Shown here: positions 1-64,000 of the stretch, piece after piece
Position numbering within the stretch: position 1 is the first letter of the stretch
Layout of the letters: each line of letters opens with the position of its first letter
Sequence record: PX418922.1
Source of the DNA: a phage
DNA length: 64,000 bases
Direction: 5' to 3' (one strand)
Notes under the pieces: generated by a model
Seen by the model: the letters and a program-made list of their open reading frames with translations, nothing else
Told to the model about the DNA's origin: nothing
The model's database searches: none
Program-made: the position numbers and the translations under genes

Positions 1-972
1 ATGTATTTCAGGGTTACAGTTTCATCTGAAAATCCTTATACAGCAAAACTTGGAGATTGTACAATACTGGACTACAAACTTGACAGTTTGAATTATACTC
101 CAGGAATCATTCCATTTTCCAATATTAGTGATCCTAACACAGCATTATATGACGGTTGGCGTGGTATTCCTTATCCAGGTTATCAATACCCATCCTTATA
201 TTGTTTTAAAGGGAGAGATATTGACTGGGTTCGTATGAACAACAGTATAGACTTTTTATATGATTCACAAATGTGGTTTTATAATAAGTTTGCCCCTGTA
301 ATGCCTGGGCCAATGGCACAAGCTTATGTTTGGGATCGTTGGGATGCTCATAAATATGGAAACAAAAATGAGTTCACAATGTATCATTGGAACGATAAAG
401 CTTGGGATGGTTATGAAGCACGAGCATTCTTCTGTGCGTGTCATACGGTATACGAACTAAAGCGACGAGGAGCCGAAGTTCCTGAAAAACTTTTAACAGT
501 TTGTAAAAACTGGATCAACTACCTGAAGTGGTTCCAAGATAACAACGAAGGAAGAACACCAACAATATTTTATCCCAACGGAGAAGTGGCTGCGCCTGTA
601 GATGACTTTACAAGTCACATGTCTGCGCTCTTTATGGCGGGATGTGCTATAATGGGGATGGCTGGATATGATTCAGAAATTCCTAACATTAAAATAGTAG
701 CAGACCGCTGTTTTGAACTTATTCAAGAAAACTATATTGTTCTTGGTCCTAATCACGTTATGAATGGTTGTTGGAGTGCTGCTCCTAGACCAGACAGTGA
801 TAACGGAGTCTTCTTTGGCTTCCACGCTGGAGAGTTGTTACGTGGTTTTGGGTTGTATGCTTTATACAAAAAACTTAATCCCCAAAATGCATTACCTGTT
901 TTGGATTCGAGCAATATTCCTGCACTTACTGTTTTGACAATGGCAAACATTAGTGTGGACGTTACCGAGTAA
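1..972 (+). CDS. hypothetical protein, possibly virion-associated; may be truncated at 5' end by window edge
   Basis: 323-aa ORF starting at base 1, Trp/Tyr-rich, co-oriented with downstream tail genes; no recognisable motif. Confidence 0.45.
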   Translation: MYFRVTVSSENPYTAKLGDCTILDYKLDSLNYTPGIIPFSNISDPNTALYDGWRGIPYPGYQYPSLYCFKGRDIDWVRMNNSIDFLYDSQMWFYNKFAPVMPGPMAQAYVWDRWDAHKYGNKNEFTMYHWNDKAWDGYEARAFFCACHTVYELKRRGAEVPEKLLTVCKNWINYLKWFQDNNEGRTPTIFYPNGEVAAPVDDFTSHMSALFMAGCAIMGMAGYDSEIPNIKIVADRCFELIQENYIVLGPNHVMNGCWSAAPRPDSDNGVFFGFHAGELLRGFGLYALYKKLNPQNALPVLDSSNIPALTVLTMANISVDVTE

Positions 973-980
973 GGGGTAAA

Positions 981-3134
981 ATGAAACAAGCTATATTTAC
1001 TGTCACGCGAGACAAGAGAGTAAATGCGAGTTCATTTAACTACACGACTGTTGACGGAACAGCAGTCGCTGGTAGAGATTATATTGCAAAATCGGGAACA
1101 CTTGTGTTCCCTGATGATGCTGATTCTGCTACTATTGTGGTTGAAGTATTTGAACGACCAAAGAACTCAATAGATCTTAACTTCTCCCTCCAAGTTTCAG
1201 GGATTAGTCAAAATAACATGATGGTTGAAACAACCATCAATTGTATTATAACTACTATCCAAGAAAATACTACTCCAATAACTTGGACTACAAAAGACGC
1301 TAAAATGTTCTCTCCTATGTATTGGACAATAGATTCTCAAGCAACGGAAAGTTGTTCTATTGTATCTCATGGAGACTCTTTTACTGCAAGATTTGTAAAC
1401 AGAACAACAGCAGGTTTGGCAGGGGTTATCTGGAGCACAGTTGACAAATATGACCATAAAGGTGTTGGGTATTTACCCCACACAGATTTAAGTTCAGAGA
1501 AACTTTGGTTTAAAATGGAAATTAGTCAAAACATGCCAGGTTTTAAAGAAGAACCTTTGGTGCCGACTTTGACTGTAACTCTCCTGGATAAAAGTGTTCA
1601 TTATGTCAGTTTAGGATTCTACGCTTCAGATATTTCAGAAGATGGTAAAACAGCTACAATCAAGTTAGATTTTGGTAATATCTTTTCTGGCCCTAACAAT
1701 GATATTCCTTTAGATATGAGTGCTGTAGATAATATTTTCTTCTCTTTGATTACAGCAAGGTATGAAGAAATAGAAGAGATTGTACCTATTGCCAGTCAAG
1801 AGGCTTGGTTTACTTTCACTCTTCTTGAACCTACTTCTGGTTACAGTATGATGAAAGTCAGCAACCTTGTCCAGCCTGAACATGATATTCGCATGTGCAC
1901 ATCTTATGATGATATGTATAACCTGACTCCAGAGAGAGTTATTTATAATACATATGCGCTAGGTTATCGTGGAATGATTAACCATTACAACGGAATGTCT
2001 CACTATTATGAGTTCTCATGGAACGGAACATCTTGGGCTTTAAATAGATCTGTCTTCCTGAATCCAGCTACAGAAGCTTGGCTAAATAGTTTCCATTCTA
2101 TAGCGAACGAGAAGGGTTACACAATAATGAACTCTTTAAGTTTTGAGTTGATGAGCACAGTTTGTCCTGTTGAATGGGTCCAGCATGATTGGAACGATGC
2201 TCTTGCAGCAACAGGGTATAAGCCTCCTAGTTACGTGTTGTCTCCAACTATTGACGAAGGCATGGAATATTTGCAAAATGTTATTAACAAAATAGCATCT
2301 ATTTCTCAAGCTAACAATATTCCAATCGTCATTCAAATTGGTGAACCTTGGTGGTGGTATAATACAGCAAGTAAAATGCCTTGTATATATGATTACACTA
2401 CCAAACTGGCATTCAATACAGAAACAGGCTTATTTGCACAAGATGCGGGAACAATAGATAATTATAAAACAGGAACGCCATTTGACGAATACTATGCATT
2501 TTTGTCTCGTAAACTAGGGTTAAGAGTTACAAAGTTTGCAACAGATACTAGAGCAACTTATCCAGGAGCTAAAGTAACATTGCTTCCATTCTTACCATCA
2601 ATTATTGGCAACGGGTTGATGGAGAAAGTTAACTTTCCGTCTGATTACTACATTCCTGAAGCTTTTGATTTTTACTGTTCGGAGTGTTACGACTGGCTTC
2701 TGGAAGGTAAAATGATGAAAGCATTTGATGCAATTACCATACCACATGAAAAATTAGGTTTTGAATATTCTGATATTCACTATCTTGCAGGTTTTGTTCC
2801 AGATGCTACTCTTGCACCTTTGTATGGCTTTGATCCTGAATCAAACTACCGCACGTATCTTTGGAAAATGATTATAGGTAACATAGTGTTGAACGCCAAT
2901 AAGTTTGACGGACTTACACAATATATATGGGCCTATCCTCAAATAATGCATGATTCTATCACGGTAGTTAATTCTCAATCCCAAGTTTTCTATATGGGTA
3001 ACGTGCCTTTGAACGTTTATTTACAGGATATCACTCTTAAACAGGTAAATGTTGAGATTGCCACCATAAGTGGAATTACATTAGCCACTAAATCTGGAGA
3101 AGATTTAGTAACAACACAAAAATTTTATATATAG
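981..3134 (+). CDS. hypothetical large structural protein (tail/baseplate-associated by context)
   Basis: 717-aa ORF, purine-rich RBS-like 'aaggggtaaa' before ATG, tightly packed with fibre genes. Confidence 0.5.
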   Translation: MKQAIFTVTRDKRVNASSFNYTTVDGTAVAGRDYIAKSGTLVFPDDADSATIVVEVFERPKNSIDLNFSLQVSGISQNNMMVETTINCIITTIQENTTPITWTTKDAKMFSPMYWTIDSQATESCSIVSHGDSFTARFVNRTTAGLAGVIWSTVDKYDHKGVGYLPHTDLSSEKLWFKMEISQNMPGFKEEPLVPTLTVTLLDKSVHYVSLGFYASDISEDGKTATIKLDFGNIFSGPNNDIPLDMSAVDNIFFSLITARYEEIEEIVPIASQEAWFTFTLLEPTSGYSMMKVSNLVQPEHDIRMCTSYDDMYNLTPERVIYNTYALGYRGMINHYNGMSHYYEFSWNGTSWALNRSVFLNPATEAWLNSFHSIANEKGYTIMNSLSFELMSTVCPVEWVQHDWNDALAATGYKPPSYVLSPTIDEGMEYLQNVINKIASISQANNIPIVIQIGEPWWWYNTASKMPCIYDYTTKLAFNTETGLFAQDAGTIDNYKTGTPFDEYYAFLSRKLGLRVTKFATDTRATYPGAKVTLLPFLPSIIGNGLMEKVNFPSDYYIPEAFDFYCSECYDWLLEGKMMKAFDAITIPHEKLGFEYSDIHYLAGFVPDATLAPLYGFDPESNYRTYLWKMIIGNIVLNANKFDGLTQYIWAYPQIMHDSITVVNSQSQVFYMGNVPLNVYLQDITLKQVNVEIATISGITLATKSGEDLVTTQKFYI

Positions 3135-3142
3135 GAGTAAAA

Positions 3143-5644
3143 ATGTCAACTACAATTACTAATTTACCCGAAACATCAAAAGTTAATGGTTCAGATTACC
3201 TGGTTTTAGATCAACCTGATAAAACTGTTAAAAGCACAGTTTCCAACTTTCTTACTGACACTGGGGTGGTTTTAGCCACCCAGTTGAAAGATACAGGTGG
3301 AGCAGATTTAATACAATCCTCAAATGGTAATACTGTTCAGGAAGAGTTGAATAACAATCTTCTTAATGATCGTGAACAGTGGCGTCGTAGTCTTGCTGAA
3401 GCGGGGTTAACACTTGTTGATGGTAGCTTTGAGGAGGGTGCTACATTAAATAATAATACTGATGCTGTTTGGTATATTGCAGGTGGACAGTGCTATACAT
3501 GGGGTGGTGCTTTCCCTAAAGAAGTTCCAGCTGGGTCAACCCCAGAAACATCTGGTGGCGTTGGTTCTGGGGCGTGGGTGAGCGTTGGTGATGCTAATTT
3601 AAGACAGGAATTAGCATCTTCATCTGGGTTTAAATTAATTGGTTCAGTATCTAATGTTACTCAATTAAGAACCATTACCGGTTCTGCTGGAGATAAAATA
3701 TTCCTCAAAGAATATAATACTGGTACCGGGAAAGGTGGGGGAATATTGACTGGTGTTAGCAGTCCGACACTGGTCGATGATGGCGTGAGCTTTTTCAGGG
3801 TTAACTCATCTTTTGGTTGGGCGCGAGATATATCTAAAGGTGTTAGCTTTTTTGATGGTGGTGTTATTGGTGATGCTGTTATTTCTGGTCCAAGTGTAAC
3901 TGGAACAGATGATACTGCCGCGGTTCTTCGCGTTTTTTCTGCCAGATTACCGATTAGGCAGAATACGCCGTTAAAAATGCGTCTAACGTCTTCTGTAACT
4001 TTAGGTAACGGTATTGTTGACTTGGTTGGTGCGGGGTCCACACATGTAGTATTTGTATTTGATCATTTGTCTGCCGGTTTAACTTTTGGCTCTGAGACTA
4101 ATTCGGAAACAAAATACCAGGGAACAGTGAAAGGCGTTTCTTGCGTTCGCCCTAACTACCTTGCATATGCTGGCTCAGCAGGTCCAAAATCTCTCTCATT
4201 TGGTAACTTCTCCCCTATTATTTTAGAAGACGTTAGAGAAGAAAACGCCATAGGATTTGGTATTTTCTTTGTATTCTGCCGGTCGGTCGTGGTTAGGAAA
4301 TGTTACGCCGGTAATCACGTCGGAACTTACTCTACCCCTAAATCTGGAACGGATGGCATCCATTTTTATAAATGTAACGACGTATGGGCCTACGATAATA
4401 TTTTAGAGGAAATCGGTGACGATGCGATATCATCAGGGTCATTTGATCCCCTGTTCCCTTGCTCAAATATAAACTTCATCAGGAATAAGATTTCAAGAGT
4501 GCACGGAAGTATGAAACTTTATAGTTTTGTGGACGGTGCGGAGATAGCCTATAACCGATTCCGCGTAGGTCATGAAGGAGGAGTTTATCTTACAAATGAT
4601 GCTAACTCTCTCGATAACTCTTATGTGAAGAATATAAAAATTCATCACAATGAGTTTTTTGATATTATTGGGAGTGAACCCAGTAATAACACATCTGGTG
4701 GCGTGCGTCTGAGATTCTGGCCTGATAATTCAGTACCAAATTCACGGGCAATTATAGACCAAATCTATATAACAGATAACCTAATTAGTGGCTGTGGCGC
4801 TGGCATTGCGGCAATAACACAGGATGCATACAAAAGATTTTCTAATATGTTCATTCGTAATAACTCGTTTCGTGCGGCACCACTCGATCTAACGGGTAGC
4901 AGGCCTTATATCCGCATACATCAATTTGATTATGAACTTGAGATTAGCGGAAATACAATGGTTAACTCGCATTCAGGGGGTATTGTTATAGATCAGGTCA
5001 ACGGCTCGGTTACCGCCACTTTTACGGCTCCAAAAGCTAAAATCAGCGGTAACACTATCGATGGGTACAGCCTGGCGTCAACGTTGGGCCAACTGGCAAA
5101 CGGTATTCTGGTTAGACCGTCTGATTACAATATCCTCTTAGAGATGGTAGGTAATCAGGTAAGGGGCCAGGCTATTAGTGATACCCTACCAGCAACACAA
5201 GGCATTTTGGTTAACAACGTTAGCCCACTGTCTTTTATTGAAGCAAACCAATCCGATAACAACATTGCTATCGGTGCAGGTTCTGCTGCCTATAAAGGTA
5301 TAGGTAAGACTAAGTTGGGAGCACCGAATGCTGGTACTCACTACGCTGGCAGTACCATTACTGATTATGTTGGTGGGAATCGTTACACTATCCTAACCAA
5401 CGGAACCTTTGGTACATTAAACGGTGTAACAGGTACTACTGTAGCCGGTAGTAAAACAGTTACTCTTAATAGCATAGCTGATGTGTATAGAGGTTGTGTT
5501 ATAGCTATAGCTGGTGTCTCTGGTAACAAACGTGTCTTGGATATACAAGGCACTACTATTAAGGTCGATGTAGCTTGTGACACTTCTGTATCAAACGGTG
5601 CAGTTAGCTACGTTGCCCCTACCTTTAGGACAGAAGCTATGTAA
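3143..5644 (+). CDS. tail fibre / tailspike-like protein
   Basis: 833-aa Gly/Ser/Thr/Asn-rich ORF; carries motif 'WYIAGGQCYTWGGAFPKEVPAGSTPETSGG..AWVSVG' (nt ~3464-3613) shared with two other fibre ORFs. Confidence 0.55.
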   Translation: MSTTITNLPETSKVNGSDYLVLDQPDKTVKSTVSNFLTDTGVVLATQLKDTGGADLIQSSNGNTVQEELNNNLLNDREQWRRSLAEAGLTLVDGSFEEGATLNNNTDAVWYIAGGQCYTWGGAFPKEVPAGSTPETSGGVGSGAWVSVGDANLRQELASSSGFKLIGSVSNVTQLRTITGSAGDKIFLKEYNTGTGKGGGILTGVSSPTLVDDGVSFFRVNSSFGWARDISKGVSFFDGGVIGDAVISGPSVTGTDDTAAVLRVFSARLPIRQNTPLKMRLTSSVTLGNGIVDLVGAGSTHVVFVFDHLSAGLTFGSETNSETKYQGTVKGVSCVRPNYLAYAGSAGPKSLSFGNFSPIILEDVREENAIGFGIFFVFCRSVVVRKCYAGNHVGTYSTPKSGTDGIHFYKCNDVWAYDNILEEIGDDAISSGSFDPLFPCSNINFIRNKISRVHGSMKLYSFVDGAEIAYNRFRVGHEGGVYLTNDANSLDNSYVKNIKIHHNEFFDIIGSEPSNNTSGGVRLRFWPDNSVPNSRAIIDQIYITDNLISGCGAGIAAITQDAYKRFSNMFIRNNSFRAAPLDLTGSRPYIRIHQFDYELEISGNTMVNSHSGGIVIDQVNGSVTATFTAPKAKISGNTIDGYSLASTLGQLANGILVRPSDYNILLEMVGNQVRGQAISDTLPATQGILVNNVSPLSFIEANQSDNNIAIGAGSAAYKGIGKTKLGAPNAGTHYAGSTITDYVGGNRYTILTNGTFGTLNGVTGTTVAGSKTVTLNSIADVYRGCVIAIAGVSGNKRVLDIQGTTIKVDVACDTSVSNGAVSYVAPTFRTEAM

Positions 5645-5696
5645 ACCATAGGCCACGTAAGGTGGCCTATTAAAACTACAACATGAGGATTAACCC

Positions 5697-6002
5697 ATGA
5701 ATAAGATGTTTACCCAGCCAACAGGCTCGGTAGCAAAACAGACTAACAAACAATCCATAGCCCGTCACTTTGGAGTTAAGCAATCCGAGGTTGTTTATTT
5801 CTCAGTTGGTGCTCCGCTTACTGGTTACAAAGCCATTTATGACAAAGAATCGCAGCGTGCTTACTCCTTACCTGCTGATATTGCCCCAGGTACTACTGCC
5901 ATTAGTCTTAGTGCTGCTGTACTTGTGCATTCAGCGGGTTCTGTAGACCTTGGGGAATTAGCTGTATATCGTGATTTAAAAAGTAATGAGAACGCACTAT
6001 GA
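5697..6002 (+). CDS. small fibre-related protein
   Basis: 101-aa ORF; ~50% identical by eye to residues ~228-305 of the 10326-13379 product ('SIARHFGV..LTGYKAIYD..GSVDLGELAV' vs 'TIARKYGL..LTGIKALYD..GSVDLSALAV'). Confidence 0.45.
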   Translation: MNKMFTQPTGSVAKQTNKQSIARHFGVKQSEVVYFSVGAPLTGYKAIYDKESQRAYSLPADIAPGTTAISLSAAVLVHSAGSVDLGELAVYRDLKSNENAL

Positions 6003-6241
6003 GAAAATTTTTAATAGGTATGTTCTGTACATATCCTGATAATAAAGTCAGTTCTACTAAAGTCTGGAACGCTGTAGGCATGTCGGTTATGACAGGCATG
6101 TTTATCTTTTTAGGAATAGAAAAAGAAATTCCTGAATGGATGGGTTGGGCTTTTGTTTTCATGATAACCCCTTCTCGCCTCATGAAAAATCTTATTGATT
6201 TACGCTGGGGCAGATCACAATCTACCAAAGAGGATGACTAA
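5999..6241 (+). CDS. small hydrophobic protein
   Basis: 80-aa ORF with hydrophobic stretch 'VMTGMFIFLGI', ATGA-type overlap with neighbours. Confidence 0.35.
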   Translation: MRKFLIGMFCTYPDNKVSSTKVWNAVGMSVMTGMFIFLGIEKEIPEWMGWAFVFMITPSRLMKNLIDLRWGRSQSTKEDD

Positions 6242-7728
6242 TGGACGAATATGGTTTGACAGATGCGGGATTTGTAATCCCGACTTTTGACGATGTTTTA
6301 AACAACTACATGACAGCAGTAAAAAACACATTTGGTGCAGATGCAGCCACTTCGGAAGATACTGTGATCGGGCAACTGTTTAGAATAATTGCATACACAG
6401 ATTACACATTGTGGGAAGGTATGCAAGGTGTTTATAATACTCAAACACTGGATGGTGCAGAAGGTATTTATCTTGACGAAATCTTTTCTAAACGCGGTTT
6501 CTATCGAGCAGGGGCAGCAGCAAGTACAGGTTATGCATATGTTAAGAGTAATAACAAAGCAGCTTGGACTTATGAGTTAGGCACGGATATTTACTTCAAC
6601 TCTGACAGTGATATGAACTACTATGTTAGCACACCAACTATGTTGAATGCTAAGATTGCAGCTTATCAAATATCTCGTGCTAATGCAACTGCTACAGGTG
6701 TTCCAAATATTACTTTTTATGCACAAAGTGCGGTGGATGGAGGACTAAACAGTAAAACACTTGCACCTGGTTCTTCTACATTTATAACCGATCTTGAAAC
6801 TTTTATCAAGGCAAATTTAACAGAAGCTGATCGTAGTCTCGTATTTTCTGATTCGGGTAACTTATCAGTTGGTTTTACTTCTTTAACCAGTGATACTCCA
6901 GTGGGACTGGTAACTCCTATTAAATTTTATGCTAGTGTTCCGGTTGGAACCAAGTGGAGTGAGATTCCGGTAGTTGCAGCAGAGAAAGGATACAACCCTG
7001 TTGGCGTAGAGTCTATTACAGGGATATCTTCTACCTTTACAGGTTATCTTGACAGTGGTAACTTCTATTCATTTTCTCCTGGTCGGGATGTTGAGACAGA
7101 CGCAGAATTCCGCTCTCGTTTCAATGACAACGTTGATGAAGCTAACGCAGGGACACGAGCAGCTATTGTGAAAGCTCTGCTACTCACAGATGGTGTTACT
7201 AAGGTGAAGATTTATGATAACCCTACATTACATGATCAAGAACATGCTCCAGCTATGACTTTCCAGACTATAGTTTATGGTGGCAGTGCAGAAGAAATTG
7301 CAAATGTTATCTATAAAACCAAACCAATCAACACTTTGACACACGGAACAACTAACATAACAGTTACAACAGAAGACGGAGGACAAGAAATTATTCGCTT
7401 CTCTCCTGGTGCTTCTGCTATGTATTCCGTAAAACTTGTTTATCAAACTGTCAACGGAACAACTTTAAGTGGAACAGAAAAACAAAACATCGTAGAAGCT
7501 CTACAAAACCTGCAAGCTTACTTTGAGTTAGGTTCTTCAGTAACGAACGATCAAATCAAAGGTGTTATTTATGCAGCACTTGCTTTTGGACGCTTGACTT
7601 CTCTTCGTGTTTATGTTAAACTTAATACTGAGGATGACAGTAAATATACAGAGAATAATATAGTTCCTACTTATAATGTTGTCCCTTCTTTTGACCTTGA
7701 TAACATTTCTTACGAGTATGGAGTGTAA
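6241..7728 (+). CDS. baseplate J-like protein
   Basis: 495-aa ORF; position and order (J-like, I-like, fibre, chaperone) resemble P2-type baseplate module; weak similarity to gpJ-family proteins by eye. Confidence 0.5.
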   Translation: MDEYGLTDAGFVIPTFDDVLNNYMTAVKNTFGADAATSEDTVIGQLFRIIAYTDYTLWEGMQGVYNTQTLDGAEGIYLDEIFSKRGFYRAGAAASTGYAYVKSNNKAAWTYELGTDIYFNSDSDMNYYVSTPTMLNAKIAAYQISRANATATGVPNITFYAQSAVDGGLNSKTLAPGSSTFITDLETFIKANLTEADRSLVFSDSGNLSVGFTSLTSDTPVGLVTPIKFYASVPVGTKWSEIPVVAAEKGYNPVGVESITGISSTFTGYLDSGNFYSFSPGRDVETDAEFRSRFNDNVDEANAGTRAAIVKALLLTDGVTKVKIYDNPTLHDQEHAPAMTFQTIVYGGSAEEIANVIYKTKPINTLTHGTTNITVTTEDGGQEIIRFSPGASAMYSVKLVYQTVNGTTLSGTEKQNIVEALQNLQAYFELGSSVTNDQIKGVIYAALAFGRLTSLRVYVKLNTEDDSKYTENNIVPTYNVVPSFDLDNISYEYGV

Positions 7729-7730
7729 AA

Positions 7731-8360
7731 ATGGCAGTGAGTGTTGACCATGTAACAACTTGGGCCAGTATCAATGAAGATGTTAAAAACCTTCTGATTG
7801 AAGATTTTAAATCTTCTCCTAACATTGTCAAGCTCCTCTACATCGTATCCAGTGAAAAGCAAAAGATAGATCAGGCAATGATCTATCTTGCTAAACACCG
7901 CTTGATCTCCACAGCCACAGGCAAATACCTAGATATCTTAGGAGAAGAAATGGGGATCGAACGTAATGGCTCTGATGATGAAGAGTATAGAACAATATTA
8001 AAAATCAGGGCTTACCGCGTAGCCTCATCGGGGACTCGTGGTGACATAATTGATATCTTCGCCCGTTTCACAGGAACAGAGCGTGAAACGCTTAATACTT
8101 ACGTAGGTTTGAATAAAACCTTTGATGTGTTTTTCTACAACCTGTGTCTTCAATCTGATCAAGCTTTAGAGCAGTTGCTAAGTGTTTTCCCTATTATTAG
8201 TAGCTACCGTCTTGGAGCAAAAGCAGGATCAGCTTTTGGTTTTAGTTCTTATTATGCTACCAAACCGCCTCATGGTATTGGTGGTTTAGGTTCCCTGTAC
8301 ATGGAATCTACTGGGGATGAAACAGGACGCATGTGTACGCTTCTCAAGCAAATAGATTAA
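7731..8360 (+). CDS. baseplate / tail-fibre connector protein (gpI-like by position)
   Basis: 209-aa ORF immediately after J-like gene and before a fibre gene. Confidence 0.4.
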   Translation: MAVSVDHVTTWASINEDVKNLLIEDFKSSPNIVKLLYIVSSEKQKIDQAMIYLAKHRLISTATGKYLDILGEEMGIERNGSDDEEYRTILKIRAYRVASSGTRGDIIDIFARFTGTERETLNTYVGLNKTFDVFFYNLCLQSDQALEQLLSVFPIISSYRLGAKAGSAFGFSSYYATKPPHGIGGLGSLYMESTGDETGRMCTLLKQID

Positions 8361-8369
8361 GGAGTTTAA

Positions 8370-9431
8370 ATGGCGAAGCCAATATATTATCCTGACTGGG
8401 CTACACAAACTGTAACGCTCCCAGGAACTTTAAACACAAACAAAATTAGACCTAAAGAAACCATCCGCACAGTTGGTATGGATTATGGTCAAATCATGAC
8501 TTGCGAAGAAATGAACTGGATTCTTAATAATATCGGTTTATGGATTCGCTATTTGGTGGATGACTTTCTTCCAACTTTACCTGATACTTACTTGCCTTTA
8601 GTTGGGACTAAGATTACAATGGCAGGTGATGCTACTGGTGAGGTTACTTGGAATGGTAATAAAGAAGTTACTTTATCTATCCAAGTTCAAGATAACAGCC
8701 ATAATCACTTGTCGGCAAACATTACAGATGCCACTAGTTCAACAGTAACACCAAACGTGTTGGTAAAACGTGATGCGGGTGGTGCTATTTATGGTGGTGA
8801 TGTTTATGTTAACGGTACTTCCACAACAGATCCTGCAACACTGTTTTTCAAAAACTTTGCAGGACAAACTAATGGTGAGATTTCTGCCGAATACCAAAGT
8901 GGAGGTCAGCTTTATATTTATCGTAGAAATCCTAGCACAGGTAATGTATCGGCAGGTGTTCGTTTATATGATGCAGGTTATGTTCTAATAGACAGTCCAA
9001 GATCAAACAGTGGACAAGATACTTCTAACGGAAATGCTTTAGTTCGCTTAGATTATCTGAATTCTCGTTTGACTTCTCTTCAGAACACATTGCAGACGAA
9101 TATTAACACTGTTCAAAACAACCTGAATAGTGTTAACAGCAACCTCTCTTCCCGTATAAACAATGTAGAAAGTAATCATCAAAGTCAGATTACAAACAAC
9201 TACAATTATGCTAACGGAACCTTTGTAAGAGATATTCGTTACACTAGCCAAGGTGTGTATTATCCACCAGGGAACGAAGTTTCTTGGACTTATATCTGTT
9301 CTTCTGGTTATGTTCTTTCTGGTATTATTGTCCAGGAAACAGGGCGTAGTTCTGCGGATAACATCGGTGGGGTTTATTTCAAACGCCTCCAGCGCAACGT
9401 TAACGGAAACTGGTACGATATCGGAGGCTAA
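8370..9431 (+). CDS. tail fibre protein
   Basis: 353-aa ORF with Asn/Ser/Thr-rich heptad-like stretch 'NTLQTNINTVQNNLNSVNSNLSSRINNVESN'. Confidence 0.5.
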   Translation: MAKPIYYPDWATQTVTLPGTLNTNKIRPKETIRTVGMDYGQIMTCEEMNWILNNIGLWIRYLVDDFLPTLPDTYLPLVGTKITMAGDATGEVTWNGNKEVTLSIQVQDNSHNHLSANITDATSSTVTPNVLVKRDAGGAIYGGDVYVNGTSTTDPATLFFKNFAGQTNGEISAEYQSGGQLYIYRRNPSTGNVSAGVRLYDAGYVLIDSPRSNSGQDTSNGNALVRLDYLNSRLTSLQNTLQTNINTVQNNLNSVNSNLSSRINNVESNHQSQITNNYNYANGTFVRDIRYTSQGVYYPPGNEVSWTYICSSGYVLSGIIVQETGRSSADNIGGVYFKRLQRNVNGNWYDIGG

Positions 9432-9977
9432 ATGATATTTACAAATTTTAAAAGATATATTCCCGAAGATCCCGAACTAAAAGAATTGGTAGAAGTAGAG
9501 AACATTCTTTTTCTTCGTTGCGATCAAGGTTACGATTGGTATGATTTACGTAGCACAGAATTCAATAACGATAAAATGAAAGTCGTTTTTGACGATCAAA
9601 ATCGTATTGTGTTTTGGAACACTGATCCTACATTACTTTGCCCTGAAGATCTTTCTATAGCACAAGTGGACTTTAATATAGACACTTTTGAGGATATTAG
9701 AAACAAGGTTCTGGATTTAGAAACTTTGACTCTTAAGGATAAAGAGTATTCCCGTGAAGAGTTGATGACACAAGCTAGTGCAAAAATTCGCTCTTTACAA
9801 GAAACAGCGGTAGCACTTATAACACCTTTACAGTATGCTAAAGATTTAGAAATGGCTACTGAAGATGAATTAGCTTATCTTAAAAATCTTCAAGTTTATG
9901 TGGTTAAACTAAACCGTGTTCCGCTTCAAAAAGACTATCCTTACACTATAGATTGGCCTACATTACCAACGGAATAA
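9432..9977 (+). CDS. tail fibre assembly / chaperone-like protein
   Basis: 181-aa acidic ORF directly downstream of fibre gene (positional inference). Confidence 0.35.
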   Translation: MIFTNFKRYIPEDPELKELVEVENILFLRCDQGYDWYDLRSTEFNNDKMKVVFDDQNRIVFWNTDPTLLCPEDLSIAQVDFNIDTFEDIRNKVLDLETLTLKDKEYSREELMTQASAKIRSLQETAVALITPLQYAKDLEMATEDELAYLKNLQVYVVKLNRVPLQKDYPYTIDWPTLPTE

Positions 9978-9986
9978 GGGATCATT

Positions 9987-10322
9987 ATGGAATTTCAAGA
10001 AGCATGGGGACTTGCAAAGGATGCAATAATCCCTTTAATCGGAGTCATCTGGTTCTTTTTCAAACAAAAAATGGATAAATTCGGCTCTGATCTTGAGGAA
10101 ATGGAGGAGAAAAGTCGAGAGCTAGAGAAGAAGTTGGTCTTTGTTGAATCAACTTATGCAACTAAAGCCGAACTTACCCAGATGCTAAATCAAATTAACT
10201 CTACATTAATGGCAAATAATAACACTCTTGAGCAAAAAATTGAAAAGATTATGGACCTCAAGAATGCGACTATCCAAATGATGCTAGATGACATAGTTAA
10301 ACGTACACAGAATAAGGGGTAA
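9987..10322 (+). CDS. hypothetical protein with N-terminal TM helix and coiled coil
   Basis: 111-aa ORF, 'IIPLIGVIWFFF' hydrophobic segment followed by charged helical region. Confidence 0.4.
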   Translation: MEFQEAWGLAKDAIIPLIGVIWFFFKQKMDKFGSDLEEMEEKSRELEKKLVFVESTYATKAELTQMLNQINSTLMANNNTLEQKIEKIMDLKNATIQMMLDDIVKRTQNKG

Positions 10323-10325
10323 TTA

Positions 10326-13300
10326 ATGGCAACATTCCCAACGTATCCAGCAACGTCTCTTGAACAGGGCGTAGATCTGGTTATTTTCTCGTCCAATCAA
10401 CTTCATGATGTTATTAATGGAAGTGCGACAGAAAGTATTGAGACAGAATCAGGGTTGATACCAACCCTGAGAAAAGCCCTTGTTGATAACTTTTTCTTTA
10501 AAAGCCCATTGGATTGGGCGCAAGGCACAAATGAAACGGTTTTTAACCAACTACGTTATTTTCAGAATGGGGTATTGAGCGGTTATTATTATGCTCCTAA
10601 TGCTACATTGGTAAACCCAATCCCTATGCAAGGTACTCCAGTAGGAGATAACAACTGGGTATTGTGGGGATTGAAGACAGAACAATTGGCAACAGAAGTC
10701 ACACCTTGGGTATATTCTGGTGCAACTGGTTATGAAACAGTAATCAGTCCTCCTTACATCTTTGATAGTGCTATTGTTACGATCAATGGTGTTATTCAGG
10801 TTCTGGGGGAAGCTTTCCGTATAGAAGATAGTAAGATCATCTTATCTGAACCTTTGGGACACGATCCTGCAACAGGACTGCCAAACAAGCTTTTCGCTTA
10901 TATTGGTAAAATCGTAGCTTCAGCAGATACAGATCCTAATCTAGAGAACCGTCTTGTTAGTTTAGAAACAAAAACGGAAGAACTAACAGAAAGCATAGAT
11001 AAAGTCCCTCTGCAAACTATTGCTCGTAAATATGGTTTGTTAGATGATGAGGTGGCTTACGCAACAGCAGGTCAATCGTTAACAGGGATTAAAGCTCTGT
11101 ATGATCCGGTAGCACAGTCTTCCTACACATTACCTCCTAACATCACAGGAACTTTAACATCTTTGTCTGTTTCTGGAGTAATGACTTATTCTGGAGGGTC
11201 TGTAGATCTTTCTGCACTAGCTGTTGAACGTGGACAGTTTGTCCATTTGCCTACAAGCTTTGGTAATAATGTAACTCTGACAGCTAAAAATCAGACGATT
11301 GGACGTGGTGCTGGTCGTTATCGTTGGGCTGGAAGTTTACCAAAAAGTATTTTGGCCTCTGACACATTAGAGACAAGCGGTGGATTAGGTCCAAACGCAT
11401 GGGTTCTAACTAATACGGAAGGACTGTTAACCCCTCGTGGTGGAACATACAACGATTTATTCGATGTTGTCTACTTGTCAGAATTTGCTAACAATACAAC
11501 TACCTATACCACACCAGAAGCAGCTTTCCAGGCGGCACTGTTAGCAGCAAAAGCTTCGAAAAGTAAGATTCTCGATGCTTACGGTTGCGATATGACTTTC
11601 ACGACAAGCTCTTTTGATATTCAAGGTATCACTTTGCGTGGTGGTGTGTTCCGTGGTCAACGCGACTATCGTGTGCAGAATGCTACAGTAGAAGGCACAA
11701 CTTTCCGTAACTCTCGTGTTATGTATTGGGGTGGTGCTGTGCGCATGTTCGATTGTTTGTGGGACGGTGCTCCTCGCGCAGGTCAAGTTGGTAGCTTGGT
11801 ATTCCAAGGCAACCCAATATCAGGTACTTTTGAAATTGATAATTGTACTTTTAAAAACGGGTTATATGGCATCCTTCAACAAGGGACAGGAGAACCAGTA
11901 ACACGCGGTGTCTTCCGTAACCTTACCTTCATGGACATGCAAGGTGATGCGATAGAACTGAACGTCATCAATAAACATTATGATGATGGTTGTGTGATTG
12001 AGAATATTTACCTGTCTAATATCGATGGGACTAACGCTCCTATTCCTCTGTCCAACTGGGGTATCGGTATCGGTGTAGCTGGTAAAGGACCATATGGTTA
12101 CGGAATCCCTGATGATCAATATTGCAAGAATATTACAATTCGTAACGTTTTTGCAAAACGTTGCCGTCAGATTGTCCACGTAGAAGTTGGTCGTAATATT
12201 TCTATCGAAAACATTCATGGCGATCCAGATCAAACCGTATCTGTTGGGACAGGTTTGGCAACTGGCGCAGTTGTAATGTATGGAAGTAAAGATTTTACGA
12301 TTGACGGTGTTTATGGAGAGCCTAAAACAGACGGTAGCACACTTGCAAGTAATATCCGTATGATTTATTTGGAGTGGGGAACTAACGCAGTTCTGGACGA
12401 AGAGGGTAATCCGGTAGTTCCGGCACAGGGTAGACCTTCAAACCCATGCTTTAACTATTCTGTTCGTAATATTCACACCAAAACTGGGCGTGTTTTTGCA
12501 GGAGTTTCCGCTGGGCCAGGTTATGAAAACAGAGTTAGCTTTGAAAATATTCGTTGCGCTGCATTGCAGTTGTTCGGTATAGCTTCTTGGCTTTCAATGT
12601 CTAACATCACCTGTAATATCTTCGATTGTGTTGGTCAACCTGAATCTGGTCCAGGGACATTTTATGATGGATTCTTCCGTAGAGAAAAATCTGTTCTTGA
12701 AATGGTTAACGTGAACTGTTACCCAGATGGCAAGACGATGGTTACTGGTCGTCCACAGTGGAGCCGTTGCCGTTACTCGGATATTCATCGTGTCAACTGT
12801 AATGTTGAAGCTAATATGTATACCAATATCGCAGGTGGTATTGGAGCTATTGTAGGGACAACGGGCAAAGTTTATTACTTAGAGCCTAATCCTAGTCGAA
12901 ACATTGATGGAATGCATTTCCCAACAGGGAAAGAGTTTGACAAAGGTGATATGATAGTCAAGGCGGATAATACGTTCTTCCTTGTAACAACAAGTGGGGC
13001 ATATATTCCAGATATCCCAGCTTTCGGTATTCGAGCTACACAGGCAGGAGATACCTTCCTGACACAGAACTTGACTCCTAACGGGACAGCAACAAATGCT
13101 TCTTGGTTGTATCATTACCCTCTGTCAGCAGGGACACGTATCCGTATTCCTGGTGCTGGCGTAGGTGGAGCAGATTTGGACACAGTTATTACTCGTGCAC
13201 CTTATCAAGATAATGATACGTGGACTAACCCAGTTAAAATAGACATTGCAGATCCAATTGTAACGCCTACAAGTGCTGGAGTTAGAATTAAAACCATACC

Positions 13301-13379
13301 TAATGATTCCAGTAATGTTTCTGTAGGTAATACTGCGGTTATTCGCCCAACGCCAGTAGTAGATGTGCCAACAACCTAA
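10326..13379 (+). CDS. tail fibre / tailspike-like protein
   Basis: 1017-aa ORF; contains shared fibre motif 'YRWAGSLPKSILASDTLETSGGLGPNAWV' (nt ~11298-11420) and a segment homologous to the 5697-6002 product. Confidence 0.55.
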   Translation: MATFPTYPATSLEQGVDLVIFSSNQLHDVINGSATESIETESGLIPTLRKALVDNFFFKSPLDWAQGTNETVFNQLRYFQNGVLSGYYYAPNATLVNPIPMQGTPVGDNNWVLWGLKTEQLATEVTPWVYSGATGYETVISPPYIFDSAIVTINGVIQVLGEAFRIEDSKIILSEPLGHDPATGLPNKLFAYIGKIVASADTDPNLENRLVSLETKTEELTESIDKVPLQTIARKYGLLDDEVAYATAGQSLTGIKALYDPVAQSSYTLPPNITGTLTSLSVSGVMTYSGGSVDLSALAVERGQFVHLPTSFGNNVTLTAKNQTIGRGAGRYRWAGSLPKSILASDTLETSGGLGPNAWVLTNTEGLLTPRGGTYNDLFDVVYLSEFANNTTTYTTPEAAFQAALLAAKASKSKILDAYGCDMTFTTSSFDIQGITLRGGVFRGQRDYRVQNATVEGTTFRNSRVMYWGGAVRMFDCLWDGAPRAGQVGSLVFQGNPISGTFEIDNCTFKNGLYGILQQGTGEPVTRGVFRNLTFMDMQGDAIELNVINKHYDDGCVIENIYLSNIDGTNAPIPLSNWGIGIGVAGKGPYGYGIPDDQYCKNITIRNVFAKRCRQIVHVEVGRNISIENIHGDPDQTVSVGTGLATGAVVMYGSKDFTIDGVYGEPKTDGSTLASNIRMIYLEWGTNAVLDEEGNPVVPAQGRPSNPCFNYSVRNIHTKTGRVFAGVSAGPGYENRVSFENIRCAALQLFGIASWLSMSNITCNIFDCVGQPESGPGTFYDGFFRREKSVLEMVNVNCYPDGKTMVTGRPQWSRCRYSDIHRVNCNVEANMYTNIAGGIGAIVGTTGKVYYLEPNPSRNIDGMHFPTGKEFDKGDMIVKADNTFFLVTTSGAYIPDIPAFGIRATQAGDTFLTQNLTPNGTATNASWLYHYPLSAGTRIRIPGAGVGGADLDTVITRAPYQDNDTWTNPVKIDIADPIVTPTSAGVRIKTIPNDSSNVSVGNTAVIRPTPVVDVPTT

Positions 13380-13440
13380 TGGAATAGAGGGGGATTCCCC
13401 CTCTTCTTCCAATAGAATGGTCTAATGATAGGAGAGATAA

Positions 13441-15465
13441 ATGAATTTAACAAGACCTAATAGTGCGATAGCCGATCTGGTAGAAGCTACTTATCGAAAA
13501 CGTCGCAGCTTTGAGGCAGGTTTTACATTACGTAATTCCCGTGAAGTTTTGCTGTTAGCAGCAGAAGGGAATTATTACCAATGGAAAGGAACTTTTCCTA
13601 AAGTAGTTCCAGCAAACTCTACGCCAGCCACCACAGGTGGTATTTCTTCCCTTGCATGGCAAAGTGTTGGGACCGCTGATGATATAGCAATTATCAATGC
13701 CAAGTTTACGGCAATGCAGCAACAGATTGATGATCTGTCGGAAACAATACCTGAAGCTGGTAAATCGGCTTATCAGATCGCACTTGATAATGGTTTTGTT
13801 GGAACAGAAGCACAATGGCTTGCTTCTTTGAAAGGGGATACTGGTGCTCAACTTAATATTAAAGGATCATTAGCAAGCACTAGTGAACTACCATCCACAG
13901 GTAACGTTGCAGGGGATGGTTATATCGTAGGTGATGTAATCTACGCTTGGGATGGTTCTGTTTGGAAACTTATTTCTTCTCTTGGACCAGAAGGTAAATC
14001 AGCTTACGAGATATGGTTGGCAGATGGTAATACAGGATCTGTTTATGATTTTCTTACCTCTATAAAAGGTGATAAAGGCGATGTTGGTCCTACAGGGCCA
14101 CAGGGAGCACCTGGTGTTAACGCCAACGGTTTTGATTATCGTGGGGATTTGCCTTCTACAAGTAACTTACCACAACCTAACTCTGAAAACGTAAGCCAAG
14201 CTTATTCTATCAATGGTAATCTTTATGTCTCTAATGGGACAGCTTGGGTCAACATGGGTAATATTGTTGGTCCTCAAGGTCCACAAGGTGAGGCAGGTAA
14301 AGACGGTCTAGATGGAACAGATGGAGATGAAGGGAAATCTGCATATCAAAGTTGGCTGGATGCTGGTAACGAAGGGACAGAAGTAGATTTTATTGCCTCA
14401 CTTAAAGGTCCAAAAGGAGACAAGGGTGATCAAGGAGAGCGAGGTCCACAAGGTGAACTAGGTCCGCAAGGACCAGTGGGTGCAACAGGATCAGGTTTAG
14501 AGATTATCGGGGTTCTGAACAGCGAAGCTGAACTTCCTCCTACTGGAGAAGTAGGTGATGCATATAAAATTAATAATGATTTGTATGTTTGGGTTCAAGA
14601 TGCTACGGAATGGATGAATGTTGGCAGTCTTGGAGGAACATCAATTACAGCTAAAGGGCATGTTCCGAACAGTGAAGCTCTCCCTGTTTACAATAACTAT
14701 GGCGATGCCTACTTAACTGAAGACACCAGTAATCTTTACATCTATACCTACGATCAAGACACCAATTCCGCATCTTTTGTTGACATGGGAAGTATTAAAG
14801 GCGACAAAGGTGAAAAAGGGGATAAAGGAGATAAGGGTGATCCTGGAACAAACGGAACCAACGGTACTAATGGGACCAACGGTAAGGACGGCGCACAGTG
14901 GTTTGTAGCAACAACTAATCCAGTCGCAGGTGATGGTGTTATCAATGATTACGCTTTCAATACTACCACTGGAGCAGTGTTTAAGAAAACAGATTCTTCT
15001 ACATGGACACTTATAGGAACTCTTCCTAGTATACCAGAAGCACCTCAAGACGGCTTGACGTATGGTCGTTCTGATGGGAACTGGATCGAAATATCAGGAT
15101 CAGATCCTACAGAAGCTATAACACCAACTAAAGTTACAGCAGGTTTCATGGAACTTGAAACAACTACTGCCAACTCTGGAGCATCTTGGACTCCTTCTGG
15201 AACTTCCAATATGTATGTTGTTACAGTAACTGACGCTCTGACAGTTGGAGCATGGCCTGGTGTCACTGGCTCTACAAAACCTAAAGCGTTTTCAGCAATG
15301 ATTTATTTGATTCAAGATACAACGGGACACACGGTTACACTAGATGCGTCTTATGGAGCACTAAATGATACAGAAATAGCAACTACTGCTAACGCAGTAA
15401 CAATTTTGCAATTAACGTATCCTGGTGTGGGTAATATCGTGGACATGGTTGTTGTAACACGATAA
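13441..15465 (+). CDS. collagen-like tail fibre protein
   Basis: 674-aa ORF with multiple Gly-X-Y tracts (e.g. 'GPQGPQGEAGKDGLDGTDG', 'GDKGEKGDKGDKGDPGTNGTNGTNGTNGKDG') and shared fibre N-terminal motif 'WKGTFPKVVPANSTPATTGG'. Confidence 0.65.
   Translation: MNLTRPNSAIADLVEATYRKRRSFEAGFTLRNSREVLLLAAEGNYYQWKGTFPKVVPANSTPATTGGISSLAWQSVGTADDIAIINAKFTAMQQQIDDLSETIPEAGKSAYQIALDNGFVGTEAQWLASLKGDTGAQLNIKGSLASTSELPSTGNVAGDGYIVGDVIYAWDGSVWKLISSLGPEGKSAYEIWLADGNTGSVYDFLTSIKGDKGDVGPTGPQGAPGVNANGFDYRGDLPSTSNLPQPNSENVSQAYSINGNLYVSNGTAWVNMGNIVGPQGPQGEAGKDGLDGTDGDEGKSAYQSWLDAGNEGTEVDFIASLKGPKGDKGDQGERGPQGELGPQGPVGATGSGLEIIGVLNSEAELPPTGEVGDAYKINNDLYVWVQDATEWMNVGSLGGTSITAKGHVPNSEALPVYNNYGDAYLTEDTSNLYIYTYDQDTNSASFVDMGSIKGDKGEKGDKGDKGDPGTNGTNGTNGTNGKDGAQWFVATTNPVAGDGVINDYAFNTTTGAVFKKTDSSTWTLIGTLPSIPEAPQDGLTYGRSDGNWIEISGSDPTEAITPTKVTAGFMELETTTANSGASWTPSGTSNMYVVTVTDALTVGAWPGVTGSTKPKAFSAMIYLIQDTTGHTVTLDASYGALNDTEIATTANAVTILQLTYPGVGNIVDMVVVTR
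14845..14880 (+). repeat. in-frame 9-bp (Gly-Thr-Asn)x4 tandem repeat inside collagen-like fibre gene
   Basis: 'ggaacaaac ggaaccaac ggtactaat gggaccaac' read directly. Confidence 0.6.
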
Positions 15466-15466
15466 C

Positions 15467-15494
15467 AGAAGCCCCGAAAGGGGCTTTCTTTTTA
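15467..15494 (+). terminator. rho-independent terminator
   Basis: 'agaagccccgaaaggggcttct' hairpin followed by 'ttttt' immediately after fibre gene stop. Confidence 0.7.
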
Positions 15495-15506
15495 TGGAGG
15501 GTTTAA

Positions 15507-18182
15507 ATGTTTCCAATTCCAATATTTACTATTATGACCAGCACTGGTGTCGTTCCTCTGCCAGCAGGTATTGTTAAAAAAGTAATCACTTTAGATTACC
15601 CAGATAATGCTGGGAATTCTAATAGCAGTTTAGCAATTTTGCTTAATGATGGTAGATTGTTTACTCAAGGCGCAAACCTTTTTGGTGAGATTGCAGATGG
15701 AACTCGTAGTGCACGATTCAATAATTTCCACTTGGCTTCTACTGTAGTAGCGGATGTGTTTACCGCAGATCGTTGTTTTGTTATTAAAACTAACAGTGGA
15801 GGATGGCAATATTCAGGATTGACAGCAGGATTGGTAGGATCTATAGCAGCAGGTGGTACGGACGCATGTGTAACTACTTGGACCAGCTTTCCATCTGTAA
15901 TAACAGGGACTATCTCTTTAGCTAATCTTAAAGAGGTTAAGGGAGGATATAACAACACTCTCTGGTTAATGAATAGTGGTGTTCTTTATGGATCAGGTCA
16001 AAACACAGTAGGCAGTTTAGGTGCAAGTACTACTAACGAAGTTTCTACTCCTCGTCAGATAACAAGTGCAGCAGTTGCTTTTGATGCAGGTTACAACCAA
16101 TGCTCTTATGTCAACAATGTGGGAACCTTGCGTGTTTGTGGAGCTAGTAAAGGTTTAGCAGGTAATAATAACACAACAACAGCTTTTGTCAATGCTAAGA
16201 TATCCGCTACTGAAACAGTGTATGTCAAAGATTACATCAATACAGTTTCCCAGACAATAGTTGTAGGAGATACCTCCGGTGGCACGGGTACAGTAAACTA
16301 CTTATATGTTAGGTCTAATACAGAAACAACCTACACTAAACTGGATACCTTTGCAGCAGGTTTCTCAACATGGAAGTTTCCACCAAGCCGCCACTCTTTT
16401 TTCGTTGGGATCAATAATTCCTTGTGGGCTATTGGTAAGAACTACACTGCAAACTTAGGTTTGGGGTATGATTCTGCGAGCGGAGATCCACTCCAAGTGG
16501 GAAAACCAGTTAAACCTGAAGGAGTGGGTTCTTGGGATATAAACAAGCTCACAAGCGTTCATACGCTGAATATGGATGTTACTAACCAATTAGGTTATCA
16601 AGGAACCTTTTTCGTTTATAATGGAGATATGTATTATTCCGGTATTTGGAAAGATGGGAAAGCCTCGTATCTGTTCAATAGCGGTCTAAACTATAATAAA
16701 TTCACACCAATAGCAAGCTCCGTGATTACGGGTGATATTCTGGCAACTGGCTTAACTACAGATTCTTTAGGAATTTGTATTGTAGGTGGAACTAAACAGT
16801 TGACACATTCTGTTAGCCCAGAAGGAGGTAAACTTTTCAATATTAAATACACTTCTTCTGCCCCTGCAAACATGACAATATCATCTACTGGTTTAATGAC
16901 TTTCCATGCAGAAGGTGGTTTTGATGCAGGTATGACAGCCTTAAACGCTGAAGGAACAACTTTATCAGATACCTCTGGAGGATATGCTTCAACATTGAGT
17001 GTTTACACCCCTAGCTTATCTGCGATGGATGTAGGAACAACACAAACAATGGTAGCAGAAATAACGCCAACAGGAGCAGCAAGCTTACCTGGCATGGTTG
17101 TTGAGTATTTCTCTAATGACCCTACGGTAGCAACAGTTGACCCCGTTACAGGCGTTATTACAGCGGTTGCTGATGGAGGTTGTCGTATCGGTTGTAGAGC
17201 AACTTATCAAGGTGTGGTAACTGCCGAAGATAGTTCTTATCTCACAGTGAATGCTGTGGTGATTGTGATGGATTATGATTTGACGCAAGAAACTATTCCG
17301 GCGGATGTAAAGGTCAACAGGAGTAACCGTTATGCCAGGGCTTCTGGAGATATCCTTGTACCTACAGAGAGTTCTGCTCCCGTAGCACCTTTAGAATATG
17401 TTGGTACAACTCCACAAGGTAGACGTGTTGTAGCAGCCAACCGTACACATATCTTTATCAACAATAACTTGACAACAGCTTCCCCGTGGTTGAAGACGAA
17501 CTTGACAGTCACAGCATCAACAATCAACTCTCCGGTTGGAACTACGGCTAACACTTACAAGTTAACACCTTCTACAACTTCAGGACAACATATTTTATCA
17601 GCAGTGAATACAGCTTCTGATATTACAGCAGGTAAGCACTGGGCGGCATCCGTATTCTTGAAGCCAGATGGGATCACTAAAGTGAAACTCAAATTGACTT
17701 CAGGAGATGAGATTAACGAAGGGACTTATGATCTTGTAGCTGGAACATTTACAGGTGCAGATGCAAACATAATCGATATGGGGAATGGTTGGTATCGTGT
17801 AATTCTACACAAAGTGACAGTTGCCAAACAAGCATCTATAACCTATGAGATTATAGCTTTGAATGCAAGTGGATCAGACACTTTCGCAGGAGATGGTACG
17901 GCAGGTCTTATTGCTTGGGTTCCACAGCTTGAGATGGGGGATATGACAAATCCAGTTTGGGCGGGGACACCATTTGTTTGTTCTTATGCACGAGACACTA
18001 CCAGTGCTGTTACCTTCACTATTCCTAAGAATGGACATACTGGCGTGGACATTTACCACACTGATGGTACTGTGCAACGAGAGGTCTTCACTGGTACAGC
18101 TACAACTTGGATGTTGACGTTCACCGCCGCAAGTGCGGATTGGGGATCGAAGTTCATTACAGGTTTGAAATATTACGACTAA
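15507..18182 (+). CDS. tail fibre protein with Ig-like (Big_2-like) region
   Basis: 891-aa Thr/Ser/Gly-rich ORF; segment '..ATYQGVVTAEDSSYLTVNAVV' resembles bacterial Ig-like domains. Confidence 0.5.
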   Translation: MFPIPIFTIMTSTGVVPLPAGIVKKVITLDYPDNAGNSNSSLAILLNDGRLFTQGANLFGEIADGTRSARFNNFHLASTVVADVFTADRCFVIKTNSGGWQYSGLTAGLVGSIAAGGTDACVTTWTSFPSVITGTISLANLKEVKGGYNNTLWLMNSGVLYGSGQNTVGSLGASTTNEVSTPRQITSAAVAFDAGYNQCSYVNNVGTLRVCGASKGLAGNNNTTTAFVNAKISATETVYVKDYINTVSQTIVVGDTSGGTGTVNYLYVRSNTETTYTKLDTFAAGFSTWKFPPSRHSFFVGINNSLWAIGKNYTANLGLGYDSASGDPLQVGKPVKPEGVGSWDINKLTSVHTLNMDVTNQLGYQGTFFVYNGDMYYSGIWKDGKASYLFNSGLNYNKFTPIASSVITGDILATGLTTDSLGICIVGGTKQLTHSVSPEGGKLFNIKYTSSAPANMTISSTGLMTFHAEGGFDAGMTALNAEGTTLSDTSGGYASTLSVYTPSLSAMDVGTTQTMVAEITPTGAASLPGMVVEYFSNDPTVATVDPVTGVITAVADGGCRIGCRATYQGVVTAEDSSYLTVNAVVIVMDYDLTQETIPADVKVNRSNRYARASGDILVPTESSAPVAPLEYVGTTPQGRRVVAANRTHIFINNNLTTASPWLKTNLTVTASTINSPVGTTANTYKLTPSTTSGQHILSAVNTASDITAGKHWAASVFLKPDGITKVKLKLTSGDEINEGTYDLVAGTFTGADANIIDMGNGWYRVILHKVTVAKQASITYEIIALNASGSDTFAGDGTAGLIAWVPQLEMGDMTNPVWAGTPFVCSYARDTTSAVTFTIPKNGHTGVDIYHTDGTVQREVFTGTATTWMLTFTAASADWGSKFITGLKYYD

Positions 18183-18189
18183 TAAAAAA

Positions 18190-18218
18190 GGGAACCTTTG
18201 CGGGTTCCCTTTTCTTTT
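18190..18218. terminator. bidirectional rho-independent terminator between convergent gene blocks
   Basis: 'gggaacctttgcgggttccc' hairpin flanked by A-run upstream and T-run downstream. Confidence 0.65.
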
Positions 18219-18245
18219 ATAAAAACTCTTTATAAATCAATAAGA

Positions 18246-19133
18246 TCAGAATGGAATATCATCGTCGAAGTCCATTGGAGGTTCTTCTTGATTACTTGGA
18301 GTTGGTTCTGGTTGTGGTTCAGGTTTCTTAACTTCTTTCTTCTCTTCTTTCTTAGGCTGTTCTGCGGAACCACGAATGGCAGCAGCAACTTTATCAGACA
18401 GAGCCAGAACTTTACGAGCAGAATCAATCAGATCTTCTACAGATACAGTCTTAATAGTATGGTCTTTACAAGCATTGAGGATAGCGTGACCAACAGATGC
18501 CCCAAGATCATAATCATTAATATCAACGCCACGAGATTCAGCAATTTCCGATTTCAGCGTGACAGTTGCAGATTGAACAACCCCAGCGATATCGAAAGCA
18601 TCGCCTTTAACACCATTACGAATCAGTTCCAGTGCACCATTTACTGCGTGACCAGTTTCCAGACCTACAGTATCACGTTTTTTATAGGATTGCTTAGGAG
18701 CAGCATCGTTGGAACCTTTATTGCCAGAAGATTTGTTAGACTTCTGAACACCATCGGTAGACAATACTGTAATACGAGATTTTTTAGTATTGTAGTAAGT
18801 TTTACCGCCTTTATTATCAACGCGATCAATATCAATACTTACTTCTACACCTTTTTCAATAGTGATCCAATTATCGCCTTCTTTGACTTGCAGGTTTTCA
18901 TAACCTTCTTTCAGTTCAATGTCACCAAGAGAAATCCAAACACCTTTCTCATCTGGTTTAGCACCTTTCTCTTTCAGAACAAGAGAAGCTCGGTGAGTTG
19001 AAACAATCGTTTTTCCTTCCCAATGGAAGGTTTTAGGTTCAGCGAATTTATCCAGTTTAACGTAGTCTACGATACCAGTTGCATAAGTTACGGTTTTGCC
19101 TTTACGATCAGTTTCAGTATTAATTACGGACAT
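18246..19133 (-). CDS. ssb: single-stranded DNA-binding protein-like
   Basis: 295-aa ORF ending in 'MDFDDDIPF', the canonical acidic SSB C-terminal tip; adjacent to replication genes. Confidence 0.6.
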   Translation of the reverse strand: MSVINTETDRKGKTVTYATGIVDYVKLDKFAEPKTFHWEGKTIVSTHRASLVLKEKGAKPDEKGVWISLGDIELKEGYENLQVKEGDNWITIEKGVEVSIDIDRVDNKGGKTYYNTKKSRITVLSTDGVQKSNKSSGNKGSNDAAPKQSYKKRDTVGLETGHAVNGALELIRNGVKGDAFDIAGVVQSATVTLKSEIAESRGVDINDYDLGASVGHAILNACKDHTIKTVSVEDLIDSARKVLALSDKVAAAIRGSAEQPKKEEKKEVKKPEPQPEPTPSNQEEPPMDFDDDIPF

Positions 19134-19149
19134 TATTATCTCCTCTACA

Positions 19150-19542
19150 TTACATTAATTTTGCACAGAAAGAGCGGAGTCTTTCCATATCATCTTGCTC
19201 TAACAGGTATTTACCTTTACCTATTCCAACTCCAATTTCACCATTAGGAAAATGAACTATTTGCACTGGGAAACCTCCGAGTTTAATTGTGGCAGCTTTG
19301 CCTTCTTCGTCTATAACGTTTCGGATTGTATCTTGCAGTGAAATGAATTCTTTGTTTGTAACAGTGGTTTCAATTATTTCAGATGTTTCGACACGAGCAG
19401 TTAGCTTCTTGTTTCCACCTTGAATAACCAAAATTTGAAAATAAAAAGAGTTGTCAAGACCTACAACATTTTTCTCAACTAGTGTCAAACTGGTATAGTT
19501 TCCATAAACAGTTTCAACAGCTATCTTAGAACGTTCAGTCAT
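19150..19542 (-). CDS. hypothetical protein
   Basis: 130-aa ORF, no recognisable motif. Confidence 0.45.
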   Translation of the reverse strand: MTERSKIAVETVYGNYTSLTLVEKNVVGLDNSFYFQILVIQGGNKKLTARVETSEIIETTVTNKEFISLQDTIRNVIDEEGKAATIKLGGFPVQIVHFPNGEIGVGIGKGKYLLEQDDMERLRSFCAKLM

Positions 19543-19587
19543 TGAATGCTATCCTATCATAAAATGTTTAATATTGTCAAGCTTTAA

Positions 19588-20181
19588 TTACCAAGGAATA
19601 TCATCTTCTTCCAATCTGGTATCTACTTGAGGTGGACGTGGAACCTTAACCTCTTTCACAAAACGAAGATATGGGAAACGTGTAGCAATTTTAATAACAT
19701 GTTTGGCATCTTCTCTAACATCTTTGTGCAAGAAGCAGATCCCTGTTTCCAAGGTTGTTTCAAAATCTTTAGAATAATAACAGTCCTTCCCATCAAATGC
19801 AGCCTGGCAGATGGACAGATCGAACTCATTTAGAAAGGTTGTCATTACGCTTGGTTCCATAATCATAAGGTTGCAAAGCTGACCATCACGTTCAAACTCA
19901 AAAACGTGTTTAAGACCAGTAACACCTTCATAATTGTCAGAAGCCTCTTTGTTCCCTAGTTTACGAATATTGGTTCCCATTAAAGCAGATGCAATTAATC
20001 CTTGTATTTGTTCTTCAGTCCGATGTGCAGGAAGGGATGTATAGAAATCCAGATCACGTCCAGCAATATCAAGAATACGCCAATCACGAACAGCACCGCC
20101 AGCCAAGACAGAATTAGGATCAGCGATCTTTAATATGGTAAGAATTTCTTTGGCAATATTGATTTGTTTTGATTTAGTCAT
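19588..20181 (-). CDS. Pol-beta superfamily nucleotidyltransferase (CCA/poly(A) polymerase head-domain-like)
   Basis: 'GGAVRDWRILDIAGRDLD' matches GGAVRD..DxD motif of class II tRNA nucleotidyltransferase head domain; C-terminus 'EEDDIPW' resembles SSB tail. Confidence 0.5.
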   Translation of the reverse strand: MTKSKQINIAKEILTILKIADPNSVLAGGAVRDWRILDIAGRDLDFYTSLPAHRTEEQIQGLIASALMGTNIRKLGNKEASDNYEGVTGLKHVFEFERDGQLCNLMIMEPSVMTTFLNEFDLSICQAAFDGKDCYYSKDFETTLETGICFLHKDVREDAKHVIKIATRFPYLRFVKEVKVPRPPQVDTRLEEDDIPW

Positions 20182-20392
20182 TGATACGCTCCACAGTTAC
20201 TTTTACAACATCGTCCATATTAATCTCATCCCCTAAGACCTCAATAACACCTTCCTCATAAAGTCGAGCACATTCTTCCCACACTTCAGCTTCCGTCATT
20301 CCACCTGCAATCTTATTTGCAAGACCTTTAATAACATCTTCATTTTGTTCATCAACAAGAATTGAAACATTAAAGCTCACTAATTTACGCAT
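20174..20392 (-). CDS. hypothetical small acidic protein
   Basis: 72-aa ORF overlapping neighbour start by 8 nt. Confidence 0.4.
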   Translation of the reverse strand: MRKLVSFNVSILVDEQNEDVIKGLANKIAGGMTEAEVWEECARLYEEGVIEVLGDEINMDDVVKVTVERIND

Positions 20393-20569
20393 TGTTTTCT
20401 CCTTATACTTCTAAACGGAAAGTTTCTTTAGATACAAAATCGTATCCACCTTTTTCAAGCCAGTCATTGTAAACCTCATCGGCTTGAGACTCTATCATAA
20501 AATACCGAGTGGTAACTTCGTCTCCGACAATACGCACAATTTTATAGCAAATCATGATACCATTTCCCA

Positions 20570-20761
20570 TTAATCTTCCTCCAGATCAATTTCATTATAA
20601 CAATGTATGCAGAAACCATCATTGTGCATATGTTGTTCATAAGACATATCTTTACCACAAGACCAACAACGGATATCCCCATCGTCCCATTCACGTTCTT
20701 CTTCACCTTCGAATTCATCTGGTAGGTAAGGCATACCAAGACAATCTAAATCGTAATGCAT
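20570..20761 (-). CDS. small Cys-rich (zinc-ribbon-like) protein
   Basis: ORF track gives 20570-20866, but the upstream part lies inside the polymerase gene; internal ATG at 20759-20761 has strong RBS 'ggaggag'; CxxC..CxxC pairs. Confidence 0.45.
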   Translation of the reverse strand: MHYDLDCLGMPYLPDEFEGEEEREWDDGDIRCWSCGKDMSYEQHMHNDGFCIHCYNEIDLEED

Positions 20762-20810
20762 ATCTCCTCCTATAAAGGGGCAGAAGCCCCTTATAAAACA
20801 ATATGTTAGA

Positions 20811-23408
20811 TCAGTGACAGGACGCCCAAGAATTACCCACATCATATCCGGCAGTAAGCTGAACATTAAGATTGTAAAATTCTCCAGCCTTAGTAACAGC
20901 TAAGGCAGCAAGTTCACCTGCCCGACTATAGGCTGTAAACCATCCACCTTTAGGAGATTCATGAATGTTAGCCCAAATTTGCCCTGTCTCTTTTTCCTTA
21001 TTATGCTTCCATTCTTCGACTTTAGCAAGGCATTCTTTATCAATTTTCTTTTGTTCTTCAGGATCGTCTACTTTCTTCCAACCTAATGATTCAGGTGAAA
21101 ACCATTTAAATTCTACAAGGTTACGAGAAACTTCAAGCTGGGCTTCATCGTGATATGCAATCATTTGTTGCACGAAGTCTTTATTCTTCCAGTCATCTTT
21201 AAAGAAGTCAACACTTAGCCCTTCTTCTTCGATCATGTCGTCATAAATAACCATTGCACGTTTAGCACAGATAACCCCGCCGCTTTGGAATAGAGAGTTA
21301 AGAATCGCGTGAGCAGAACGAGTAGGAACCTTACGACCGTCAATACCCAAAACATATTGTTTACCAGTCTTAACCCAGAAATCGTTTAAACGTTCTTTAA
21401 GACGCGCCAATGGGAATGCAGCTTCCCAGAAAGCATCAAACACCAATTGACCTGTAAACTTATCGCTACCAATTGTTTTAGCAACCTTGTCGGCTTGTGC
21501 ACCATAGGTAATACCATACTTAACAGATTTAGCAGGACTACGTTCAAATTTACGTCCAATAGTTTCAGTGATACGTTTTGCCATCATTGTGTGAACATCG
21601 TTAGGTTTTTCTAACAACAGAGCGTTACAATATTCGTGTGGCTCCGGCTCGTACCGCCAACAGTAGTGTGATTCAATTTTTGCTTCCAAAGAGTCGAAGT
21701 CGTAGCCGATCTGGAAGTATTTAGGAACCTCTACACCAAACAAGTTACGCATCTCCCATCCAAACAAAGATGTGACACGAGGAATGTTAGCTACAGACCT
21801 ATGCTTCATACGAGAGGTTGCAGCATCACATGTAGCTGCTGGGGTAGGAATACGACCATCCGCCCTTACTGCGGCTAAGAAACCTTTATCGTATTCTTGA
21901 TCTTCTTCATCTTCTTCCCAATCAGCACCGCCACCTAAAATAGAGTTCCTACGATGCTTATACGTTAAGTATTCTACAATCTGTGTAGCATAAGGAAACT
22001 TCTCACCCAAAGCTTGCAGGTTAGGACAAATTTCTTTTTCCTGACCTTTGGTAAAACATGGGTTAGTCAATACTTTAAGACCGCGACCTTTACCTTTTGC
22101 TATACGCTCTTGAATCTTCCTTTCCAAGGTTTCCGGTGTGCACTCCAGATGATCACAACGATCCTGACAAAAATTAGAAGATAGAGTTTGCTCAACGTAA
22201 GCTCGAATGCCTTTCTGAAGTTCTTCCTCGCTCTTTTTAATCTTGGTGCCAGATTTAAGAGTCAAGTCTTTATCTTTATATTCAGACGGTACCCAACCTA
22301 ATCCTACAAGCCAGTTTTTAATATGGGTTGTATCGTTCAATGTTGCAGGAATGTTAGGATCACATAGAGGCTCATCTGCTGCAACTGGCAGTTTCCACTC
22401 TTTCCCCAACATAACTAACCACCAATCGCCATCCCTCTCTTCCAAATGACCATCATGTTTCTTAGCAAAATTGATCATATGGTTAGTTGGCTCTAAGTTC
22501 TTTTTAATTTGCAACTTAGGTGGAATAAAAGCTTTAAGATAACCTTTTGTTGCTGGTTTAGGTGGCAAAATAGGCTCAACGAGTAAACGAAGACGCTCCA
22601 TTTCTGCATCCAAAAAAGCAAGGTTCTCTTCTGCTTGTTTCATGTTAAAAGCAAACCCACGGTGTTCCTGGCGTGTAATAATGTCTGCTACACGTTGTTC
22701 AAGTTCAAATGGACCTTCCCATTTATCATAATCACCCCATTCTTCCATAAGGTAATTATATACGCTCGTATTGGCTTTGTTGTCATAGATACAGTAATAA
22801 AGCATATCCGCAGCAAAAGTCTTAAATCGATCTTCTTCTGGAATCTCTTTACGGAAATCTATTTTTACATCACCACCTGCTTTTCGAGAAAGTGCTGCCA
22901 AGCTATGTCCTGATTTGCCCTCAATCTTTCGATCTGGGTTTAACACTTTACTCAAAATCAAGGAGTCAATAAGTTTTACCTTATTTTTGCCCCACGTATT
23001 ATATTTAACACTGTAATCTAATCCATAAAACAGTTTTGTAGCCAACCAGTCGTAGTTGATACCGTTGTGAGCCACAGCCATTTCAACCAGATATTCAGGC
23101 TTGTCTTTAAAATAACCTTCATGATTAATAAAATCTGGGAAATCTTTTAGTTGAAAATGTGTGTAATCTTGCGCCACATACTCTTTAAGAACATATGTGT
23201 ATTTACCATCTGACTCTTCATAAGGACGCCCATCAAAGATGTATTTAGGGCCATCGTGGAAAGCTACTATTTCTCCTGTTTCATGGTTCTCTAAGACAAT
23301 ACAGTGCATTTGAAATGTGTCTTTGAGACGATAAGGACTAGCTAAATAATCAATAGTGTCATTATTCAACAATCCGTTTGCTTCAATATCCCATGTAAAC
23401 TTACTCAC
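20811..23408 (-). CDS. DNA polymerase, family A (T7 gp5-like) with 3'-5' exonuclease domain
   Basis: 865-aa ORF; N-terminal 'DIEANGL' exo motif, C-terminal '...GNSWASCH' closely resembling T7 polymerase C-terminus. Confidence 0.85.
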   Translation of the reverse strand: MSKFTWDIEANGLLNNDTIDYLASPYRLKDTFQMHCIVLENHETGEIVAFHDGPKYIFDGRPYEESDGKYTYVLKEYVAQDYTHFQLKDFPDFINHEGYFKDKPEYLVEMAVAHNGINYDWLATKLFYGLDYSVKYNTWGKNKVKLIDSLILSKVLNPDRKIEGKSGHSLAALSRKAGGDVKIDFRKEIPEEDRFKTFAADMLYYCIYDNKANTSVYNYLMEEWGDYDKWEGPFELEQRVADIITRQEHRGFAFNMKQAEENLAFLDAEMERLRLLVEPILPPKPATKGYLKAFIPPKLQIKKNLEPTNHMINFAKKHDGHLEERDGDWWLVMLGKEWKLPVAADEPLCDPNIPATLNDTTHIKNWLVGLGWVPSEYKDKDLTLKSGTKIKKSEEELQKGIRAYVEQTLSSNFCQDRCDHLECTPETLERKIQERIAKGKGRGLKVLTNPCFTKGQEKEICPNLQALGEKFPYATQIVEYLTYKHRRNSILGGGADWEEDEEDQEYDKGFLAAVRADGRIPTPAATCDAATSRMKHRSVANIPRVTSLFGWEMRNLFGVEVPKYFQIGYDFDSLEAKIESHYCWRYEPEPHEYCNALLLEKPNDVHTMMAKRITETIGRKFERSPAKSVKYGITYGAQADKVAKTIGSDKFTGQLVFDAFWEAAFPLARLKERLNDFWVKTGKQYVLGIDGRKVPTRSAHAILNSLFQSGGVICAKRAMVIYDDMIEEEGLSVDFFKDDWKNKDFVQQMIAYHDEAQLEVSRNLVEFKWFSPESLGWKKVDDPEEQKKIDKECLAKVEEWKHNKEKETGQIWANIHESPKGGWFTAYSRAGELAALAVTKAGEFYNLNVQLTAGYDVGNSWASCH

Positions 23409-24202
23409 TATTCCTCCTTTCTAATGTTCTCCAGAACCCACTGAAGTTCTTTTAAACTTAAACTTCTTACTCCCGCAGTTTTACTAGCTTCAGCTTTAAG
23501 TAACGGGTAAGCCTCAATGATACGCGTTTTAAGATCAGAAGTCAAGGCTTTTAAAAAGTAGGTAGATGCTTCAGATAAAGAATCTTCTTCTGATAACACT
23601 TTACCTGCACTTGCTCCCGCTCTCCTAACGGCTATATCGTAGTCTTTACTGTTACCTAATACGAATAGTCGATTCTCTCCTAAAACAACGGGAGAACGCT
23701 TCTCGTTGCGTTTAATCCATATCTGGAATACACAAGGAACATCCCAAGGTTCTCCATGAAGAATAAAAGATCCTTTTGGACATTCTTCTTCGTAAAGAAG
23801 ATGCATGTGGGGATTTAGTTTGTGTGCAAAAAAGATTTTTTGAAATGTGCGAGGCAAGATAAAACAAATACCACCTTCGTTATCCAACATTTCAGCACAA
23901 TGGTTAAAGAACTTAATGGCAAGACTAGCATTTTTTCCAAACGGAGGATTACCGACAAAAGCAGTTACACTACCAACAGACTCAACAGATTGAGCTAAAA
24001 AATCTGCCTCAATACAATCTTCAAACTTAGGGTCAATATCAAAAGAAGTTATGTTTTTAAAACAAGAAGAGAAAGCCCCTTCTCCCGCAGATGGTTCTAC
24101 GTAGTTAGCTTCCTCTCCAAAAATTTCTTTGATCTTATCACATAAGAACCCCGCATAAGCGGGGTTAGTGTAATATTGATCAAGTGTGTTCAACTTGCTC
24201 AA
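23408..24202 (-). CDS. DNA N6-adenine methyltransferase
   Basis: 'EPSAGEGAF' (SAM-binding motif I-like) and 'GNPPFG' (motif IV NPPF). Confidence 0.65.
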   Translation of the reverse strand: MSKLNTLDQYYTNPAYAGFLCDKIKEIFGEEANYVEPSAGEGAFSSCFKNITSFDIDPKFEDCIEADFLAQSVESVGSVTAFVGNPPFGKNASLAIKFFNHCAEMLDNEGGICFILPRTFQKIFFAHKLNPHMHLLYEEECPKGSFILHGEPWDVPCVFQIWIKRNEKRSPVVLGENRLFVLGNSKDYDIAVRRAGASAGKVLSEEDSLSEASTYFLKALTSDLKTRIIEAYPLLKAEASKTAGVRSLSLKELQWVLENIRKEE

Positions 24203-24211
24203 TAGTCCTCC

Positions 24212-24643
24212 TTAGTTGTTAGCGAACTCAATAGTGAGGTCAACTTTACCATCGTCAGAAATAACCATGTTTTTGGTATTTTTAAAGATGATATCTACTT
24301 TACCTTCACTTACACGACAGAATGCAACACCATCTGCAACTTTATCGATATAATATTTGTAAGAAAGAATACCCACTTTACTACGACCAGCACCTTTTGT
24401 GAAAGAAGGGCTTACATCGAAACGGAAACCTTTAGAAGAAACAACACGGTAAGAACGTCCAGTTGGAAGATGTTCAATAACAGAGACATTATTCTCAACA
24501 ACTTTTACAGCAAACTCTTCAGGATGATCCTCAACAATCATATGTGGGATGGCAAATGCCAACGCTTGTTTGTGTTTAATAACACCAGCACCCAGAGCAC
24601 CAGCAGCTTTAACTTTTGCATTCAGATCGATTGTCATACGCAT
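24212..24643 (-). CDS. hypothetical protein
   Basis: 143-aa ORF, no recognisable motif. Confidence 0.45.
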   Translation of the reverse strand: MRMTIDLNAKVKAAGALGAGVIKHKQALAFAIPHMIVEDHPEEFAVKVVENNVSVIEHLPTGRSYRVVSSKGFRFDVSPSFTKGAGRSKVGILSYKYYIDKVADGVAFCRVSEGKVDIIFKNTKNMVISDDGKVDLTIEFANN

Positions 24644-24735
24644 TTTTACTTCTCCTCTTGTTTGGTTGATGAGACAAGTATAAGTCCCTTCCGTAAAGTT
24701 GTCAACAGGTATTTTTAATAAAAGGGCCGAAGCCC

Positions 24736-26511
24736 TTAATAATTGCTATCCGTAGGCAAATTAGCAGGATTGTTGAAATACTGCTCTTTGTCATGCAGGG
24801 TTGCAGTTCTAATGTCATAGTAAAACTGCCCTGCCGGACCAGTTTCTGAGAACTCACGGTTTTTTAGGATAAAGCAATGAGTCGTATTGCGTTCTACAGG
24901 GTCTTCAGCGGCTTTATCTCGTTCCAAAGCCAAGGTAATACCAGCACCTTTAGCCAAGAAACTACTACCCATTGCATCGTCCTCTGTTAAGTGTTCATTG
25001 CCACCATTGGCCGATTTCTTAACGTGTGAGATGACAATAATAGTTATAGCATACTCTTTCATGATGCGCTTCAACCATGTTGCTAACTCTTCCTGGGCTT
25101 GAACATCCATACCAGAAAGCAAATCAGAATAAGGGTCGATAACAAGAATTGTTACTCCAAAATAGATGATCATCTCCAAAACTTTTTCTTTGATAGACTC
25201 CACATCTGCTCCACGATCATCACACACATAAAAACGTGGTGATCCATCTTCTCTTTCGTAAAAATCTAGGATTTTTTCTTTATTCTCTTCCAAGATTTGA
25301 AATTTCTCTTCCGGTGTTTTCCTGTGTAGAGGAATATGCAGGAACGAGGACAACAGGTTACGAGAATATTTCTTATAAGTTGCTTCCAAGGACAGAATAC
25401 CTAGGGTATGTTCTGGGTGCGCAACAATAATATGTTTGGTGATCTCGTTCACCATCAAAGTTTTACCGATACTGGTCTTTGCCAGGATAACTGTAATCTC
25501 TTCCTCTACTAAACCACCACCCAGCATATTTGCAGCAACACGCATAAAAGGAGGCAAGGTAATCATCTTGGATTCCAAGCATTCTAATGCGGCTTCATAC
25601 AAGACATTAGAAGCATAAACACCTGCTGGGGTGTATAGACGAGCACTCCAAAAAGCTTTTACGAAATCTTTTGCACGACCTTCTTCCAGATACTGATTGG
25701 CATCCTTAAGATCCATCTGCATACGATAGACTTTGTTACGAGGCAGCACCTTAACAATATTTTCAAATGCCTCATTACCTGCTTTGTCATTATCCATGCA
25801 AACAATAATCTTCTTAAATTTTTCAAAGAAAGGATATTGTGCCTGAACTTGTTTATACATACTGGTTTCACCAGTTGTGCCACTAACTACTGCTGGAAGT
25901 TCATACTTGTTGTCCAAGTTTTCAGATAGCATTTGATAAGCTGCCAGAGCATCGTGTTCACCACCTGTAATTACCACAGTATGAGAACGGTCTGCAAAAC
26001 GAATTTGTCCAAAAAGATCTACATCTTTACCTACTTGACCAATAGGTTTACTGAAATCTTTAGGATGAATACGACGCTTAAAACCAACCAATTCTTTACC
26101 GATAGTAGTTGGATATAAACAACTTTCTACTACCATCTGATCCCCTTCCTGACGGTATTCATAACGAACACCATAGAAAGATGAAACTTTTTCTTTAATG
26201 CCTCGATAACCACGTGGGTTGGTTGATGTTTCTTGAACAATTTTACGATGAATCTGTTTATTAAATTCCGAACCCACAATCTCCTCCTCTTCTAAAACTT
26301 CACCATTTTCTCGTAACCATTCTACGCTAGGAATAGTGTATTCACACGCAAAGCACTTAGCACCTTTATGCTCTCCATTAGAATCTAATCCATAAACCAT
26401 CAGGTTATTACGAGAGCGATCCTTGCCATTTTTCATGCAGCGCGGACAACCTGTATGCCCTTCCTTGCTAAGATCAACATCAAATCCATATTTAGTTATA
26501 ATGTGCGACAC
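24736..26511 (-). CDS. bifunctional DNA primase-helicase (T7 gp4-like)
   Basis: N-terminal Cys4 zinc finger 'CPRCM..CFACEY', central TOPRIM-like region, C-terminal Walker A 'TSIGKT'. Confidence 0.8.
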   Translation of the reverse strand: MSHIITKYGFDVDLSKEGHTGCPRCMKNGKDRSRNNLMVYGLDSNGEHKGAKCFACEYTIPSVEWLRENGEVLEEEEIVGSEFNKQIHRKIVQETSTNPRGYRGIKEKVSSFYGVRYEYRQEGDQMVVESCLYPTTIGKELVGFKRRIHPKDFSKPIGQVGKDVDLFGQIRFADRSHTVVITGGEHDALAAYQMLSENLDNKYELPAVVSGTTGETSMYKQVQAQYPFFEKFKKIIVCMDNDKAGNEAFENIVKVLPRNKVYRMQMDLKDANQYLEEGRAKDFVKAFWSARLYTPAGVYASNVLYEAALECLESKMITLPPFMRVAANMLGGGLVEEEITVILAKTSIGKTLMVNEITKHIIVAHPEHTLGILSLEATYKKYSRNLLSSFLHIPLHRKTPEEKFQILEENKEKILDFYEREDGSPRFYVCDDRGADVESIKEKVLEMIIYFGVTILVIDPYSDLLSGMDVQAQEELATWLKRIMKEYAITIIVISHVKKSANGGNEHLTEDDAMGSSFLAKGAGITLALERDKAAEDPVERNTTHCFILKNREFSETGPAGQFYYDIRTATLHDKEQYFNNPANLPTDSNY

Positions 26512-26523
26512 TTTGTTCTCCTG

Positions 26524-26802
26524 TTAAAATGGTTCGTTAGTCTCCATCATATATTCTGCTTCTAGTTCTTCCATGTGCTTTCTAAATTGGAAAGCAATTT
26601 CTGCTACAGTTACATTTAAATCTTTTTCAAAAACTTCTGTAGAGCCTTCATAAAAACGAATACCGTCAATTAAAAGCCCTCCGTGGTAATCCCAATCACT
26701 TTCACGAGAAAGCGGGTTAGGCTCTTCATAATAGTAATCCACCTCCACGACTAAAGCTTTCCCGTTACGAGTGGTGTATTCAAAATCAAAAGTGTTAATC
26801 AT
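26524..26802 (-). CDS. hypothetical protein
   Basis: 92-aa ORF. Confidence 0.4.
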   Translation of the reverse strand: MINTFDFEYTTRNGKALVVEVDYYYEEPNPLSRESDWDYHGGLLIDGIRFYEGSTEVFEKDLNVTVAEIAFQFRKHMEELEAEYMMETNEPF

Positions 26803-27746
26803 TATAGCTCCTCAAATAAAAGTCTACGACGCTCATTCAACACATCAATGTGATAATGAGTCCTGACATACTTAGCTAATGCTAATCCTTTCTCCATGCA
26901 AACATCGGGAGCACTTAATAAGTATTCCGTAATATCTTTCCACTCGGAAGGTGTTTCAGCAAAGAATAACAAATCTTTAAACTCTTGTGTATGATAATTC
27001 TCACGAGGAGAACAGATCAAAGGTAAACCCTTAGCACCTGCCTCAAGAATTTTAAGATTGCTTTTTGCATTATTAAACACGTTATCAAGCAATGGCGCAA
27101 GACTGATTTGATGACCATCGTAAGATTCCATGTAGTTGGCATATGGTCTTACACCTTCATAAACACAAGTTGGTGCTACATTTTCTCTGATCACAGACCA
27201 TTCACGACTACTTAAAACTTCAGAACCCCTACGAAAACCACATATTGTAAGATCTTTACCAAAATCGGGCAAGATAGCCAAATCTTGTTTATGTGTTTCA
27301 CTTCCAGCCCAGACTAATGGAGTTTTGGAGTAGCGATCACGGGTCAACACAAATTGACCTTCATCGTAAGGAAGACCATTAGGGATTATGTGCACATTAT
27401 CATTGTATTGTGAAAGTTCAACTTGCAAAGCAGGTGTCGTAGTTGTAACAAGATCGCTGTGCTCTAAAAACCATTTTAAATGTTCACGAATACCTGATTC
27501 AAAAATACCTTCTAACATGTGTCCTTTTGGAATAACTAAAGAGTCATCCAAATCCATAACCATTTTAAAGCCTAGGTTTTTAAGGGCTAAAAAGCCCTCT
27601 TTACCTTTTGTTGGCACTCCGTTAAAAACGAAAACGTTGTGTTTAGGTTGTGAAGAGAACTGCCTTGAGTAAGGCAGCACTACCCTATGGAAATCGCAGA
27701 CACTATAATTGATTCCATTACGATTGTCAAGAATTATTTGTCCCAT
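26802..27746 (-). CDS. glycosyltransferase-like protein (GT-B-like), paralog A
   Basis: 314-aa ORF; C-terminal 'NLKILEAGAKGLPLICS' resembles GT-B sugar-donor-binding region; paralogous to 27754-28701. Confidence 0.4.
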   Translation of the reverse strand: MGQIILDNRNGINYSVCDFHRVVLPYSRQFSSQPKHNVFVFNGVPTKGKEGFLALKNLGFKMVMDLDDSLVIPKGHMLEGIFESGIREHLKWFLEHSDLVTTTTPALQVELSQYNDNVHIIPNGLPYDEGQFVLTRDRYSKTPLVWAGSETHKQDLAILPDFGKDLTICGFRRGSEVLSSREWSVIRENVAPTCVYEGVRPYANYMESYDGHQISLAPLLDNVFNNAKSNLKILEAGAKGLPLICSPRENYHTQEFKDLLFFAETPSEWKDITEYLLSAPDVCMEKGLALAKYVRTHYHIDVLNERRRLLFEEL

Positions 27747-27753
27747 ACTTCAC

Positions 27754-28701
27754 CTACAAACTTTCAATAACCTGGCGTCGCAACTCGTTTGCATCTGCCA
27801 GATTATAATGTGTTCGAACATGTTCAGCCAAGAACAAGCCACGATCTTCCCGATAGTTTGGATTGCGAAGAAGCTTAACAATTTCGTAATGCCATTCTGC
27901 TTTATTCTCTGCGTAAGCAACAGCGCGAGCATCTACAGGGTTAAAATAAGGTAATACCTTAGAACAAACAATTGGAATACCTTTTGCTCCAGCTTCCAGG
28001 ATTTTGAGATTACTTTTACAATTATTAAAATCGTTATCTACCAAAGGAGCTATAGCAATAGCATGACTTTCGTAAACACTCATGTAATTATCTAAATCTT
28101 TTACAGCGGCTTTATATTTGGCATTTGGTAAATTTCTGCGAATCTTAATCCACTCTTGTCCCGTGATGCTTTGTGATGTTTCATATCCCGCAATAGTAAG
28201 AAGTTCATCATCGAAAGTATTAGAGACTAGTCGTAAGTCTGGTTCGTGACTAGCACCGCCAGCCCATACAACAGGGGTACCGGATGAACGATCATTTGAC
28301 AAAGTGAATTGTCCGCTATCAAAAGGAAGTGCATTTCGGATCACAACAACATTCCTATTTAAGTGACGGATCTTATATGCCAAATATTCCGTAGTCACAA
28401 TAACCACATCAGCAAGCTTAACCATAGCTACAATAGCATGAGTGTTTGACTCGTATAGACTTGCTAAATAATGTTCTGGATTAAGTTGGTAAAAATCATC
28501 TAAGTCTACAACAACCTTAACACCTTGACGTTTCAAAGATAAAACGTATTCTGCACCTTTAGAGTGGATACGGTTAAACACAACAACATCTTTCTTAGGT
28601 TGAATATTATTGTTGTTAAATGGTATAACAATACGATGATAGTCACAACCGCTGTGAGGTTTTGCATCAATTTTTAGTTTAGACCATTTTTTATTTGACA
28701 T
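27754..28701 (-). CDS. glycosyltransferase-like protein (GT-B-like), paralog B
   Basis: 315-aa ORF, 'NLKILEAGAKGIPIVCS'; clear paralogy with 26802-27746 over full length. Confidence 0.4.
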   Translation of the reverse strand: MSNKKWSKLKIDAKPHSGCDYHRIVIPFNNNNIQPKKDVVVFNRIHSKGAEYVLSLKRQGVKVVVDLDDFYQLNPEHYLASLYESNTHAIVAMVKLADVVIVTTEYLAYKIRHLNRNVVVIRNALPFDSGQFTLSNDRSSGTPVVWAGGASHEPDLRLVSNTFDDELLTIAGYETSQSITGQEWIKIRRNLPNAKYKAAVKDLDNYMSVYESHAIAIAPLVDNDFNNCKSNLKILEAGAKGIPIVCSKVLPYFNPVDARAVAYAENKAEWHYEIVKLLRNPNYREDRGLFLAEHVRTHYNLADANELRRQVIESL

Positions 28702-29374
28702 GTGCTAGTGCCTCCTCATAGGAAATTCGGATTTTCCCATTTTTAATATCCTCTAAAGATGCTTTATATTCTTCCCAGTTAATCCCAATAGCAGCCTCTT
28801 TCTCTTCTTTTGTCAGGTTAGCAAAAGGCATAGGATTGTTTCCAAAAACATCGTCTGGGTGGATATAAGCCATGATACGAAGTGGACAAGGTGTTGCCTG
28901 AATACCATGATTCAAACCAGCAGCTTGCAAACGGTGTCCCCATTCAGCATCTTCAAAACCATAACCGTGAGTGTAAGGACGGAAATAACCCATCTTCTCA
29001 ACAACGGAACGAGAATACATTGCAAATTGACACATTGCAAGTTCCCAGAGAATAACTTCTCCTTTGCTTCCAACAACTTTATCTTTGAAATACTCCGGCA
29101 TACCAAAGAAATCCCATCCTCCAGAGACAGCTTGATCTACAAAGTATGTTTCCCATCCCTCCATGACTGGGTAGCAATCATCGTCAAAAATAAACCAATA
29201 ATCATAACCTTCTTCATAAAACTGGTGCATAAGTTCATTCCTGGCATAAGCTACACCTTTACGATCTGGATCGTTGAATACTCGAAAATCTGCACGTGGA
29301 TCTGTTACAAGGTAGTCTTTAAGTGGACGGACACCTACAGTGATAACACCCACTCCGATTTTAATATTTTCCAT
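28691..29374 (-). CDS. glycosyltransferase (GT-A fold-like)
   Basis: 'FIFDDDCYP' DxD-type motif and 'GYGFEDAEWGHRL'. Confidence 0.45.
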   Translation of the reverse strand: MENIKIGVGVITVGVRPLKDYLVTDPRADFRVFNDPDRKGVAYARNELMHQFYEEGYDYWFIFDDDCYPVMEGWETYFVDQAVSGGWDFFGMPEYFKDKVVGSKGEVILWELAMCQFAMYSRSVVEKMGYFRPYTHGYGFEDAEWGHRLQAAGLNHGIQATPCPLRIMAYIHPDDVFGNNPMPFANLTKEEKEAAIGINWEEYKASLEDIKNGKIRISYEEALAHVK

Positions 29375-29382
29375 TTTCTCTC

Positions 29383-29946
29383 CTAAATAGTTTTACTGTG
29401 ATCATGACAGTGTAATAAATGATGTATAGACCGTTGAGGATCTGTTTGACCTAATCTGTAAATGTGAAACAGATACATTCCCCGCATCAATCCTAACCTC
29501 TTTCCTTTTTCATGTAAAGTGCGAGAGAAAATTAAGTCGAATTGGATAGATTTTTCTTCGAAAGGAATTTCATTCCACAATGATTTTCTAAAAAGCAAAA
29601 AGAAACCTGCCAGAGGTGTTCCGAAAGGAACTTCTTCAACACTTACTTTATGATATTCCCTTGCAATCTTAGCATATTCTATATGGTTTAGAATATCGGG
29701 ATCATCGTTAATTTGGTTAGAGAAAAGCTGATAACCACTACCTAACCTGTTACAAGTTGCACCTATTACATCAAAAGGCGGGTTTGACATAACAAGCTCT
29801 TCAAGCATAGATGGTTGATCAGGTAGGAGGAACATTGTATCGGTATCTCTTAAACACACCCAACTATCGTCTGGAAGAACGGCAATAGCTTCATTGATAG
29901 CCTTGCCGATATTTCCTGTCAGATAGGGAGTAATATAATAAATCAT
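29383..29946 (-). CDS. possible glycosyltransferase (GT-A-like) / hypothetical
   Basis: 187-aa ORF, 'CLRDTDTMF' DxD-like motif; weak. Confidence 0.3.
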   Translation of the reverse strand: MIYYITPYLTGNIGKAINEAIAVLPDDSWVCLRDTDTMFLLPDQPSMLEELVMSNPPFDVIGATCNRLGSGYQLFSNQINDDPDILNHIEYAKIAREYHKVSVEEVPFGTPLAGFFLLFRKSLWNEIPFEEKSIQFDLIFSRTLHEKGKRLGLMRGMYLFHIYRLGQTDPQRSIHHLLHCHDHSKTI

Positions 29947-29964
29947 TCTCCCCCCTCCGTTATA

Positions 29965-30156
29965 TTAACTGTCAGCTACAATCCCACGTTTAATCATTTC
30001 TTGTTGGATCTGAATCACACGATCTCGTGCTTCCATATATTCTTTAAAAGATTCTTGGAGATGGTCACGGGCTACGTCCCGTAGTTTAATCAGTTTGTCG
30101 TTTGTCACTTCTTGAAGAGAGATCTCGCCAGTTTCATTGGTCCCAAGCGTTTTCAT
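29965..30156 (-). CDS. hypothetical small protein
   Basis: 63-aa ORF. Confidence 0.3.
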   Translation of the reverse strand: MKTLGTNETGEISLQEVTNDKLIKLRDVARDHLQESFKEYMEARDRVIQIQQEMIKRGIVADS

Positions 30157-30412
30157 TTACAACCTCCTTAATAGCTACTGCACAGTTCTTACAAATACAT
30201 TGACCTTTGTTCTTAGAAATTTCAATGTAAGGTTCATTTTCGTTTTCTCCGCGTCGTGAGTCGTATATTACTGTATTGAAGCAGACAACGCAAATGTTTT
30301 TAATAACGACATATTTTTGCACTTTCTGTTTAGTGCGAAAATTGACTTCAATGACTTCTCCCATCAATGAATCTCCCCTAAAATGTTGTTTTGAGACATT
30401 ACTGCGGAGCAT
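30134..30412 (-). CDS. small Cys-rich protein
   Basis: 92-aa ORF with 'CVVC...CICKNC'. Confidence 0.35.
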   Translation of the reverse strand: MLRSNVSKQHFRGDSLMGEVIEVNFRTKQKVQKYVVIKNICVVCFNTVIYDSRRGENENEPYIEISKNKGQCICKNCAVAIKEVVNENAWDQ

Positions 30413-30711
30413 TCTACAGCATCATGAGTCCTTGCAAAACGCTCCCACAACACAGCATCTACTTTAAGAACCATACAAGGATAAATACTGTCGTTGATCA
30501 TGTCAATGCTATATTTATCTACATCCTTTTCATCTTCCATAAACAAAGTAGCGTATGCTTCTAAATGCTTACGGGTGTAGTATACATCCTCTTCAGTAAG
30601 ACCGACAACCAGGTAACTTGCTACAACAACAGTATTATCTTCTTGCATTTTAACTCCCCTTTGGTAGATAGAAACCATGCACTTTATCTCGATAAACAAG
30701 ACGCATATCAC
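30364..30711 (-). CDS. hypothetical protein
   Basis: 115-aa ORF. Confidence 0.35.
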   Translation of the reverse strand: MICVLFIEIKCMVSIYQRGVKMQEDNTVVVASYLVVGLTEEDVYYTRKHLEAYATLFMEDEKDVDKYSIDMINDSIYPCMVLKVDAVLWERFARTHDAVECSAVMSQNNILGEIH

Positions 30712-31171
30712 GTTCCCAGTGTGTTCTTATATTCCGTTTCTTGAAGTATAGAGCACCTTTAGTAACATCTAAAACAGACCGCAATTCAGGAAAATGTTTC
30801 TCTAAATAAAGTAAACGCTCCGCTATTGCTTTTGCTTCCTGCCACTTATCTTTCTCTGTTACGTTAAAAGTTTTCGCATATGAGAATTGCCCTTTCTGGA
30901 ACAAGACTCCTCTGACTGTGTTAGGGAAGTAGGTATCATTTCTTCTGTTGATTACCACATTCCCAACGGCATTCATTCCTTTTTTACCCAGACCGCGACC
31001 TTCTGCGTAAATTGCACAAGCTAATAGAATTTTATCATTATATTGCTTTGTACATTTGTGAACTACTTTAGCGGTTTTTACGTTTGCAGCTTCGGCTTTC
31101 GCCACAACAGGTGTAAATGTAAAAGCAGTTAAGGATAGTAACGCAACTGTTACAAAGTTTTTTATCAGCAA
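30650..31171 (-). CDS. cell wall hydrolase (SleB/CwlJ-like), candidate secreted endolysin
   Basis: N-terminal signal-like segment; 'LACAIYAEGRG...AVGNVVINR' matches SleB-type hydrolase motif. Confidence 0.6.
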   Translation of the reverse strand: MLIKNFVTVALLSLTAFTFTPVVAKAEAANVKTAKVVHKCTKQYNDKILLACAIYAEGRGLGKKGMNAVGNVVINRRNDTYFPNTVRGVLFQKGQFSYAKTFNVTEKDKWQEAKAIAERLLYLEKHFPELRSVLDVTKGALYFKKRNIRTHWERDMRLVYRDKVHGFYLPKGS

Positions 31172-31270
31172 ATTTTGCCTCCTTTTTAAGTTAACGAATT
31201 TCTAGTATAACACGATAGAGGCTTTATTGCAAGAGGGGGATTTCTCCCCCTCAAAATCATTTGTTAATTA

Positions 31271-31873
31271 TTATGGACATTCATACCATTCTTTTTTACC
31301 ACCGAAGGCCATCACCACATCGCAAATATCCAGACCAGCTTTACCTACACCATATGCTTTCAGCTTCCATTCTCCATCTTCACGAACCAAGGAAGCCACG
31401 TGGCAGATTGTGTTACCAGCTACTTCAGGAGCCAGGAAGTCAAAATCCAGAATTTCCACATTGCGCTCGGAGTCGAAGATTTTAAGCATACCTTCAGAAG
31501 CATGACCAAAACGTTTCAGACCTGTATCATCATCAATGGTCAGAACAAAGGCAATCTCTTGTGCATCAGGAGAGATTTTAGCCAGAGTAATATCAATCTG
31601 CTCCATGCTGCCAGTGCCATCACGAACATCGTCACCAGCGAAGGTAGAACGTTCAGGATCAAACTTGTTAGCATAGCAAACAAGATGACGTGCAGACAGC
31701 ATTTCAGGATTGCCAGCGGCATTGTGACGACAAACCAGTGCACTTACATCCAGATCCAGTTTAGAATCAGACTTCCAAGAGAATTCCAGGCGCAGTTCTT
31801 TCAGAGCCGGAGCAACCTTCTTCAGGGAAATTTTTTCGCTAGAGCCTTTTTTCAGGGAAATTTTATCAGTCAT
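31271..31873 (-). CDS. terD: TerD-domain protein
   Basis: 'LDLDVSALV', 'GDDVRDGTGSMEQIDITL', 'IAFVLTIDD', 'VASLVREDGEWKLKAYGVG' match TerD family hallmarks. Confidence 0.7.
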   Translation of the reverse strand: MTDKISLKKGSSEKISLKKVAPALKELRLEFSWKSDSKLDLDVSALVCRHNAAGNPEMLSARHLVCYANKFDPERSTFAGDDVRDGTGSMEQIDITLAKISPDAQEIAFVLTIDDDTGLKRFGHASEGMLKIFDSERNVEILDFDFLAPEVAGNTICHVASLVREDGEWKLKAYGVGKAGLDICDVVMAFGGKKEWYECP

Positions 31874-31888
31874 CTTTTGTCTCCTCTA

Positions 31889-32158
31889 TTATTTAAGTGT
31901 AATACCAGTTACAGTCAATTCTACTTCCAAAAGCTTAGATGTGTTTTGGATTGATACTAATTGTGCATGATGGTTTAGTTCTACAGCAGAATAATCATTT
32001 TCCCCATCATCTACTTTTAAATAAACAATGATTTCACTAAGGTCTAAACCATTTTCGTCAAATGCATTTTCATAGACGAAAGTATCTCCTACATCCAAAT
32101 CTTTAATGGTAAGGCATCGTTTATTTACTTTTTGCTCATCAATTTCGAAGTTTAACAC
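31889..32158 (-). CDS. hypothetical small protein (paralog of 33180-33458)
   Basis: 'DLDVGDTFVYENAFDENGLD...VELTVTGITLK' vs paralog 'DLDVGATFMYYDAYEDAGLD...VDLEVTNITLK'. Confidence 0.4.
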   Translation of the reverse strand: MLNFEIDEQKVNKRCLTIKDLDVGDTFVYENAFDENGLDLSEIIVYLKVDDGENDYSAVELNHHAQLVSIQNTSKLLEVELTVTGITLK

Positions 32159-32387
32159 TTCTTCCTCCTAATGTTATCTCCGGTTTGTATATACGAAGAA
32201 TTATAGCATTTTCATTTTCTTTGTCAACCCATTCTTCATAATCAGGCCATACATGAATCTCTACTCTACTTACAATATCTTCCATTCGCACAGTCCCAAT
32301 GAAATACTCTTTGAGACTGCGCATAATGAAAGCTTCTCTCTCGCGCCAATAATTTTCTATGACTTGAGAGGCAAGCTCGTCGATCAT
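32139..32387 (-). CDS. hypothetical protein
   Basis: 82-aa ORF. Confidence 0.35.
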   Translation of the reverse strand: MIDELASQVIENYWREREAFIMRSLKEYFIGTVRMEDIVSRVEIHVWPDYEEWVDKENENAIILRIYKPEITLGGRSVKLRN

Positions 32388-33178
32388 TTTTTAGCACCTA
32401 CTTTAACAACCCACTCTCCGAACTCTTCAGATAAGAGTTTGTCATAAAGCTCTGAATCTGTCAAGTCTAAATCTTTAATGCCAATAAAACCAACATTATC
32501 ATAAGCATTTGCCAGTTCTTTCAGGAAGCCAAACTTCTCATTACCAACACCAACCATGAACCAATAAATAGGTTTATTCTTATTCTCTTCGATAAGACGA
32601 CGAACAGCACTAGGATCACCATTCTCACCATCCGTCTGGAAGAATACAACACCAGGGGTAATGTCAGCACCTGGTTCAGATACAGCTACAACTTTTTCAC
32701 GCTCTACAGACACTGTTTCAGTTTTACCAAGCAGACGATTAAAGAAGCCTTTCTTTGGAGCCTCCTCTTGTACCACTTGTTTAGTGGTAATATATTTAGT
32801 AACAGTGCCAAAATACTCATCGTAGATATCCGCCATTACAGGGGCGTAATTTGTTCCACCTCCGATACGAACATTACGCATACATTTACCAACATAGTCA
32901 TCGTAAACATCTGCTGTTGCTGGAGTAAGCTCTTGGGAACTCGTATTGAAGGCCCACATATCAATTTGTTGATTATCGTCGAACAGCATACCAAAAGGAA
33001 GCAGTTTACCTACAAAATCACTCACTACCCCATTAGAATATAGACCATGCATACTACCAGAAATATCTAGAGCACATGCTACACGAAGAACAATCTTACC
33101 TTCATTCAGGTTCTTATTCTTTTTCAGAGAGAAAGCAAGGTTTTCTTGACGTTTTTTCAGGCTGATTTTCTCGGACAT
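32384..33178 (-). CDS. von Willebrand factor A domain protein (TerY-like)
   Basis: MIDAS motif 'DISGSM', 'FFQTDGENGD'; N-terminus 'MSEKISLKK' echoes TerD N-terminus. Confidence 0.6.
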   Translation of the reverse strand: MSEKISLKKRQENLAFSLKKNKNLNEGKIVLRVACALDISGSMHGLYSNGVVSDFVGKLLPFGMLFDDNQQIDMWAFNTSSQELTPATADVYDDYVGKCMRNVRIGGGTNYAPVMADIYDEYFGTVTKYITTKQVVQEEAPKKGFFNRLLGKTETVSVEREKVVAVSEPGADITPGVVFFQTDGENGDPSAVRRLIEENKNKPIYWFMVGVGNEKFGFLKELANAYDNVGFIGIKDLDLTDSELYDKLLSEEFGEWVVKVGAKK

Positions 33179-33179
33179 A

Positions 33180-33458
33180 TTATTTCTCCTTCTTAAGTGT
33201 AATATTGGTAACTTCTAAATCTACTTCCACCATATTTGTATCTGGTGGGATGCAATGAGTATAGCCTCGTTGTGCTAGTGATCCATTAATACAGATCGCA
33301 CTGTTTGTGGAATTTTTAATGAACACCAAGTTACGGTAGGTATCCAACCCTGCGTCTTCATAGGCATCATAATACATGAATGTGGCCCCTACGTCAAGAT
33401 CTTCGAAAGCAATAGGTAAATCCTGACTTTTTTCTTCTTGAATATTGAATCTAAACAC
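33180..33458 (-). CDS. hypothetical small protein (paralog of 31889-32158); start inferred at GTG
   Basis: Track ORF is 33180-33524; RBS 'gaggagg' sits 5 nt upstream of in-frame GTG at 33456-33458, giving a length matching the paralog. Confidence 0.35.
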   Translation of the reverse strand: MFRFNIQEEKSQDLPIAFEDLDVGATFMYYDAYEDAGLDTYRNLVFIKNSTNSAICINGSLAQRGYTHCIPPDTNMVEVDLEVTNITLKKEK

Positions 33459-34014
33459 GCATACCTCCTCTACCAATTTTGAAGCCCAAATCGTAAGCTT
33501 CCTTGGTGATCTTTTGTAACTCACTTATAGGAAGTGTTACAAGAGGATCATCTTCTTCAATTTCCATCTTATCATCTTCTGTTTCAATGAGAGTATTATG
33601 CACTTTGTGATAAGGGTTGTCAACACGTTTAAACTTATTCTTTTCTGTGCTGAAAAAACAATCTGGATCTTCTTCGCCATCACCCCAACCTTGGTTAGGA
33701 TCTCCGTCAGATTGTTCTGTAGGGATTTCACCTGTAAAGTACTCTTCCAGCACCATAGCGATACCGTCCCTTGGATTTGAGGAATGCATCAAATCACAAA
33801 CCTTACCCCAATCCATAGCCCATTCGAACCGTTCACGAACGCCGTTTTCATCCTCCTTTCCAGAGAAAACACAACCATAACTATCATAGTTGCCATACAT
33901 CTCTTCAATAACAACACCGTCCTTCAAAAGAAAGAGATAACAAGGTGATCCGTCGAAAGAAGTAGAAAGGGCAGCTTTGCCCGATTCTTTGCACAAAAAG
34001 CTAAAACAACCCAT
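33451..34014 (-). CDS. hypothetical acidic protein
   Basis: 187-aa ORF. Confidence 0.4.
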   Translation of the reverse strand: MGCFSFLCKESGKAALSTSFDGSPCYLFLLKDGVVIEEMYGNYDSYGCVFSGKEDENGVRERFEWAMDWGKVCDLMHSSNPRDGIAMVLEEYFTGEIPTEQSDGDPNQGWGDGEEDPDCFFSTEKNKFKRVDNPYHKVHNTLIETEDDKMEIEEDDPLVTLPISELQKITKEAYDLGFKIGRGGMRV

Positions 34015-34412
34015 TACAAACCCTCCTTCAGATTATCAAGAGCTACAGTGGTTTCACAAAATTCTCCATAAGCTTTATGATGTTCCAGAAAAGCTTCGGG
34101 TCCACCCCAGTCATTATCTTGTGTATTCCAGCCATCAATAAAAGCATCTTCAATGATTGTGATCAGTTCCTGTCGAGTCAACGTAATGGTATCAGGTTTC
34201 TGCGTAGTTTCCACACGGAACCCTGGTTCTTCATAAAAACCTTTAGTTACAATGGATTCTAACTCTTCTGCATCACAGAGGAAGTAGCCACAAAGATAAC
34301 ACCAACCGTCACCATCTTTCATTACTTCATAAACTTCACCACTTGCTAACTTGGTGAAAAGAGTAGGGTCTGTTACTGTAAGTTTTAAAAGAATACCTGT
34401 TGGATTATACAT
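34014..34412 (-). CDS. hypothetical protein
   Basis: 132-aa ORF with RBS 'gaggagg' before ATG. Confidence 0.4.
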   Translation of the reverse strand: MYNPTGILLKLTVTDPTLFTKLASGEVYEVMKDGDGWCYLCGYFLCDAEELESIVTKGFYEEPGFRVETTQKPDTITLTRQELITIIEDAFIDGWNTQDNDWGGPEAFLEHHKAYGEFCETTVALDNLKEGL

Positions 34413-34578
34413 CTTCTTCCTCCTCTAAAATATGGAACCCGTAATTACAATAATCCTGAAAGGTTTCGTGCGCAAGATCTTCTATATCCTCTTGAGACAT
34501 ATCATCTTCAATTTCGATATCCACAACCTCATTGCATCCACACCAAGCAGTTTCAATATTCACTCGTAATATTTTCAT
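34405..34578 (-). CDS. small acidic Cys-containing ORF not in supplied track
   Basis: 57-codon ORF 'MKILRVNIETAWCGCNEVVDIEIEDD...' filling an otherwise empty gap, with overlapping stop/start at both ends. Confidence 0.3.
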   Translation of the reverse strand: MKILRVNIETAWCGCNEVVDIEIEDDMSQEDIEDLAHETFQDYCNYGFHILEEEEDV

Positions 34579-34775
34579 TACTCCTCCTCCTCATTGAAGT
34601 CAATATCTGCAAGGAGTTCGAATTTACGGAAGTTACGACAACCTTCATAAATATAACAATCACGACAAACTGCTAGAACACTTGGGGGATATATACCTCC
34701 CATCGGTGCGAATCGTTTTTCGTCATCATAACGGACACCAATGTCTTCATCAATTATATAGATACGGATTCTCAT
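34578..34775 (-). CDS. hypothetical small protein
   Basis: 65-aa ORF. Confidence 0.3.
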   Translation of the reverse strand: MRIRIYIIDEDIGVRYDDEKRFAPMGGIYPPSVLAVCRDCYIYEGCRNFRKFELLADIDFNEEEE

Positions 34776-35884
34776 TTACCAAGCCCTCGTTTCACAGCAG
34801 CTACCATCCCGTCTTCCAGAGATTGAACTTCATTAATATAATCAACACGAGCAGCACGGGCTTCCGTATTGATGCGGTTAGTTTCTTCCAACATCTTAAC
34901 CAAGTTTTCCTGATCGTGACGCAGAGTTTCAATATCCAACACTTGACGGTTAGCCAGTGCTGCTGCTTCGATCTGATTCTGTGTGGCAAGATCGCTACCC
35001 AGTTTAATTGCCAGGTTAAATTCATCAAGAACGTTATTCTGCGTCTCTGCTGCTTTCATTTGACGTAAGCTCTCGATATACATTGAGAAGTTAGCAGAGT
35101 AAGCAGGAATAACATTATTTACTATGTTACGCGCAGATCGCATTAAGCTTGCAGAAACTTTTTGCATACCTTGTACACGCGGTCCCATTTGGACACACAG
35201 TAGGCGCAATGCTTTTAAATCTGCAATACGAATCTCCAGAAGATCCAAAGTATCTCGGATCACTTGTCGCTGTTCTACTGCATCTTCTGGAAGAGCAGCC
35301 AAAGCTTGTTCTTCTTTTTCATAGGTTGTTGTTAGAAGCTGCATATCTCGGTTCAAACTTGCAGCATATTGTCCAATAGCTTGATGTAGCTTTTCAAGAT
35401 ATACCAAAGAATCTTCTTCTTTGCGAATATCCATTTGAAGGTTCTTTACCAACTCTTCAATACGGTTATTAACATTATCAAACTCCCCAAACAGGTCTTC
35501 TTTCATACCCATAACTTTTTTAATGAGTTTAGTAATACCCTTGCTTTGTTTAATAGAGTTTGGATCAAGTTGTTTTGCCTGTTTAATCAAAGCTGTGAGT
35601 CGTTCACTCATCTGATCGCCTTGATTACTACGTTGATGTTTTAATACCTCGGCATTCAAGGAACGCAAGGTTGTTCCTGCCTCTGCCCCAATCTCTTCGA
35701 TCTCTTGTCGGGTCATAGAAGGCAAAACTGGAACTTCTTGCGGTGCGGCTGGTGCATAAACAGGACTGGCATCTAACACGCTTGGAGCGAATACAGATTT
35801 ACTTGCATCTGTTGTTGCAGCAAATACGCTCATTTCAGGCTTCTTCTGACCGCCAGTAGCTGCTTTTAAAAATGGACTTGTCAT
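34772..35884 (-). CDS. TelA-like (toxic anion resistance family) coiled-coil protein
   Basis: 370-aa largely helical ORF of TelA-like size, located between TerD/vWA and TerC genes; assignment mainly contextual. Confidence 0.45.
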   Translation of the reverse strand: MTSPFLKAATGGQKKPEMSVFAATTDASKSVFAPSVLDASPVYAPAAPQEVPVLPSMTRQEIEEIGAEAGTTLRSLNAEVLKHQRSNQGDQMSERLTALIKQAKQLDPNSIKQSKGITKLIKKVMGMKEDLFGEFDNVNNRIEELVKNLQMDIRKEEDSLVYLEKLHQAIGQYAASLNRDMQLLTTTYEKEEQALAALPEDAVEQRQVIRDTLDLLEIRIADLKALRLLCVQMGPRVQGMQKVSASLMRSARNIVNNVIPAYSANFSMYIESLRQMKAAETQNNVLDEFNLAIKLGSDLATQNQIEAAALANRQVLDIETLRHDQENLVKMLEETNRINTEARAARVDYINEVQSLEDGMVAAVKRGLGK

Positions 35885-36471
35885 TCTTCATTCTCCTCTT
35901 CTGCATCTCTTATATATGGTGAAACACCGTACTCTTTAGCTACTTTAACCCAATCGTCCCATTTATACAACCATAATTTTCCTTCGGTCCCTTCTTTATC
36001 TGATTTCAACCACATATTAGGTTGCTTACCCGGGTACATGCGATTAGGTTTACGATTATAACCTCTAACACATCTTGTCGCAAACCTATCTACCAGAACA
36101 AGAACATATTTATACTCGTGGTTCAACGGCTCTTTGGAAGTGGCTTTAGGATTAGCCCCTAATTCTGCTGCCAGTTTTTGCCAATGAGCACCGTGCCTAC
36201 TAAACTTACCCATACAACCATCAATAGCATGAGCAATTTCGTGCTTCATTGTATCCACGATCATATCTCTTGTGGAGTTCTTATGCAAGTGCCAATTTAC
36301 AACAACAATTTTATCTCGGTAGTTGCACCAACCGAAAGAGTTATTCACTTTGTTTCTAACACAAGCTTTATATCCTGCTTCACGTAACATGTTGTAGTAA
36401 ACAGGAAAATCTTCTTTTATTTCCTGCATCACTTCCCACCACAAGAGTTGCAAGTCTCTCTCGGTATGCAT
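35881..36471 (-). CDS. SprT-like zinc metallopeptidase-like protein
   Basis: 'MKHEIAHAIDG...RHGAHW' HExxH motif in SprT-like context. Confidence 0.45.
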   Translation of the reverse strand: MHTERDLQLLWWEVMQEIKEDFPVYYNMLREAGYKACVRNKVNNSFGWCNYRDKIVVVNWHLHKNSTRDMIVDTMKHEIAHAIDGCMGKFSRHGAHWQKLAAELGANPKATSKEPLNHEYKYVLVLVDRFATRCVRGYNRKPNRMYPGKQPNMWLKSDKEGTEGKLWLYKWDDWVKVAKEYGVSPYIRDAEEENEE

Positions 36472-36474
36472 AAC

Positions 36475-37068
36475 TTACACCTTAAAAGCGAAATGCGTGG
36501 TCGTGGCTTCAAAATCAGGGCCAGATAAACTTGCACTGAAATCTGAAATATTTGTAATTAAAAAGCTTTTATGCATACCTAACACAGCCACGCTTTCAAT
36601 ATCTTCTACTAACATTTCAATCATGTTAGAAACATGGCTGAACGTATAGTTTTGTTTTTTGATGGTGTAGAAAGAAAGACTCCCACCTGCTGTATAAGAT
36701 ACCTCTTCAAAATCTTTAATCGTATATTGTGTGCCATCAGTAAAGAAAATGGTAGCTTTATTAGTAGCACGTTTCTTGTTTTTTGGTCCTTTTTTACGTT
36801 TACTGCGAGTAGGCAAACCGTTTGGGAACACCATAGCTACAAATTCTTCAGCAGAAACCTCCTTACCGAAATCATAACCATAAGAAACAGCGTCTATAAA
36901 CTCGTCATCTTCATTTTTAAAATAATGGAAATAGGGCCGATTTGAAAGATTATCAAGCATCTTATGCTCGTCCACAGCAGAGAATGTATCCCTCAAAGCG
37001 CGTGTGATTTGCAAAGCATTAGGCAACCTTTTAACACCTACGATGGAAGTACGAATAGAAATTGTCAT
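36475..37068 (-). CDS. hypothetical protein
   Basis: 197-aa ORF. Confidence 0.4.
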   Translation of the reverse strand: MTISIRTSIVGVKRLPNALQITRALRDTFSAVDEHKMLDNLSNRPYFHYFKNEDDEFIDAVSYGYDFGKEVSAEEFVAMVFPNGLPTRSKRKKGPKNKKRATNKATIFFTDGTQYTIKDFEEVSYTAGGSLSFYTIKKQNYTFSHVSNMIEMLVEDIESVAVLGMHKSFLITNISDFSASLSGPDFEATTTHFAFKV

Positions 37069-37082
37069 TGTTTTTCTCCTTA

Positions 37083-37520
37083 TTAACGCCGCTTGCTACG
37101 AGATGAACTCTTTTTACTTAAAGGGCTATTGTAAGATTTACGAGTTGTATAGCTACTATTTGTTTTAAAAGTTTGTCTCGGCTTTTCATAAGTTTTTATC
37201 TCTTGTTTAGGCTTACCATAAAAATTAGTTTTCGGTTTAGGTGTATTATAATGCTTATTAATAATCGTTCTGTTATCGTTATAATCCCCACTGCTACGAT
37301 TACTACCACCACTCATCATATGCCCTAACAACATACCTGTAGCAAACTCACTAACACCGCTACTACTAGAACCGCCACCATTGTTGATAATAGTTGTATC
37401 TCCGTCAGATCCTTGTTGAGCGTATTGTTGAGGAGGTTGTTGGTATTGTGCAGGATTTGTTTCATCCTCGCAAGCTGTTAAAAAGATACAACCAATTAAA
37501 ATCAGGGCTAGTTTTTTCAT
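37083..37520 (-). CDS. lipoprotein (Gly/Ser- and Lys-rich)
   Basis: Track ORF extends to 37595; likely start 'MKKLALILIGCIFLTAC' with lipobox LTAC (ATG at 37518-37520). Confidence 0.5.
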   Translation of the reverse strand: MKKLALILIGCIFLTACEDETNPAQYQQPPQQYAQQGSDGDTTIINNGGGSSSSGVSEFATGMLLGHMMSGGSNRSSGDYNDNRTIINKHYNTPKPKTNFYGKPKQEIKTYEKPRQTFKTNSSYTTRKSYNSPLSKKSSSRSKRR

Positions 37521-37707
37521 ATTTGCTTTCCTCGTTTTGGCTATTAATACATCTGTGTTTGAAATCTCCAGAGAAGCAATAAAGTTGCTCTCCATCTCGG
37601 TATAAACTCACTTTACTGCCGTTGATTACGCTTGTCAATACAAAAATTACAACAAACAACCCTATTGCAAAACAGATATTTTCAAACACAACCAACAAGT
37701 ATTTCAT
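37462..37707 (-). CDS. small membrane protein
   Basis: 81-aa ORF with N-terminal TM segment; overlaps lipoprotein gene start out of frame. Confidence 0.3.
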   Translation of the reverse strand: MKYLLVVFENICFAIGLFVVIFVLTSVINGSKVSLYRDGEQLYCFSGDFKHRCINSQNEESKYEKTSPDFNWLYLFNSLRG

Positions 37708-38054
37708 TTTAAAAACACCTCATCATCAGTCTCATTATCCCAGAAGAACAAATCCCAACCATTTGGATCATTCCATTTGGCTGCTGGAGAAGTCCATATT
37801 TGCTCAATATCAATATTCAAAACTTCACCGTTTCGTTTTGAAACAGCTTTAGTTAATTCCCAACGAGATACAGGCTCTACTTCTCCTGAACCACTTCCAC
37901 AACAAGCTACAACATTAGGAGGCAAATTAATTGGATCTTTGGTCACAATCATAACGCTTACCCCAGGGTAAACTTTTGAAAGATAATCTAAAACGTAATC
38001 CACATCACCAGATAAATCCCAAACAAGTTCTTGAATTTCATCAAAATTATTCAT
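37704..38054 (-). CDS. hypothetical protein
   Basis: 116-aa ORF. Confidence 0.4.
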   Translation of the reverse strand: MNNFDEIQELVWDLSGDVDYVLDYLSKVYPGVSVMIVTKDPINLPPNVVACCGSGSGEVEPVSRWELTKAVSKRNGEVLNIDIEQIWTSPAAKWNDPNGWDLFFWDNETDDEVFLK

Positions 38055-38065
38055 AAGTCTCTCCT

Positions 38066-38090
38066 ATAAAATAGCCTCCCGAAGGAGGCT
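38066..38090 (-). terminator. possible terminator hairpin after TerC gene
   Basis: 'agcctcccgaaggaggct' hairpin; on minus strand followed by 'attttat'. Confidence 0.4.
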
Positions 38091-38096
38091 CATCTA

Positions 38097-39071
38097 TTAA
38101 ACAGCAGCTTCTTCTTTTTCAGGGAAGATAAAGCTTGCAATAACACCAAGAGCTAATGTGCCTAGAACAATCATCAGACTTACGTTAGGGGAAATATCAT
38201 GCGGGAGGAATGACCACTTGGCATGAAGTGTTTCACCGAACGGGTGATACATAAGTTTAGCACCGACAAATACCAGAACCACAGCAACAGCTTTCTCTAA
38301 GTGAACCAGATATTTCACAGCTACACTTAACACAAAGAAAAGTGCACGTAAACCAAGAACAGCCATCAGCATTGCAGAATAAACTAGCAGAGGTTCTTGT
38401 GTCACACCGATCACAGCCGGAACTGAATCAAAAGAGAAGACAATATCTGTAAGCTCAATAACAAACACACAAAGAAGAGCAGGAGTTGCATATTTAATAC
38501 CATTCTTAATGGTGATGAACTTTTCACCATCCAGTGCATTGTGCACAGGCAGAACTTTACCTACTAAACGAACAGCCCAATGCTTAGAGTAATCAATATC
38601 CTCTTCTTCGTCACCACCTTTGATGATAGCCACGGCAGACCAAGCTACAATCAAACCGAACAACACTTGGACCGACCAATGAAGGTTAAACAAAGCGGTC
38701 CCTGCTGCAACAAAAATACCTCGGAAGACAATGGCTCCTGCAATTCCCCAAAGTAAAATCTTATGTTGGAGATGTGTGCTCTTAATTCCAAAGCTTGCAA
38801 AAATTGCCATGAACACCATCAGGTTATCTACAGAAAGACTCTTTTCCAACACATAGCCACTTAGGAAAAGCGCGGCAAACTCTTTACCATGTTCTACCCA
38901 AATGAATGCGTAATATCCTAAAGCTAAAGCAATCCAAAAAACAGACCAAAGCAAAGCAGATTTAATTCCAATTTCTTTATTCTCTTTATGACCAAAGAAA
39001 TCAATACCAATAGACAATGCTAAAATACCAACTAAAACAACTACATCAATAATGGGGAAACCAAGTTGCAT
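38097..39071 (-). CDS. terC: TerC-family integral membrane protein
   Basis: multi-TM ORF with 'EKSLSVDNLMVF' and 'FSFDSVPAVIGVT' motifs characteristic of TerC/Alx family. Confidence 0.7.
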   Translation of the reverse strand: MQLGFPIIDVVVLVGILALSIGIDFFGHKENKEIGIKSALLWSVFWIALALGYYAFIWVEHGKEFAALFLSGYVLEKSLSVDNLMVFMAIFASFGIKSTHLQHKILLWGIAGAIVFRGIFVAAGTALFNLHWSVQVLFGLIVAWSAVAIIKGGDEEEDIDYSKHWAVRLVGKVLPVHNALDGEKFITIKNGIKYATPALLCVFVIELTDIVFSFDSVPAVIGVTQEPLLVYSAMLMAVLGLRALFFVLSVAVKYLVHLEKAVAVVLVFVGAKLMYHPFGETLHAKWSFLPHDISPNVSLMIVLGTLALGVIASFIFPEKEEAAV

Positions 39072-39090
39072 TATTTTCTCCTTTCTCTTT

Positions 39091-39149
39091 GCGGGGAACC
39101 ACTCCCCGCCTCATGTGATACATCTTACTCTATTCTAAAACTTTGTCAA
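39091..39149 (-). promoter_or_regulatory. sigma70-type promoter plus 5' hairpin driving TerC gene (same architecture as 60.7-64 kb array)
   Basis: minus strand reads 'TTGACA-16nt-TAAGAT gtatcacatgaggcggggagtggttccccgc ...aaaggagaaaataATG'. Confidence 0.6.
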
Positions 39150-39152
39150 CAC

Positions 39153-39374
39153 TTATTTTGAAGAACTTGAGGAAAAGATCCCACGTAGTACAGCCATGAT
39201 AAATGCCACACACACCACAGTCCAGAAGGTGACAGGAACAGTGATATCTGTGTGACCCATCATTTCAACAACGTAGTTATAAGCCAGCAGCAGAAGCCAT
39301 GCTGGAATCATACTAATCAGAAAAGCAATAACAAACACAATAATCACTGCAAGAATACCTGCTAAAACGCCCAT
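39153..39374 (-). CDS. small membrane protein
   Basis: 73-aa ORF with two hydrophobic helices. Confidence 0.4.
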   Translation of the reverse strand: MGVLAGILAVIIVFVIAFLISMIPAWLLLLAYNYVVEMMGHTDITVPVTFWTVVCVAFIMAVLRGIFSSSSSK

Positions 39375-39387
39375 AATATTTCTCCTC

Positions 39388-39861
39388 TTAAAGTTTATAA
39401 ATAGTCACATCGTGACCTGTTTTTACTAAAGTTTCTTCAATCATCACTTCAATGATAGCCCAATTACCTCCTGCCAACCCTGCTCCAATCATAGGTAAGC
39501 CGATCTTACATTTTTGGTCACGGAGAAGCAAATCATTAGCCATAGCTATTAGTGCATCGTACAAGGCATCATAGTCCAACTGACGACCTTTAGCATTGTA
39601 TCCATAACGATACTGCCCGTATAGATTATATACCAAAGGATCTGATTGTTCGTCTGGCACCCCTAAACTAAAACAACCTAGTTTACTTTGATCACCAGCC
39701 ATTGTGTCTAAATCTGCCGCATATGCATAAGGGAATGCTCGTTTAATTTGCGGAGCAATTCCTGCTCCCATATTACACATACAATTGCAACAATGAGCAA
39801 TAACAGTTACTTCACCTGCTTTAGCGGCATCGATAAGATTACCTGTTTTCATTTTAAGCAT
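39388..39861 (-). CDS. macro-domain-like protein (ADP-ribose binding/processing)
   Basis: 'GNLIDAAKAGEVTVIAHCCNCMCNMGAGIAPQI' and 'IGLPMIGAGLAGG' resemble macro domain motifs; start moved to internal ATG with RBS 'aaggag' (track: 39388-39927). Confidence 0.4.
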   Translation of the reverse strand: MLKMKTGNLIDAAKAGEVTVIAHCCNCMCNMGAGIAPQIKRAFPYAYAADLDTMAGDQSKLGCFSLGVPDEQSDPLVYNLYGQYRYGYNAKGRQLDYDALYDALIAMANDLLLRDQKCKIGLPMIGAGLAGGNWAIIEVMIEETLVKTGHDVTIYKL

Positions 39862-39874
39862 TTTTAGCTCCTTA

Positions 39875-40702
39875 TTACAGAATGTGTTGTTTTGTGTAAC
39901 GATCCAAGAATTCAAAGTTTTCAGCATACTTTGAAATTCGGTTGTAACCTTCTCCCAAACATCCGAAGAAAAGTTGCTCTACATAGTAGTGTGGCAATTG
40001 GCTAAGAATGATTTTGAAGTCTTCGTGATTTTGGCCCATAAGATACTTAATAGGACGAACAAGACACTGTGCATCACGTTCTTCATTAATCATTTTAACA
40101 AAAGCTTCTGGTGTATTAATATAATTAAAATTCAGTTTAGCTTCGGTATCTGCTTGATTACCTTCATATTTTGCAAAATACAGGAAGTAAACATCATTTT
40201 TAACTTGATTTTCATCAAGGATCTCAATCAGTTTGTCTTCGTGCGTTCCAGTGATATTTACATCATCAATGAATACAAGCTTCTTATCACCCCAGAATTC
40301 TTTGTTGCAGTAGAATGTATCCCCATCAATAAGTTTCTTACGACTAGCTTTATCCAAGAAGCCATAATCATTAATATAGCTAACTTTACGATGAATAATA
40401 TCCAGTTCTGCTGAACGACCTTGATCATATTGTGCTTGCAACATATTAAAGTAATTAATAAAATGATCTGTCATCATTGTGGCAGCATTATGCACATGGT
40501 TGTAAGGAGAAGGAATGATAACAAATTGTTCCCCAATATGTTTCATTGCCACTTGAGCAAAAAACTGAAGTGCCAATTCTTTACCCATACGACGCGCGGC
40601 TTGGTTACTACCAAATTTCAATTTTGAATAATCTTGGATATCAAAAGTAGCAGTTTCCAGGTCATCAAATTTATTTGCAAAAATTTGAGTTTGATTACGC
40701 AT
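39875..40702 (-). CDS. phosphoribosyltransferase-domain protein
   Basis: 'KLVFIDDVNITGTHE' matches PRPP-binding motif of type I PRTases. Confidence 0.45.
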   Translation of the reverse strand: MRNQTQIFANKFDDLETATFDIQDYSKLKFGSNQAARRMGKELALQFFAQVAMKHIGEQFVIIPSPYNHVHNAATMMTDHFINYFNMLQAQYDQGRSAELDIIHRKVSYINDYGFLDKASRKKLIDGDTFYCNKEFWGDKKLVFIDDVNITGTHEDKLIEILDENQVKNDVYFLYFAKYEGNQADTEAKLNFNYINTPEAFVKMINEERDAQCLVRPIKYLMGQNHEDFKIILSQLPHYYVEQLFFGCLGEGYNRISKYAENFEFLDRYTKQHIL

Positions 40703-41351
40703 TTACAATTTCTCCTCTTTTAAGTTTCTCTAGTAAGTCGTTAGGGTTCTTAATATGACAGAAGTTAAATCCTAAGTCAACACATTTTCCATCATATTCT
40801 TCACTATCGCCTACGTGCAATACTTCGTGCCCTAACAGAGGGATCGGAGAATACGTGAGCGTGCGAGCAAAGAATCGCGGATCTGGTTTACAAAGTAAAG
40901 CTTCATCCGAGAAATGGGTGAACTCAAAACAATTCCAACTATCAAACTTACAAGCACGACGCAGGATATCCCCTGATATAAAGTTGGTATTGCTCTTAAT
41001 ACTCAAATCATAACGTCCCGAAAGATACAGCAAGTACATCGGCAGATCCACGGCTACGTGTGGTGGAAACTTAAGGAACCACTGTTCACACTCGAAACGA
41101 AGCTTTGCAGACTTCCAAGGTGTTATCCCAAGTTCAGAACCAAGTTTTTCCCAAGCGTATGCTGCACACTCGGCTTTGCCTTGAAGTGCTGCATTATCCA
41201 GTTCCTTTTTGATCTTCTTATAAGCTGCTCTTGCTTCCACTTCCGTAATATCTCCATATTTTGCGATAGTCCAGGCTCGCATGTCTGCGTAATTGGAGTT
41301 TGCTGTGATCAGTGTGTTCCATACATCAAAAGAGATATGTTTAATAGTCAT
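40695..41351 (-). CDS. HAD-superfamily hydrolase-like protein
   Basis: N-terminal 'FDVWNTL' (motif I-like) and C-terminal 'VGDSEEYD' (motif IV-like). Confidence 0.45.
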   Translation of the reverse strand: MTIKHISFDVWNTLITANSNYADMRAWTIAKYGDITEVEARAAYKKIKKELDNAALQGKAECAAYAWEKLGSELGITPWKSAKLRFECEQWFLKFPPHVAVDLPMYLLYLSGRYDLSIKSNTNFISGDILRRACKFDSWNCFEFTHFSDEALLCKPDPRFFARTLTYSPIPLLGHEVLHVGDSEEYDGKCVDLGFNFCHIKNPNDLLEKLKRGEIVNA

Positions 41352-41352
41352 A

Positions 41353-41958
41353 TTAAGCCCACCATGCGTCTAAGTTAAGATTACTGTCCACTACCACTTG
41401 TTCTATGTGGTAGCCTTTTATCTGTATCCCACTGTTCAAGAGCATATCATACGCTTCATTGAAACGCAACTTATCTTCTGCGGAATATAAGCGAGCATTA
41501 TAAAATCGGTAATCAATTTCTTCAGCATTAGAAGAAATACGGAAGAAGTTTGTTTCTACTTCGGGATCACTTGCTGAAGTCTTAATGTGAACTTCTCCGT
41601 AATTTTCTTTACTTAGATCCATGAAAAGAACACAGGCAACATGTTTAAACATTCGTTCCAGTTTGTAACGAACAACATTGAAACCTGCATTCTCAAGTTT
41701 TTCTACACACTGCAACATTAAAGTAGTGTCGAGATCGCTTTGATACTTTGTTAACATACGATCACGTTGAGACTTTGTATCCCGATGTAAATCAATTGTT
41801 GTGCATTTGGCACCAATAATCTTAGCTGCTTTCATCAACTCTTCAGAACTAACGTTAGATAAAGTAAGATGAAAATGGGCTTTCCACACTTTTTTAGCAG
41901 GGACACCAAAAGATTTATCCCCACTATTCGGCATGCTGACTACTACACTATGTTGCAT
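41353..41958 (-). CDS. hypothetical protein
   Basis: 201-aa ORF; 'HFHLTL' could be a 2H-phosphoesterase-like motif but unconfirmed. Confidence 0.4.
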   Translation of the reverse strand: MQHSVVVSMPNSGDKSFGVPAKKVWKAHFHLTLSNVSSEELMKAAKIIGAKCTTIDLHRDTKSQRDRMLTKYQSDLDTTLMLQCVEKLENAGFNVVRYKLERMFKHVACVLFMDLSKENYGEVHIKTSASDPEVETNFFRISSNAEEIDYRFYNARLYSAEDKLRFNEAYDMLLNSGIQIKGYHIEQVVVDSNLNLDAWWA

Positions 41959-41973
41959 TACTTATCTCCTCAC

Positions 41974-42198
41974 TTAAAATGGAAGTCTTTGAAGTTCATC
42001 TCCTCCGATATCAAGTAATTTAGCAACATCTCGATCAGAAAGCAACTCTTTTCTTTGTAAAATATCCACAAGGGTTGCAAGAATGTCCTTAACGTCCCGA
42101 TCACTGTTCTTCAAAAGTTCTCCTGCCGTCCCTACTCTATCTCCTACAGCAAAATATGTAACCATGAAACCTCCTAAGTTAATCTGATTGCCAACCAC
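41974..42198 (-). CDS. hypothetical small protein
   Basis: 74-aa ORF. Confidence 0.35.
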   Translation of the reverse strand: MVGNQINLGGFMVTYFAVGDRVGTAGELLKNSDRDVKDILATLVDILQRKELLSDRDVAKLLDIGGDELQRLPF

Positions 42199-42649
42199 TT
42201 GCCGTTTTGGTCCATAATCTTTGATTATCTGACCCTCTGAAAGGTTTTGTAGTTGGATTGTTTATTTCATACTTTCCGTCTACAATAATGTCAACAATAT
42301 TTTTAATATACAAAGGCACTTCCTCAAAAGTATATCCTGTATACACCATTATATCTTTGCTTGACCCATAAACATCTCTAACCTTTTCTATAAGGTTTTT
42401 AACATTGTAAATATTCTGCGGATCTAATGGCTCTCCTCCTAAAATTGTTAAACCTTTTACAAACGGTCTTGACAAATCTTTTAAAACTTGCTCTACATTT
42501 TCGTGAGTAAACGGTTTCCCATAAGAATAAGACCAGGCTTTTTGGTTAAAACAGCCACGACAACCGTGGCTACAACCACTAACCCAGAGGGAGCACCTAA
42601 CTCCCTCACCATTAATAAGATCTACAGGTTCGTATCCTGCAAAATTCAA
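42179..42649 (-). CDS. nrdG: anaerobic ribonucleotide reductase activating protein (radical SAM)
   Basis: 'CSLWVSGCSHGCRGC' CxxxCxxC cluster; 4-nt overlap with NrdD gene. Confidence 0.75.
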   Translation of the reverse strand: MNFAGYEPVDLINGEGVRCSLWVSGCSHGCRGCFNQKAWSYSYGKPFTHENVEQVLKDLSRPFVKGLTILGGEPLDPQNIYNVKNLIEKVRDVYGSSKDIMVYTGYTFEEVPLYIKNIVDIIVDGKYEINNPTTKPFRGSDNQRLWTKTASGWQSD

Positions 42650-44460
42650 AAATGTTTCTCCCTTTGCAAAACTTCCTGCATTTTACCTTTGTTATAAGGC
42701 CGTGAATTAGGGGCAGAAAGATACCCTGATACACGTCTAACTACAGAAATAGTTTCTTCTTCATGGTTGCCACAATCAGGACACTCAAACCCTTTAGCCG
42801 TTGCCTTAAATTCCCCATGAAAACCACACTTAAAGCATTGATCCACGGGCTGATTAATACCAAAATAGTGAATATGTTCATAAGCGTAGTCTACTAAAGT
42901 CTCCAAAGCTTCTAAGTTATTCTTTAAGTTTGGTGTTTCGACATAACTTATGTTACCACCATTACTAATCTGTGCAAAACCTGCTTCATAATCCCATTTT
43001 TCAAAAGGATTTGTTACCAACCATACAGGTTGATGAAAAGAGTTAGTAAGATAGTCTCTTTCTACCAAACCTGGGTATTTTTCATTTAAAGCTGTTGCAA
43101 ACTTATAGCACAAAGATTCTGCTGGAGTTCCATAGAGACTAAACGCCAGCTTAGATCGTTCTTTAAACACAGCACACACATCTTTCATATGTTGCAGAAT
43201 GCTTTTACCAAGTTCCTTTTTATCTTTTTCTTCTGGATAAAGGATTTCCAAAGCTTCGGCAAGACCTACATAACCAATACTAATAGAAGCATAACCACCT
43301 TCAAACAAAACACCAATTTCATCATTGGCATTTAAACGCGCTAAAGCCCCTTCCATGAAAAGAATAGGGTTTTCAGATGCTTTGGTATGTCTGATACGGT
43401 TTACACGTAGCATGTGAGCATCGTAGGCTATCTCCATATGTTTATTAAGAAGATCGGTGAAAGATTCTCCTTTACTTCTCGCTTCCGCAGCGATCAGAGG
43501 TAAGTTGATAGAAACTACTCCAAGGTTGAATCGTCCATCGTATTTTTCTCCTTGTTCGGTGGCATAGTACGACAAAAAGGAACGACAACCCATACTCGTA
43601 ACAGTACCATCTGCTGATCCCGTAACTTCTTTGTTCAAAGGAACAGAAATAAAATCTGGATAAATACGATCAGCACAACATGCCAAAGCTTGTTGCTTAA
43701 GGTCATAGTTAGGATCACTAGGTTTCATGTTAACACCTTCTTGTAAAAAGAAAATAACTTTAGGGAATACAGGTGTTACATGATCTTTGCCTAGACCGTT
43801 ACTATGCACTTTAAGATAGTTAGCTGTGATCATTCTGCCAAAAACAGAGGTATCCAGACCCATACTGATTGTAATAAAAGGAGATTGTCCATTAACACTC
43901 ATTAAAGTATTAACCTGATACAAGAGAGTTTGCATAGCATCGTATACATCTTGTTCGGTCATTTCTAGGGCTTCTTTCCTTGCATAACAACCGTAGCGAC
44001 GTTTGGTTATCTCCATGTTTTTAAGGAAACTAGCTTCAACATAAGGACTAAGACCTTTATCAATGTGCGCACACGTCTGACCTCCATACTGACTGGAGGC
44101 AACAGCTTGGATGATTTGAGTTAGCACTGTGGTAGCTACTCCAATAGATTTTGGTTTTTCTATCTGTGCAGCACCGATCTTAAAACCATTTTCTAACATA
44201 TCTTGATAATTAACAAGACAACAGTTTGTAAGAGGAGAGAGCAGATAATCCAAGTCGTGAATATGTCCAAAACCTTCTGTATGCCATTCTGACAAGTTTT
44301 TTGGCAGTATCTGTGTCATTGCCATATGTTTGCTTAAAATCCCAGCCAAGAGATCCCTATGCGTGTTAACGAGGTGGGAAGGTTTGTTTGCATTCTCTCT
44401 AGTGTATGTTTCTGAAGTACGATCTAAAAAAGAAAAAACATCTTGGTACAAATCTTTCAT
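42646..44460 (-). CDS. nrdD: anaerobic ribonucleoside-triphosphate reductase (class III)
   Basis: 604-aa ORF with C-terminal Zn ribbon 'CFKCG...CPDCG' and glycyl-radical motif 'RVSGYL'. Confidence 0.85.
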   Translation of the reverse strand: MKDLYQDVFSFLDRTSETYTRENANKPSHLVNTHRDLLAGILSKHMAMTQILPKNLSEWHTEGFGHIHDLDYLLSPLTNCCLVNYQDMLENGFKIGAAQIEKPKSIGVATTVLTQIIQAVASSQYGGQTCAHIDKGLSPYVEASFLKNMEITKRRYGCYARKEALEMTEQDVYDAMQTLLYQVNTLMSVNGQSPFITISMGLDTSVFGRMITANYLKVHSNGLGKDHVTPVFPKVIFFLQEGVNMKPSDPNYDLKQQALACCADRIYPDFISVPLNKEVTGSADGTVTSMGCRSFLSYYATEQGEKYDGRFNLGVVSINLPLIAAEARSKGESFTDLLNKHMEIAYDAHMLRVNRIRHTKASENPILFMEGALARLNANDEIGVLFEGGYASISIGYVGLAEALEILYPEEKDKKELGKSILQHMKDVCAVFKERSKLAFSLYGTPAESLCYKFATALNEKYPGLVERDYLTNSFHQPVWLVTNPFEKWDYEAGFAQISNGGNISYVETPNLKNNLEALETLVDYAYEHIHYFGINQPVDQCFKCGFHGEFKATAKGFECPDCGNHEEETISVVRRVSGYLSAPNSRPYNKGKMQEVLQREKHF

Positions 44461-44560
44461 TATTAATCCTTATTTTGTGAGTAGAACTATTATTCTACCT
44501 CTTCCAACCGAAAAAAGCTTTGAGGAAAATCAAAAAAGGCGCAAAGTGCGCCTTTAAGTT

Positions 44561-45907
44561 TTATCGTTTGGAGAGGAATTGTCTTCCCATGATCTTACCG
44601 TTCTTTACAGCGGTCCCATCGTGTCCATTATAATCCCAAGTTCCATCAATGTTACGCAAGAAACTATCACGAACAGTGTAGGCTTTACCGTTCTCTACTT
44701 TACTTTCTTCCACAATGATTGCCATAACAAGCTTATTTTCAATTTCGGTAGTAACCGATTCTTTAATACCCTCTGTAACTTCACGATCATATTGGATATA
44801 AACTCGCTCCTCGGTCACTTGCACGTCTACCACATTTTTAAATGTGTATGTCTGCTGTGTAGTGTAAAGGACACGAACGACACTCTTCTTACCTACTGGC
44901 GGCTTCTGACGACGCTTGCGGTAACGGGGAGACGGGTTAAGTTTAATATAACCTACAATATCTGATCCATCTCCAGAGTGGCTCCAATAAAACGTCTCTG
45001 CCAAACCTTTTCCTTGGTCCCCATTTCGAAAAAGAACATTAACAGGACCATCACAAGGGCGTCTACCTCCAATGTGGGCTTGGTATTTTGCTGTTCTTGG
45101 GAGAACAAAATATTCTTCAATCTGCCATTCACTATCGTATTTCTCCCATTCAAAGTGGTTGGCTTTGCATACTTCTAAAACACCATTTTTGTAACGGACT
45201 TGAACAAAGTCCTCACAAGGTTGAATACCTGTATTAGGAATATAGGTAGGCTCTGTGTCTTCTGGTTCAAAAGTCTCTTTTTGTTGTTCCATATCTTCCA
45301 CTTTCCTTACATGCTTAGTATAAAACATATCTTTAAACTCCTGTGCTTCAACCTCAACTGCAAATTCATGTTCTCTGACAGCCGGAGGCACAAGGCTTCC
45401 ACACTCAAGATGCAGCGCATCCAGACCTGCCACTTTATCGTAAAAGATAACTTTTCGATACTTCTTACCGTTTTCTGGAAAAGCAGGGTCTACTCGTTTA
45501 AGACGGGAAGCATCACTTTTAGTCCAAAAACTCTTCCCTGTTGTATTATTGAAAGTAGTAATCATCTCTCCAATTTCTTCTTCAGAAAGGTTACTAGTGT
45601 CTGTGTAAACATCTTCAATTTTTAGCATTTTAGTTTTCTTAAGAATTAAATCTAGCATTGCATCTCCTGTAAAACGTAGCTCATTATCTCCTACTGTCGG
45701 CTCTCCAGAAAATTCATTGGTCCCGACTGTGTGACAGACGTATGGAAAATTTGTGCAACCGTGTAAAAGAGCATATTGTCCTGTAAGTTTAGGATCTGTC
45801 TCTTTAGTCCAACCATATGCAATTTCAATAGCTTTGCAAAGCCTATCGAACAAGCCCCGATTGTTTGCCGCTGTTACCAAATCTTGCTTATGTGTATATA
45901 CATTCAT
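44561..45907 (-). CDS. hypothetical protein
   Basis: 448-aa ORF, no recognisable motif. Confidence 0.45.
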   Translation of the reverse strand: MNVYTHKQDLVTAANNRGLFDRLCKAIEIAYGWTKETDPKLTGQYALLHGCTNFPYVCHTVGTNEFSGEPTVGDNELRFTGDAMLDLILKKTKMLKIEDVYTDTSNLSEEEIGEMITTFNNTTGKSFWTKSDASRLKRVDPAFPENGKKYRKVIFYDKVAGLDALHLECGSLVPPAVREHEFAVEVEAQEFKDMFYTKHVRKVEDMEQQKETFEPEDTEPTYIPNTGIQPCEDFVQVRYKNGVLEVCKANHFEWEKYDSEWQIEEYFVLPRTAKYQAHIGGRRPCDGPVNVLFRNGDQGKGLAETFYWSHSGDGSDIVGYIKLNPSPRYRKRRQKPPVGKKSVVRVLYTTQQTYTFKNVVDVQVTEERVYIQYDREVTEGIKESVTTEIENKLVMAIIVEESKVENGKAYTVRDSFLRNIDGTWDYNGHDGTAVKNGKIMGRQFLSKR

Positions 45908-46458
45908 AATAACCCTCCTCGTTTTATTGCAATAGATGCCCTAGGCTCTGCGATACCAGTGGCGTATAAATACGGATGACCTTGTGGAGAAGTTCTCATC
46001 CCAAACGAACCTAATTCTAACCCATACATATCTTCCACGTCAAGACCAATATCTGTCTCTATGATTTGAGTTTGAACTTTGTAATACGTCCAAAAGAAAT
46101 AGCGCATAGTTTCGGCATATTCTTTGACGGACGCTCCTGGATAAAACTCAATAATTTCCAACTTTAAGAAAATGTTAAAATGAGCATCATCCAACTCTTC
46201 TTCTGTTCGGTAGCAAGGTGTTAGAGCCATATAAGGATGATCTGTTGAAAATTCAAACCCGTCTTTCTCCATTTGGAGGAAAGACTGCTCTGCACTGGCT
46301 ACGTAGAACTTACCATTAGGATGCCCCAAGGGGCGATCCTCTTTACCTTCTGGTAATGTATATGCAAGGATATCCGCATCTACAAGATAAGGGACTTCCA
46401 ACATCTCCGCAAATCGCCCATAGTAATCAATAGCTTGAGCAATAACAGCTACGTTCAT
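45904..46458 (-). CDS. hypothetical protein
   Basis: 184-aa ORF. Confidence 0.45.
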   Translation of the reverse strand: MNVAVIAQAIDYYGRFAEMLEVPYLVDADILAYTLPEGKEDRPLGHPNGKFYVASAEQSFLQMEKDGFEFSTDHPYMALTPCYRTEEELDDAHFNIFLKLEIIEFYPGASVKEYAETMRYFFWTYYKVQTQIIETDIGLDVEDMYGLELGSFGMRTSPQGHPYLYATGIAEPRASIAIKRGGLL

Positions 46459-46706
46459 GATCTCCCTCCTGTGCGGAAAGCGCGTTTAGTAATGTTGGAC
46501 ATAATGATTAAATCTTGTAAAGTCATATCTGGGAACTGTTGTTCTAAAACTCCCTCGACAGCACCTATAATATCAGATAGTTCAACAAGTTGCATTATTT
46601 TGCAATCCTGTTCAACAGCATCGAAAAGTTCTTCCACTTCCTCTTTAATCTTTTCTATGCTTCCGTAAGATTGTTTCTTAATGTCTGTTATGTGATACCC
46701 TGCCAT
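46455..46706 (-). CDS. hypothetical small protein
   Basis: 83-aa ORF. Confidence 0.4.
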   Translation of the reverse strand: MAGYHITDIKKQSYGSIEKIKEEVEELFDAVEQDCKIMQLVELSDIIGAVEGVLEQQFPDMTLQDLIIMSNITKRAFRTGGRS

Positions 46707-48299
46707 TTAACGATCCTCTCTGATTTGATTAATCTTACGAGCAAGGGCAGCTATAAGTTTATCTTCTTCAGATACAGGAGCTGTGCTCTTACCTAAACGA
46801 TGCATGTCTAAAATCTCTTGAACAGTTCGGTTCCATTGCAGGCATTTAATACAACGTGTATGTGCAACATACAGAAGATTTCGTTCTGATTCTTCAAGAC
46901 CTACCCACTCACCCTTCTTATCATAATTGGAAGGAAAGTCATTTGCAACAATAACCTGATCCCATTCCAAACCTTTTGATTTGTGGGCTGTAGTTAAAGT
47001 AACTTTAGCCGTTGGAGAGTTACGGTGCATACGTAAAGTATATGCAATATTATTAGCTTTACCAGAAACAACAATATTTAAAAGTCGTTTTGCATCAGGA
47101 TCTGATTCTGCACACTCTACAAATTCTTCCCAAGAAGTGTAAGGGAGAACTGTCTCATGCTTAACTTTGTCCAAATCGCCTCTACGTAAAGCATTAACAC
47201 TATCAACCATAGAAATGAAATCTTTGGTATCTACGTTAATAATAATCTCTTCTCCGTTAGCGATTCGGTCCATAGCTTCGAGCAACAGGGTCAAATTCTT
47301 ACGGAAAATAATGGTGTAAGGTTTACTATAATCTACCACATCAGAATGAAAACTTCCAGTGACAGTATCATAACCTTTGCCTACCAGCGGATGCTTCAGA
47401 GGTGAACGATCAGAAAGGATCGCATTAGCAATGTCCGCAACTTTAGGACCAAAGCGAAAACAAGCTGTCAGAGGCAACTCAACCCCATATGTAGCCGTTT
47501 GCTTCATCATGTTCTGGCTTCCACGGAACTGATAAATACTCTGAAATTCATCACCCACAACAACAATACGTTTAGCCGATTTAGCATTGCGAAGGATAGA
47601 CAGGAATGCAGGGTTAACATCCTGGAATTCATCTCCAAAAATAATATCGTATCCTAAATCTTCTTTACTCAATTCAAAGAGTTTCACATAGGTGTCATGA
47701 GTCATAATGGTTTCTGATTTAGGATCAATACGCTCACGCCAAAGTTGCTTCGCATATTTAACAACTTCGTTAATAAGTTTTTGTTCGTTGATGTTCTTAC
47801 GTTTAAGATCTGACATATGCACTTTAGGAAAATGTTTATGTCCAATATGTTCATCGTCAGAAAACTCATATTTAGCTAAAGTTTGTTTTACCATTAACCC
47901 GATCATTGCACGAGTCAGTAGCACTTTACCATTCTTATCAATCAAGTTCTGAATCTTGAATTTTTTGGCAATCTCGCTACCAGTTCCAGCTACGTTAACA
48001 TATTGACCTTCTGGACGAGACAATTTGTGTCGAAGGTTTTGTGGAAGACGCTGGTAACAGATTGAATGTAGCGTTCGGCACATAACGTTAGGCGGCATTT
48101 TACGTCGAGCTTCCTCTGCCATACTTTTGTTAAACGCCAAGTATAGAATACTATCATTTGTGCCATTAGCCAACATATACAGTGTTGACGTTTTACCTGA
48201 TCCAGATTTAGCTTGAATTGTAACGAAACGATTTTCTTTATACCCGCTTTCAATAGCGTATTGTTCATCAGTAGGTGTAAAACTCAATTGTGTAGACAC
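46707..48299 (-). CDS. UvrD/Rep-family DNA helicase-like protein
   Basis: Walker A 'AKSGSGKTST' and motif II 'GDEFQDVN'. Confidence 0.6.
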   Translation of the reverse strand: MSTQLSFTPTDEQYAIESGYKENRFVTIQAKSGSGKTSTLYMLANGTNDSILYLAFNKSMAEEARRKMPPNVMCRTLHSICYQRLPQNLRHKLSRPEGQYVNVAGTGSEIAKKFKIQNLIDKNGKVLLTRAMIGLMVKQTLAKYEFSDDEHIGHKHFPKVHMSDLKRKNINEQKLINEVVKYAKQLWRERIDPKSETIMTHDTYVKLFELSKEDLGYDIIFGDEFQDVNPAFLSILRNAKSAKRIVVVGDEFQSIYQFRGSQNMMKQTATYGVELPLTACFRFGPKVADIANAILSDRSPLKHPLVGKGYDTVTGSFHSDVVDYSKPYTIIFRKNLTLLLEAMDRIANGEEIIINVDTKDFISMVDSVNALRRGDLDKVKHETVLPYTSWEEFVECAESDPDAKRLLNIVVSGKANNIAYTLRMHRNSPTAKVTLTTAHKSKGLEWDQVIVANDFPSNYDKKGEWVGLEESERNLLYVAHTRCIKCLQWNRTVQEILDMHRLGKSTAPVSEEDKLIAALARKINQIREDR

Positions 48300-48313
48300 G
48301 TATTTCTCCTCTC

Positions 48314-48829
48314 TTAATAAAAACTCTTGACAATCCTCATCATTTCCTTAGCTCTGCTGGCGTAAGGTTCTTTTAGATTAGGTGGCAAATGTGCATTAAT
48401 GTACCCCATTTGTTTTTCCCATGTCCACTTATCTTTAAATCTTGGCATGGTGTCTCCTGCTAAACTGTTTTCTTTTCGTGTTTGAATAATCCAATTACAT
48501 GGAAAATGCACACCACCTTTACGGAAGGGAATATAATGTCCCAATGTGAATGCCTTATTGTTCTTTAAACGTCCAGCTAAATTAAGATTAACAATAAGAC
48601 TACGAAACACGTAGTATTGATAAAGATTGTCAACAGTATATACAGAGTAGTATGCTCTAAGTGCATTATCTCGACTAAGATTACCAACATCCAAACTACA
48701 CCAGTTTAAATTACTTGGATCATAGTTGTGATTATCAATCCATTCTTCTCTTTCCTCAAATTCTGCATTAACAGCAGATTGCCCTGCTGTAGATACAAAA
48801 AGAGAATTTGCATCAAAGAACATACTCAC
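48314..48829 (-). CDS. hypothetical protein
   Basis: 171-aa ORF. Confidence 0.45.
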   Translation of the reverse strand: MSMFFDANSLFVSTAGQSAVNAEFEEREEWIDNHNYDPSNLNWCSLDVGNLSRDNALRAYYSVYTVDNLYQYYVFRSLIVNLNLAGRLKNNKAFTLGHYIPFRKGGVHFPCNWIIQTRKENSLAGDTMPRFKDKWTWEKQMGYINAHLPPNLKEPYASRAKEMMRIVKSFY

Positions 48830-48837
48830 TCCCTCCT

Positions 48838-49248
48838 TTAGTTTACATCGTTTAGAGCATTACCAATCTTTAAGATAATAACATCATTAAGAGCTTCTTC
48901 TCCATTAAGGCCAGAGAAAGCAGGAGTAACGAAAGTTATCATATAATAATGGTCTTCTTGTAGGATTGCGATAACGCCATCTAGTTTAACATCTCCTGTG
49001 AAACGAAAAACTTTCAACTTTTGTTCTAAAGGAAGATCTCCTTCAACATTTAAAACCATATCTCCGACACCAAACTTTTCTGCCCCGATGTAGATGTAAG
49101 CTTGGTCCTCTTTTTTATGATAATACAATGTTGCTTGTTTGTCTTGTAGTGTTGTGATACCAAACACATCTACATCAATAATATTTTTCAAAAATTCTCC
49201 TCCCAAATCCAATAATTGTCTACATAAGTAGGATGCCTTTTGTCCCAC
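48838..49248 (-). CDS. hypothetical protein (start uncertain)
   Basis: 136-aa ORF overlapping upstream gene by ~60 nt; true start may be internal. Confidence 0.35.
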   Translation of the reverse strand: MGQKASYLCRQLLDLGGEFLKNIIDVDVFGITTLQDKQATLYYHKKEDQAYIYIGAEKFGVGDMVLNVEGDLPLEQKLKVFRFTGDVKLDGVIAILQEDHYYMITFVTPAFSGLNGEEALNDVIILKIGNALNDVN

Positions 49249-49556
49249 TCTTTTCTAGCCCAAGCTACGGCTGCTACCAATACATCTCCATGACAAGGTT
49301 GAGGTGAGCAGTAGCAAACTAAATCTTTCCCTTCTAACTCTAATAAATCTTCAAGAGTGATCTTACCACAACGAATTTGCTCCCACAACCACTCTTTATA
49401 CCTTTGTATGGTTGATCCTCGTGGTTCATCATCTTTTAACTTAAAAGGATTTGCAAACTTAGAGGCTTTTAGTCCCATATGTGGCATTGCTCTACCAATA
49501 TAAACAGCACCCTCTGGGATTGTTTTGCCTAAATGGTAAAAGTTTAATACCTTCAT
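49188..49556 (-). CDS. hypothetical protein with conserved Cys/His motif
   Basis: 'CYCSPQPCHGDVL' motif; 122-aa ORF. Confidence 0.4.
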   Translation of the reverse strand: MKVLNFYHLGKTIPEGAVYIGRAMPHMGLKASKFANPFKLKDDEPRGSTIQRYKEWLWEQIRCGKITLEDLLELEGKDLVCYCSPQPCHGDVLVAAVAWARKEWDKRHPTYVDNYWIWEENF

Positions 49557-49557
49557 A

Positions 49558-49920
49558 TTAACCTAAACACATACGTGCGATCAGACCCTGGATGAGTTTA
49601 TCTGCTTCTTCGCGATCATAGTCGGTATCTTCTATACCACCATCTTCATCACGATAAACTTTACCTTCCAGGTACCCAGCATCGATCAAACCAATAATCA
49701 AATCGAACTGCCAGCAAGAGTTACCGAAAGGGCGTTTTCCACTGAAACTATCTTCTTCTTCCCAAAGCGTAGAGAGCAGTCGTCTGAAATATTCACGCAC
49801 AGTAACAGTGCCAAGATCATCGTCTTCAAAAACAACATCTAAAGCATCTGGTTCAGCTTTCTCTACAACAGGCACATAACGTTGACCATTAATAACAACA
49901 TCTACGATTGTTTCTCTCAT
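49558..49920 (-). CDS. hypothetical acidic protein
   Basis: 120-aa ORF. Confidence 0.4.
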   Translation of the reverse strand: MRETIVDVVINGQRYVPVVEKAEPDALDVVFEDDDLGTVTVREYFRRLLSTLWEEEDSFSGKRPFGNSCWQFDLIIGLIDAGYLEGKVYRDEDGGIEDTDYDREEADKLIQGLIARMCLG

Positions 49921-50279
49921 TTTTCCTCCTTTTTGTATTCAATGAACATATCTGCATAGTAAGCTTTACGTTCTTCAAATTTAGCAGGGTTTACCACAAT
50001 GAACAACACCTTTCTGTTGTCTTGTGGTTCTTTGACTGTAATATATAAATCTTTTGTGCAATAGAAACCTGTGGCTTTGTAAGCGTCACCCCAATTATCC
50101 ACTCCACGATCTATACGATCAAACTTGCAGTTATACTTTTTATCATCCACTTGGTAGACAGCCTCCCCACCATACCAAGTGAAGAATTGGCTACCTTCCA
50201 CCCCAATCTTGAAACCATCACGGGCGGCTGTAGCATTGGTGGCAATCATCAACATCAGGACACAAAGTAGCCTTTTCAT
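49917..50279 (-). CDS. secreted hypothetical protein
   Basis: signal-peptide-like 'MKRLLCVLMLMIATNATAA'. Confidence 0.4.
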   Translation of the reverse strand: MKRLLCVLMLMIATNATAARDGFKIGVEGSQFFTWYGGEAVYQVDDKKYNCKFDRIDRGVDNWGDAYKATGFYCTKDLYITVKEPQDNRKVLFIVVNPAKFEERKAYYADMFIEYKKEEK

Positions 50280-50585
50280 TTAGAATTCCTCTTCAGTCTT
50301 CTGTCGGTTTTTGAAGAATACTACGTCATATACCTCTCCGTAACCATCATTTACATAGAACATAATAAAACGATCATCTTCTGCTGTTGGTGCGCGATGT
50401 TCAAGTTCAAAACTTTCAATAAAACCGCGTGAATTTACGTAGTAGATTTCATCCTCGCCAGAGAACATCCAATCCCTGTCTATCAAATAGAAAGCTAAAC
50501 TCACAGGCGACAACTCATCCTTCACAGAATCATTGTACAGCATGTGGGCTGCAACTGCCAAGCTTAAAGTCGTATTGTGCTGCAT
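50280..50585 (-). CDS. hypothetical protein (tandem paralog 1)
   Basis: 'LSLAVAAHMLYNDSVKD...FIMFYVNDGYGEVYDVVFFK' paralogous to adjacent ORF. Confidence 0.4.
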   Translation of the reverse strand: MQHNTTLSLAVAAHMLYNDSVKDELSPVSLAFYLIDRDWMFSGEDEIYYVNSRGFIESFELEHRAPTAEDDRFIMFYVNDGYGEVYDVVFFKNRQKTEEEF

Positions 50586-50896
50586 TACATCTCCTCGTCG
50601 GACTTCAAGGCTTTAGAGAATACTACGTTAAACGTTTCACCGCAACCATTATTAACATAATACATGATGTAATTGTCATCTTCGTCTACAGGCGCACGAT
50701 ACTCCAGTTCATAACTGTATAAATTAGAATTACTTGTGCAACCTTGTGGATACCAAAAGTAGAGTTCATCCCCAGATTCTACCCATTTAAGACCAGTCCG
50801 ATCTTCAAATACTAATGTAGATGGATTTTCTGAATCTTTTACAGCTTCTTCGTAATACTGGTGCACCGTAACTGCTAATGATAATGTACTCATCAC
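50585..50896 (-). CDS. hypothetical protein (tandem paralog 2)
   Basis: 'LSLAVTVHQYYEEAVKD...YIMYYVNNGCGETFNVVFSK'. Confidence 0.4.
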   Translation of the reverse strand: MMSTLSLAVTVHQYYEEAVKDSENPSTLVFEDRTGLKWVESGDELYFWYPQGCTSNSNLYSYELEYRAPVDEDDNYIMYYVNNGCGETFNVVFSKALKSDEEM

Positions 50897-51109
50897 GCCT
50901 CCAAATAGTGTTTACAAATGACAAAACGCCATGTTTGTTTATAATAGTCTCTTTTTTCAAGAGCCTCTTTGTAAGAGGGTATACGTTGCGACAGAAGCAT
51001 CCATTCACAATCTGCACCCATTCTTCCATAAAGCGCGTAACGGATGTTACTTTGTTTATCTCCCATAAATGCCTCCTTAATCTTGTTTACAAGTATACCC
51101 TCTAATTAG

Positions 51110-51307
51110 TTACACTTTTTCCCAAGTACCAAAAGCACAGGAAGGGTAGATTCCAACTTGAGGGTTTCCGTTATCATCTTTGAAAGTAAAACTGTTGTTG
51201 TCTTTATCAAGAACTGTAGAATAAATCTTACCAACAGTAACGCAGTTGGAAGCTTGACCCAGTTCAGTGAGAGTAAGACATTTCATTTTCTGTTTCTTTG
51301 TAGCCAT
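51110..51307 (-). CDS. hypothetical small protein
   Basis: 65-aa ORF with RBS 'aaggag'; candidate promoter TTGACA-18-TAGAAT upstream (51338-51367). Confidence 0.4.
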   Translation of the reverse strand: MATKKQKMKCLTLTELGQASNCVTVGKIYSTVLDKDNNSFTFKDDNGNPQVGIYPSCAFGTWEKV

Positions 51308-51389
51308 TTATAAAATCTCCTTAGTAAGTGAATCTTTATTCTACACAAAGAGCTTTGCACATGTCAAGTAACTCTTTGTCAGATTAGTC

Positions 51390-51659
51390 TTAATGATTGG
51401 TGATGTTGATGACAATCTTAGTTTCAACCTTAGCCCAACAGTAATCTGCTTCATTAAAACGACTATTCACAATGTATTCTCCTGCACGAGAACCTGTTAA
51501 GCACACTGCACCTGTATCTGTAGCCAAATAGTATTCCCGTTCTTGTTCATCTACTTCTGCAATGTAATAGTAGAAAACAGACATAGGTTCAATTTCAGAT
51601 AAACGGTATAACTTTGGAACAGGGGATTTCTCGATAAACTCAACAGAAGTTTTACTCAT
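51390..51659 (-). CDS. hypothetical protein
   Basis: 89-aa ORF. Confidence 0.4.
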   Translation of the reverse strand: MSKTSVEFIEKSPVPKLYRLSEIEPMSVFYYYIAEVDEQEREYYLATDTGAVCLTGSRAGEYIVNSRFNEADYCWAKVETKIVINITNH

Positions 51660-51892
51660 TTGTTTTCTCCTAGATCTAAACTAATTAAGAAGTCACGAAG
51701 GATGATCATTTGTTCTGTAGACAATGATAATACACCTTCTCCATAAATATCACCAGACCATTCAGCAGTTAGATCTAGTGTACCAGTACCAGGAAACCAA
51801 TCAACAGTGATCTGATTACCATTAGAGTCAGGTAGTATTTCACTGACTAACATAACACACTCTCCTATTATTGTTCTTGATCTTACGATCAT
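51656..51892 (-). CDS. hypothetical protein
   Basis: 78-aa ORF. Confidence 0.4.
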   Translation of the reverse strand: MIVRSRTIIGECVMLVSEILPDSNGNQITVDWFPGTGTLDLTAEWSGDIYGEGVLSLSTEQMIILRDFLISLDLGENK

Positions 51893-52029
51893 CTACCGAT
51901 AAGAACAAGTACTTAAATCTCTGTTCTTCGAACATCTAACGATAGAGATTAATCTATTACATAATCTATACTCGCTATCGCTCGACCCTTCGGGGTTAGG
52001 GTAGCATATTTTTTGAAAAAAGTCAACAC

Positions 52030-52380
52030 TTATTTTTTGGTAAGTAGATAAATCAATTGTTCACCTGCTTCTGGTGCATATAGTGCTTTAGTATCGAAGT
52101 CAAAGAAGTGAGTGACTCCTGTTACTTTGGATGCATGAATAGATAATCGTGCAAGCTTAAGCAGATTATCCATTTCCGCAATCTTTGCACGAAATACTGC
52201 ACGTGTAGCGTCAAAAGCTGCATGTGGCATGTATTTACGATTTAGACTACTACGTTTAAATTTACGATAATCTGCAATGATCCTGTTACGTTCTTTGTTC
52301 AAGTGCTTTACCAGTGCAGTATATACATGTGGTTCTTTGTTAGCCATTGTTAATCTCCTCTTCATATGTTGGTAGTGCAT
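52030..52380 (-). CDS. hypothetical basic protein
   Basis: 116-aa ORF. Confidence 0.4.
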   Translation of the reverse strand: MHYQHMKRRLTMANKEPHVYTALVKHLNKERNRIIADYRKFKRSSLNRKYMPHAAFDATRAVFRAKIAEMDNLLKLARLSIHASKVTGVTHFFDFDTKALYAPEAGEQLIYLLTKK

Positions 52381-52552
52381 GGTATACGATCACAGGTGCC
52401 AAGTCAAAATAAAAATGACCATTGATAACAGCTATCGTGCCATTGCGTGTTTTGTTAACTTCACAGAATCCCTTCTTGCCGTTTGCCATGATTACAAGCC
52501 ACTCTCCGATAGGAACATCCTCGGTACCAGATACTTTAATCCATCCACTCAC
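52340..52552 (-). CDS. hypothetical small protein
   Basis: 70-aa ORF. Confidence 0.35.
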   Translation of the reverse strand: MSGWIKVSGTEDVPIGEWLVIMANGKKGFCEVNKTRNGTIAVINGHFYFDLAPVIVYHALPTYEEEINNG

Positions 52553-52809
52553 TTTACTTCCCCTTTGTAATCGGACACTATACCAGGTCTTACTTTTGCC
52601 TTAAGATGTTTCAACTCTGCCATAGGAGTTGCCACTTGTATAAGGTTAATAATTTCAACCTCGTAGATAGTATACTCATAACCCGCATACTTCCCGATGG
52701 AATGCAGGTATTTGATAGCATGTTCAGGTGAATCTGCTTCAACATACCCCAAATCTTTTGTAGTGCGGCCTTCACAGTCGCCTTCTGTAGTTACGTGATA
52801 AAGTGTCAT
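52549..52809 (-). CDS. hypothetical protein
   Basis: 86-aa ORF. Confidence 0.4.
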   Translation of the reverse strand: MTLYHVTTEGDCEGRTTKDLGYVEADSPEHAIKYLHSIGKYAGYEYTIYEVEIINLIQVATPMAELKHLKAKVRPGIVSDYKGEVK

Positions 52810-52917
52810 AAAACCTCCTCATAGTAAGGTAAAGCCTTGATCAGTTGTTCTGAAGTGCCATTTTGCACCCACGTAACACCCTTGTCAAGAGAAACATACC
52901 CTTTCTTATTGATAAAT

Positions 52918-53394
52918 TTACGGAGACAACCAGTGAACTTGTTTTTGTAGATCATTTCTTCTTTCCTTTTTTAATTTGTTGTGACCTTTACCCTTATAAA
53001 GCTTGTGATTACGAGCAGACGGGTTATTTTGGTTCTCCAGTCGGCTAACAGGTGTATTCCAAAGGTTTCCTGCTACAAAAGATGCTGCCACAAGTTCTTC
53101 CAGGTATACAAAATCTAAAGCAGGTATCTTTGTTTCCCTCATCTCGCGTTCTACATTAGACAACACGCCTTCTTCCTTACTATCTTCTTTTTCAATTACA
53201 GACCAACCCTCTTCCTGCCAAGCTTCCCCTCTGAACCAAGTTTCCATGTTATAACCTTGTTCGTCGAGAATAACACCATCTCGCATCTCAAACCATTCGC
53301 CACCACAAAAATGGCGGTGCTCAACACGTCTACCTTCCTTCATTGCTTCTTTAGCTTCGGGCCAAGTCAGTTTGATGTTTTGGATGTTTTGCAT
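52918..53394 (-). CDS. hypothetical protein (first gene of leftward block)
   Basis: 158-aa ORF with RBS 'aaaaggagaaaac' and upstream TTGACA-16-TAAGAT promoter. Confidence 0.45.
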   Translation of the reverse strand: MQNIQNIKLTWPEAKEAMKEGRRVEHRHFCGGEWFEMRDGVILDEQGYNMETWFRGEAWQEEGWSVIEKEDSKEEGVLSNVEREMRETKIPALDFVYLEELVAASFVAGNLWNTPVSRLENQNNPSARNHKLYKGKGHNKLKKERRNDLQKQVHWLSP

Positions 53395-53424
53395 TTGTTT
53401 TCTCCTTTTGTTTGGTAGGAGTTG

Positions 53425-53483
53425 ATCTTAACAAGATTAAAAAGTATGTCAATACTTGATCTGAAATTATTTTCAGGTATCAT
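53425..53483. promoter_or_regulatory. divergent sigma70-type promoter pair
   Basis: minus strand: TTGACA (53447-53452) -16 nt- TAAGAT (53425-53430); plus strand: TTGATC (53456-53461) -16 nt- TATCAT (53478-53483). Confidence 0.5.
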
Positions 53484-53508
53484 GTATGAACATTAACAAG
53501 AGAGGTAG

Positions 53509-53802
53509 ATGATGAACATTACTTTAGCAACTAAGAATATTTCTGAAACAATTAACGGTTTTGGTGTGATTGTAGCCTTGCACGGTAACAATGAGAAATG
53601 GTTGGCTTCTTTTGAAGAGGATCGTCAACACAACATTATTTTAGATGCCCCTATAAAAGTTATGCATATCGTTGGTGAAAACAAAGTGCTCACTTCCTCC
53701 CGTTCAAAGGAACAAATTACAAACGAATTAGTAAAACTGCTTGACAATGTTCTTAACATGTTTGATAATGCACCCATCGACACAAAACGTGTCTTAATGT
53801 GA
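53509..53802 (+). CDS. hypothetical protein
   Basis: 97-aa ORF. Confidence 0.45.
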   Translation: MMNITLATKNISETINGFGVIVALHGNNEKWLASFEEDRQHNIILDAPIKVMHIVGENKVLTSSRSKEQITNELVKLLDNVLNMFDNAPIDTKRVLM

Positions 53803-53814
53803 GAGGAGAACCAA

Positions 53815-54099
53815 ATGTATTATTCACAAAATGAAGCAGCAAACATTAAACTGGCAGTTGGCGATCTTATTGTGTCACCTAACTACCATTGGGATAACAC
53901 AGATTTGGTTGAAGTAGTAACTCATGTTGGGTTTGAGGGTGTTGTGCTCTACACATTAGGTGGAGGTGTTGTTGGGGAAATGGAACGTTATACAACAACG
54001 AAGAAACTGGTAAGCTCTTATCGCATGTTTTTACACCAAGGTTCGGAAGAGTATACAGCTTTCTTGTTGAAATTAGATGCAGATCGGGAGAAGGCATGA
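53815..54099 (+). CDS. hypothetical protein
   Basis: 94-aa ORF. Confidence 0.45.
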   Translation: MYYSQNEAANIKLAVGDLIVSPNYHWDNTDLVEVVTHVGFEGVVLYTLGGGVVGEMERYTTTKKLVSSYRMFLHQGSEEYTAFLLKLDADREKA

Positions 54100-54455
54100 T
54101 GAAAATTGTACACGATGAAATTCAAATAGAAGAAAGTGACCTGATGGATTTGGATGCAGCTTTGGGGAAGGTAATCTATGCAGGAATTAAAGCCTTCCGT
54201 GAGAAGGCAAACAATAGCACGTTTGTCATGATCCCCACTAAACTGATGCGTGTTTTGTATCCAAATAGAAGTGCGCCGTATACAGATGAAGAAGAGGAGA
54301 CAGGTAGAAGAGAGTGGTTAAATATTTTAGAAAAGATGGAGAATGCTTTTATTGATAGTGGTAATCCAGAAATCGTGTATGCTGAAGATCAAAGGAAGGC
54401 ACGGTTAGAGGGCCGTCTTTTATTCGCTAGTTATTTTGATAATCTTTGGAGCTAA
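54096..54455 (+). CDS. hypothetical protein
   Basis: 119-aa ORF. Confidence 0.45.
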   Translation: MMKIVHDEIQIEESDLMDLDAALGKVIYAGIKAFREKANNSTFVMIPTKLMRVLYPNRSAPYTDEEEETGRREWLNILEKMENAFIDSGNPEIVYAEDQRKARLEGRLLFASYFDNLWS

Positions 54456-54457
54456 AT

Positions 54458-54634
54458 ATGTCTGAATTCTTCACAATGGCTTTCTTAGGGATCTATCTGA
54501 TTATTAGTGCTGTTGGCTTAATCATGTCTCTAATAGAGGAAATGGGAATTAAGTGGAATTGTGCATTCGGTATAGCTCTTATGCTCACTCCGGTTTGGAT
54601 CTACATCTGCAAAGCAGTTGAACTAATTGGTTAA
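54458..54634 (+). CDS. small membrane protein
   Basis: start moved to ATG with 'ggag' RBS (track 54446); two hydrophobic helices. Confidence 0.4.
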   Translation: MSEFFTMAFLGIYLIISAVGLIMSLIEEMGIKWNCAFGIALMLTPVWIYICKAVELIG

Positions 54635-54645
54635 TAGGGGGTAAT

Positions 54646-54897
54646 ATGATTCAGTTTCAAAAAGGTCAAAAGATGACGGTATACGACGCAAAAGATATGG
54701 AATTTGCACTTGAACTTCTCGAAGATGCAGGTTTTGTGTGGATCAACGGCGGAGAGAAGCCTACGGCTTGGCTTCCACATGAAAAAGTAGTCAACCACAC
54801 CTTTCCTGACAGTATCAACTGGCATTCTGATGGTAAGATTTGCCGTGGAAGTTACCCAACAGGTGTCGAGTGGACCATTAAATTAGGAGGGCTTTAA
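54646..54897 (+). CDS. hypothetical protein
   Basis: 83-aa ORF. Confidence 0.45.
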   Translation: MIQFQKGQKMTVYDAKDMEFALELLEDAGFVWINGGEKPTAWLPHEKVVNHTFPDSINWHSDGKICRGSYPTGVEWTIKLGGL

Positions 54898-54898
54898 T

Positions 54899-55237
54899 AT
54901 GTTTAGTAAAGAGATGAGAGACGTAATTGCCACTCTGGTAGTTGATCATGGTGTTGAAGTTGAGCGTCACGTTTGGAAAGATGAGCCTCCTTTCTTTGAT
55001 TTGGCATCACGGGCTAAAAGTCACATGTATCTCCTTGAAGATGATAAGGATTTTATTCTGCGTATGCGTTATGATCGAGAGTTTAGAATTCCTCTTGACA
55101 CAGATCCTGATGATGTAGTATTGTGGTTGGCAGAGCATTTCGCATTTAACGCTCTACATGGAAGAAGTTTTGGTAATGAACGTTGGGATACCATTTGTCG
55201 TAAACATAATATTGAACCAGAATACGGGAGTATGTAA
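54899..55237 (+). CDS. hypothetical protein
   Basis: 112-aa ORF. Confidence 0.45.
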   Translation: MFSKEMRDVIATLVVDHGVEVERHVWKDEPPFFDLASRAKSHMYLLEDDKDFILRMRYDREFRIPLDTDPDDVVLWLAEHFAFNALHGRSFGNERWDTICRKHNIEPEYGSM

Positions 55238-55488
55238 TGTTAAGCATCAAACCTAAAATGATTACTGAAGATCAAAAAGATTACATTTATAAATGTGGTC
55301 GGGTGTGGAAAGAATACACTAAAGGTAATGAAGTTATTGTAGTTACGGAACATGCTATTTCTTTATCAGATCTTTTTGGTGATTATTTGCAAGTCATTAA
55401 AATTGGTATTGACAGAGGTTTGGTGCAGGTGTTAACATTATCCCAAGTTGAAGCAGAACACTTAGACAAAATCATTGTCGAGTTCTAA
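55237..55488 (+). CDS. hypothetical protein
   Basis: 83-aa ORF. Confidence 0.45.
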   Translation: MLSIKPKMITEDQKDYIYKCGRVWKEYTKGNEVIVVTEHAISLSDLFGDYLQVIKIGIDRGLVQVLTLSQVEAEHLDKIIVEF

Positions 55489-55501
55489 GAGGAGAAAGAA
55501 T

Positions 55502-55666
55502 ATGATCTCTTTAGAATCAATAGCTTTTAAGAAAGGGTATACCGCAGGGTTCAAGTTTGGTATGTTTAATAAAGTAAATCCATACTGTCCAATGACACAC
55601 AAAAAGGAATTTGAAGAATGGGAAGATGGATTTTCTAAAGGCTACCAGGCAAAGGGTTGGTTGTAA
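55502..55666 (+). CDS. hypothetical small protein
   Basis: start moved to ATG after RBS 'aagaggagaaag' (track 55475). Confidence 0.35.
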   Translation: MISLESIAFKKGYTAGFKFGMFNKVNPYCPMTHKKEFEEWEDGFSKGYQAKGWL

Positions 55667-55675
55667 GGAGAGAAT

Positions 55676-55840
55676 ATGATTTTAAACTTCATCATCAACT
55701 TGTGTTTGACATTGGGACTACTCTGTGCAATAGTATCCCCTCTGATTGGTGAATATTTTTCTGAACTGGCGATGTTTATAGTTCTTGGTGCGGCTGTTGC
55801 TAACATGTTTGTCGCTGCGATTTGTATGTTGTGGGAATAG
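55676..55840 (+). CDS. small hydrophobic membrane peptide (not in supplied track)
   Basis: 54-aa ORF 'MILNFIINLCLTLGLLCAIVSPLIGEYF...' with RBS 'taaggagagaat'. Confidence 0.35.
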   Translation: MILNFIINLCLTLGLLCAIVSPLIGEYFSELAMFIVLGAAVANMFVAAICMLWE

Positions 55841-55851
55841 GAGGGAAGTTT

Positions 55852-56208
55852 ATGAAAAAATTAATCTTAGCCACATTGCTGGCTACCGTAAGCTTCACCA
55901 CTTACGCTCAAAAATTTGTAGCAGTTAAAACAGATATTGGTAAAGATGTTGTGATCACAGGCAACAAGTTTTACTATACACCTGGAAATGGTGTTCTAGA
56001 AGAGTGTAAAGATGTTGAGGCATATACAGGAAAAGAAGATAACACGGAACGTCCTTTTTATTCGATTATAGCCACTTGCAAAAATGAAATAGTAGCTATT
56101 AAACAATATAAAGATGCCCCTGGAGGAGAATACTTATTAGTCAAGAATATTAAGAGTGAAAAAACTGCAAAGTTTACAGTAATTATTTTAAAAGGAGAAA
56201 CGTTCTAA
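55852..56208 (+). CDS. secreted hypothetical protein
   Basis: start at 'MKKLILATLLATVSFTTYAQ' signal peptide with RBS 'ggagggaag' (track 55822). Confidence 0.45.
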   Translation: MKKLILATLLATVSFTTYAQKFVAVKTDIGKDVVITGNKFYYTPGNGVLEECKDVEAYTGKEDNTERPFYSIIATCKNEIVAIKQYKDAPGGEYLLVKNIKSEKTAKFTVIILKGETF

Positions 56209-57347
56209 TGAAATACACTATTTTTGGAGATGTGGCTGTTGTAAATAAGGAATATGGTGTTGAAGCTAATAAACTTCCTGCTGGAGTTTGGGTTGTCAAC
56301 TGCGATCCGCACGGTAACTACTCTTTAGTGCGTGGCGAAAGTTTCTCTCTTCCGAACACTCTTTATGGGGAAACTAAAGACCGCGCCGCACATGTTATTA
56401 AAACATTTGCTCGTCGTAGTAAAGAAGGTAAAAATACTGGGGTGTTACTGACAGGCACAAAAGGCAGTGGTAAGACGATGTTAGCTAAACTAATTAGCAT
56501 GTCCCTAATGTCCACAGAAGGTTTAGGTATTCCAACCATTTTGGTTACACAGCCTTACACAGATGCTGGCTTCTTAGAATTTATGAGTAAAATTACAGAT
56601 CGTGCTGTTGTTTTATTTGACGAATTTGATAAAGTGTACGCTAAGAAAGAAGATCAGGAAGCACTGTTGACCTTGTTGGATGGAACAGGAAGTGGGAATA
56701 AACTTTACATCCTAACTAAAAATAGTGGTTATATCTCGGAATATTTTGTAAACCGTCCTAGTCGTATCTATTACAGTTTCAATTACGATAAACTGTCTAG
56801 TGAAACTATGTTAGATTACTTGGATAAGAACTTGGTAAATAAAAAACACGTAGATAACTTCCAACGTTTATGGGATGTTAGCACAGAGTTGTCTTTCGAT
56901 GTTATTCAAGGTATTGTAGAAGAATTGAATTTCTATCCAAAAATGACTTTTAAAGAATGTCTTGAAATGATGGGTATTTCTTTAGGCAACGATGCTAAAT
57001 GGAATGTGGCTTCTATCGTAGCTAATGGCAAAACTCTGAAGGTGAATTGGATCAATAACTGGCACGACTTCACCCCTACTAAGTTTTTGTCGGGTGCTTG
57101 TTCCCTGAACATCTATCTGCAAAGCTTGAAAGATGATGAAGTGGAAGCAATGGAAACCAACAGTTATGTTATCCTGGATGAAGATGGTGATCCACATATT
57201 GATCTATGTGCAACTGCTGATGGTCTAACTTGTGATCTGATTGAAGGTGGTAAGATCCTGGTGATGAGCACTACACCAGGAAACACTCTGCGAGTGGTGC
57301 TGGAGCCTGTAACACAACGTTCCACCACATTAGGTAGCGTGTTCTAA
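56208..57347 (+). CDS. AAA+ family ATPase
   Basis: Walker A 'GTKGSGKT', Walker B 'VVLFDEFDK'. Confidence 0.55.
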   Translation: MKYTIFGDVAVVNKEYGVEANKLPAGVWVVNCDPHGNYSLVRGESFSLPNTLYGETKDRAAHVIKTFARRSKEGKNTGVLLTGTKGSGKTMLAKLISMSLMSTEGLGIPTILVTQPYTDAGFLEFMSKITDRAVVLFDEFDKVYAKKEDQEALLTLLDGTGSGNKLYILTKNSGYISEYFVNRPSRIYYSFNYDKLSSETMLDYLDKNLVNKKHVDNFQRLWDVSTELSFDVIQGIVEELNFYPKMTFKECLEMMGISLGNDAKWNVASIVANGKTLKVNWINNWHDFTPTKFLSGACSLNIYLQSLKDDEVEAMETNSYVILDEDGDPHIDLCATADGLTCDLIEGGKILVMSTTPGNTLRVVLEPVTQRSTTLGSVF

Positions 57348-57363
57348 TAAGTTGAGATTTATT

Positions 57364-57390
57364 AAACCCGCTTCGGCGGGTTTTCTCTTG
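57364..57390 (+). terminator. rho-independent terminator
   Basis: 'aaacccgcttcggcgggttt' hairpin followed by 'tctcttg'. Confidence 0.6.
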
Positions 57391-57422
57391 TATGGATATC
57401 AGATTAATAAGAGGAGCAACAG

Positions 57423-58409
57423 ATGGCAGCACCAAAATCATGGGAACAATATAAAGAAGAGTGTCAACCAATAGCAGAGAGTAAGCAAATCCAAATCTTA
57501 GGATGGACGGGAGAATGGAAAGGGGTTAATACAAAACTTGATTTGTTGTGTCATTGTGGTTATAAATGGGATACTACAAGTATTAACAATTTTAAACGTG
57601 GTAGTGGTTGTCCTTTATGTGGATATGAGAATACAAGGAAGGCACAAACAATATCCGACGATCAACATATTGCAGATTTCTTTTCTACAGGGAAGTTTAA
57701 GGAAGGCACTATTTTCACCAATACGGGGGAACGTAAAGGGTGTGATCCAGTATGGATGATTCAGTGTCCTGTTTGTTCTCATGATGAATATGTTAAAGCT
57801 GGACTATGTGATGGTAAGTTTTATATGACGCGTGGCAATCTTAAATATGGATACTTACCCTGCCGTTGCTCTGCATCTTATAGGTATACAGCGGAACAGA
57901 TTACGTATAAAGTAAGAAAGAAAATAGAAAAGAAAGGGTATGTTTGGATAGGATGGATTACCAAACCATCTTCTATAGGTAAGTTTAAATATATATGTAA
58001 GAGTCATGGGGAACAAAAAGGAACTGCAAACAACCTTTTAAACATAGGACAAGGTTGTCCGCAGTGTGCTAACAAAAATCAACAACAAGCCTACATTAAT
58101 TATATTTACGATGAGCAAGATATTATCTGTGCACTGAAGTTTGGTATTGCTAATAATAGTAATCGCCGTATGAAAGAACAAAATAGTCATAATGTGTTCA
58201 CTATGAAACAACACCAAGTGTGGCACTTCCCTACTGTTAAGCAATGCCAAAACGCAGAGAAATATTGCAAGAAGGTGTTAAACACGGAAGCAGTGAGCAA
58301 ATATTCTATGCAAGATGGCTACACAGAAACAGTGGAGCTATCTTGCATGGCATCCGTACAGAATATTTATAAACTTTATGGTGGAACATTACAGGAGGAA
58401 ACATGTTAG
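57423..58409 (+). CDS. Zn-ribbon repeat protein
   Basis: 328-aa ORF with at least five CxxC/CxC pairs ('CHCGY','CPLCGY','CPVCSH','CPQCAN'). Confidence 0.45.
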   Translation: MAAPKSWEQYKEECQPIAESKQIQILGWTGEWKGVNTKLDLLCHCGYKWDTTSINNFKRGSGCPLCGYENTRKAQTISDDQHIADFFSTGKFKEGTIFTNTGERKGCDPVWMIQCPVCSHDEYVKAGLCDGKFYMTRGNLKYGYLPCRCSASYRYTAEQITYKVRKKIEKKGYVWIGWITKPSSIGKFKYICKSHGEQKGTANNLLNIGQGCPQCANKNQQQAYINYIYDEQDIICALKFGIANNSNRRMKEQNSHNVFTMKQHQVWHFPTVKQCQNAEKYCKKVLNTEAVSKYSMQDGYTETVELSCMASVQNIYKLYGGTLQEETC

Positions 58410-58768
58410 TTGACGTTCAAATTATGCGCAACGAAAGAATGGACTTCTTTGAAGCAGTAGAGAAACATCTGATCAGATGGGACTATGAATTTGTTCCTGC
58501 TGGATGTGGACCAGTAGAGCATTTAGCGGAAGACGACGATGTATACATGATCATTCGTCAAGTGTACCAGACAGACCAGTGTGAAGAAACGCCCGAACTG
58601 ATTTTGTTTGAGTGTAAAGATCTTGCAAAATATTTTGACTATGGCGGAAAAGAGGGTCATAATCTCTCCAGATACAATAAACGTCTACTTATCTTAGACT
58701 ACATGCGGAACAACAAACACAAACTCATCGACGCAGACGCAGTTTATGGCTACTGGTGGATGGATTAA
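58403..58768 (+). CDS. hypothetical protein
   Basis: 121-aa ORF. Confidence 0.45.
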   Translation: MLVDVQIMRNERMDFFEAVEKHLIRWDYEFVPAGCGPVEHLAEDDDVYMIIRQVYQTDQCEETPELILFECKDLAKYFDYGGKEGHNLSRYNKRLLILDYMRNNKHKLIDADAVYGYWWMD

Positions 58769-58781
58769 CAAAGGAGAAACT

Positions 58782-58970
58782 ATGGCACGTTTAGCAGATA
58801 ACCCTGTATTCTACCCCGTTCTTGATCTTTATGATGAATTGACATATGTTGTGGAGCGGTATAATTACAATGAAGACCTCTTGGAGACAAACCTTAAAGT
58901 AGTTCTGATGAAAGCCTATCAGCAAGGGCAACGTGAAATTTTGGAGAGTATGAAAAATGCGAATAACTGA
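58782..58970 (+). CDS. hypothetical small protein
   Basis: start moved to ATG after RBS 'aaaggagaaact' (track 58746). Confidence 0.4.
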   Translation: MARLADNPVFYPVLDLYDELTYVVERYNYNEDLLETNLKVVLMKAYQQGQREILESMKNANN

Positions 58971-59499
58971 TGATTATGTATTCTTCTTTTCACATAAAGA
59001 TGTTTTTAGTAATTGGTATATTGCACCCTTTACAGAAACCGAACCAGGTTACAATCAGACATTTAATTGTGTCGAACAATACATGATGTGGCGTAAAGCT
59101 TTGCTTTTTAATGACCACAACACTGCACAGGCTATTCTGACTCATAGTTTGATACGGAAAGATGAGAAGATCCAAGCTTATTACAAACGTATGGGTAAGG
59201 CAGTGTCGGATTTTGATAACAACGTATGGGAAGAGAACCGTGAGCGTATTGTTATGCGAGGTTTATGCTTGAAATATGTACAGAATCCAGATTTGTATGC
59301 AGACTTACACCTTTACCAATACAAAACGTTTGTTGAAGCAAGCCCCTACGATAAGGTTTACGGAATTGGAATGGGGATGTATGAACCAGGGGTGCTAAAC
59401 CCTGCCACCTGGAAAGGGCAGAATCTTTTAGGTAAATATCATAATAAACTGATCGAAATACTTTTCCCAGACAAAATACCGCAAAGACGATATTTGTGA
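58957..59499 (+). CDS. NADAR (YbiA-like) domain protein
   Basis: 'FFFSHKDVFSNWY...FNCVEQYMMWRKALLF...EASPYDKVYGIGMG' matches NADAR/DUF1768 signature pattern. Confidence 0.5.
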   Translation: MRITDDYVFFFSHKDVFSNWYIAPFTETEPGYNQTFNCVEQYMMWRKALLFNDHNTAQAILTHSLIRKDEKIQAYYKRMGKAVSDFDNNVWEENRERIVMRGLCLKYVQNPDLYADLHLYQYKTFVEASPYDKVYGIGMGMYEPGVLNPATWKGQNLLGKYHNKLIEILFPDKIPQRRYL

Positions 59500-59554
59500 T
59501 ATTTTAACTTTTTTCATTTTTAGAACAAAGGTGTCACTTTGTAGCACAGAAATA

Positions 59555-59590
59555 AGGCTCCTACAGCACCGTAGAGAGCCTGTTATTTTG
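59555..59590 (+). terminator. candidate terminator hairpin after NADAR gene
   Basis: 'aggctcctacagcaccgtagagagcct' stem-loop followed by 'gttattttg'. Confidence 0.45.
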
Positions 59591-59721
59591 TCCTATACAA
59601 ACCCTTGTCTTTTTCAGTTTGCATCACTAGGATTCGATCTAAGTAGGTTCCTGAAGGTCTACCAATAAGATTAAAGGTTATCTCAAATTACCACTACCTG
59701 TTATCTCAAAAATTCCTCAAA

Positions 59722-59919
59722 TTATTTAAACTTTTTAAGAATTTACAAAAGTGAAAGTTGAAAACCAAAATTTAAAGTTTAGGAAAATTATCTTAAAATG
59801 TCAGATACAAAACAAAACTCAAAAGTCAAGGAAAATTTTAAAAATTTTGCGCGCCCACAGTATTTAAAGTTTTTTTGCTTTTACAAAAATGAAAGTACAA
59901 AAGCAAAATTTAAAGTTTA
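59722..59919. repeat. two ~60-bp AT-rich direct repeats (iteron-like)
   Basis: 'tttacaaaagtgaaagttgaaaaccaaaatttaaagttta' (59742-59781) vs 'tttacaaaaatgaaagtacaaaagcaaaatttaaagttta' (59880-59919), each preceded by 'atttaaa[c/g]ttttt'. Confidence 0.6.
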
Positions 59920-59940
59920 CAAAAATTTATGCAGATGGGA

Positions 59941-59957
59941 ATGAGAAGAGTTCTCAT
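59941..59957. promoter_or_regulatory. perfect 7-bp inverted repeat
   Basis: 'atgagaagagttctcat'. Confidence 0.4.
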
Positions 59958-59962
59958 GTGGA

Positions 59963-59988
59963 AATGCAAATGATAATGATTCGCATTT
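59963..59988. promoter_or_regulatory. Fur-box-like palindrome 1
   Basis: 'aaatgcaaatgataatgattcgcattt' contains GATAATGAT matching first half of Fur consensus GATAATGATAATCATTATC. Confidence 0.4.
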
Positions 59989-60024
59989 AGGTTTATAAAT
60001 GAGATTGATTCTTATTTAATAAAG

Positions 60025-60047
60025 TAAATGATAATCATTCTCATTTA
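60025..60047. promoter_or_regulatory. Fur-box-like palindrome 2
   Basis: 'taaatgataatcattctcattta' matches Fur consensus at about 16/19 positions and is near-palindromic. Confidence 0.5.
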
Positions 60048-60304
60048 GAGAATGACGCGCAGGGGCGGTGTTTGTCTCGCGCTCCCGTGTCCCCTCGCCA
60101 TGTACTAAGAATAACAGATCCAGCCAGGAAAGCAAGCGATTATTTTATCTTTACATTTCTTTACAAATATATAGCGCCCAGCCTACCGGCGATCAACCTT
60201 CCAACCAGTGCCCCTGGTATGTTAGCCCCGCCTTTACGCCGTGGGGTGGCGCTTCCTCTTCTGTATGTAAAACAGTATAAGCCCTATCCCTGGGCTTGTC
60301 AAGA

Positions 60305-60571
60305 TTATTTTTTGTTTTCTTGCCAGGTCAGGACACCTAGCCAAAAATGAATATCACCTTTTCCCCAATGTGGTATATTGCTTTCTTTCCCACCTTCACG
60401 CGCCCAGGTAAAACCGCCCGTGTAACTTTGTAATTGATAACTATCCTCGACCTTATAATCTGATAGGTTGAGAACGGTTTCAACCTTTAAGCCCGTTGCG
60501 CTTGCTACCTGGTGCACCGTGCCGCCTTGCCAGCCCAATGAGTGCATAAGATGTAATGTAGTATTTGTCAT
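60305..60571 (-). CDS. hypothetical protein in GC-richer block
   Basis: 88-aa ORF; local composition visibly GC-richer than flanking phage DNA. Confidence 0.3.
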   Translation of the reverse strand: MTNTTLHLMHSLGWQGGTVHQVASATGLKVETVLNLSDYKVEDSYQLQSYTGGFTWAREGGKESNIPHWGKGDIHFWLGVLTWQENKK

Positions 60572-60680
60572 GGTGTCGCCCTTTCTTTGTTGTGCGCCCT
60601 GGTTGGCGCGGTAGAAAGATGATAGCCCTTTCCTTTATATATAGCAAGCAAAAAGAAAATAAAAAAGATTGAAAAAGTGG

Positions 60681-60738
60681 TTGACGTTCGCCAGGTGGCG
60701 GCATAATATTTACCACGTAGCGCGGCAATGGTGCCGCT
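60681..60738 (+). promoter_or_regulatory. early-type promoter P1 with 5' hairpin
   Basis: TTGACG-17nt-TAATAT then 'gcggcaatggtgccgc' hairpin. Confidence 0.6.
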
Positions 60739-60758
60739 CACTATTTGGAGTTAAGATC

Positions 60759-60956
60759 ATGGCAACATTGCACATTGTGGCGAAAGCTGGACAAATCAAC
60801 GTAATAGTAAACGGTTTTACTGAGTTCAGTCATCCCCAGGATGATCATGAAACGGTTTTATCTTTCATTGATTCCCTGTTAGAAATGGGAGTCATTACAG
60901 AAGACCAGCACGCTACAAAATGCAAGCGCGTTAATCAAATTGCAGGGATAGAATAA
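60759..60956 (+). CDS. hypothetical small early protein
   Basis: 65-aa ORF starting 'MATLHIV' after RBS 'ggag' (track start 60669 lies upstream of promoter). Confidence 0.5.
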   Translation: MATLHIVAKAGQINVIVNGFTEFSHPQDDHETVLSFIDSLLEMGVITEDQHATKCKRVNQIAGIE

Positions 60957-60962
60957 AAAGTA

Positions 60963-61017
60963 TTGACAACAAACAACAACCTGATAAGATGTATCACATA
61001 GGGGCGACAAGCGCCCC
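60963..61017 (+). promoter_or_regulatory. early-type promoter P2 with 5' hairpin
   Basis: TTGACA-16nt-TAAGAT 'gtatcacata' then 'ggggcgacaagcgcccc' hairpin. Confidence 0.6.
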
Positions 61018-61041
61018 GCCTAACAGAAGAGAGAAATCATC

Positions 61042-61314
61042 ATGGCATCATATAGCGCAACAATGATCGTAACTGGCACCACTGGTAAACCTATGAGCGG
61101 TGGCGGATCTTTCGCTAATATTAATATTGACGGGCGCTTATCCCTGGACGCAGCGATCACCGTGGCGCGGGAAACATTTAAGAAAGAATGTAAATTCAAT
61201 AAACAAGATTATCTCGGTTTCGCTATTGAAAAAACCGCGCGCTTTGTTGATTATAAAAGCCCGAAAATGGTTGATACTACACTGAAAGCGCAAGATGTAG
61301 CCTTTTTGCTTTAA
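61042..61314 (+). CDS. hypothetical small early protein
   Basis: 90-aa ORF 'MASYSATMIV...'. Confidence 0.5.
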   Translation: MASYSATMIVTGTTGKPMSGGGSFANINIDGRLSLDAAITVARETFKKECKFNKQDYLGFAIEKTARFVDYKSPKMVDTTLKAQDVAFLL

Positions 61315-61326
61315 GGCTTGACATTA

Positions 61327-61382
61327 ACGAATAATTTGTTAATATGTTACATAAAGCGGGAATAGTTCCCGCTATTTGTAAG
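61327..61382 (+). promoter_or_regulatory. early-type promoter P3 with 5' hairpin
   Basis: TTGACA-16nt-TAATAT then 'agcgggaatagttcccgct' hairpin. Confidence 0.6.
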
Positions 61383-61390
61383 GTGGTAGA

Positions 61391-61648
61391 ATGTTTTACA
61401 TCAAATTAAAAGGTCACGTGATCGCGTTCAAAGATAACGCTTTTTACAGATTAGCAAAATATGCGTTAATACATCCCCACTATGTTTATATAAGGGGGCG
61501 TGATGAAATAAATATTTTTGATCAAACAACATGCGAAAACATCGAGATCCGCAAGGTTGGCGTACGTGATTATCGTACATCTTTCTACCCTTGCAAGGAT
61601 TCAGCAAGTCTTTTTAAAGTATGCCAATTGTTGAAAAAAGGTGGTTAA
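61391..61648 (+). CDS. hypothetical small early protein
   Basis: 85-aa ORF. Confidence 0.5.
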   Translation: MFYIKLKGHVIAFKDNAFYRLAKYALIHPHYVYIRGRDEINIFDQTTCENIEIRKVGVRDYRTSFYPCKDSASLFKVCQLLKKGG

Positions 61649-61649
61649 T

Positions 61650-62207
61650 ATGGGCCGCGAATATGTGATCCAGTCTTGGGTAAAACATGAAGCAGATGAT
61701 CCGCGCATCATTCCCGATCATCTTATCGATGAATCCACGGGATATAGCGGTGAGCAAATAGGTAACAGATTAGCACGTAGTAACGGCAACGTAAAAGCGC
61801 GTTATGTGCGCCCTGGCTGGCTGGCAAATGGTAACGCTGATTTATCCAGTGCGGAAGATGCGAGCGACGGCGCGAAAGATAATCCTTTGTACAAAATTGA
61901 TCCGGCTTTTCGTGTCCTGGATGAATACCCCAGCAAGATAGCGGCGCTCGATCAGGCCCTGGAAAGTAAGCGCATCACCTGGACCGCTTACAACATGGCA
62001 AAAAACGTACTTGATGGTAAATTGATTCAAGCTGAAAGAAAATTAGCCAAAATTGCAGCCATAACCCAGGAGGAAGACGAGGAGACAACGGAAGAGGAAG
62101 AGTACGAAGAGATCCCGCCGTTGTTGTGTGTTGATGCTTTCCCTGATTATCAGCCGACAGAGGAAGAAAAAAGGATCGCACTAGAAAACTTTGAAAATAG
62201 TCTTTGA
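61650..62207 (+). CDS. hypothetical early protein with acidic C-terminal region
   Basis: start at ATG after RBS 'aaaggtgg' (track 61641); 'EEDEETTEEEEYEE' tract. Confidence 0.5.
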   Translation: MGREYVIQSWVKHEADDPRIIPDHLIDESTGYSGEQIGNRLARSNGNVKARYVRPGWLANGNADLSSAEDASDGAKDNPLYKIDPAFRVLDEYPSKIAALDQALESKRITWTAYNMAKNVLDGKLIQAERKLAKIAAITQEEDEETTEEEEYEEIPPLLCVDAFPDYQPTEEEKRIALENFENSL

Positions 62208-62259
62208 CATATCGCCGCCACTGGCATAATATTTACCACGTAGGGCGGCAATGGTGCCG
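62203..62259 (+). promoter_or_regulatory. early-type promoter P4 with 5' hairpin
   Basis: TTGACA-17nt-TAATAT, near-identical to P1 over ~40 bp, then 'ggcggcaatggtgccgc' hairpin. Confidence 0.6.
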
Positions 62260-62289
62260 CTCATAGTGAAATTATGCAAGAGGTTTGCA

Positions 62290-62388
62290 ATGATTAATAA
62301 AGAAAATAGCTTGACGGTTGGAACGATTAACGCTATCATTCTTGCCGTTCCATTTTGGATTGTATTAGCGGCTATTATTTTCTAAAAA
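62290..62388 (+). CDS. 32-aa hydrophobic peptide (not in supplied track)
   Basis: 'MINKENSLTVGTINAIILAVPFWIVLAAIIF' downstream of P4 with RBS 'agagg'. Confidence 0.3.
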
Positions 62389-62394
62389 ATATTC

Positions 62395-62455
62395 TTGACA
62401 ACGTTTTTTAATCTGATAAGATGTATCACATAGGGCGGCGGAATACTTCCCCGCC
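62395..62455 (+). promoter_or_regulatory. early-type promoter P5 with 5' hairpin
   Basis: TTGACA-16nt-TAAGAT 'gtatcacatagggcggcggaatacttccccgcc'. Confidence 0.6.
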
Positions 62456-62476
62456 AAAACAAAAAAGGGTAACACA

Positions 62477-62839
62477 ATGAGCAAGCAAATCAATACTATC
62501 ATGTTTAATCTGGTATCTTTCCGCGATGATATGAAAAATTTACCACGTGAAACGGTTGATATTCATGTTTCAGCTTATCGCGCCCTTATTGATATGTTAC
62601 CGCTAAAACGTGATCAACATGCCGCTAATATGATGCTTAATGCTATGCTTAAAAAGATGATTCAAACGGATCTCACCCTGGCGTATGAGTATCAAGGGCG
62701 CTTATATGCAACTTACAACAAGGCGGTACCTGGTCTGGGAAGTACCGAAGAGTTGCACGGCTTAAACCTGGATCAAAACACTTGGGATAGTATGCGCCGC
62801 GTTATGGTATGGGCCGAAAGCGGTAAAATTTACGAATAA
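62477..62839 (+). CDS. hypothetical early protein
   Basis: 120-aa ORF. Confidence 0.5.
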   Translation: MSKQINTIMFNLVSFRDDMKNLPRETVDIHVSAYRALIDMLPLKRDQHAANMMLNAMLKKMIQTDLTLAYEYQGRLYATYNKAVPGLGSTEELHGLNLDQNTWDSMRRVMVWAESGKIYE

Positions 62840-62845
62840 AAACGG

Positions 62846-62905
62846 TTGACATTGTTTAAAATTCTAGTATAGTTTACCACATAGGGCGGGAAGTGGTTTC
62901 CCGCC
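62846..62905 (+). promoter_or_regulatory. early-type promoter P6 with 5' hairpin
   Basis: TTGACA-16nt-TATAGT then 'gggcgggaagtggtttcccgcc' hairpin. Confidence 0.6.
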
Positions 62906-62927
62906 AACAATGAAAAAGGTTATCATC

Positions 62928-63293
62928 ATGGCTATTAATATTAATGTTTCCGCTTATGCTACCCTGGCTAACACGGCTAAAATTGAATTATCCAGCATTG
63001 AGGCGGTGCATATTAGCGCCCGTCGCTGGTTTCAACGGTCCTACGGTAACACATATTTTTCTTTAATGGTTGACGTTGAGATCGGCGGTAAACTGATCGA
63101 GGTGGTTAACGTTCCGTTTCAATATGGCTATGGTGATCATTTTGATACCGTCGCCCTAGAAGAGTTTAGCAAGGTTATCAACCTGGAAGGTAAAGAGTTT
63201 TCAAATTATGCCTACCTTTCCCGTTTTTGCCGTGACAATGGGATCACTGTATACAGTCATGCGAGCGATGTAAAACGTAAAAAAGATTTATAA
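62928..63293 (+). CDS. hypothetical early protein
   Basis: start placed at 'MAININ...' with RBS 'aaaaagg' (track 62910); N-terminus resembles 63713 ORF. Confidence 0.5.
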   Translation: MAININVSAYATLANTAKIELSSIEAVHISARRWFQRSYGNTYFSLMVDVEIGGKLIEVVNVPFQYGYGDHFDTVALEEFSKVINLEGKEFSNYAYLSRFCRDNGITVYSHASDVKRKKDL

Positions 63294-63299
63294 AAAGCA

Positions 63300-63358
63300 T
63301 TGACAGCACGAATAAAAAGAGTAAACTGTATTACATAGAGAGCGGGAACACTTCCCGC
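63300..63358 (+). promoter_or_regulatory. early-type promoter P7 with 5' hairpin
   Basis: TTGACA-16nt-TAAACT then 'agcgggaacacttcccgc' hairpin. Confidence 0.55.
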
Positions 63359-63382
63359 CTCACTGAAAAAGAGAGAAAAATC

Positions 63383-63622
63383 ATGGCTAAATCTAAAATG
63401 TACAACGGTCACAAAAACAAAACTCATTGGAATGTAAGCCTTTGGATTAATAACGATGAATCGTTATACCGGTTGGCCCAAGATTTTATTAACGCTAATG
63501 CTAATCGTAATGATGCGGCGCGGGATATGATGCTTTTTCTGGAACAAACTGGACAAGATAAAACGCCAGACGGTTTCAAATATAGCACTACTGCGATCCG
63601 TGCCGCGATGGTTGGAATGTAA
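63383..63622 (+). CDS. hypothetical small early protein
   Basis: 79-aa ORF. Confidence 0.5.
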   Translation: MAKSKMYNGHKNKTHWNVSLWINNDESLYRLAQDFINANANRNDAARDMMLFLEQTGQDKTPDGFKYSTTAIRAAMVGM

Positions 63623-63631
63623 TAAAAACAG

Positions 63632-63691
63632 TTGACAACGTTTAAAATTAGTGTAAGATGTATCACATAGGGCGGGAAGTGGTTTCCCGCC
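63632..63691 (+). promoter_or_regulatory. early-type promoter P8 with 5' hairpin
   Basis: TTGACA-16nt-TAAGAT then 'gggcgggaagtggtttcccgcc' hairpin (identical to P6 hairpin). Confidence 0.6.
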
Positions 63692-63712
63692 AAAACAAAG
63701 AGATTAAAGATT

Positions 63713-63940
63713 ATGGCTATCAATATTGTTCGCGTATCCGGCACCGTTGGCACTTCCCAGGTTATTGCAGTTGTAACAAACAAAAAGATTAATGATGTAT
63801 GTGAGATCTTGAATAAGTGGGCTATTGCTAATTTTGGGGAATATGCAAGCGTCGAGTACATCGAATCCTACCAGGTGCCAACCATCAGCCTAACCGATCT
63901 CAACGTTGATCGCCTGTTATGCCTGGATGAATTGATCTGA
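63713..63940 (+). CDS. hypothetical small early protein
   Basis: 75-aa ORF 'MAINIVRVSG...'. Confidence 0.5.
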   Translation: MAINIVRVSGTVGTSQVIAVVTNKKINDVCEILNKWAIANFGEYASVEYIESYQVPTISLTDLNVDRLLCLDELI

Positions 63941-63949
63941 AAAAGATTG

Positions 63950-64000
63950 TTGACACCGGAAAGAAAAAGAGTAAACTGTATTACGTAGGGCGGCAATGGT
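63950..64000 (+). promoter_or_regulatory. early-type promoter P9 (hairpin truncated by window end)
   Basis: TTGACA-16nt-TAAACT 'gtattacgtagggcggcaatggt'. Confidence 0.5.

Follow-up and report, generated by a model that had tools for sequence, protein, structure and literature searches.

The locus raises the question of whether a phage that infects E. coli carries its own enzymes for lifting ADP-ribose off its DNA, and, if so, which host attack these enzymes would answer. The window, by which we mean the whole stretch of 64,000 nucleotides analysed here (PX418922.1), comes from a phAPEC8-type coliphage of the genus Phapecoctavirus (subfamily Stephanstirmvirinae), and its nucleotide identity to phages nepoznato, phAPEC8 and EF1-1 is about 97%. 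The two genes at issue lie about 19 kb apart and encode a NADAR-domain protein and a macrodomain protein (Table 1). The reading that we favour, with a probability of roughly 60%, is that these are two unlinked stand-alone ADP-ribose erasers, the NADAR protein predicted to act on guanine adducts and the macrodomain on thymine adducts, which would shield the phage DNA from host DarT. The phage is a fresh example of a counter-defence that is already known, with no new type of system or mechanism.

Table 1 Features of the two regions of the window, with strand and main evidence
Feature	Position	Strand	Evidence
TerC/Alx-family membrane protein, last gene of the operon (context only)	38097..39071	-	Pfam TerC 3e-40; TIGR03718 319 bits
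Small hydrophobic, probably membrane, protein between the macrodomain gene and TerC (context only)	39153..39374	-	ORF translation
Stand-alone macrodomain protein, 157 aa, predicted ADP-ribosyl-thymine DNA glycohydrolase	39388..39861	-	PDB, PHROG 335, PADLOC, AlphaFold
PRTase_3, ComF-like phosphoribosyltransferase (context)	39875..40702	-	Pfam PF15610 8e-42
HAD-family hydrolase (context only)	40695..41351	-	PHROG 14393 2e-117; weak HAD matches in Pfam and NCBIfam
AAA ATPase gene (synteny anchor only)	56208..57347	+	Pfam AAA
CapR/T5orf172-type endonuclease-like gene (synteny anchor only)	57423..58409	+	Pfam CapR 8e-29; PHROG 681
NADAR-domain protein, 180 aa, predicted ADP-ribosyl-guanine N-glycohydrolase	58957..59499	+	Pfam, identity, PHROG, gene order, residues
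Terminator-like imperfect hairpin followed by a T-run	59556..59589	+	Read from the sequence

The NADAR protein and its relatives

The NADAR reading frame is intact from its ATG to its TGA, overlaps the ORF before it by 14 nt, and is preceded by a Shine-Dalgarno-like GGAGAG 8–13 nt upstream. An earlier note on this DNA had recognised NADAR signatures in its product, and profile searches bear this out: the protein scores 122.9 bits against Pfam PF08719 (E = 2e-35, gathering score 35.1) over profile positions 3–154 of 163, and it matches PHROG 1017 (E = 2e-51) and the Phytophthora NADAR structure 8bau (E = 1e-14). The catalytic residues are likewise intact. Using a HMMER alignment to 8bau, in which the numbering is offset by two residues, together with an alignment of 11 sequences, we placed the catalytic and ADP-ribose-binding site at E40, K47, K81, W91, R95, E127, D132 and Y135. 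The residues that define NADARs in the P. nicotianae and E. coli C7 proteins (E43/E88, K50/K95 and E125/D171, with R79, W89, R93, D130 and W133) are thereby all matched, two of them by conservative substitutions (Lys for Arg, Tyr for Trp). Within the 11-sequence alignment, no change is seen at E40 or K47, and E127 and D132 are almost invariant.

Identity rises from 28% with E. coli YbiA through 41–48% with stand-alone bacterial NADARs to 59% with AdfN(Bas60), the protein encoded by bas60_0111 and represented in the Justusliebigvirus phages Bas60, Bas61 and Bas62 of the BASEL collection; over 172 aa the values are 58–59% to bas60_0111 and bas61_0107. The window protein and AdfN(Bas60) each consist of about 180 aa, stand alone as phage NADARs and fall in PHROG 1017, and they share a VEASPYD motif and an insertion of the form EK(I/E)QAYYKR(M/L)G (EKIQAYYKRMG in the window, EKEQAYYKRLG in Bas60). 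The locus is also the same. The order of ATPase, endonuclease-like gene and NADAR is common to the window and to Bas60 and Bas61, phages of a sister genus in the same subfamily; the endonuclease-like gene is 62–66% identical to the gene before NADAR in Bas60/61, and the AAA ATPase is 64% identical to a gene labelled ‘FtsH-like protease’ at the equivalent position. About 41% of the residues and the C-terminal tail differ, and the window has two additional small ORFs, 58403-58768 and 58746-58970, between the endonuclease-like gene and NADAR. The Bas60/61/62 NADAR neutralises DarT1 in E. coli and allows RB69, T5 and Bas25 to plaque again on DarTG1 hosts, whereas T5 is not rescued on DarTG2 hosts (PMC11825919). 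We regard the window protein as a probable ortholog of this anti-DarT factor, and predict its function accordingly from resemblance in sequence and gene order.

A strong terminator hairpin (57364-57383) follows the AAA ATPase gene, and the hairpin of Table 1 closes a transcription unit of which NADAR is the last gene; it matches the position of an ARNold terminator in phAPEC8, 56–82 nt after the orthologous gene, and is not among the predictions of a simple terminator scan. No tRNA or Rfam elements were found in the ORF-poor stretch 3′ of NADAR. No DarT or other ART gene adjoins NADAR, whose neighbours are the endonuclease-like gene and the two small ORFs, which lack Pfam matches.

Three other groups of NADARs provide points of comparison. 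T4 gp30.3, or AdfN(T4), is likewise an orphan phage NADAR, which strips guanine-linked ADP-ribose (G-ADPr) and counters DarTG1 (PMC11825919, PMC11125620). It is nevertheless only 18% identical to the window protein in the alignment, belongs to PHROG 652 and not 1017, and has a His at the Glu/Asp catalytic position; moreover, AdfN(T4) depends on its T-even context, whereas the Bas60 type neutralises DarT1 alone. The NADARs of DarG1 (BC4488 subfamily; E. coli C7, G. lovleyi) share the fold family, the catalytic E and K, and the predicted hydrolysis of G-ADPr (PMC11543638). Their catalytic Asp corresponds to Glu127, within VEASPYD, in the window protein, a comparison that uses the residue mapping of PMC11543638, as the 11-sequence alignment holds no DarG1 sequence. 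The window protein begins at the conserved core, its MRITD aligning to the starts of stand-alone NADARs, and the alignment reveals nothing that could correspond to the N-terminal β-β-α basic/DNA-binding extension of DarG1; no darT1 adjoins the gene. We rejected identity with a DarG1 antitoxin on these three grounds, namely Glu127 in place of Asp, the missing extension and the lack of a nearby ART gene.

The third group comprises E. coli YbiA and the stand-alone bacterial NADARs (SCO5665 and the sigma70-linked E. coli NADAR), which have the same Glu-type active site as the window protein and whose families hydrolyse G-ADPr and cytosine-linked ADP-ribose (C-ADPr); the window protein is set apart by being phage-encoded and by having no riboflavin or LexA-operon context. 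Glu-type NADARs remove G- and C-linked ADP-ribose from both DNA and RNA (PMC12945103), and since the window protein carries a Glu-type active site as in the stand-alone ‘NADAR’/YbiA families, it may also strip cytosine-linked ADP-ribose. Among NADARs that are equally active in vitro, some protect cells against DarT1 and others do not.

The kinship with YbiA also suggests a housekeeping role, in which the protein would be an N-glycosidase that destroys reactive intermediates of the riboflavin pathway. The NCBIfam model of such enzymes, TIGR02464 (riboflavin biosynthesis intermediates N-glycosidase), does match at 111 bits with a cut-off of 73.7, although it is a domain-level equivalog model that catches other Glu-type NADARs as well; the Glu-type active site is as in YbiA, and relatives are annotated as ‘GTP cyclohydrolase II’ or ‘YbiA-like N-glycosidase’. 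We consider this role extremely improbable given the 28% identity to E. coli YbiA against 59% to AdfN(Bas60), the anti-DarTG1 phenotype of the nearest tested protein, and the ability of E. coli YbiA to hydrolyse G-ADPr in vitro; furthermore, neither the window nor the examined parts of its relative EF1-1 yielded any riboflavin gene.

A stand-alone macrodomain of the SCO6735/BT1257 subclass

The mechanical ORF list extends the frame of the macrodomain gene to 39927. We prefer the ATG at 39861 because an AAGGAG lies 6 nt upstream of it, it stands 13 nt past the PRTase stop, and relatives annotate the same 474-nt gene. The product had been called macro-like in the earlier note, and this too is upheld. 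The match to Pfam Macro (PF01661) is marginal, its 23.9 bits (E = 4e-5) lying just above the gathering score of 22, and stronger matches come from solved structures searched by sequence (SCO6735 8e-14, BT1257 8e-10, TARG1 5e-7, DarG 5e-6), from PHROG 335 (2e-56) and from the PADLOC DarG model (3e-10). An AlphaFold model of the protein reached a pLDDT of 93.3 and a pTM of 0.90, and its best fold matches in the PDB are TARG1 (9e-12), BT1257, DarG, Poa1p and SCO6735, with TM values of 0.74–0.87. The identifications of NADAR and of the macrodomain are both far above chance.

The macrodomain protein belongs to the ALC1-like class (TARG1/DarG/SCO6735) and, within it, to the SCO6735/BT1257 subclass. 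The features that set this subclass apart are the replacement of the catalytic Lys by Gln, a conserved Asn27 and Gly128, and a mobile loop that is longer by 5 residues and bears basic residues, and the window protein has all of them. Its N26, Q83 and G128 align to Asn27, Gln85 and Gly128 of SCO6735; N26 and Q83 are invariant in the family, and G128 is present in at least 90% of it (33–36 members). The mobile loop, GQYRYGYNAKGRQLDY, is equal in length to that of SCO6735, GQHGMKTGSKGAPVRY.

SCO6735 of S. coelicolor, which with BT1257 has the Gln for Lys and the basic mobile loop, is the best sequence match among solved proteins. It reverses the thymidine-linked ADP-ribose that DarT places on DNA, both in vitro and in cells, by a reaction that requires Asn27, Gln85 and Gly128, and it also removes modifications from proteins (PMC9411070). 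Identity between the two is about 30%, and SCO6735 is the product of a chromosomal, SOS-linked gene while the window protein is phage-encoded. A further difference is one of charge; an electropositive DNA-binding surface has been stressed for SCO6735, whereas the window protein, with a pI of 5.3, is acidic. The same holds for T4 Tk.4, with a pI of 5.9.

Tk.4, also named AdfM, is a phage relative, 37% identical to the window protein (E = 6e-22), and PHROG 335 is the best PHROG for both (2e-56 for the window protein, 1e-65 for Tk.4). Each is a stand-alone phage macrodomain of about 155 aa with the motifs H-x-C-N-C, N-L-Y-x-Q and I-G-A-G. Tk.4 differs in lacking the long mobile loop, being about 9 residues shorter past the conserved Gln, and in its setting, as tk.4 sits among small early genes beside tk and vs whereas the window gene lies in a PRTase/TerC operon. 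In a preprint describing HIDEN-SEQ, tk.4 was the one gene of T4 to be depleted when the hosts carried DarTG2, and T4 with a clean tk.4 knockout was DarTG2-sensitive, the tests on DarTG2 hosts using 30 °C and M9; the evidence for AdfM is that of this preprint and is purely genetic, its authors inferring from it that Tk.4 removes ADP-ribose (bioRxiv 10.1101/2025.11.20.689424).

DarG2 and human TARG1 resemble the window macrodomain in fold class and in the adduct predicted for it, and DarG models (PADLOC, NCBIfam) match over the macrodomain, the NCBIfam model at 34.7 bits, below its cut-off of 250. Their catalytic lysines, K80 in DarG and K84 in TARG1, are replaced by Gln83 in the window protein, and Asp125 of TARG1 by Ala130. 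A TARG1-type hydrolase was therefore rejected, its Lys84/Asp125 dyad being lost. We also rejected a DarG2 antitoxin, given the Gln in place of Lys80, a length of 157 aa with no DarT-binding C-terminal domain, and no DarT gene nearby. Another phage factor linked to DarT, AdfB of ICP1, is reported to bind the toxin and is not described as a macrodomain enzyme in the passages covered.

The macrodomain gene within a Ter-like operon

The setting of the macrodomain gene hints at a partner in metabolism. The PRTase gene is directly upstream, separated by the 13-nt gap that holds the macrodomain gene's own Shine-Dalgarno site, the HAD and PRTase genes overlap by 8 nt, and the operon's only terminator, a hairpin at 38090-38073, comes after TerC. 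Justusliebigvirus has the same order (HAD, PRTase, Macro, small ORFs, TerC), although its macrodomain proteins are only 49% identical, and residues 22–71 of the small hydrophobic protein are 64% identical to the counterpart ORF of Justusliebigvirus PHB05. The window contains TerD, vWA-TerF, TelA, TerC, PRTase and HAD, a full Ter set of the kind described for some phages (PMC7824862).

One may thus postulate that the macrodomain protein serves its operon by binding or trimming a phosphoribosyl or ADP-ribose-like intermediate of the Ter pathway, with NADAR unrelated to it. The PRTase and HAD enzymes would make the ribonucleoside-like metabolite that has been proposed for Ter systems, and the macrodomain might, for example, take a 1″-phosphate or an ester off the intermediate in the manner of Poa1p-type macrodomains, with TerC and the small membrane protein acting downstream; it is consistent with this that the best fold matches include Poa1p, an ADP-ribose-1″-phosphate phosphatase. 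The wider distribution of these genes makes us consider this scenario improbable. HAD adjoins PRTase in every phage examined, but in phages of Xanthomonas, Rhizobium and Brevundimonas the 4.5 kb around this conserved two-gene unit contain neither TerC nor a macro homolog. The macro family is represented in about 2950 phage records and the PRTase in 157, and most members of the macro family therefore work without the PRTase. In addition, the list of Ter-system components in PMC7824862 does not include Macro, and Tk.4 has its anti-DarTG2 phenotype in T4, where no PRTase, HAD or TerC genes lie near tk.4.

Two more specific proposals about gene association were also set aside. The macrodomain is not a constant companion of HAD-PRTase, since no homolog of it lies within 4.5 kb of the pairs in XaC1, RHph_TM30 and Gurke. 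Nor is it a regular Ter component, its adjacency to PRTase, HAD and TerC being seen in a single subfamily, the Stephanstirmvirinae (in both genera), and Macro being outside the published component list.

It was the earlier note that had raised service in the Ter/PRTase/HAD pathway as an alternative for these enzymes. This retains some force for the macrodomain gene, which does lie inside that operon, and nothing supports it for NADAR. A related possibility is that the macrodomain was recruited into the HAD-PRTase-TerC operon of the Stephanstirmvirinae, where it would act on a phosphoribosyl or nucleoside-like product of the Ter pathway or would connect that pathway with ADP-ribose signalling, or, in a milder version, that NADAR reaches beyond DarT1 to cytosine or RNA adducts; we judge departures of this kind to be quite improbable. 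The reason why the gene has been fixed in a Ter-like PRTase/HAD/TerC operon of the Stephanstirmvirinae is of wider interest, and if the macrodomain does act in the Ter pathway it would offer the first enzymatic handle on the ‘nucleoside-like metabolite’ of Ter.

Proposed counter-defence against DarT and other possible substrates

We return to the favoured reading, in which the two proteins are erasers of DNA adducts. Both are, at the level of sequence, clear relatives of phage proteins proven against DarTG1 and DarTG2, and homology to AdfN(Bas60), T4 Tk.4/AdfM and SCO6735 lends support to the proposal, made in the earlier note, that they reverse DarT-type ADP-ribosylation. On infection of E. 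coli carrying DarTG, freed DarT1 would modify guanines, and freed DarT2 thymines, in the single-stranded DNA of the phage, and this ADP-ribosylation would block replication. NADAR would hold the ADP-ribose through K47, K81, W91, R95 and D132 and cut the bond between ribose and N2 of guanine by means of E40 and E127, thus serving as an AdfN-type anti-DarTG1 factor. The macrodomain would cut the bond between ribose and N3 of thymine by a lysine-independent mechanism as for SCO6735, with Gln83 placed by Asn26 and with a flexible Gly128 loop, thus serving as an AdfM-type anti-DarTG2 factor. The two are most likely separate factors for different adducts and not a linked pair; we infer their independent action, as we do their substrates and in vivo phenotypes, from their relatives. 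Substrate specificity could have drifted at identities of 59% (NADAR) and 37% (macrodomain).

An alternative with a different target is that the main substrates of one or both enzymes are soluble ADP-ribose derivatives, which could be NAD+-derived immune signals, toxic by-products or material fed into NAD+ recycling. Candidate compounds are cyclic ADP-ribose isomers, ADP-ribose-1″-phosphate, and O-acetyl-ADP-ribose from the phage's own Sir2; relative EF1-1 encodes Sir2 proteins, outside the stretch that matches the window. Gene neighbourhoods elsewhere are suggestive, as macro homologs of 41–49% identity are flanked by a Prs-like kinase and a NAMPT-like gene in Vibrio phage Ceto and stand beside NUDIX, NAMPT, NADAR, HAD and SIR2 genes in large phage-like contigs. 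NAMPT, Prs and NUDIX genes, however, were not seen near either gene in the window or in the annotated relative (1-49000 and 98000-end). The proposal, by Iyer et al., is also older than the experiments, and every phage NADAR tested since then strips G-ADPr from DNA, with the Bas60 ortholog countering DarTG1 in vivo and Tk.4 showing a DarTG2 phenotype. We therefore regard a mainly soluble substrate as unlikely.

Roles on soluble substrates and on DNA adducts may coexist. The NARP3 NAD+ pathway was rejected as a relative of these genes, since NARP3 consists of a PnuC/NadR pair.

ADP-ribosylated RNA or proteins are a further candidate substrate, the modification coming from other host toxins or phage ARTs such as ScARP/pierisin-like enzymes that modify G or C, or from RNA-targeting enzymes. 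The breadth of the two families fits this, given the activity of Glu-type NADARs on RNA (PMC12945103), the action of SCO6735 on proteins and the broad substrate ranges of ALC1-like macrodomains. Against it, no ART of this type is known to defend E. coli against these phages, no annotated phage ART is present in the window or the examined relative, and direct genetic evidence points to DarTG1 and DarTG2 only, so that this appears very improbable as the main role. It overlaps with the erasure of DNA adducts and does not replace it.

If the favoured reading is correct, Phapecoctavirus would be covered against both known types of DarTG. T4 also has one factor of each type, and Phapecoctavirus would have reached the same coverage through a different NADAR lineage, a Glu-type one whose source would be the stand-alone NADARs of bacteria, not DarG1. 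Phages of this genus are commonly isolated and are under evaluation against avian-pathogenic and multidrug-resistant E. coli, and the two genes could potentially be used in predicting host range on DarTG-positive strains; a literature search for DarTG together with Phapecoctavirus or Stephanstirmvirinae found no paper. The assignments would also allow database labels such as ‘GTP cyclohydrolase II’, ‘phosphatase’ and ‘hypothetical protein’ to be mended. Each gene is held at a protein identity of at least 80% by 71 phage records, the two sets of records having been counted separately, which fits a genus-wide conservation of both.

The NADAR protein and its phage orthologs

An earlier note had read the product of 58957-59499 as a NADAR-domain protein, and profile searches bore this out: it matches Pfam NADAR (E = 2e-35, 122.9 bits; gathering score 35.1), NCBIfam TIGR02464 (111 bits; cut-off 73.7), PHROG 1017 (2e-51), and the solved Phytophthora NADAR 8bau (1e-14). 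A GGAGAG site precedes its start ATG, from which the gene overlaps the tail of the small ORF before it by 14 nt, and an imperfect hairpin with a T-run about 55 nt 3′ of the stop codon sits at the same position as the annotated phAPEC8 terminator. Both the NADAR and macro regions share 97–99% nucleotide identity with Escherichia phages nepoznato, phAPEC8, vB_Ec-G1, and EF1-1, all of the Stephanstirmvirinae genus Phapecoctavirus, and on the phAPEC8 map the window covers approximately the final 64 kb. In sequence databases the two genes are annotated as “hypothetical protein”, “phosphatase”, or “GTP cyclohydrolase II”.

ADP-ribose binding and guanine-ADP-ribose hydrolysis have been assigned to E43, K50, R79, W89, R93, E125, D130, and W133 in P. 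nicotianae numbering (Schuller et al. 2023, PMC11543638). A HMMER alignment to 8bau, allowing for the offset of 2 in its chain numbering, placed E40, K47, K81, W91, R95, E127, D132, and Y135 of the window protein at these positions. We aligned this protein with NADARs from Bas60 (a BASEL phage of the sister genus Justusliebigvirus), five metagenomic or bacterial sequences, a Klebsiella phage, E. coli YbiA, T4 gp30.3, and a jumbo phage; E40, K47, and W91 were invariant and E127 and D132 nearly so. The E125 position marks NADAR subfamilies, being Glu in YbiA and stand-alone “NADAR” proteins, Asp in DarG1, and His in T4-like phages (PMC11543638). Here it is Glu, within the motif VEASPYD, consistent with the nearest relatives outside related phages being stand-alone bacterial NADARs of ~160 aa (40–48% identity). 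Identity to YbiA is 28% and to T4 gp30.3 18%, and we consider it very improbable that the protein is a YbiA-type riboflavin-intermediate glycosidase. It also matches the PADLOC candidate defence component PDC-M42C (5e-35) and, very weakly, the NCBIfam “DS32_2 NADAR family anti-phage protein”; by these matches, NADARs appear on both sides of the phage–host conflict.

Searching phage genomes with tblastn recovered the NADAR gene at ≥80% identity in 71 records, and the next tier (~58%) consisted of phi92-like phages, including BASEL phage EmilieFrey (bas61_0107), whose gene recurs at ≥96.7% nucleotide identity in PaulScherrer (bas60_0111) and JohannJBalmer. In Johannesman et al. (2025, PMC11825919), the NADAR of Bas60, Bas61, and Bas62 is named AdfN(Bas60); it neutralized DarT1 in E. 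coli with no other phage factors needed and allowed RB69, T5, and Bas25 to form plaques again on hosts with DarTG1, and it gave T5 no help on DarTG2 hosts. The window NADAR is 58–59% identical to AdfN(Bas60) (E = 2e-69) and shares PHROG 1017 with it; T4 AdfN falls in PHROG 652. The gene order AAA ATPase, endonuclease-like gene, NADAR is common to both genera, with the two partners 64% and 62–66% identical, respectively, between the window and Bas60/61. The only local difference is that NADAR lies directly 3′ of the endonuclease-like gene in Bas60/Bas61, whereas two small ORFs are inserted in the window. Judged from sequence and synteny, the window NADAR is an ortholog of AdfN(Bas60) within one phage subfamily, and it is likely an anti-DarTG1 factor.

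The endonuclease-like gene carries CapR repeats and a weak T5orf172 (GIY-YIG-like) match. Its length is 987 nt in the window, 1185 nt in phAPEC8, and 1404 nt in Bas60 (part apparently duplicated internally), variation typical of a mobile homing-endonuclease gene. Past NADAR comes an ORF-poor stretch of ~800 bp with several promoter-like sites across the two strands, in which no tRNA or Rfam family was found; its equivalent in relatives has nothing annotated or a single small minus-strand ORF.

Window features surrounding the NADAR and macro genes
Feature	Coordinates	Strand	Remarks
TerD	31271-31873	-	
vWA-TerF	32384-33178	-	
TelA	34772-35884	-	
SprT-like metallopeptidase	35881-36471	-	
TerC/Alx	38097-39071	-	then terminator hairpin 38090-38073
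Hydrophobic protein	39153-39374	-	73 aa; between Macro and TerC
Macro protein	39388-39861	-	157 aa; PDB, PHROG 335, and PADLOC DarG matches; AlphaFold model
ComF-like PRTase_3	39875-40702	-	directly before Macro
HAD hydrolase	40695-41351	-	
PHROG-22504 protein	41353-41958	-	
Endonuclease-like gene	57423-58409	+	
Small ORF before NADAR	within 58403-58970	+	121 aa; PHROG 24465; function unassigned
Small ORF before NADAR	within 58403-58970	+	74 aa; PHROG 22330; function unassigned
NADAR protein	58957-59499	+	180 aa; ATG start; Pfam NADAR, PHROG 1017, TIGR02464, and 8bau matches
ORF-poor stretch	59500-60300		

Fold and active site of the macro protein

The product of 39388-39861, described earlier as macro-like, proved to be so. 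Its Pfam Macro score is barely over threshold (23.9 bits; gathering score 22), and the remaining evidence is strong: sequence matches in the PDB to SCO6735 (8e-14), BT1257 (8e-10), TARG1 (5e-7), and Thermus DarG (5e-6), matches to PHROG 335 (2e-56) and the PADLOC DarG model (3e-10), and an AlphaFold model (33 homologs; pLDDT 93.3) whose best PDB matches are TARG1, BT1257, DarG, Poa1p, and SCO6735, the ALC1-like class. The mechanical ORF reaches 39927; we set the start at ATG 39861 because AAGGAG lies 6 nt upstream, the PRTase stop lies 13 nt before, and relatives are annotated at 474 nt.

SCO6735, the closest sequence match with a solved structure, cleaves thymidine-ADP-ribose made by DarT on ssDNA and relieves DarT toxicity in E. 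coli and S. coelicolor; it has no Lys at the catalytic position used by DarG and TARG1, depends on Gln85, Asn27 (which holds Gln85), and Gly128, and its mobile loop is extended by five residues (PMC9411070). Residues N26, Q83, and G128 of the macro protein occupy the positions of Asn27, Gln85, and Gly128, and across 33–36 family members N26 and Q83 never vary and at least 90% keep G128. The mobile loop has the SCO6735 length and bears the basic residues R85, K91, and R93. The TARG1 dyad, in contrast, is absent (Q83 and A130 stand at those positions), as is the DarT-binding domain of DarG (NCBIfam DarG 34.7 bits vs. a cut-off of 250), which rules out DarG or TARG1 itself. Given this combination, the protein belongs to the SCO6735/BT1257 subclass and the Tk.4/AdfM phage family, and we predict that it acts like a DarG-class eraser. 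The counterparts in Justusliebigvirus (phage PHB05, L005, 4734-5450) and in some metagenomic relatives (proteins P0047 and P0055) have an additional ~70–85 aa at the N-terminus, which match the first part of the PHROG 335 profile and are absent from the window protein.

Macro homologs are very common in phages (~2950 records, including T4-like “tk.4 phosphatase” genes); as with NADAR, the gene is present at ≥80% protein identity in 71 records. Identity between the window protein and T4 Tk.4 is 37% (E = 6e-22), and PHROG 335 is the best match for both. In a HIDEN-SEQ experiment, tk.4 alone among T4 genes was depleted on a DarTG2 host, and a clean knockout was DarTG2-sensitive; the gene was named adfM, with ADP-ribose removal deduced in that preprint from genetic evidence only (10.1101/2025.11.20.689424). 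For the macro protein, an anti-DarTG2 role is about an even bet.

Predicted erasure of two DarT products

Judged by homology, this phage probably encodes two independent erasers: the NADAR would hydrolyze ADP-ribose from guanine N2, the DarT1 product, and the macrodomain from thymine N3, the DarT2 product, a combination that would leave single-stranded replication intermediates adduct-free. We assign a probability of about 0.62 to this combined reading, in which NADAR counters DarTG1 and the macro protein DarTG2 independently. T4 has the same two-factor arrangement, although its NADAR is from a different lineage. Both proteins are new members of families whose phage representatives have demonstrated anti-DarTG roles; our literature search found no paper connecting DarTG with Phapecoctavirus. 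Cytosine-linked ADP-ribose is removed by SCO5665 and the Amphimedon NADAR (both of the NADAR family) and by YbiA-type NADARs, and is left in place by E. coli NADAR, DarG1, and T4 NADAR (PMC12945103); the Glu-type active site suggests that the window NADAR may remove it as well. Four rival explanations were weighed, some overlapping with the two-eraser reading; one, that the targets are RNA or protein ADP-ribosylated by other toxins, appears quite improbable.

Gene neighborhoods and alternative roles

The earlier note had offered the PRTase/HAD pathway of the Ter module as an alternative for both enzymes, and here the evidence divides. For the macro protein, the operon evidence is real but limited. 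The minus-strand order is PHROG-22504 protein, HAD, PRTase_3, Macro, 73-aa protein, TerC/Alx, with overlapping or very short junctions, and the order HAD-PRTase-Macro-small ORFs-TerC is kept in PHB05 despite only 49% macro identity, both of which favor a macro protein that serves this operon. The HAD-PRTase pair, however, is present in 157 phage records, and in XaC1 (Xanthomonas), RHph_TM30 (Rhizobium), and Gurke (Brevundimonas) neither a macro homolog nor TerC lies within 4.5 kb of it; macro homologs, moreover, occupy quite different settings, lying among early genes in T4, alone in phiTE, and elsewhere again in phage Ceto and phage-like contigs. Adjacency of Macro to HAD-PRTase is therefore lineage-specific, and we regard service to the operon as unlikely. 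Nothing connects the NADAR gene to the Ter module: it belongs to another transcription unit, on the opposite strand at a distance of 19 kb. In Stephanstirmvirinae, the macro gene is fixed inside the Ter-like operon.

A superinfection-exclusion role has been proposed for Ter-like modules. The one at 31271-39071(-) is fairly complete, with several unassigned ORFs interspersed, and its SprT-like, TelA, vWA-TerF, and TerD set is the phage Ter system of Iyer et al. 2021 (PMC7824862).

Other macro neighborhoods include NAD-salvage genes. Large phage-like contigs have macro homologs adjoining NUDIX, NAMPT, NADAR, HAD, and SIR2 genes. Vibrio phage Ceto (L006, 3135-6149) encodes a 41% identical homolog between Prs-like and NAMPT-like genes, an arrangement that presumably resembles the two-enzyme NARP1 NAD+ reconstitution pathway. 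These NAD-salvage neighborhoods, and Sir2 genes in the close relative EF1-1, favor action of one or both enzymes on soluble ADP-ribose derivatives or in NAD+ recycling, a reading that Iyer et al. 2022 had advanced on genomic context ahead of the experiments; we consider it unlikely. The Sir2-like NAD-dependent proteins of EF1-1 are encoded outside the window (L017, 22132-23263), and two large phage-like contigs (L008 and L010) have Sir2 genes no more than a few kb from macro homologs; a functional pairing of Sir2 and Macro in such phages is a possibility.

Follow-up and report, generated by a model that had tools for sequence, protein, structure and literature searches.

A repeat array in the non-coding DNA of a phAPEC8-like Escherichia myophage (Phapecoctavirus, Stephanstirmvirinae; genomes ~150 kb) has been characterized in the present study. 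We tentatively favour the view, with limited confidence, that its repeats are an iteron-like array to which a protein of the phage would bind, and that this array probably serves a T7-type replisome as an origin activated by leftward transcription. Three lines of sequence evidence are consistent with such an origin. First, the repeat goes beyond what chance would give, lies in AT-rich DNA of low stability, has a conserved architecture, appears to be strongly constrained, and carries boxes unique to the site. Second, a predicted promoter, P(-), is aimed at the array in 12/12 phages. Third, a family-A polymerase and a gp4-like primase/helicase are encoded in the window, that is, in the whole 64,000-nt stretch of DNA that was analysed (PX418922.1). 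The functions that a lytic phage confines to a single site are usually packaging and replication initiation. Since packaging is excluded (see below), the single-site array, the T7-type replisome and the geometry of the promoter together place an origin first among the readings.

Layout of the gap and its repeats

The genes of the window are arranged as follows.

1-18 kb, plus strand: tail protein genes.
18-54 kb, minus strand: replication and nucleotide metabolism genes.
20811-23408: family-A DNA polymerase.
24736-26511: gp4-like primase/helicase.
54-59.5 kb, plus strand: small genes, including an AAA+ ATPase, a CapR/T5orf172 endonuclease and a NADAR protein.
56208-57347: the AAA+ ATPase.
59500-60304: gap of ~805 bp without a credible gene.
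60305-60571, minus strand: lone 88-aa ORF.
From ~60.6 kb, plus strand: small early-gene cluster.

Besides the family-A DNA polymerase and the gp4-like primase/helicase, the block at 18-54 kb includes ribonucleotide reductases and a Pif1/RecD-like helicase. Each early gene of the downstream cluster has a sigma-70 promoter followed by a conserved hairpin. The non-coding module forms the upstream edge of a ~32-kb early plus-strand block, which crosses the terminal repeat and reaches 18.4 kb in phage Schickermooser. The upstream neighbour of the module varies by genus (NADAR, DUF6939 or an unassigned protein). A search with 1.8 kb around the repeats matched 144 phage records, all of the phAPEC8 group, with the best matches (98% identity) in Escherichia phages SKA64 and nepoznato. 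The 805-bp gap contains repeated motifs of at least five classes, and its elements are listed below.

59556-59582: GC-rich hairpin terminator closing the upstream plus-strand block (also an ARNold annotation in phAPEC8).
59677-59687 and 59700-59710, plus strand: two copies of GTTATCTCAAA, 23 bp apart.
59720-59786, plus strand: repeat unit 1.
59721-59736, plus strand: box A1 of unit 1, ATTATTTAAACTTTTT.
59767-59781, plus strand: box B1 of unit 1, AAAATTTAAAGTTTA, 46 bp from box A1.
59787-59858, plus strand: repeat unit 2, degenerate in Phapecoctavirus (from a five-genus alignment and the raw sequences).
59859-59939, plus strand: repeat unit 3.
59859-59874, plus strand: box A3 of unit 3, AGTATTTAAAGTTTTT.
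59905-59919, plus strand: box B3 of unit 3, AAAATTTAAAGTTTA.
59940-60055: four Fur-box-like palindromes, spaced 29 bp, adjoining the array.
60056-60267, minus strand: GC-rich non-coding element of ~210-240 bp, conserved at the DNA level across two subfamilies.
60274-60302, minus strand: putative sigma-70 promoter P(-), TTGACA-17-TATACT, an 11/12 consensus match.

The repeat search returned a direct repeat of 72 nt (59718-59789 versus 59856-59927), 82% identical at an offset of 138. Under +1/-2 scoring, the best direct repeat (59723-59789 versus 59861-59927) scored 34; in 300 dinucleotide-preserving shuffles made from the same AT-rich stretch the score was 9.9 +/- 1.2 with a maximum of 16, which puts the observed repeat ~20 SD above the shuffles. 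The original prediction had described two direct repeats of ~60 bp, at 59722-59781 and 59860-59919, and these are real, being the cores of the 72-nt copies. The count of two did not hold: there are three units, the middle one (59787-59858) being degenerate in the genus, and two copies 138 bp apart are visible because this middle unit has decayed in the window phage. The degenerate unit reads ATTATCTTAAAATGT... AAAATTTTAAAAATTTTGCGCGCCCACAG, and unit 2 is intact in Justusliebigvirus, Citrobacter phage Tr1 and Klebsiella phage KP13-26. Successive boxes are spaced 46, ~20, 46, ~30 and 46 bp. The core ATTTAAAGTTT is present in four copies within 200 bp (at 59724, 59770, 59862 and 59908), and no exact copy was found elsewhere in the 64 kb. 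The pair of GTTATCTCAAA motifs was also correctly noticed as occurring twice, with a start (59688) that lies 11 nt off the actual one (59677). Their core, TATCTCAAA, is confined to this locus in the window and has a single copy, at the matching position, in Schickermooser; 2-3 copies lie upstream of the array in phiWec181, Klebsiella phage BIS47 and Erwinia phage SNUABM01.

The segment 59720-59919 has 22% GC, the lowest 200-bp value in the 64 kb (window mean 39.3 +/- 3.8%), and the array is the most AT-rich stretch at all window sizes tested. Nearest-neighbour energy ranks the region as the least stable of the 64 kb when the window size is 100 or 300 bp, and places it among the least stable across window sizes. 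The placement of the repeats between a terminator (59556-59582) and Fur-box-like palindromes (59940-60055), at a boundary between gene blocks, has been confirmed. The AT-rich non-coding character claimed for the stretch also stands, at 22% GC and without a credible gene, with the correction that the gap measures ~805 bp and not ~450 bp.

Several other properties of the array were considered and rejected. Consistent A-tract phasing at 10-11 bp was absent in 13 phages, so intrinsic curvature was discarded. No tandem array over the units was reported by TRF. Folding of the array RNA was no better than that of shuffles on either strand (z +1.22 and +0.88), and a structured RNA over the repeats was rejected on these values. 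A 48-aa ORF (59798-59944, annotated in WPEC1) was rejected as a gene because its frame is not kept in phiWec181 and the other genera lack it; it had no match in Pfam or PHROG. A promoter array inside units 1 and 3 was likewise rejected, as the hexamer matches are not kept in PD06, Tr1 and KP13-26.

Conservation, constraint and uniqueness

Three tandem units of 63-77 bp are observed at the homologous gaps of phiWec181, Justusliebigvirus PD06, Tr1 and KP13-26, each with box A (ATTATTTAAAGTTTTT) at its start and box B (AAAAnCAAAATTTAAAGTTT) at its end. In the five-genus alignment the boxes are kept between genera and the unit interiors have diverged, and the units are 60-82% alike. These comparisons indicate an ancestral array of three units of 65-76 bp with two related boxes each, giving six sub-sites. 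A common module order is found in Stephanstirmvirinae and Vequintavirinae, namely at least three direct repeats, Fur-box-like palindromes, a GC-rich element and an opposing sigma-70 promoter. The same architecture was observed in the Vequintavirinae phages CR9, SSE121, rV5-like JES2013, POP18, BIS47, UPEC06, CB7 and SNUABM01; in this subfamily, 3 to ~7 direct repeats lie directly upstream of 1-5 Fur-box-like palindromes, and the box sequences differ, reading GGTwCTCGATCG or GRACTTGAGRGG. A scan of IMG/VR for further relatives returned two loci only, both from Justusliebigvirus.

Phages of E. coli carry three types of box, ATTATTTAAAG (phAPEC8 type), CTCGATCG (rV5 type) and ACTTGAGRGG (UPEC06), and the box sequence tracks the phage lineage, not the host. 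Since box type follows the lineage in this way, we infer that the binding partner of the boxes is encoded by the phage and co-evolves with them, rather than being a host factor. The homologous arrays of Certrevirus have 46-50% GC; AT-richness is therefore not the conserved property, and its loss in Certrevirus weakens the "unwinding element" part of the origin model.

To measure constraint, the interval 58.9-60.7 kb was aligned across nine Phapecoctavirus genomes. Of the 222 positions of the array (59718-59939), 5 vary (2.2%), three of them at its right edge, and mean pairwise identity is 99.4%; in the adjoining non-coding DNA, 34/251 positions vary (13.5%; Fisher p = 3e-6). The proportion of variable sites is 17.5% in the NADAR gene, 16.4% in the Fur-like block, 6.8% in the GC element and 27.9% in the 88-aa ORF. 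Thus, at 2.2% variable sites, the whole array, including the unit interiors and the degenerate unit, is more constrained than the neighbouring genes. Unit 2 is nearly invariant within Phapecoctavirus despite its degeneracy, the number of repeat units is constant among close relatives, and three Justusliebigvirus genomes show the same pattern of constraint. As judged from these alignments, purifying selection acts on every position of the array. The low diversity within the genus could also stem from a recent recombinational sweep of the segment; such recombinational spread appears to be the only alternative source of the pattern.

In a whole-genome search, which combined Schickermooser 1-92 kb and 134-151 kb with the window, boxes A and B were found at this locus only, except for one chance near-match with two mismatches. 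The GC-element part of the gap is matched by 351 phage records. Searches of 72,556 plasmids and of complete E. coli genomes for a copy of the module, as in satellites or mini-replicons, found none; the lone "plasmid" match was a 137.6-kb record aligned over 90 bp only, from the last Fur-like palindrome into the beginning of the GC element. An iteron-like landmark, as first suggested for these repeats, is borne out by a position and architecture kept across two subfamilies, by near-invariance within the genus and by the uniqueness of the boxes.

Promoter geometry and the case for an origin

The elements to the right of the array bear on how it might work. The Fur-like palindromes number 1-5 in all relatives and always follow the array; the 19-bp Fur consensus is matched best in the window at 60024 (16/19), and other matches here reach 14/19 in a 6-nt register. 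On the plus strand, a promoter that overlaps the last Fur-like site is weak and not consistently present among phages. The GC element is regarded as non-coding because its indels in the 12-phage alignment are not multiples of three, and it is predicted to be the 5' part of the leftward transcript. Its plus strand is C-rich, and the leftward RNA would therefore be G-rich. Support for a structured RNA over this element was weak and strand-ambiguous: RNAalifold gave -14.6 and -16.4 kcal/mol with little covariation, the MFE z was -1.69 on the minus strand and +0.12 on the plus strand, and Rfam returned no family at gathering score in the window, with chance-level matches only (E up to 10) over 59400-60700.

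The predicted promoter P(-), whose start site would lie near 60267, points leftward to the Fur-like sites and the array, crossing the GC element first. It is kept in 12/12 phages of both subfamilies (-35 4-6/6, -10 5/6, spacer 17-18), while the sequence of its GC-rich spacer has diverged among the 12. No convincing terminator was found between P(-) and the array. At the far edge, the hairpin at 59556-59582 has U-rich tails on both strands (fold z -3.97 on plus, -2.65 on minus) and may possibly stop leftward transcripts that cross the gap as well; the equivalent hairpin of Tr1 and PD06 has UUUUUAU on the minus strand only.

The 88-aa ORF behind P(-) adjoins the module in both subfamilies (UPEC06, 70% identity; CB7, 62% in the N-terminal domain). 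Its protein was considered as the factor that binds the array. The model is confident, but no significant fold match was found for it.

Herein, we propose that the job of the module would be to start phage DNA replication. A sequence-specific protein encoded by the phage would bind the boxes, at up to six ancestral sub-sites. RNA polymerase moving leftward from P(-) would first copy the GC element into a G-rich transcript and then, 330-550 nt beyond the predicted start, reach DNA that is among the least stable in the window; the box-bound protein would help duplex opening or helicase loading at the array. Binding of the boxes by a phage protein, read-through from P(-) to the array and the role as an origin are all inferred. 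Origins used by T7-type replisomes consist of a promoter followed by an easily opened stretch.

Two classes of known origins invite comparison. Iteron-type origins include lambda ori, with its four O-protein sites, and those of the plasmids P1 (oriR), pSC101 and R6K. Like them, the present array repeats a short box several times in direct orientation at one site, beside DNA that in this phage may melt easily, and its boxes are lineage-specific, as expected with a co-evolving binding protein; copy number varies by genus, from 3 to ~7 boxes. Unlike iterons, which are regularly spaced at ~22 bp, the boxes are set in long bipartite units of 65-76 bp with a spacing of 46/~20-30 bp, the array is not accompanied by a linked initiator gene or by DnaA or IHF sites, and the Certrevirus arrays are not AT-rich. 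Transcription-primed origins include the T7 primary origin (promoters 1.1A/1.1B and an AT-rich stretch), T4 oriF/oriG (a promoter and an unwinding element) and ColE1 RNA II. The resemblance here lies in a conserved P(-) aimed at an AT-rich array of low stability a few hundred nt downstream, in a phage with a T7-type polymerase and primase-helicase and a predicted G-rich transcript. In contrast to these systems, the module would use a host sigma-70 promoter, and Fur-like sites and a repeat array are interposed. For the RNA the comparison is one of composition only: rich in G where the transcript would cover the GC element, rich in U along the array.

Several observations weigh against an origin. 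Neither DnaA boxes (TTWTNCACA) nor the IHF consensus (WATCAANNNNTTR) occur in 59480-60310, GATC is not clustered in the gap, and no initiator gene was found beside the repeats, where the neighbours are NADAR, the endonuclease and proteins without an assigned function. The AAA+ ATPase, 2.4 kb from the array, was rejected as an initiator since its similarity is of the generic P-loop kind only. The box spacing is irregular, whereas plasmid iterons recur regularly every two helical turns. Across the array, a leftward transcript would be rich in U, and its RNA:DNA hybrids would be weak. GC skew gives no origin signal at the array; the skew turns only once in the window, at ~54 kb, where transcription diverges, and this turn tracks transcription rather than the array. 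Similarly, in the rV5 paper skew analysis yielded no origin and skew followed transcription (PMC3606486), and no mapped origin for this phage group was encountered in the literature searched (PMC3606486). In one genome note the region appears as a "2,604-bp noncoding region", without explanation (PMC4591320). Of the three functions originally put forward for the repeats (replication origin, packaging signal or transcription factor array), replication origin is the most plausible, with the qualification that the classical marks (DnaA, IHF, an initiator gene) are absent.

Alternative readings and implications

The repeats might instead be a regulatory nucleoprotein array, at which a phage regulator, possibly the 88-aa protein, controls transcription of the early block or the P(-) RNA with no role in replication. 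This is rather unlikely in our judgement and has several facts in its favour: the module directly borders the early plus-strand block on its upstream side, the 88-aa ORF is kept beside it in both subfamilies, and Fur-like operators adjoin the repeats. The model of the 88-aa protein is small, all-alpha and confident (pLDDT 95.6), with a helix-turn-helix-like segment recognized by eye. Boxes unique to one locus would be expected of a single-site function such as an origin, not of a general promoter or operator motif.

It is improbable that the repeats are modules of a leftward non-coding RNA of ~720 nt, running from P(-) to the hairpin at ~59550. Free of structure and rich in U, this RNA could serve as a sponge or decoy that captures a host nuclease or RNA-binding protein. 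It would be in line with the conservation of P(-), with the minus-strand terminators of Tr1 and PD06 at the far edge, with the lack of a convincing terminator between P(-) and the far hairpin, and with the constraint on all array positions rather than on the boxes alone. A precedent exists in PhiTE of the same supergroup, in which a repeated non-coding RNA, pseudo-ToxI, acts against a defence system (PMC3475682). However, shuffled sequence folds better than the array on both strands, the unit number of the array does not vary among close relatives, and its units (65-76 nt, 60-82% alike) differ from the near-identical tandem units of ~34-36 nt in type III antitoxins. The array also differs from ToxI and pseudo-ToxI in that TRF finds no tandem array. 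Identity of the two loci was rejected, as pseudo-ToxI lies at phiTE_202/203 and the array at phiTE_078/079.

A landmark for DNA entry, like the injection stop signal (iss) of T5, would mark the inner boundary of the segment that enters first. This too is improbable, and we place it lower still. BLAST aligns the Fur-like block with T5-like phages at 9.3-9.7 kb, within their terminal repeats, and these positions fall in T5 "Repeat Region 3" (9194-10409), the proposed iss, and EASG3 has the same palindromes beside a direct-repeat array. T5 Repeat Region 3 (Davison, bioRxiv 10.1101/866236) is likewise a large untranslated region with dense direct repeats and palindromes, and Fur-box-like palindromes are common to both at the nucleotide level. 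The segment that T5 transfers in the first step makes up 7.9% of its genome. The array lies at 6-9% of genome length from the right physical end, bounding small early genes; the distance is 9.2-13.4 kb, with small early genes only between. Against an entry landmark, the gap has none of the paired DnaA boxes that define the T5 region, lies outside a long terminal repeat and has unrelated repeat units, and the terminal repeat of these phages is 329 bp instead of ~10 kb. Small early genes flank the terminus on both sides, so neither end is marked as the one entering first. The common palindromes may be Fur sites acquired independently, and Fur-like palindromes occur within the terminal repeat too. 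Moreover, we know of no report of two-step DNA transfer for these myophages.

Direct repeats in non-coding DNA resemble the terminase recognition sites of some phages, which would speak for a packaging function. The Schickermooser record ends in an exact 329-bp direct repeat, and a terminal repeat of 328 bp had been reported for this phage by Korf et al. (PMC6563267). The 329-bp repeat stands at position 1 in at least eight independently finished Phapecoctavirus records, including Ro121lw, BI-EHEC, 3A1, 10C3, 118_SA_NWU, WPEC4 and WPEC6, and it is 9.2-13.4 kb downstream of the array in Schickermooser, anhysbys, ukendt, phAPEC8 and iGC_PHA_EC001. That the array is a packaging (pac) signal or the genome terminus, one of the original suggestions, is thus scarcely credible and was rejected, as the 329-bp terminal repeat maps 9-13 kb downstream in every genome checked and has its own 1.5-kb non-coding region.

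Coliphage collections commonly contain rV5-like and phAPEC8-like myophages, which are under evaluation for phage therapy and biocontrol. A compact, unique and strongly constrained cis-element, with an internal grammar and a promoter aimed at its repeats, has now been defined in this group, from which no such element is known to have been described. The question of an origin is now directly testable, and the array offers a defined bait for the binding protein. The array of Fur sites in common with the injection-stop region of T5-like phages hints that host iron status is linked to an early step of infection. Beyond the origin favoured here, there is a small chance that the module represents a novel type of origin or control region common to Stephanstirmvirinae and Vequintavirinae, composed of the lineage-specific repeats, host Fur sites and a conserved G-rich RNA driven by a promoter, in which the Fur-bound block would gate leftward priming on its way to the initiator-bound repeats, or a T5-like entry pause, by host iron. 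If this gating were true, the start of replication (or a T5-like entry pause) would depend on the iron status of the host.

Fur-box-like palindromes and a second non-coding region

Several features lie in and around the gap, the non-coding region of about 805 bp (59500-60304) that holds the three-unit repeat array. First, palindromes resembling the Fur box are found beside the array:

59940-60055: four Fur-box-like palindromes, spacing 29 bp

When the 64-kb window was scored against the Fur consensus, the top match in the whole window (16/19) was observed at 60024. Similar palindromes are present in T5-like phages within Repeat Region 3, the proposed injection-stop region (e.g. EASG3 9205-9740), and a word search of the Davison preprint on the T5 injection stop signal (10.1101/866236) returned neither "Fur" nor "iron". 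The same palindrome type was also observed both within and adjoining the 329-bp terminal repeat of the Phapecoctavirus relative Schickermooser, whose physical ends lie in L003 and L004. This terminus has its own non-coding region, the second large one of the genome:

L003 1-613 and L004 15972-17195: non-coding region of the Schickermooser physical terminus, about 1.5 kb

The region is crowded with short repeats, among them runs of the AACCAACAACAA type as well as ATAACGATAA motifs, and additional Fur-like sites are present.

Sequences upstream of the gap

Second, features were observed upstream of the gap and at its left edge:

57423-58409: CapR-domain/T5orf172 endonuclease gene
59490-59527: TGATATTT motif in two to three copies (GATATTTGTGATATTT), where the gene preceding the gap has its stop codon

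Among Phapecoctavirus genomes, no segment of the locus varies more than the endonuclease gene (mean identity 64%, with numerous indels), whereas its neighbours are 93-98% identical, and this sequence pattern would be expected of a mobile homing-endonuclease cassette. The TGATATTT repeats also directly follow the upstream gene in the compared phage sequences L010 and L014-L018; the motif is kept in both subfamilies, although the upstream gene varies by genus (NADAR, DUF6939, unknown). The cumulative GC-skew minimum, at approximately 54000, is the sole skew turn in the window and tracks gene orientation; transcription diverges there between the minus-strand replication block and the plus-strand block.

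Early-gene hairpins and a conserved GC-rich element

Third, each of the small early genes (60600-64000; 5818-9667 in the compared sequence L002) lies downstream of a sigma-70 promoter followed by a conserved 5' hairpin (AGGGCGGCAATGGTGCCGCTCA). These hairpins are annotated as "PHIRE promoters" in the phAPEC8 record, and they resemble a conserved 5'-UTR stem-loop more closely than they do promoters. A sigma-70 promoter also drives a non-coding element within the gap:

60302-60274, minus strand: sigma-70 promoter, TTGACA-17-TATACT
60056-60302, minus strand: GC-rich non-coding element, approximately 240 bp

The promoter is kept in 12 of 12 phages, and the DNA-level conservation of the element, which contains a conserved direct repeat (TCTTTACATTTCTTTACAAA), extends across 351 records of phages in the Stephanstirmvirinae and Vequintavirinae. 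The element matches no Rfam family and its covariation is weak, which makes it a candidate for either a new non-coding RNA of phages or an element acting at the DNA level.

Follow-up and report, generated by a model that had tools for sequence, protein, structure and literature searches.

The main non-coding region of this phage carries four copies of a 19-bp palindrome, and these palindromes are Fur-type operators by every available sequence test. The window analysed, a stretch of 64 kb, belongs to a Phapecoctavirus genome (phAPEC8-like), that of a large E. coli phage. The palindromes lie in a conserved hub of ca 1.1 kb between a plus-strand gene cluster, which ends at 59499, and an early-gene array, which starts at 60681. 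We tentatively favour a reading to which we give somewhat less than an even chance: iron-loaded host Fur (Fur-Fe) would sit on the array and control whether leftward early transcription enters the AT-rich repeats next to it.

Two near-palindromic sites resembling Fur operators had been predicted in this region. Both are present, aaatgcaaatgataatgattcgcattt at 59962-59988 (the original prediction was off by one base) and taaatgataatcattctcattta at 60025-60047. As predicted, the second site agrees with the Fur consensus GATAATGATAATCATTATC at 16 of 19 positions. No other match of this quality occurs in the 64 kb, against a chance expectation of 0.04. A perfect inverted repeat, atgagaagagttctcat, had also been singled out at 59941-59957; it exists, but as the fourth and degenerate copy of the palindrome, not as a feature in its own right. 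The four copies of the motif AATGAKAATnATTMTCATT span 59940-60045, and none is found elsewhere in the 64 kb. Copies of AATGAGAATnATTCTCATT with at most 3 mismatches start at 59940, 59969, 59998 and 60027, a step of exactly 29 bp. Four copies were obtained in 0 of 100 shuffles, and Tandem Repeats Finder gives a period of 29 for the array. Compared with the consensus of phage copies, box 4 has 0 mismatches and boxes 1-3 have 1-3. The four boxes, none of which has an assigned strand, are as follows.

59940-59958: Fur-type box 1, distal, degenerate (18.6 bits)
59969-59987: Fur-type box 2 (28.6 bits)
59998-60016: Fur-type box 3 (24.1 bits)
60027-60045: Fur-type box 4, proximal (31.6 bits), kept in nearly all related phages

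The boxes have the form of a Fur operator, a 19-bp inverted repeat corresponding to GATAATGATAATCATTATC or to the 7-1-7 core TGATAATnATTATCA. Their equivalence to experimentally proven Fur sites appears in both directions of comparison. Box 4 and the ryhB Fur operator of E. coli share 18 of 19 positions. When the proximal box was compared with 5,426 E. coli genomes, this operator, in the yhhX-yhhY intergenic region, came out as the top match in 5,415 of them. The ryhB site at yhhX-yhhY was confirmed by gel shift and scores 25.2 bits (Chen et al. 2007, PMC2189734). Reciprocally, a matrix was built from 39 phage copies only and run on 45 kb of E. coli DNA. Its top six matches fall in the fepA-fes, fepD-entS and fepB-entC intergenic regions.

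Conservation within the palindrome follows two half-sites, as for a dimeric protein rather than for a hairpin. When a position is off consensus, its mirror position is compensated in only 2 of 58 cases, a count to be read with the preselection of the copies at 3 mismatches or fewer, which disfavours double changes. The variable G/T at -4 and A/C at +4 combine freely. Since deviations in one half-site are not compensated and the half-sites vary independently, the palindrome is best described as a protein site and not as a hairpin.

The phage boxes share with the E. coli operators (ryhB, fepA-fes, fepD-entS, fepB-entC) the 19-bp 9-1-9 repeat and its 7-1-7 core. They differ in arrangement. The E. 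coli operators contain overlapping sites offset by 6 bp, whereas the phage boxes are separate single-dimer sites 29 bp apart, located downstream of two promoters and controlling no protein-coding gene. Fur operators usually overlap the promoter that they repress. In the window, no Fur box overlaps the -35 or -10 element of a promoter. No Fur homologue is encoded within the 64-kb window. In the literature, we found no report of Fur boxes, Fur binding, iron response or transcriptomics for these phages.

The other features of the hub and its borders are given below.

59489-59505, no strand: two copies of the GATATTTG direct repeat, at the 3' end of the NADAR-domain gene (read directly)
59555-59589, no strand: hairpin with T-rich tails on both strands (from the sequence; a rho-independent terminator is annotated at the equivalent position in ASO2A)
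59718-59933, no strand: AT-rich, iteron-like long direct repeats (repeat families D2-D4; 72-nt units at 59718-59789 and 59856-59927)
60056-60099, minus strand: hairpin of two stems with which the P2 transcript begins; its apical GAGACAAWCACC is conserved (single-sequence folds)
60108-60135, minus strand: promoter P2, TTGCTT-16-TATTCT
60148-60167, no strand: tandem TCTTTACA repeats, 10 bp apart, nearly invariant, directly upstream of the P2 -35 element
60183-60264, minus strand: conserved P1 leader RNA, composed of an H-type pseudoknot, a hairpin and an invariant AUCGCCGGUAG
60274-60302, minus strand: promoter P1, TTGACA-17-TATACT (11 of 12 positions)
60305-60571, minus strand: 88-aa early gene, phrog_19316 (E = 9e-53), annotated in relatives
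60619-60647, minus strand: TTGCTA-17-TATCAT, promoter driving the 88-aa gene; diverges from the first early promoter on the plus strand
60681-60709, plus strand: first promoter of the rightward early array, TTGACG-17-TAATAT (promoter scan)

At the left border, the GATATTTG octamer is found in 2-4 copies at the equivalent place in Vequintavirinae and phi92. The hairpin at 59555-59589 terminates the plus-strand gene cluster, and leftward transcripts likely end there too. The AT-rich repeats follow, in a region (59690-59940) with 24.7% GC; the lowest 251-bp stretch of the window (23.9%) starts at 59676. In phi92, EspYZU15, pEa56 and UPEC06, lineage-specific repeats of ca 65 bp fill the slot of these AT-rich repeats.

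To the right, a block that had been described as visibly GC-richer is indeed so, with 47.1% GC at 60060-60660 against a mean of 39.3% (sd 2.5) in 601-bp windows, of which only 0.2% reach this value. The block adjoins the GC minimum of the window. It contains two strong, conserved promoters of host type on the minus strand (P1 and P2), the structured leader RNA, the 5' hairpin and the 88-aa gene. A host-derived, horizontally acquired origin of the block is refuted by its conservation across two phage subfamilies and by BLAST, which found nothing similar among 5,426 E. coli genomes. A search of 185,579 species genomes for the core motif returned one occurrence, in a metagenome-assembled genome, where it lies on a contig of 4 kb. 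BLAST against plasmids gave one match, a 137.6-kb E. coli record in which the matching stretch and its identity equal those of rV5-like phages.

Both open reading frames of the block had been considered poorly supported. This holds for the plus-strand frames, which are spurious since homologues carry indels of 1, 4 and 5 nt, but the minus-strand frame at 60305-60571 is a real gene. Many genome records fill the region with spurious small ORFs. The neighbouring genes encode a NADAR-domain protein, a CapR-domain endonuclease and uncharacterised proteins. A tRNA search found none. The possibility that the hub is a genome end was rejected, as the verified terminal repeats of relatives are 11-14 kb away.

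Within the final 18 kb of the window, P1 is the sequence that best fits sigma-70. In both P1 and P2, the hexamers are kept while the spacer sequence varies freely, P2 having been compared across 25 aligned homologues; in most relatives P2 reads TTGCAA-17-TATATT. The tandem TCTTTACA repeats may serve as an UP-like element or as the target of an activator. In L086, a comparable element stands ahead of a different promoter. Within the window, GTAAAGA was rejected as a general upstream element of early promoters. In ASO2A, promoters are annotated ahead of the next early genes downstream. P1 and P2 are located at least ca 55 nt upstream of the Fur boxes, on the minus strand. A hairpin followed by a T-run had been noted at 60279-60318. 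These elements exist, but the stem is the P1 spacer and the T-run is the upstream A-tract of P1. The element lacks the layout of an intrinsic terminator, in which a U-run directly follows a GC-rich stem, the plus-strand T-run starting 10 nt past the stem.

Two structured RNAs are associated with these promoters. The P1 pseudoknot, modeled by hand-testing, has stems CGCC/GGCG and CCCC/GGGG. It replaces a long-range helix proposed by RNAalifold, which was rejected because it is broken in FKP3 and pEa56. Covariation is observed in both parts of the leader: stem 2 of the pseudoknot is CCCC:GGGG in 25 sequences and CCAA:UUGG in 7, and pair 50-72 of the hairpin is A-U in 9 and G-C in 9. Five distinct sequence types all preserve the leader hairpin, and in 24 of 25 sequences its minus-strand form is the more stable. 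For the P2 hairpin, single-sequence folds indicate that outer and inner stems are maintained by differing sequences across classes, and the G.U pairs of class II are possible on the minus strand only; RNAalifold returned no consensus structure from the MAFFT alignment. The strand-specific stability and the G.U pairs assign the RNA to the minus strand. The distance from the P2 hairpin to the proximal Fur box is constant in 25 homologues.

Rfam 15 gave zero matches at gathering score in the 64 kb. With E up to 10, only chance-level matches appeared in 59500-60720 and none in 60110-60350. Cis-acting leader RNAs close to early phage promoters are exemplified by HK022 put. The P1 leader resembles such RNAs in being a structured RNA of ca 80 nt located ca 5 nt past a strong promoter, with terminator-like elements downstream. 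It differs from them in its fold, a pseudoknot plus a hairpin, and has no sequence or Rfam similarity to them. Matches to the conserved hairpin loop within the window, sought as trans targets, were no commoner than chance. Roles for the purine-rich stretches as a CsrA sponge or as an SD/anti-SD mimic were rejected, the motifs not being conserved in FKP3 or in the window.

The module is present across Stephanstirmvirinae and Vequintavirinae. The box with its 29-bp step is common to three groups, T5-like, rV5-like and phAPEC8-like phages, all with enterobacterial hosts. Genomes carry 1 to 5 copies, with a single box in five of the relatives scanned. A scan of IMG/VR for the palindrome gave mostly chance-level matches. 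In an environmental lineage (L250, L261, L266, L275), P2 and the leader RNA are kept and other repeats occupy the slot of the Fur box, which is therefore replaceable. The terminal repeats of relatives contain further Fur-type boxes, at a great distance from any P2-like promoter, suggesting a role beyond the gating of P1 and P2.

In the mechanism that we tentatively propose, each palindrome would be a 9-1-9 site for one Fur dimer, giving four dimer sites 29 bp apart. P1 would fire leftward to produce the structured leader RNA. P2, also firing leftward, would produce a transcript beginning with the two-stem hairpin and reaching the proximal box ca 55 nt on. Past the boxes, leftward transcription would meet the AT-rich long repeats and then the two-way terminator. 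In iron-replete cells, Fur-Fe2+ on the array would block or gate leftward early transcription into the repeat region and shape the local protein-DNA structure. In iron-starved cells, the array would be empty and transcription would read through. Fur would thus act as a roadblock, and repression from +55 would be atypical for this protein. The repeat region may be a replication origin or an early-transcription control site.

The palindromes might instead bind a phage-encoded dimer, a replication initiator or an early repressor, at an origin similar to that of lambda, in which case the resemblance to Fur operators would be coincidental. Lambda ori has four phased inverted-repeat sites and an AT-rich segment, and is activated by transcription. 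The hub likewise has four phased inverted repeats beside the most AT-rich stretch of the window, with long direct repeats and strong promoters firing inward, that is, repeated protein sites next to an AT-rich segment as in iteron-type origins. The neighbouring repeats are lineage-specific and the environmental lineage has a different repeat in the slot, which speaks in favour of this explanation. However, the sites match a host regulator and not a phage initiator, and the match, which extends to ryhB and to recovery of the ent/fep operators, is too close for coincidence. No initiator was recognized among the neighbouring genes checked, DnaA boxes (TTWTNCACA) are absent from 59000-61000 and no IHF consensus site was found in the hub. 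No protein common to the three phage groups was identified, the comparison having been made with T5 A1 alone. We consider a phage-encoded ligand unlikely.

Another explanation starts from phage T5. The hub could be the counterpart of the T5 injection-stop region, at the inner end of the segment that enters or acts first, with the boxes as part of the cis signal. Direct repeat C 1-4 and palindromes E-I of T5 (9468-9637, AY587007) are the same boxes in 29-bp steps, scoring 25-32 bits with the phage matrix. They sit directly left of the 7.9% nick, at the boundary of first-step transfer. The latest detailed analysis of this T5 region makes no mention of Fur or iron (bioRxiv 10.1101/866236).

Repeat Region 3 of T5, the candidate injection-stop region in the left terminal repeat, resembles the hub in several respects: the palindrome and its 29-bp steps, a big repeat-rich non-coding region, a GC hairpin followed by a box, and a location ca 8% from the genome end, where the first-expressed genes have their inner border. 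The location is seen in relatives, rather than in the window itself. In Schickermooser, the hub is 9.1% from the genome end (13.7 of 151.2 kb), with a verified terminal repeat of 329 bp. In HdK5, it is 8.2% from the end (11.4 of 139.3 kb), with a verified terminal repeat of 459 bp, and only small same-strand genes lie between hub and end. Fur-type boxes also occur in the terminal repeats of both phages.

On the other hand, T5 is equipped with DnaA boxes, nicks, a terminal repeat of 10 kb and the transfer proteins A1 and A2; the first three of these, like A1, were not found here. The hub lies outside any long terminal repeat, and the paired DnaA boxes of the T5 region have no counterpart at 59000-61000. 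A tblastn search with A1 matched 1,135 records, and Vequintavirinae and Stephanstirmvirinae were absent among the 40 sampled. A cytoplasmic protein such as Fur also has no obvious means to halt DNA entry. We regard an injection-stop function of the hub as improbable. The same low probability is given to a broader version, in which a terminal early segment, ca 8-9% of the genome in rV5-like and phAPEC8-like myoviruses, is delimited on either side by a cluster of Fur-type boxes. Host Fur on these arrays would be the missing host component of a shared cis signal for staged DNA entry or staged genome use. One cluster is located in the short terminal repeat and the other in the hub, and the same element is found at the T5 boundary.

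Slightly less probable still is a Fur decoy, in which sites on replicating phage DNA would titrate Fur and derepress host iron uptake to the benefit of the phage. Multicopy Fur boxes do titrate Fur in the FURTA assay, and several sites per genome would be multiplied by genome copy number. The phage sites score 24-32 bits against 10-17.5 for the ent/fep sites, with a matrix that, being derived from phage copies, favours the former. The relatives with a single box are a poor fit to this role, for which a constant position beside the P2 hairpin would also be unnecessary. T5 degrades host DNA within minutes of infection, so that a role through host genes is unlikely there and derepression of the host cannot be the purpose in T5.

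A further reading builds on the original suggestion of an iron-responsive small RNA or moron gene: the boxes would repress a rightward promoter, its product would be encoded in 60060-60320, and the hairpin and T-run would terminate it. In many Vequintavirinae the proximal box does lie between TTGAAT and CAGAAT, 18 bp apart, with an upstream A/T tract, which is the layout of a classic Fur-repressed promoter and resembles ryhB. In the window, however, the candidate promoter at box 4 reads GTAAAT ... GAGAAT, which is not acceptable for want of a -35 element, and in about a third of the aligned homologues the putative -10 is CTGAAT or CGGAAT, without the essential A at position 2. The supposed terminator stem (60279-60297) belongs to P1, as described above, and the conserved promoters and RNA structures are on the minus strand. 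Non-multiple-of-three indels among homologues rule out a plus-strand protein. Since transcription heads towards the Fur boxes, a rightward small RNA or moron under Fur control is not supported, and we give it a very small probability; of the original Fur claim, it is the nature of the sites that stands.

Lastly, it is highly improbable that the palindromes work at the RNA level, as hairpins at which the P1 and P2 transcripts would be terminated or processed: a scan does call minus-strand 60056-60034 terminator-like, with 9 pairs and a T-rich tail, but the stems are A/U-rich, with G-C pairs at 3 of 9, and their arms vary without compensation.

Fur boxes are well known from host iron genes and from a small number of prophage cargo genes. 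Phased arrays of Fur-type boxes that control no gene, in the main non-coding control region of virulent phages, are a new setting for them, and the array is conserved in two myovirus subfamilies and in T5-like siphoviruses. The analysis also defines a structured phage RNA absent from Rfam and corrects the annotation of the region. To our knowledge, the T5 injection-stop repeats have been unexplained since the 1980s; if the proposed Fur connection is true, they would gain a named host partner, Fur. If the clusters do delimit a terminal early segment, T5-style two-step infection would extend beyond T5-like phages. If Fur binds the array, these phages would sense the iron state of their host at the onset of infection.

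The Fur-type palindromes belong to the main non-coding hub that separates two transcription blocks, as deduced from the layout of the flanking genes. In megablast searches, region 59400-61000 is 99% identical to Escherichia phage iGC_PHA_EC001 and 94-98% identical to phAPEC8, ESCO13, Schickermooser and other Phapecoctavirus (Stephanstirmvirinae). The equivalent of ca 59500-60300 is gene-free in annotated relatives. The elements of the region are listed below; those from the proximal box to P1, in plus-strand direction, result from dissection of the block by alignment of 25 homologues.

58957-59499, plus strand: NADAR-domain gene, the last plus-strand gene, left flank of the gene-free stretch
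59555-59589, both strands: two-way terminator, predicted end of leftward transcription
60027: proximal Fur box (box 4)
Next to the right: GC-rich two-stem hairpin with conserved apical sequence GAGACAAWCACC
60108-60135, minus strand: predicted promoter P2, TTGCAA-17-TATATT in most phages and TTGCTT-16-TATTCT in the window
60148-60167: two TCTTTACA repeats, 10 bp apart
60183-60264: almost invariant element of ca 80 nt
60274-60302, minus strand: predicted promoter P1, TTGACA-17-TATACT, outscoring every other sigma-70 match across the final 18 kb of the window
Right flank of the gene-free stretch, minus strand: lone 88-aa gene (phrog_19316, E = 9e-53)

To the right of the 88-aa gene runs a long series of small plus-strand genes, each with its own sigma-70 promoter. 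Within 60681-64000 on this strand, the unit of each small early gene is a near-consensus sigma-70 promoter, a GC hairpin within a few bases and then a ribosome-binding site. These hairpins are labeled “terminators” in the annotation of one relative. Two genes to the left of the NADAR-domain gene, gene 57423-58409 carries a CapR homology domain and a weak T5orf172 match (PHROG “endonuclease”); its annotated length varies among relatives (1209 versus 1461 bp). Identity to the window locus or to the rV5-like locus is 72-98% for GenBank records named “Campylobacter phage” (B15, C9, D1 and others) or “Acinetobacter phage” (ABPW7, ABPH49). Their host labels look doubtful.

The original prediction described two Fur-box-like palindromes, and both are present within one base of the positions given. 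The second shares 16 of 19 positions with the classical Fur consensus, the sole such match in 64 kb, with 0.04 expected by chance. A search with the palindrome itself revealed four copies, at 59940, 59969, 59998 and 60027, spaced by exactly 29 bp; what had been taken for a separate perfect inverted repeat is a fourth, degenerate copy. None of 100 shuffles reached four copies, and Tandem Repeats Finder also reports period 29 at the array. The next-best match in the window to a matrix built only from phage copies scores 14.1 bits (62909-62927, AATGAAAAAGGTTATCATC), overlaps the start codon of the gene at 62910 and is probably due to chance, ca 1.4 hits of at least 12 bits being expected per shuffle.

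A 30-nt query containing the proximal box found its best match at one intergenic place in 5,415 of 5,426 complete E. coli genomes. In K-12, this place corresponds to the ryhB promoter in the yhhX-yhhY spacer. The ryhB operator AATAATAATCATTCTCATT is identical to box 4 at 18 of 19 positions and has been confirmed by gel shift (25.2 bits; Chen et al. 2007, PMC2189734). The phage matrix, derived from 39 distinct phage copies and no host site, was then scanned on 45 kb of E. coli K-12 DNA around the enterobactin cluster. The six top-scoring sites (10-17.5 bits) are confined to fepB|entC, fepD|entS and fepA|fes, the classic Fur-regulated divergent promoter regions. The core TGAGAATnATTCTCA occurs verbatim in papers on Fur and TonB-dependent receptors of other bacteria, and the phage site has the 9-1-9 arrangement that Chen et al. 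2007 (PMC2189734) describe as the unit for a single dimer. Four independent sequence tests (the ryhB match, the matrix scan, the published core and the independent variation of the two arms described below) thus agree that the palindromes are, as sequences, indistinguishable from high-affinity Fur operators, and binding of Fur to the array is quite probable.

The GC-richer block next to the array is real: its GC content is 47.1%, whereas 601-bp windows average 39.3% (sd 2.5) and only 0.2% of them are as GC-rich, and it adjoins the GC minimum of the whole window (ca 24% at 59676-59940). The proposed host origin is refuted, as BLAST gave no match to the block in E. coli genomes. A search of 185,579 species-representative genomes for its most conserved 29-mer gave one hit, which lies on a 4-kb contig from a metagenome-assembled genome. 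With sensitive BLAST, region 60000-60270 is kept at ca 70% identity in Justusliebigvirus (phi92) and in the Vequintavirinae genera of CR8, GAP31, CB7, Mydo, EspYZU15 and pEa56, and in part only in rV5-like phages. In every such phage the conserved block sits in a gene-free gap of 0.9-1.2 kb, drawn in the rV5 genome paper as a grey “non-coding” box without comment. Both ORFs of the block had been considered poorly supported. The minus-strand one is the 88-aa gene and belongs to a real family; the plus-strand protein is indeed absent, since homologues differ by indels of 1, 4 and 5 nt.

In the 25-homologue alignment, the hexamers of P1 and P2 are conserved, their spacers are variable and A/T tracts lie upstream. 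The TCTTTACA repeats adjoin the upstream side of the P2 -35 hexamer and are almost invariant across subfamilies; we take the pair to resemble OmpR-type tandem half-sites, or alternatively it may be an UP element. Transcription is predicted to start leftward at ca 60267 (P1) and ca 60100 (P2), and would cross the boxes and the AT-rich repeats to end at the two-way terminator. No minus-strand ORF of at least 30 aa was found between 59548 and 60015.

Several lines point to a conserved RNA read from the minus strand. The predicted P2 start coincides with the base of the two-stem hairpin, a promoter-then-hairpin layout as at the rightward early genes. In class II sequences, the outer stem has G.U pairs that become C.A mismatches on the plus strand, whose fold lacks that stem. 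Five unrelated sequence types all retain the hairpin of the P1 element, and for 24 of 25 distinct sequences its minus-strand fold is the more stable one (mean -10.1 versus -7.7 kcal/mol); one of its pairs alternates between A-U (9 sequences) and G-C (9 sequences). Upstream of it, CGCC-A-CCCC-AC-GGCG-UAAAGGC-GGGG can form an H-type pseudoknot. Stem 2 is CCCC:GGGG in 25 sequences and CCAA:UUGG in 7, two pairs being changed on both sides; stem 1 is invariant, so covariation bears on stem 2 only. The ca 80-nt RNA (60183-60264, minus strand) would thus comprise the pseudoknot, the hairpin and an invariant AUCGCCGGUAG. Its 3’ CGCCG could also pair with CGGCG of the pseudoknot, an alternative fold that could resemble a switch; all these bases are invariant and covariation is uninformative there. 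These structures rest on our pair counts and single-sequence folds among mutually related sequences. They match no Rfam family and were not recovered by RNAalifold on MAFFT alignments.

Nearly all homologues keep the same spacing between the proximal box and the P2 hairpin. Relatives carry from 1 to 5 boxes, and those of CR8, CB7, Klebsiella phage phi1_175008, Mydo and phi92 are again spaced by 29 bp. The long repeats to the left of the boxes, about three in each lineage, are specific to that lineage. Short GATATTTG repeats are common to lineages: both subfamilies have 2-4 copies right where the last plus-strand gene ends or beyond it (window 59489-59505; compared sequences L004, L005, L006, L232, L234 and L237). 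A second promoter-hairpin-box unit, inverted relative to the main copy, ca 7-9 kb away and with a more degenerate box, is found in Mydo-like, pEa56-like and L261 genomes (L086 4960-5110, between early genes; L023 4308-4418; L246 1171-1299; L261 4012-4130).

BLAST with the box region also matched T5-like phages. Salmonella phage 3sent1 has at least 8 box copies in a 1.8-kb gene-free stretch adjoining DnaA boxes, and one further copy 3’ of a GC hairpin, as in the window. In T5 itself (AY587007), “direct repeat C copies 1-4” and “palindromes E-I” (9468-9637) are the same Fur-type boxes, with 29-bp steps and scores of 25.2, 31.6 and 27.5 bits. Immediately to their right are “major nick 1, 7.9%” at 9661 and the first-step-transfer boundary. 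The region left of this nick has been discussed as an injection-stop signal; its latest detailed analysis (bioRxiv 10.1101/866236) invokes DnaA, with no mention of Fur or iron.

The array is phased and conserved; two conserved strong promoters lie upstream of it, and an AT-rich repeat field follows downstream. We propose that Fur-Fe2+ occupies the array, would gate leftward early transcription into the repeat field and would shape local protein-DNA structure. The function of the field, replication start or early-transcription control, would thereby become iron-dependent. All functional statements are predictions, and this gating mechanism is offered as a tentative possibility, somewhat short of probable.

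Among the alternatives, a phage-encoded protein might bind the array at an origin. In an environmental lineage (IMG/VR contigs L250, L261, L266 and L275), P2 and the leader RNA are kept and GTGATAGT/ACTAT-type repeats stand in the Fur-box slot; evidently this slot can be filled by another site, which suggests that a different DNA-binding protein uses it there. By tblastn, the 64-kb window encodes no Fur homologue. A host protein is the economical binder, because the box is common to three otherwise different phage groups, all with enterobacterial hosts. The array might also be a Fur decoy.

A further alternative, a T5-like staged-entry signal, would draw on a parallel genome geometry, with the hub ca 8-9% from an end. 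Schickermooser (Phapecoctavirus) carries an identical 329-bp repeat at both record ends (1-329 and right end), its hub being 13.7 kb (9.1% of the genome) from the right end. HdK5 (Vequintavirus) carries one of 459 bp (1-459 and right end), its hub being 11.4 kb (8.2%) from the left end, with all 31 intervening genes on one strand. Each terminal repeat holds two or three more Fur-type boxes, which together with the hub bracket an early region of ca 11-14 kb; between terminal repeat and hub, HdK5 has no other site of at least 12 bits. One HdK5 terminal-repeat box is centered 19 bp from the physical end. However, these myoviruses have no detectable relative of the T5 A1 transfer protein among 40 sampled of 1,135 tblastn records and the window hub has no DnaA boxes, both of which count against homology of mechanism.

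A rightward Fur-repressed sRNA or moron, as originally predicted, fares less well. A plus-strand promoter TTGAAT-18-CAGAAT bracketing the proximal box can be drawn in many Vequintavirinae, but the -35 of the window reads GTAAAT and in about one third of aligned homologues the “-10” is CTGAAT or CGGAAT, without the essential A at position 2. The hairpin and T-run at 60279-60318, read as its terminator, are in fact the P1 spacer and upstream A-tract. From these faults we conclude that conserved transcription runs towards the boxes. Finally, palindromes acting as RNA or DNA hairpins are disfavored, since only 2 of 58 mirror positions off consensus are still complementary: the arms vary independently, as expected of two protein half-sites.

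Fur boxes are familiar elements and also occur in front of prophage cargo, the sit operon being one example. Our literature search turned up no mention of them for control regions of virulent phages, for rV5, phi92 or phAPEC8, or for the T5 repeat region. Here, the array comes with an undescribed structured RNA and with a concrete lead on an old question of T5 biology.
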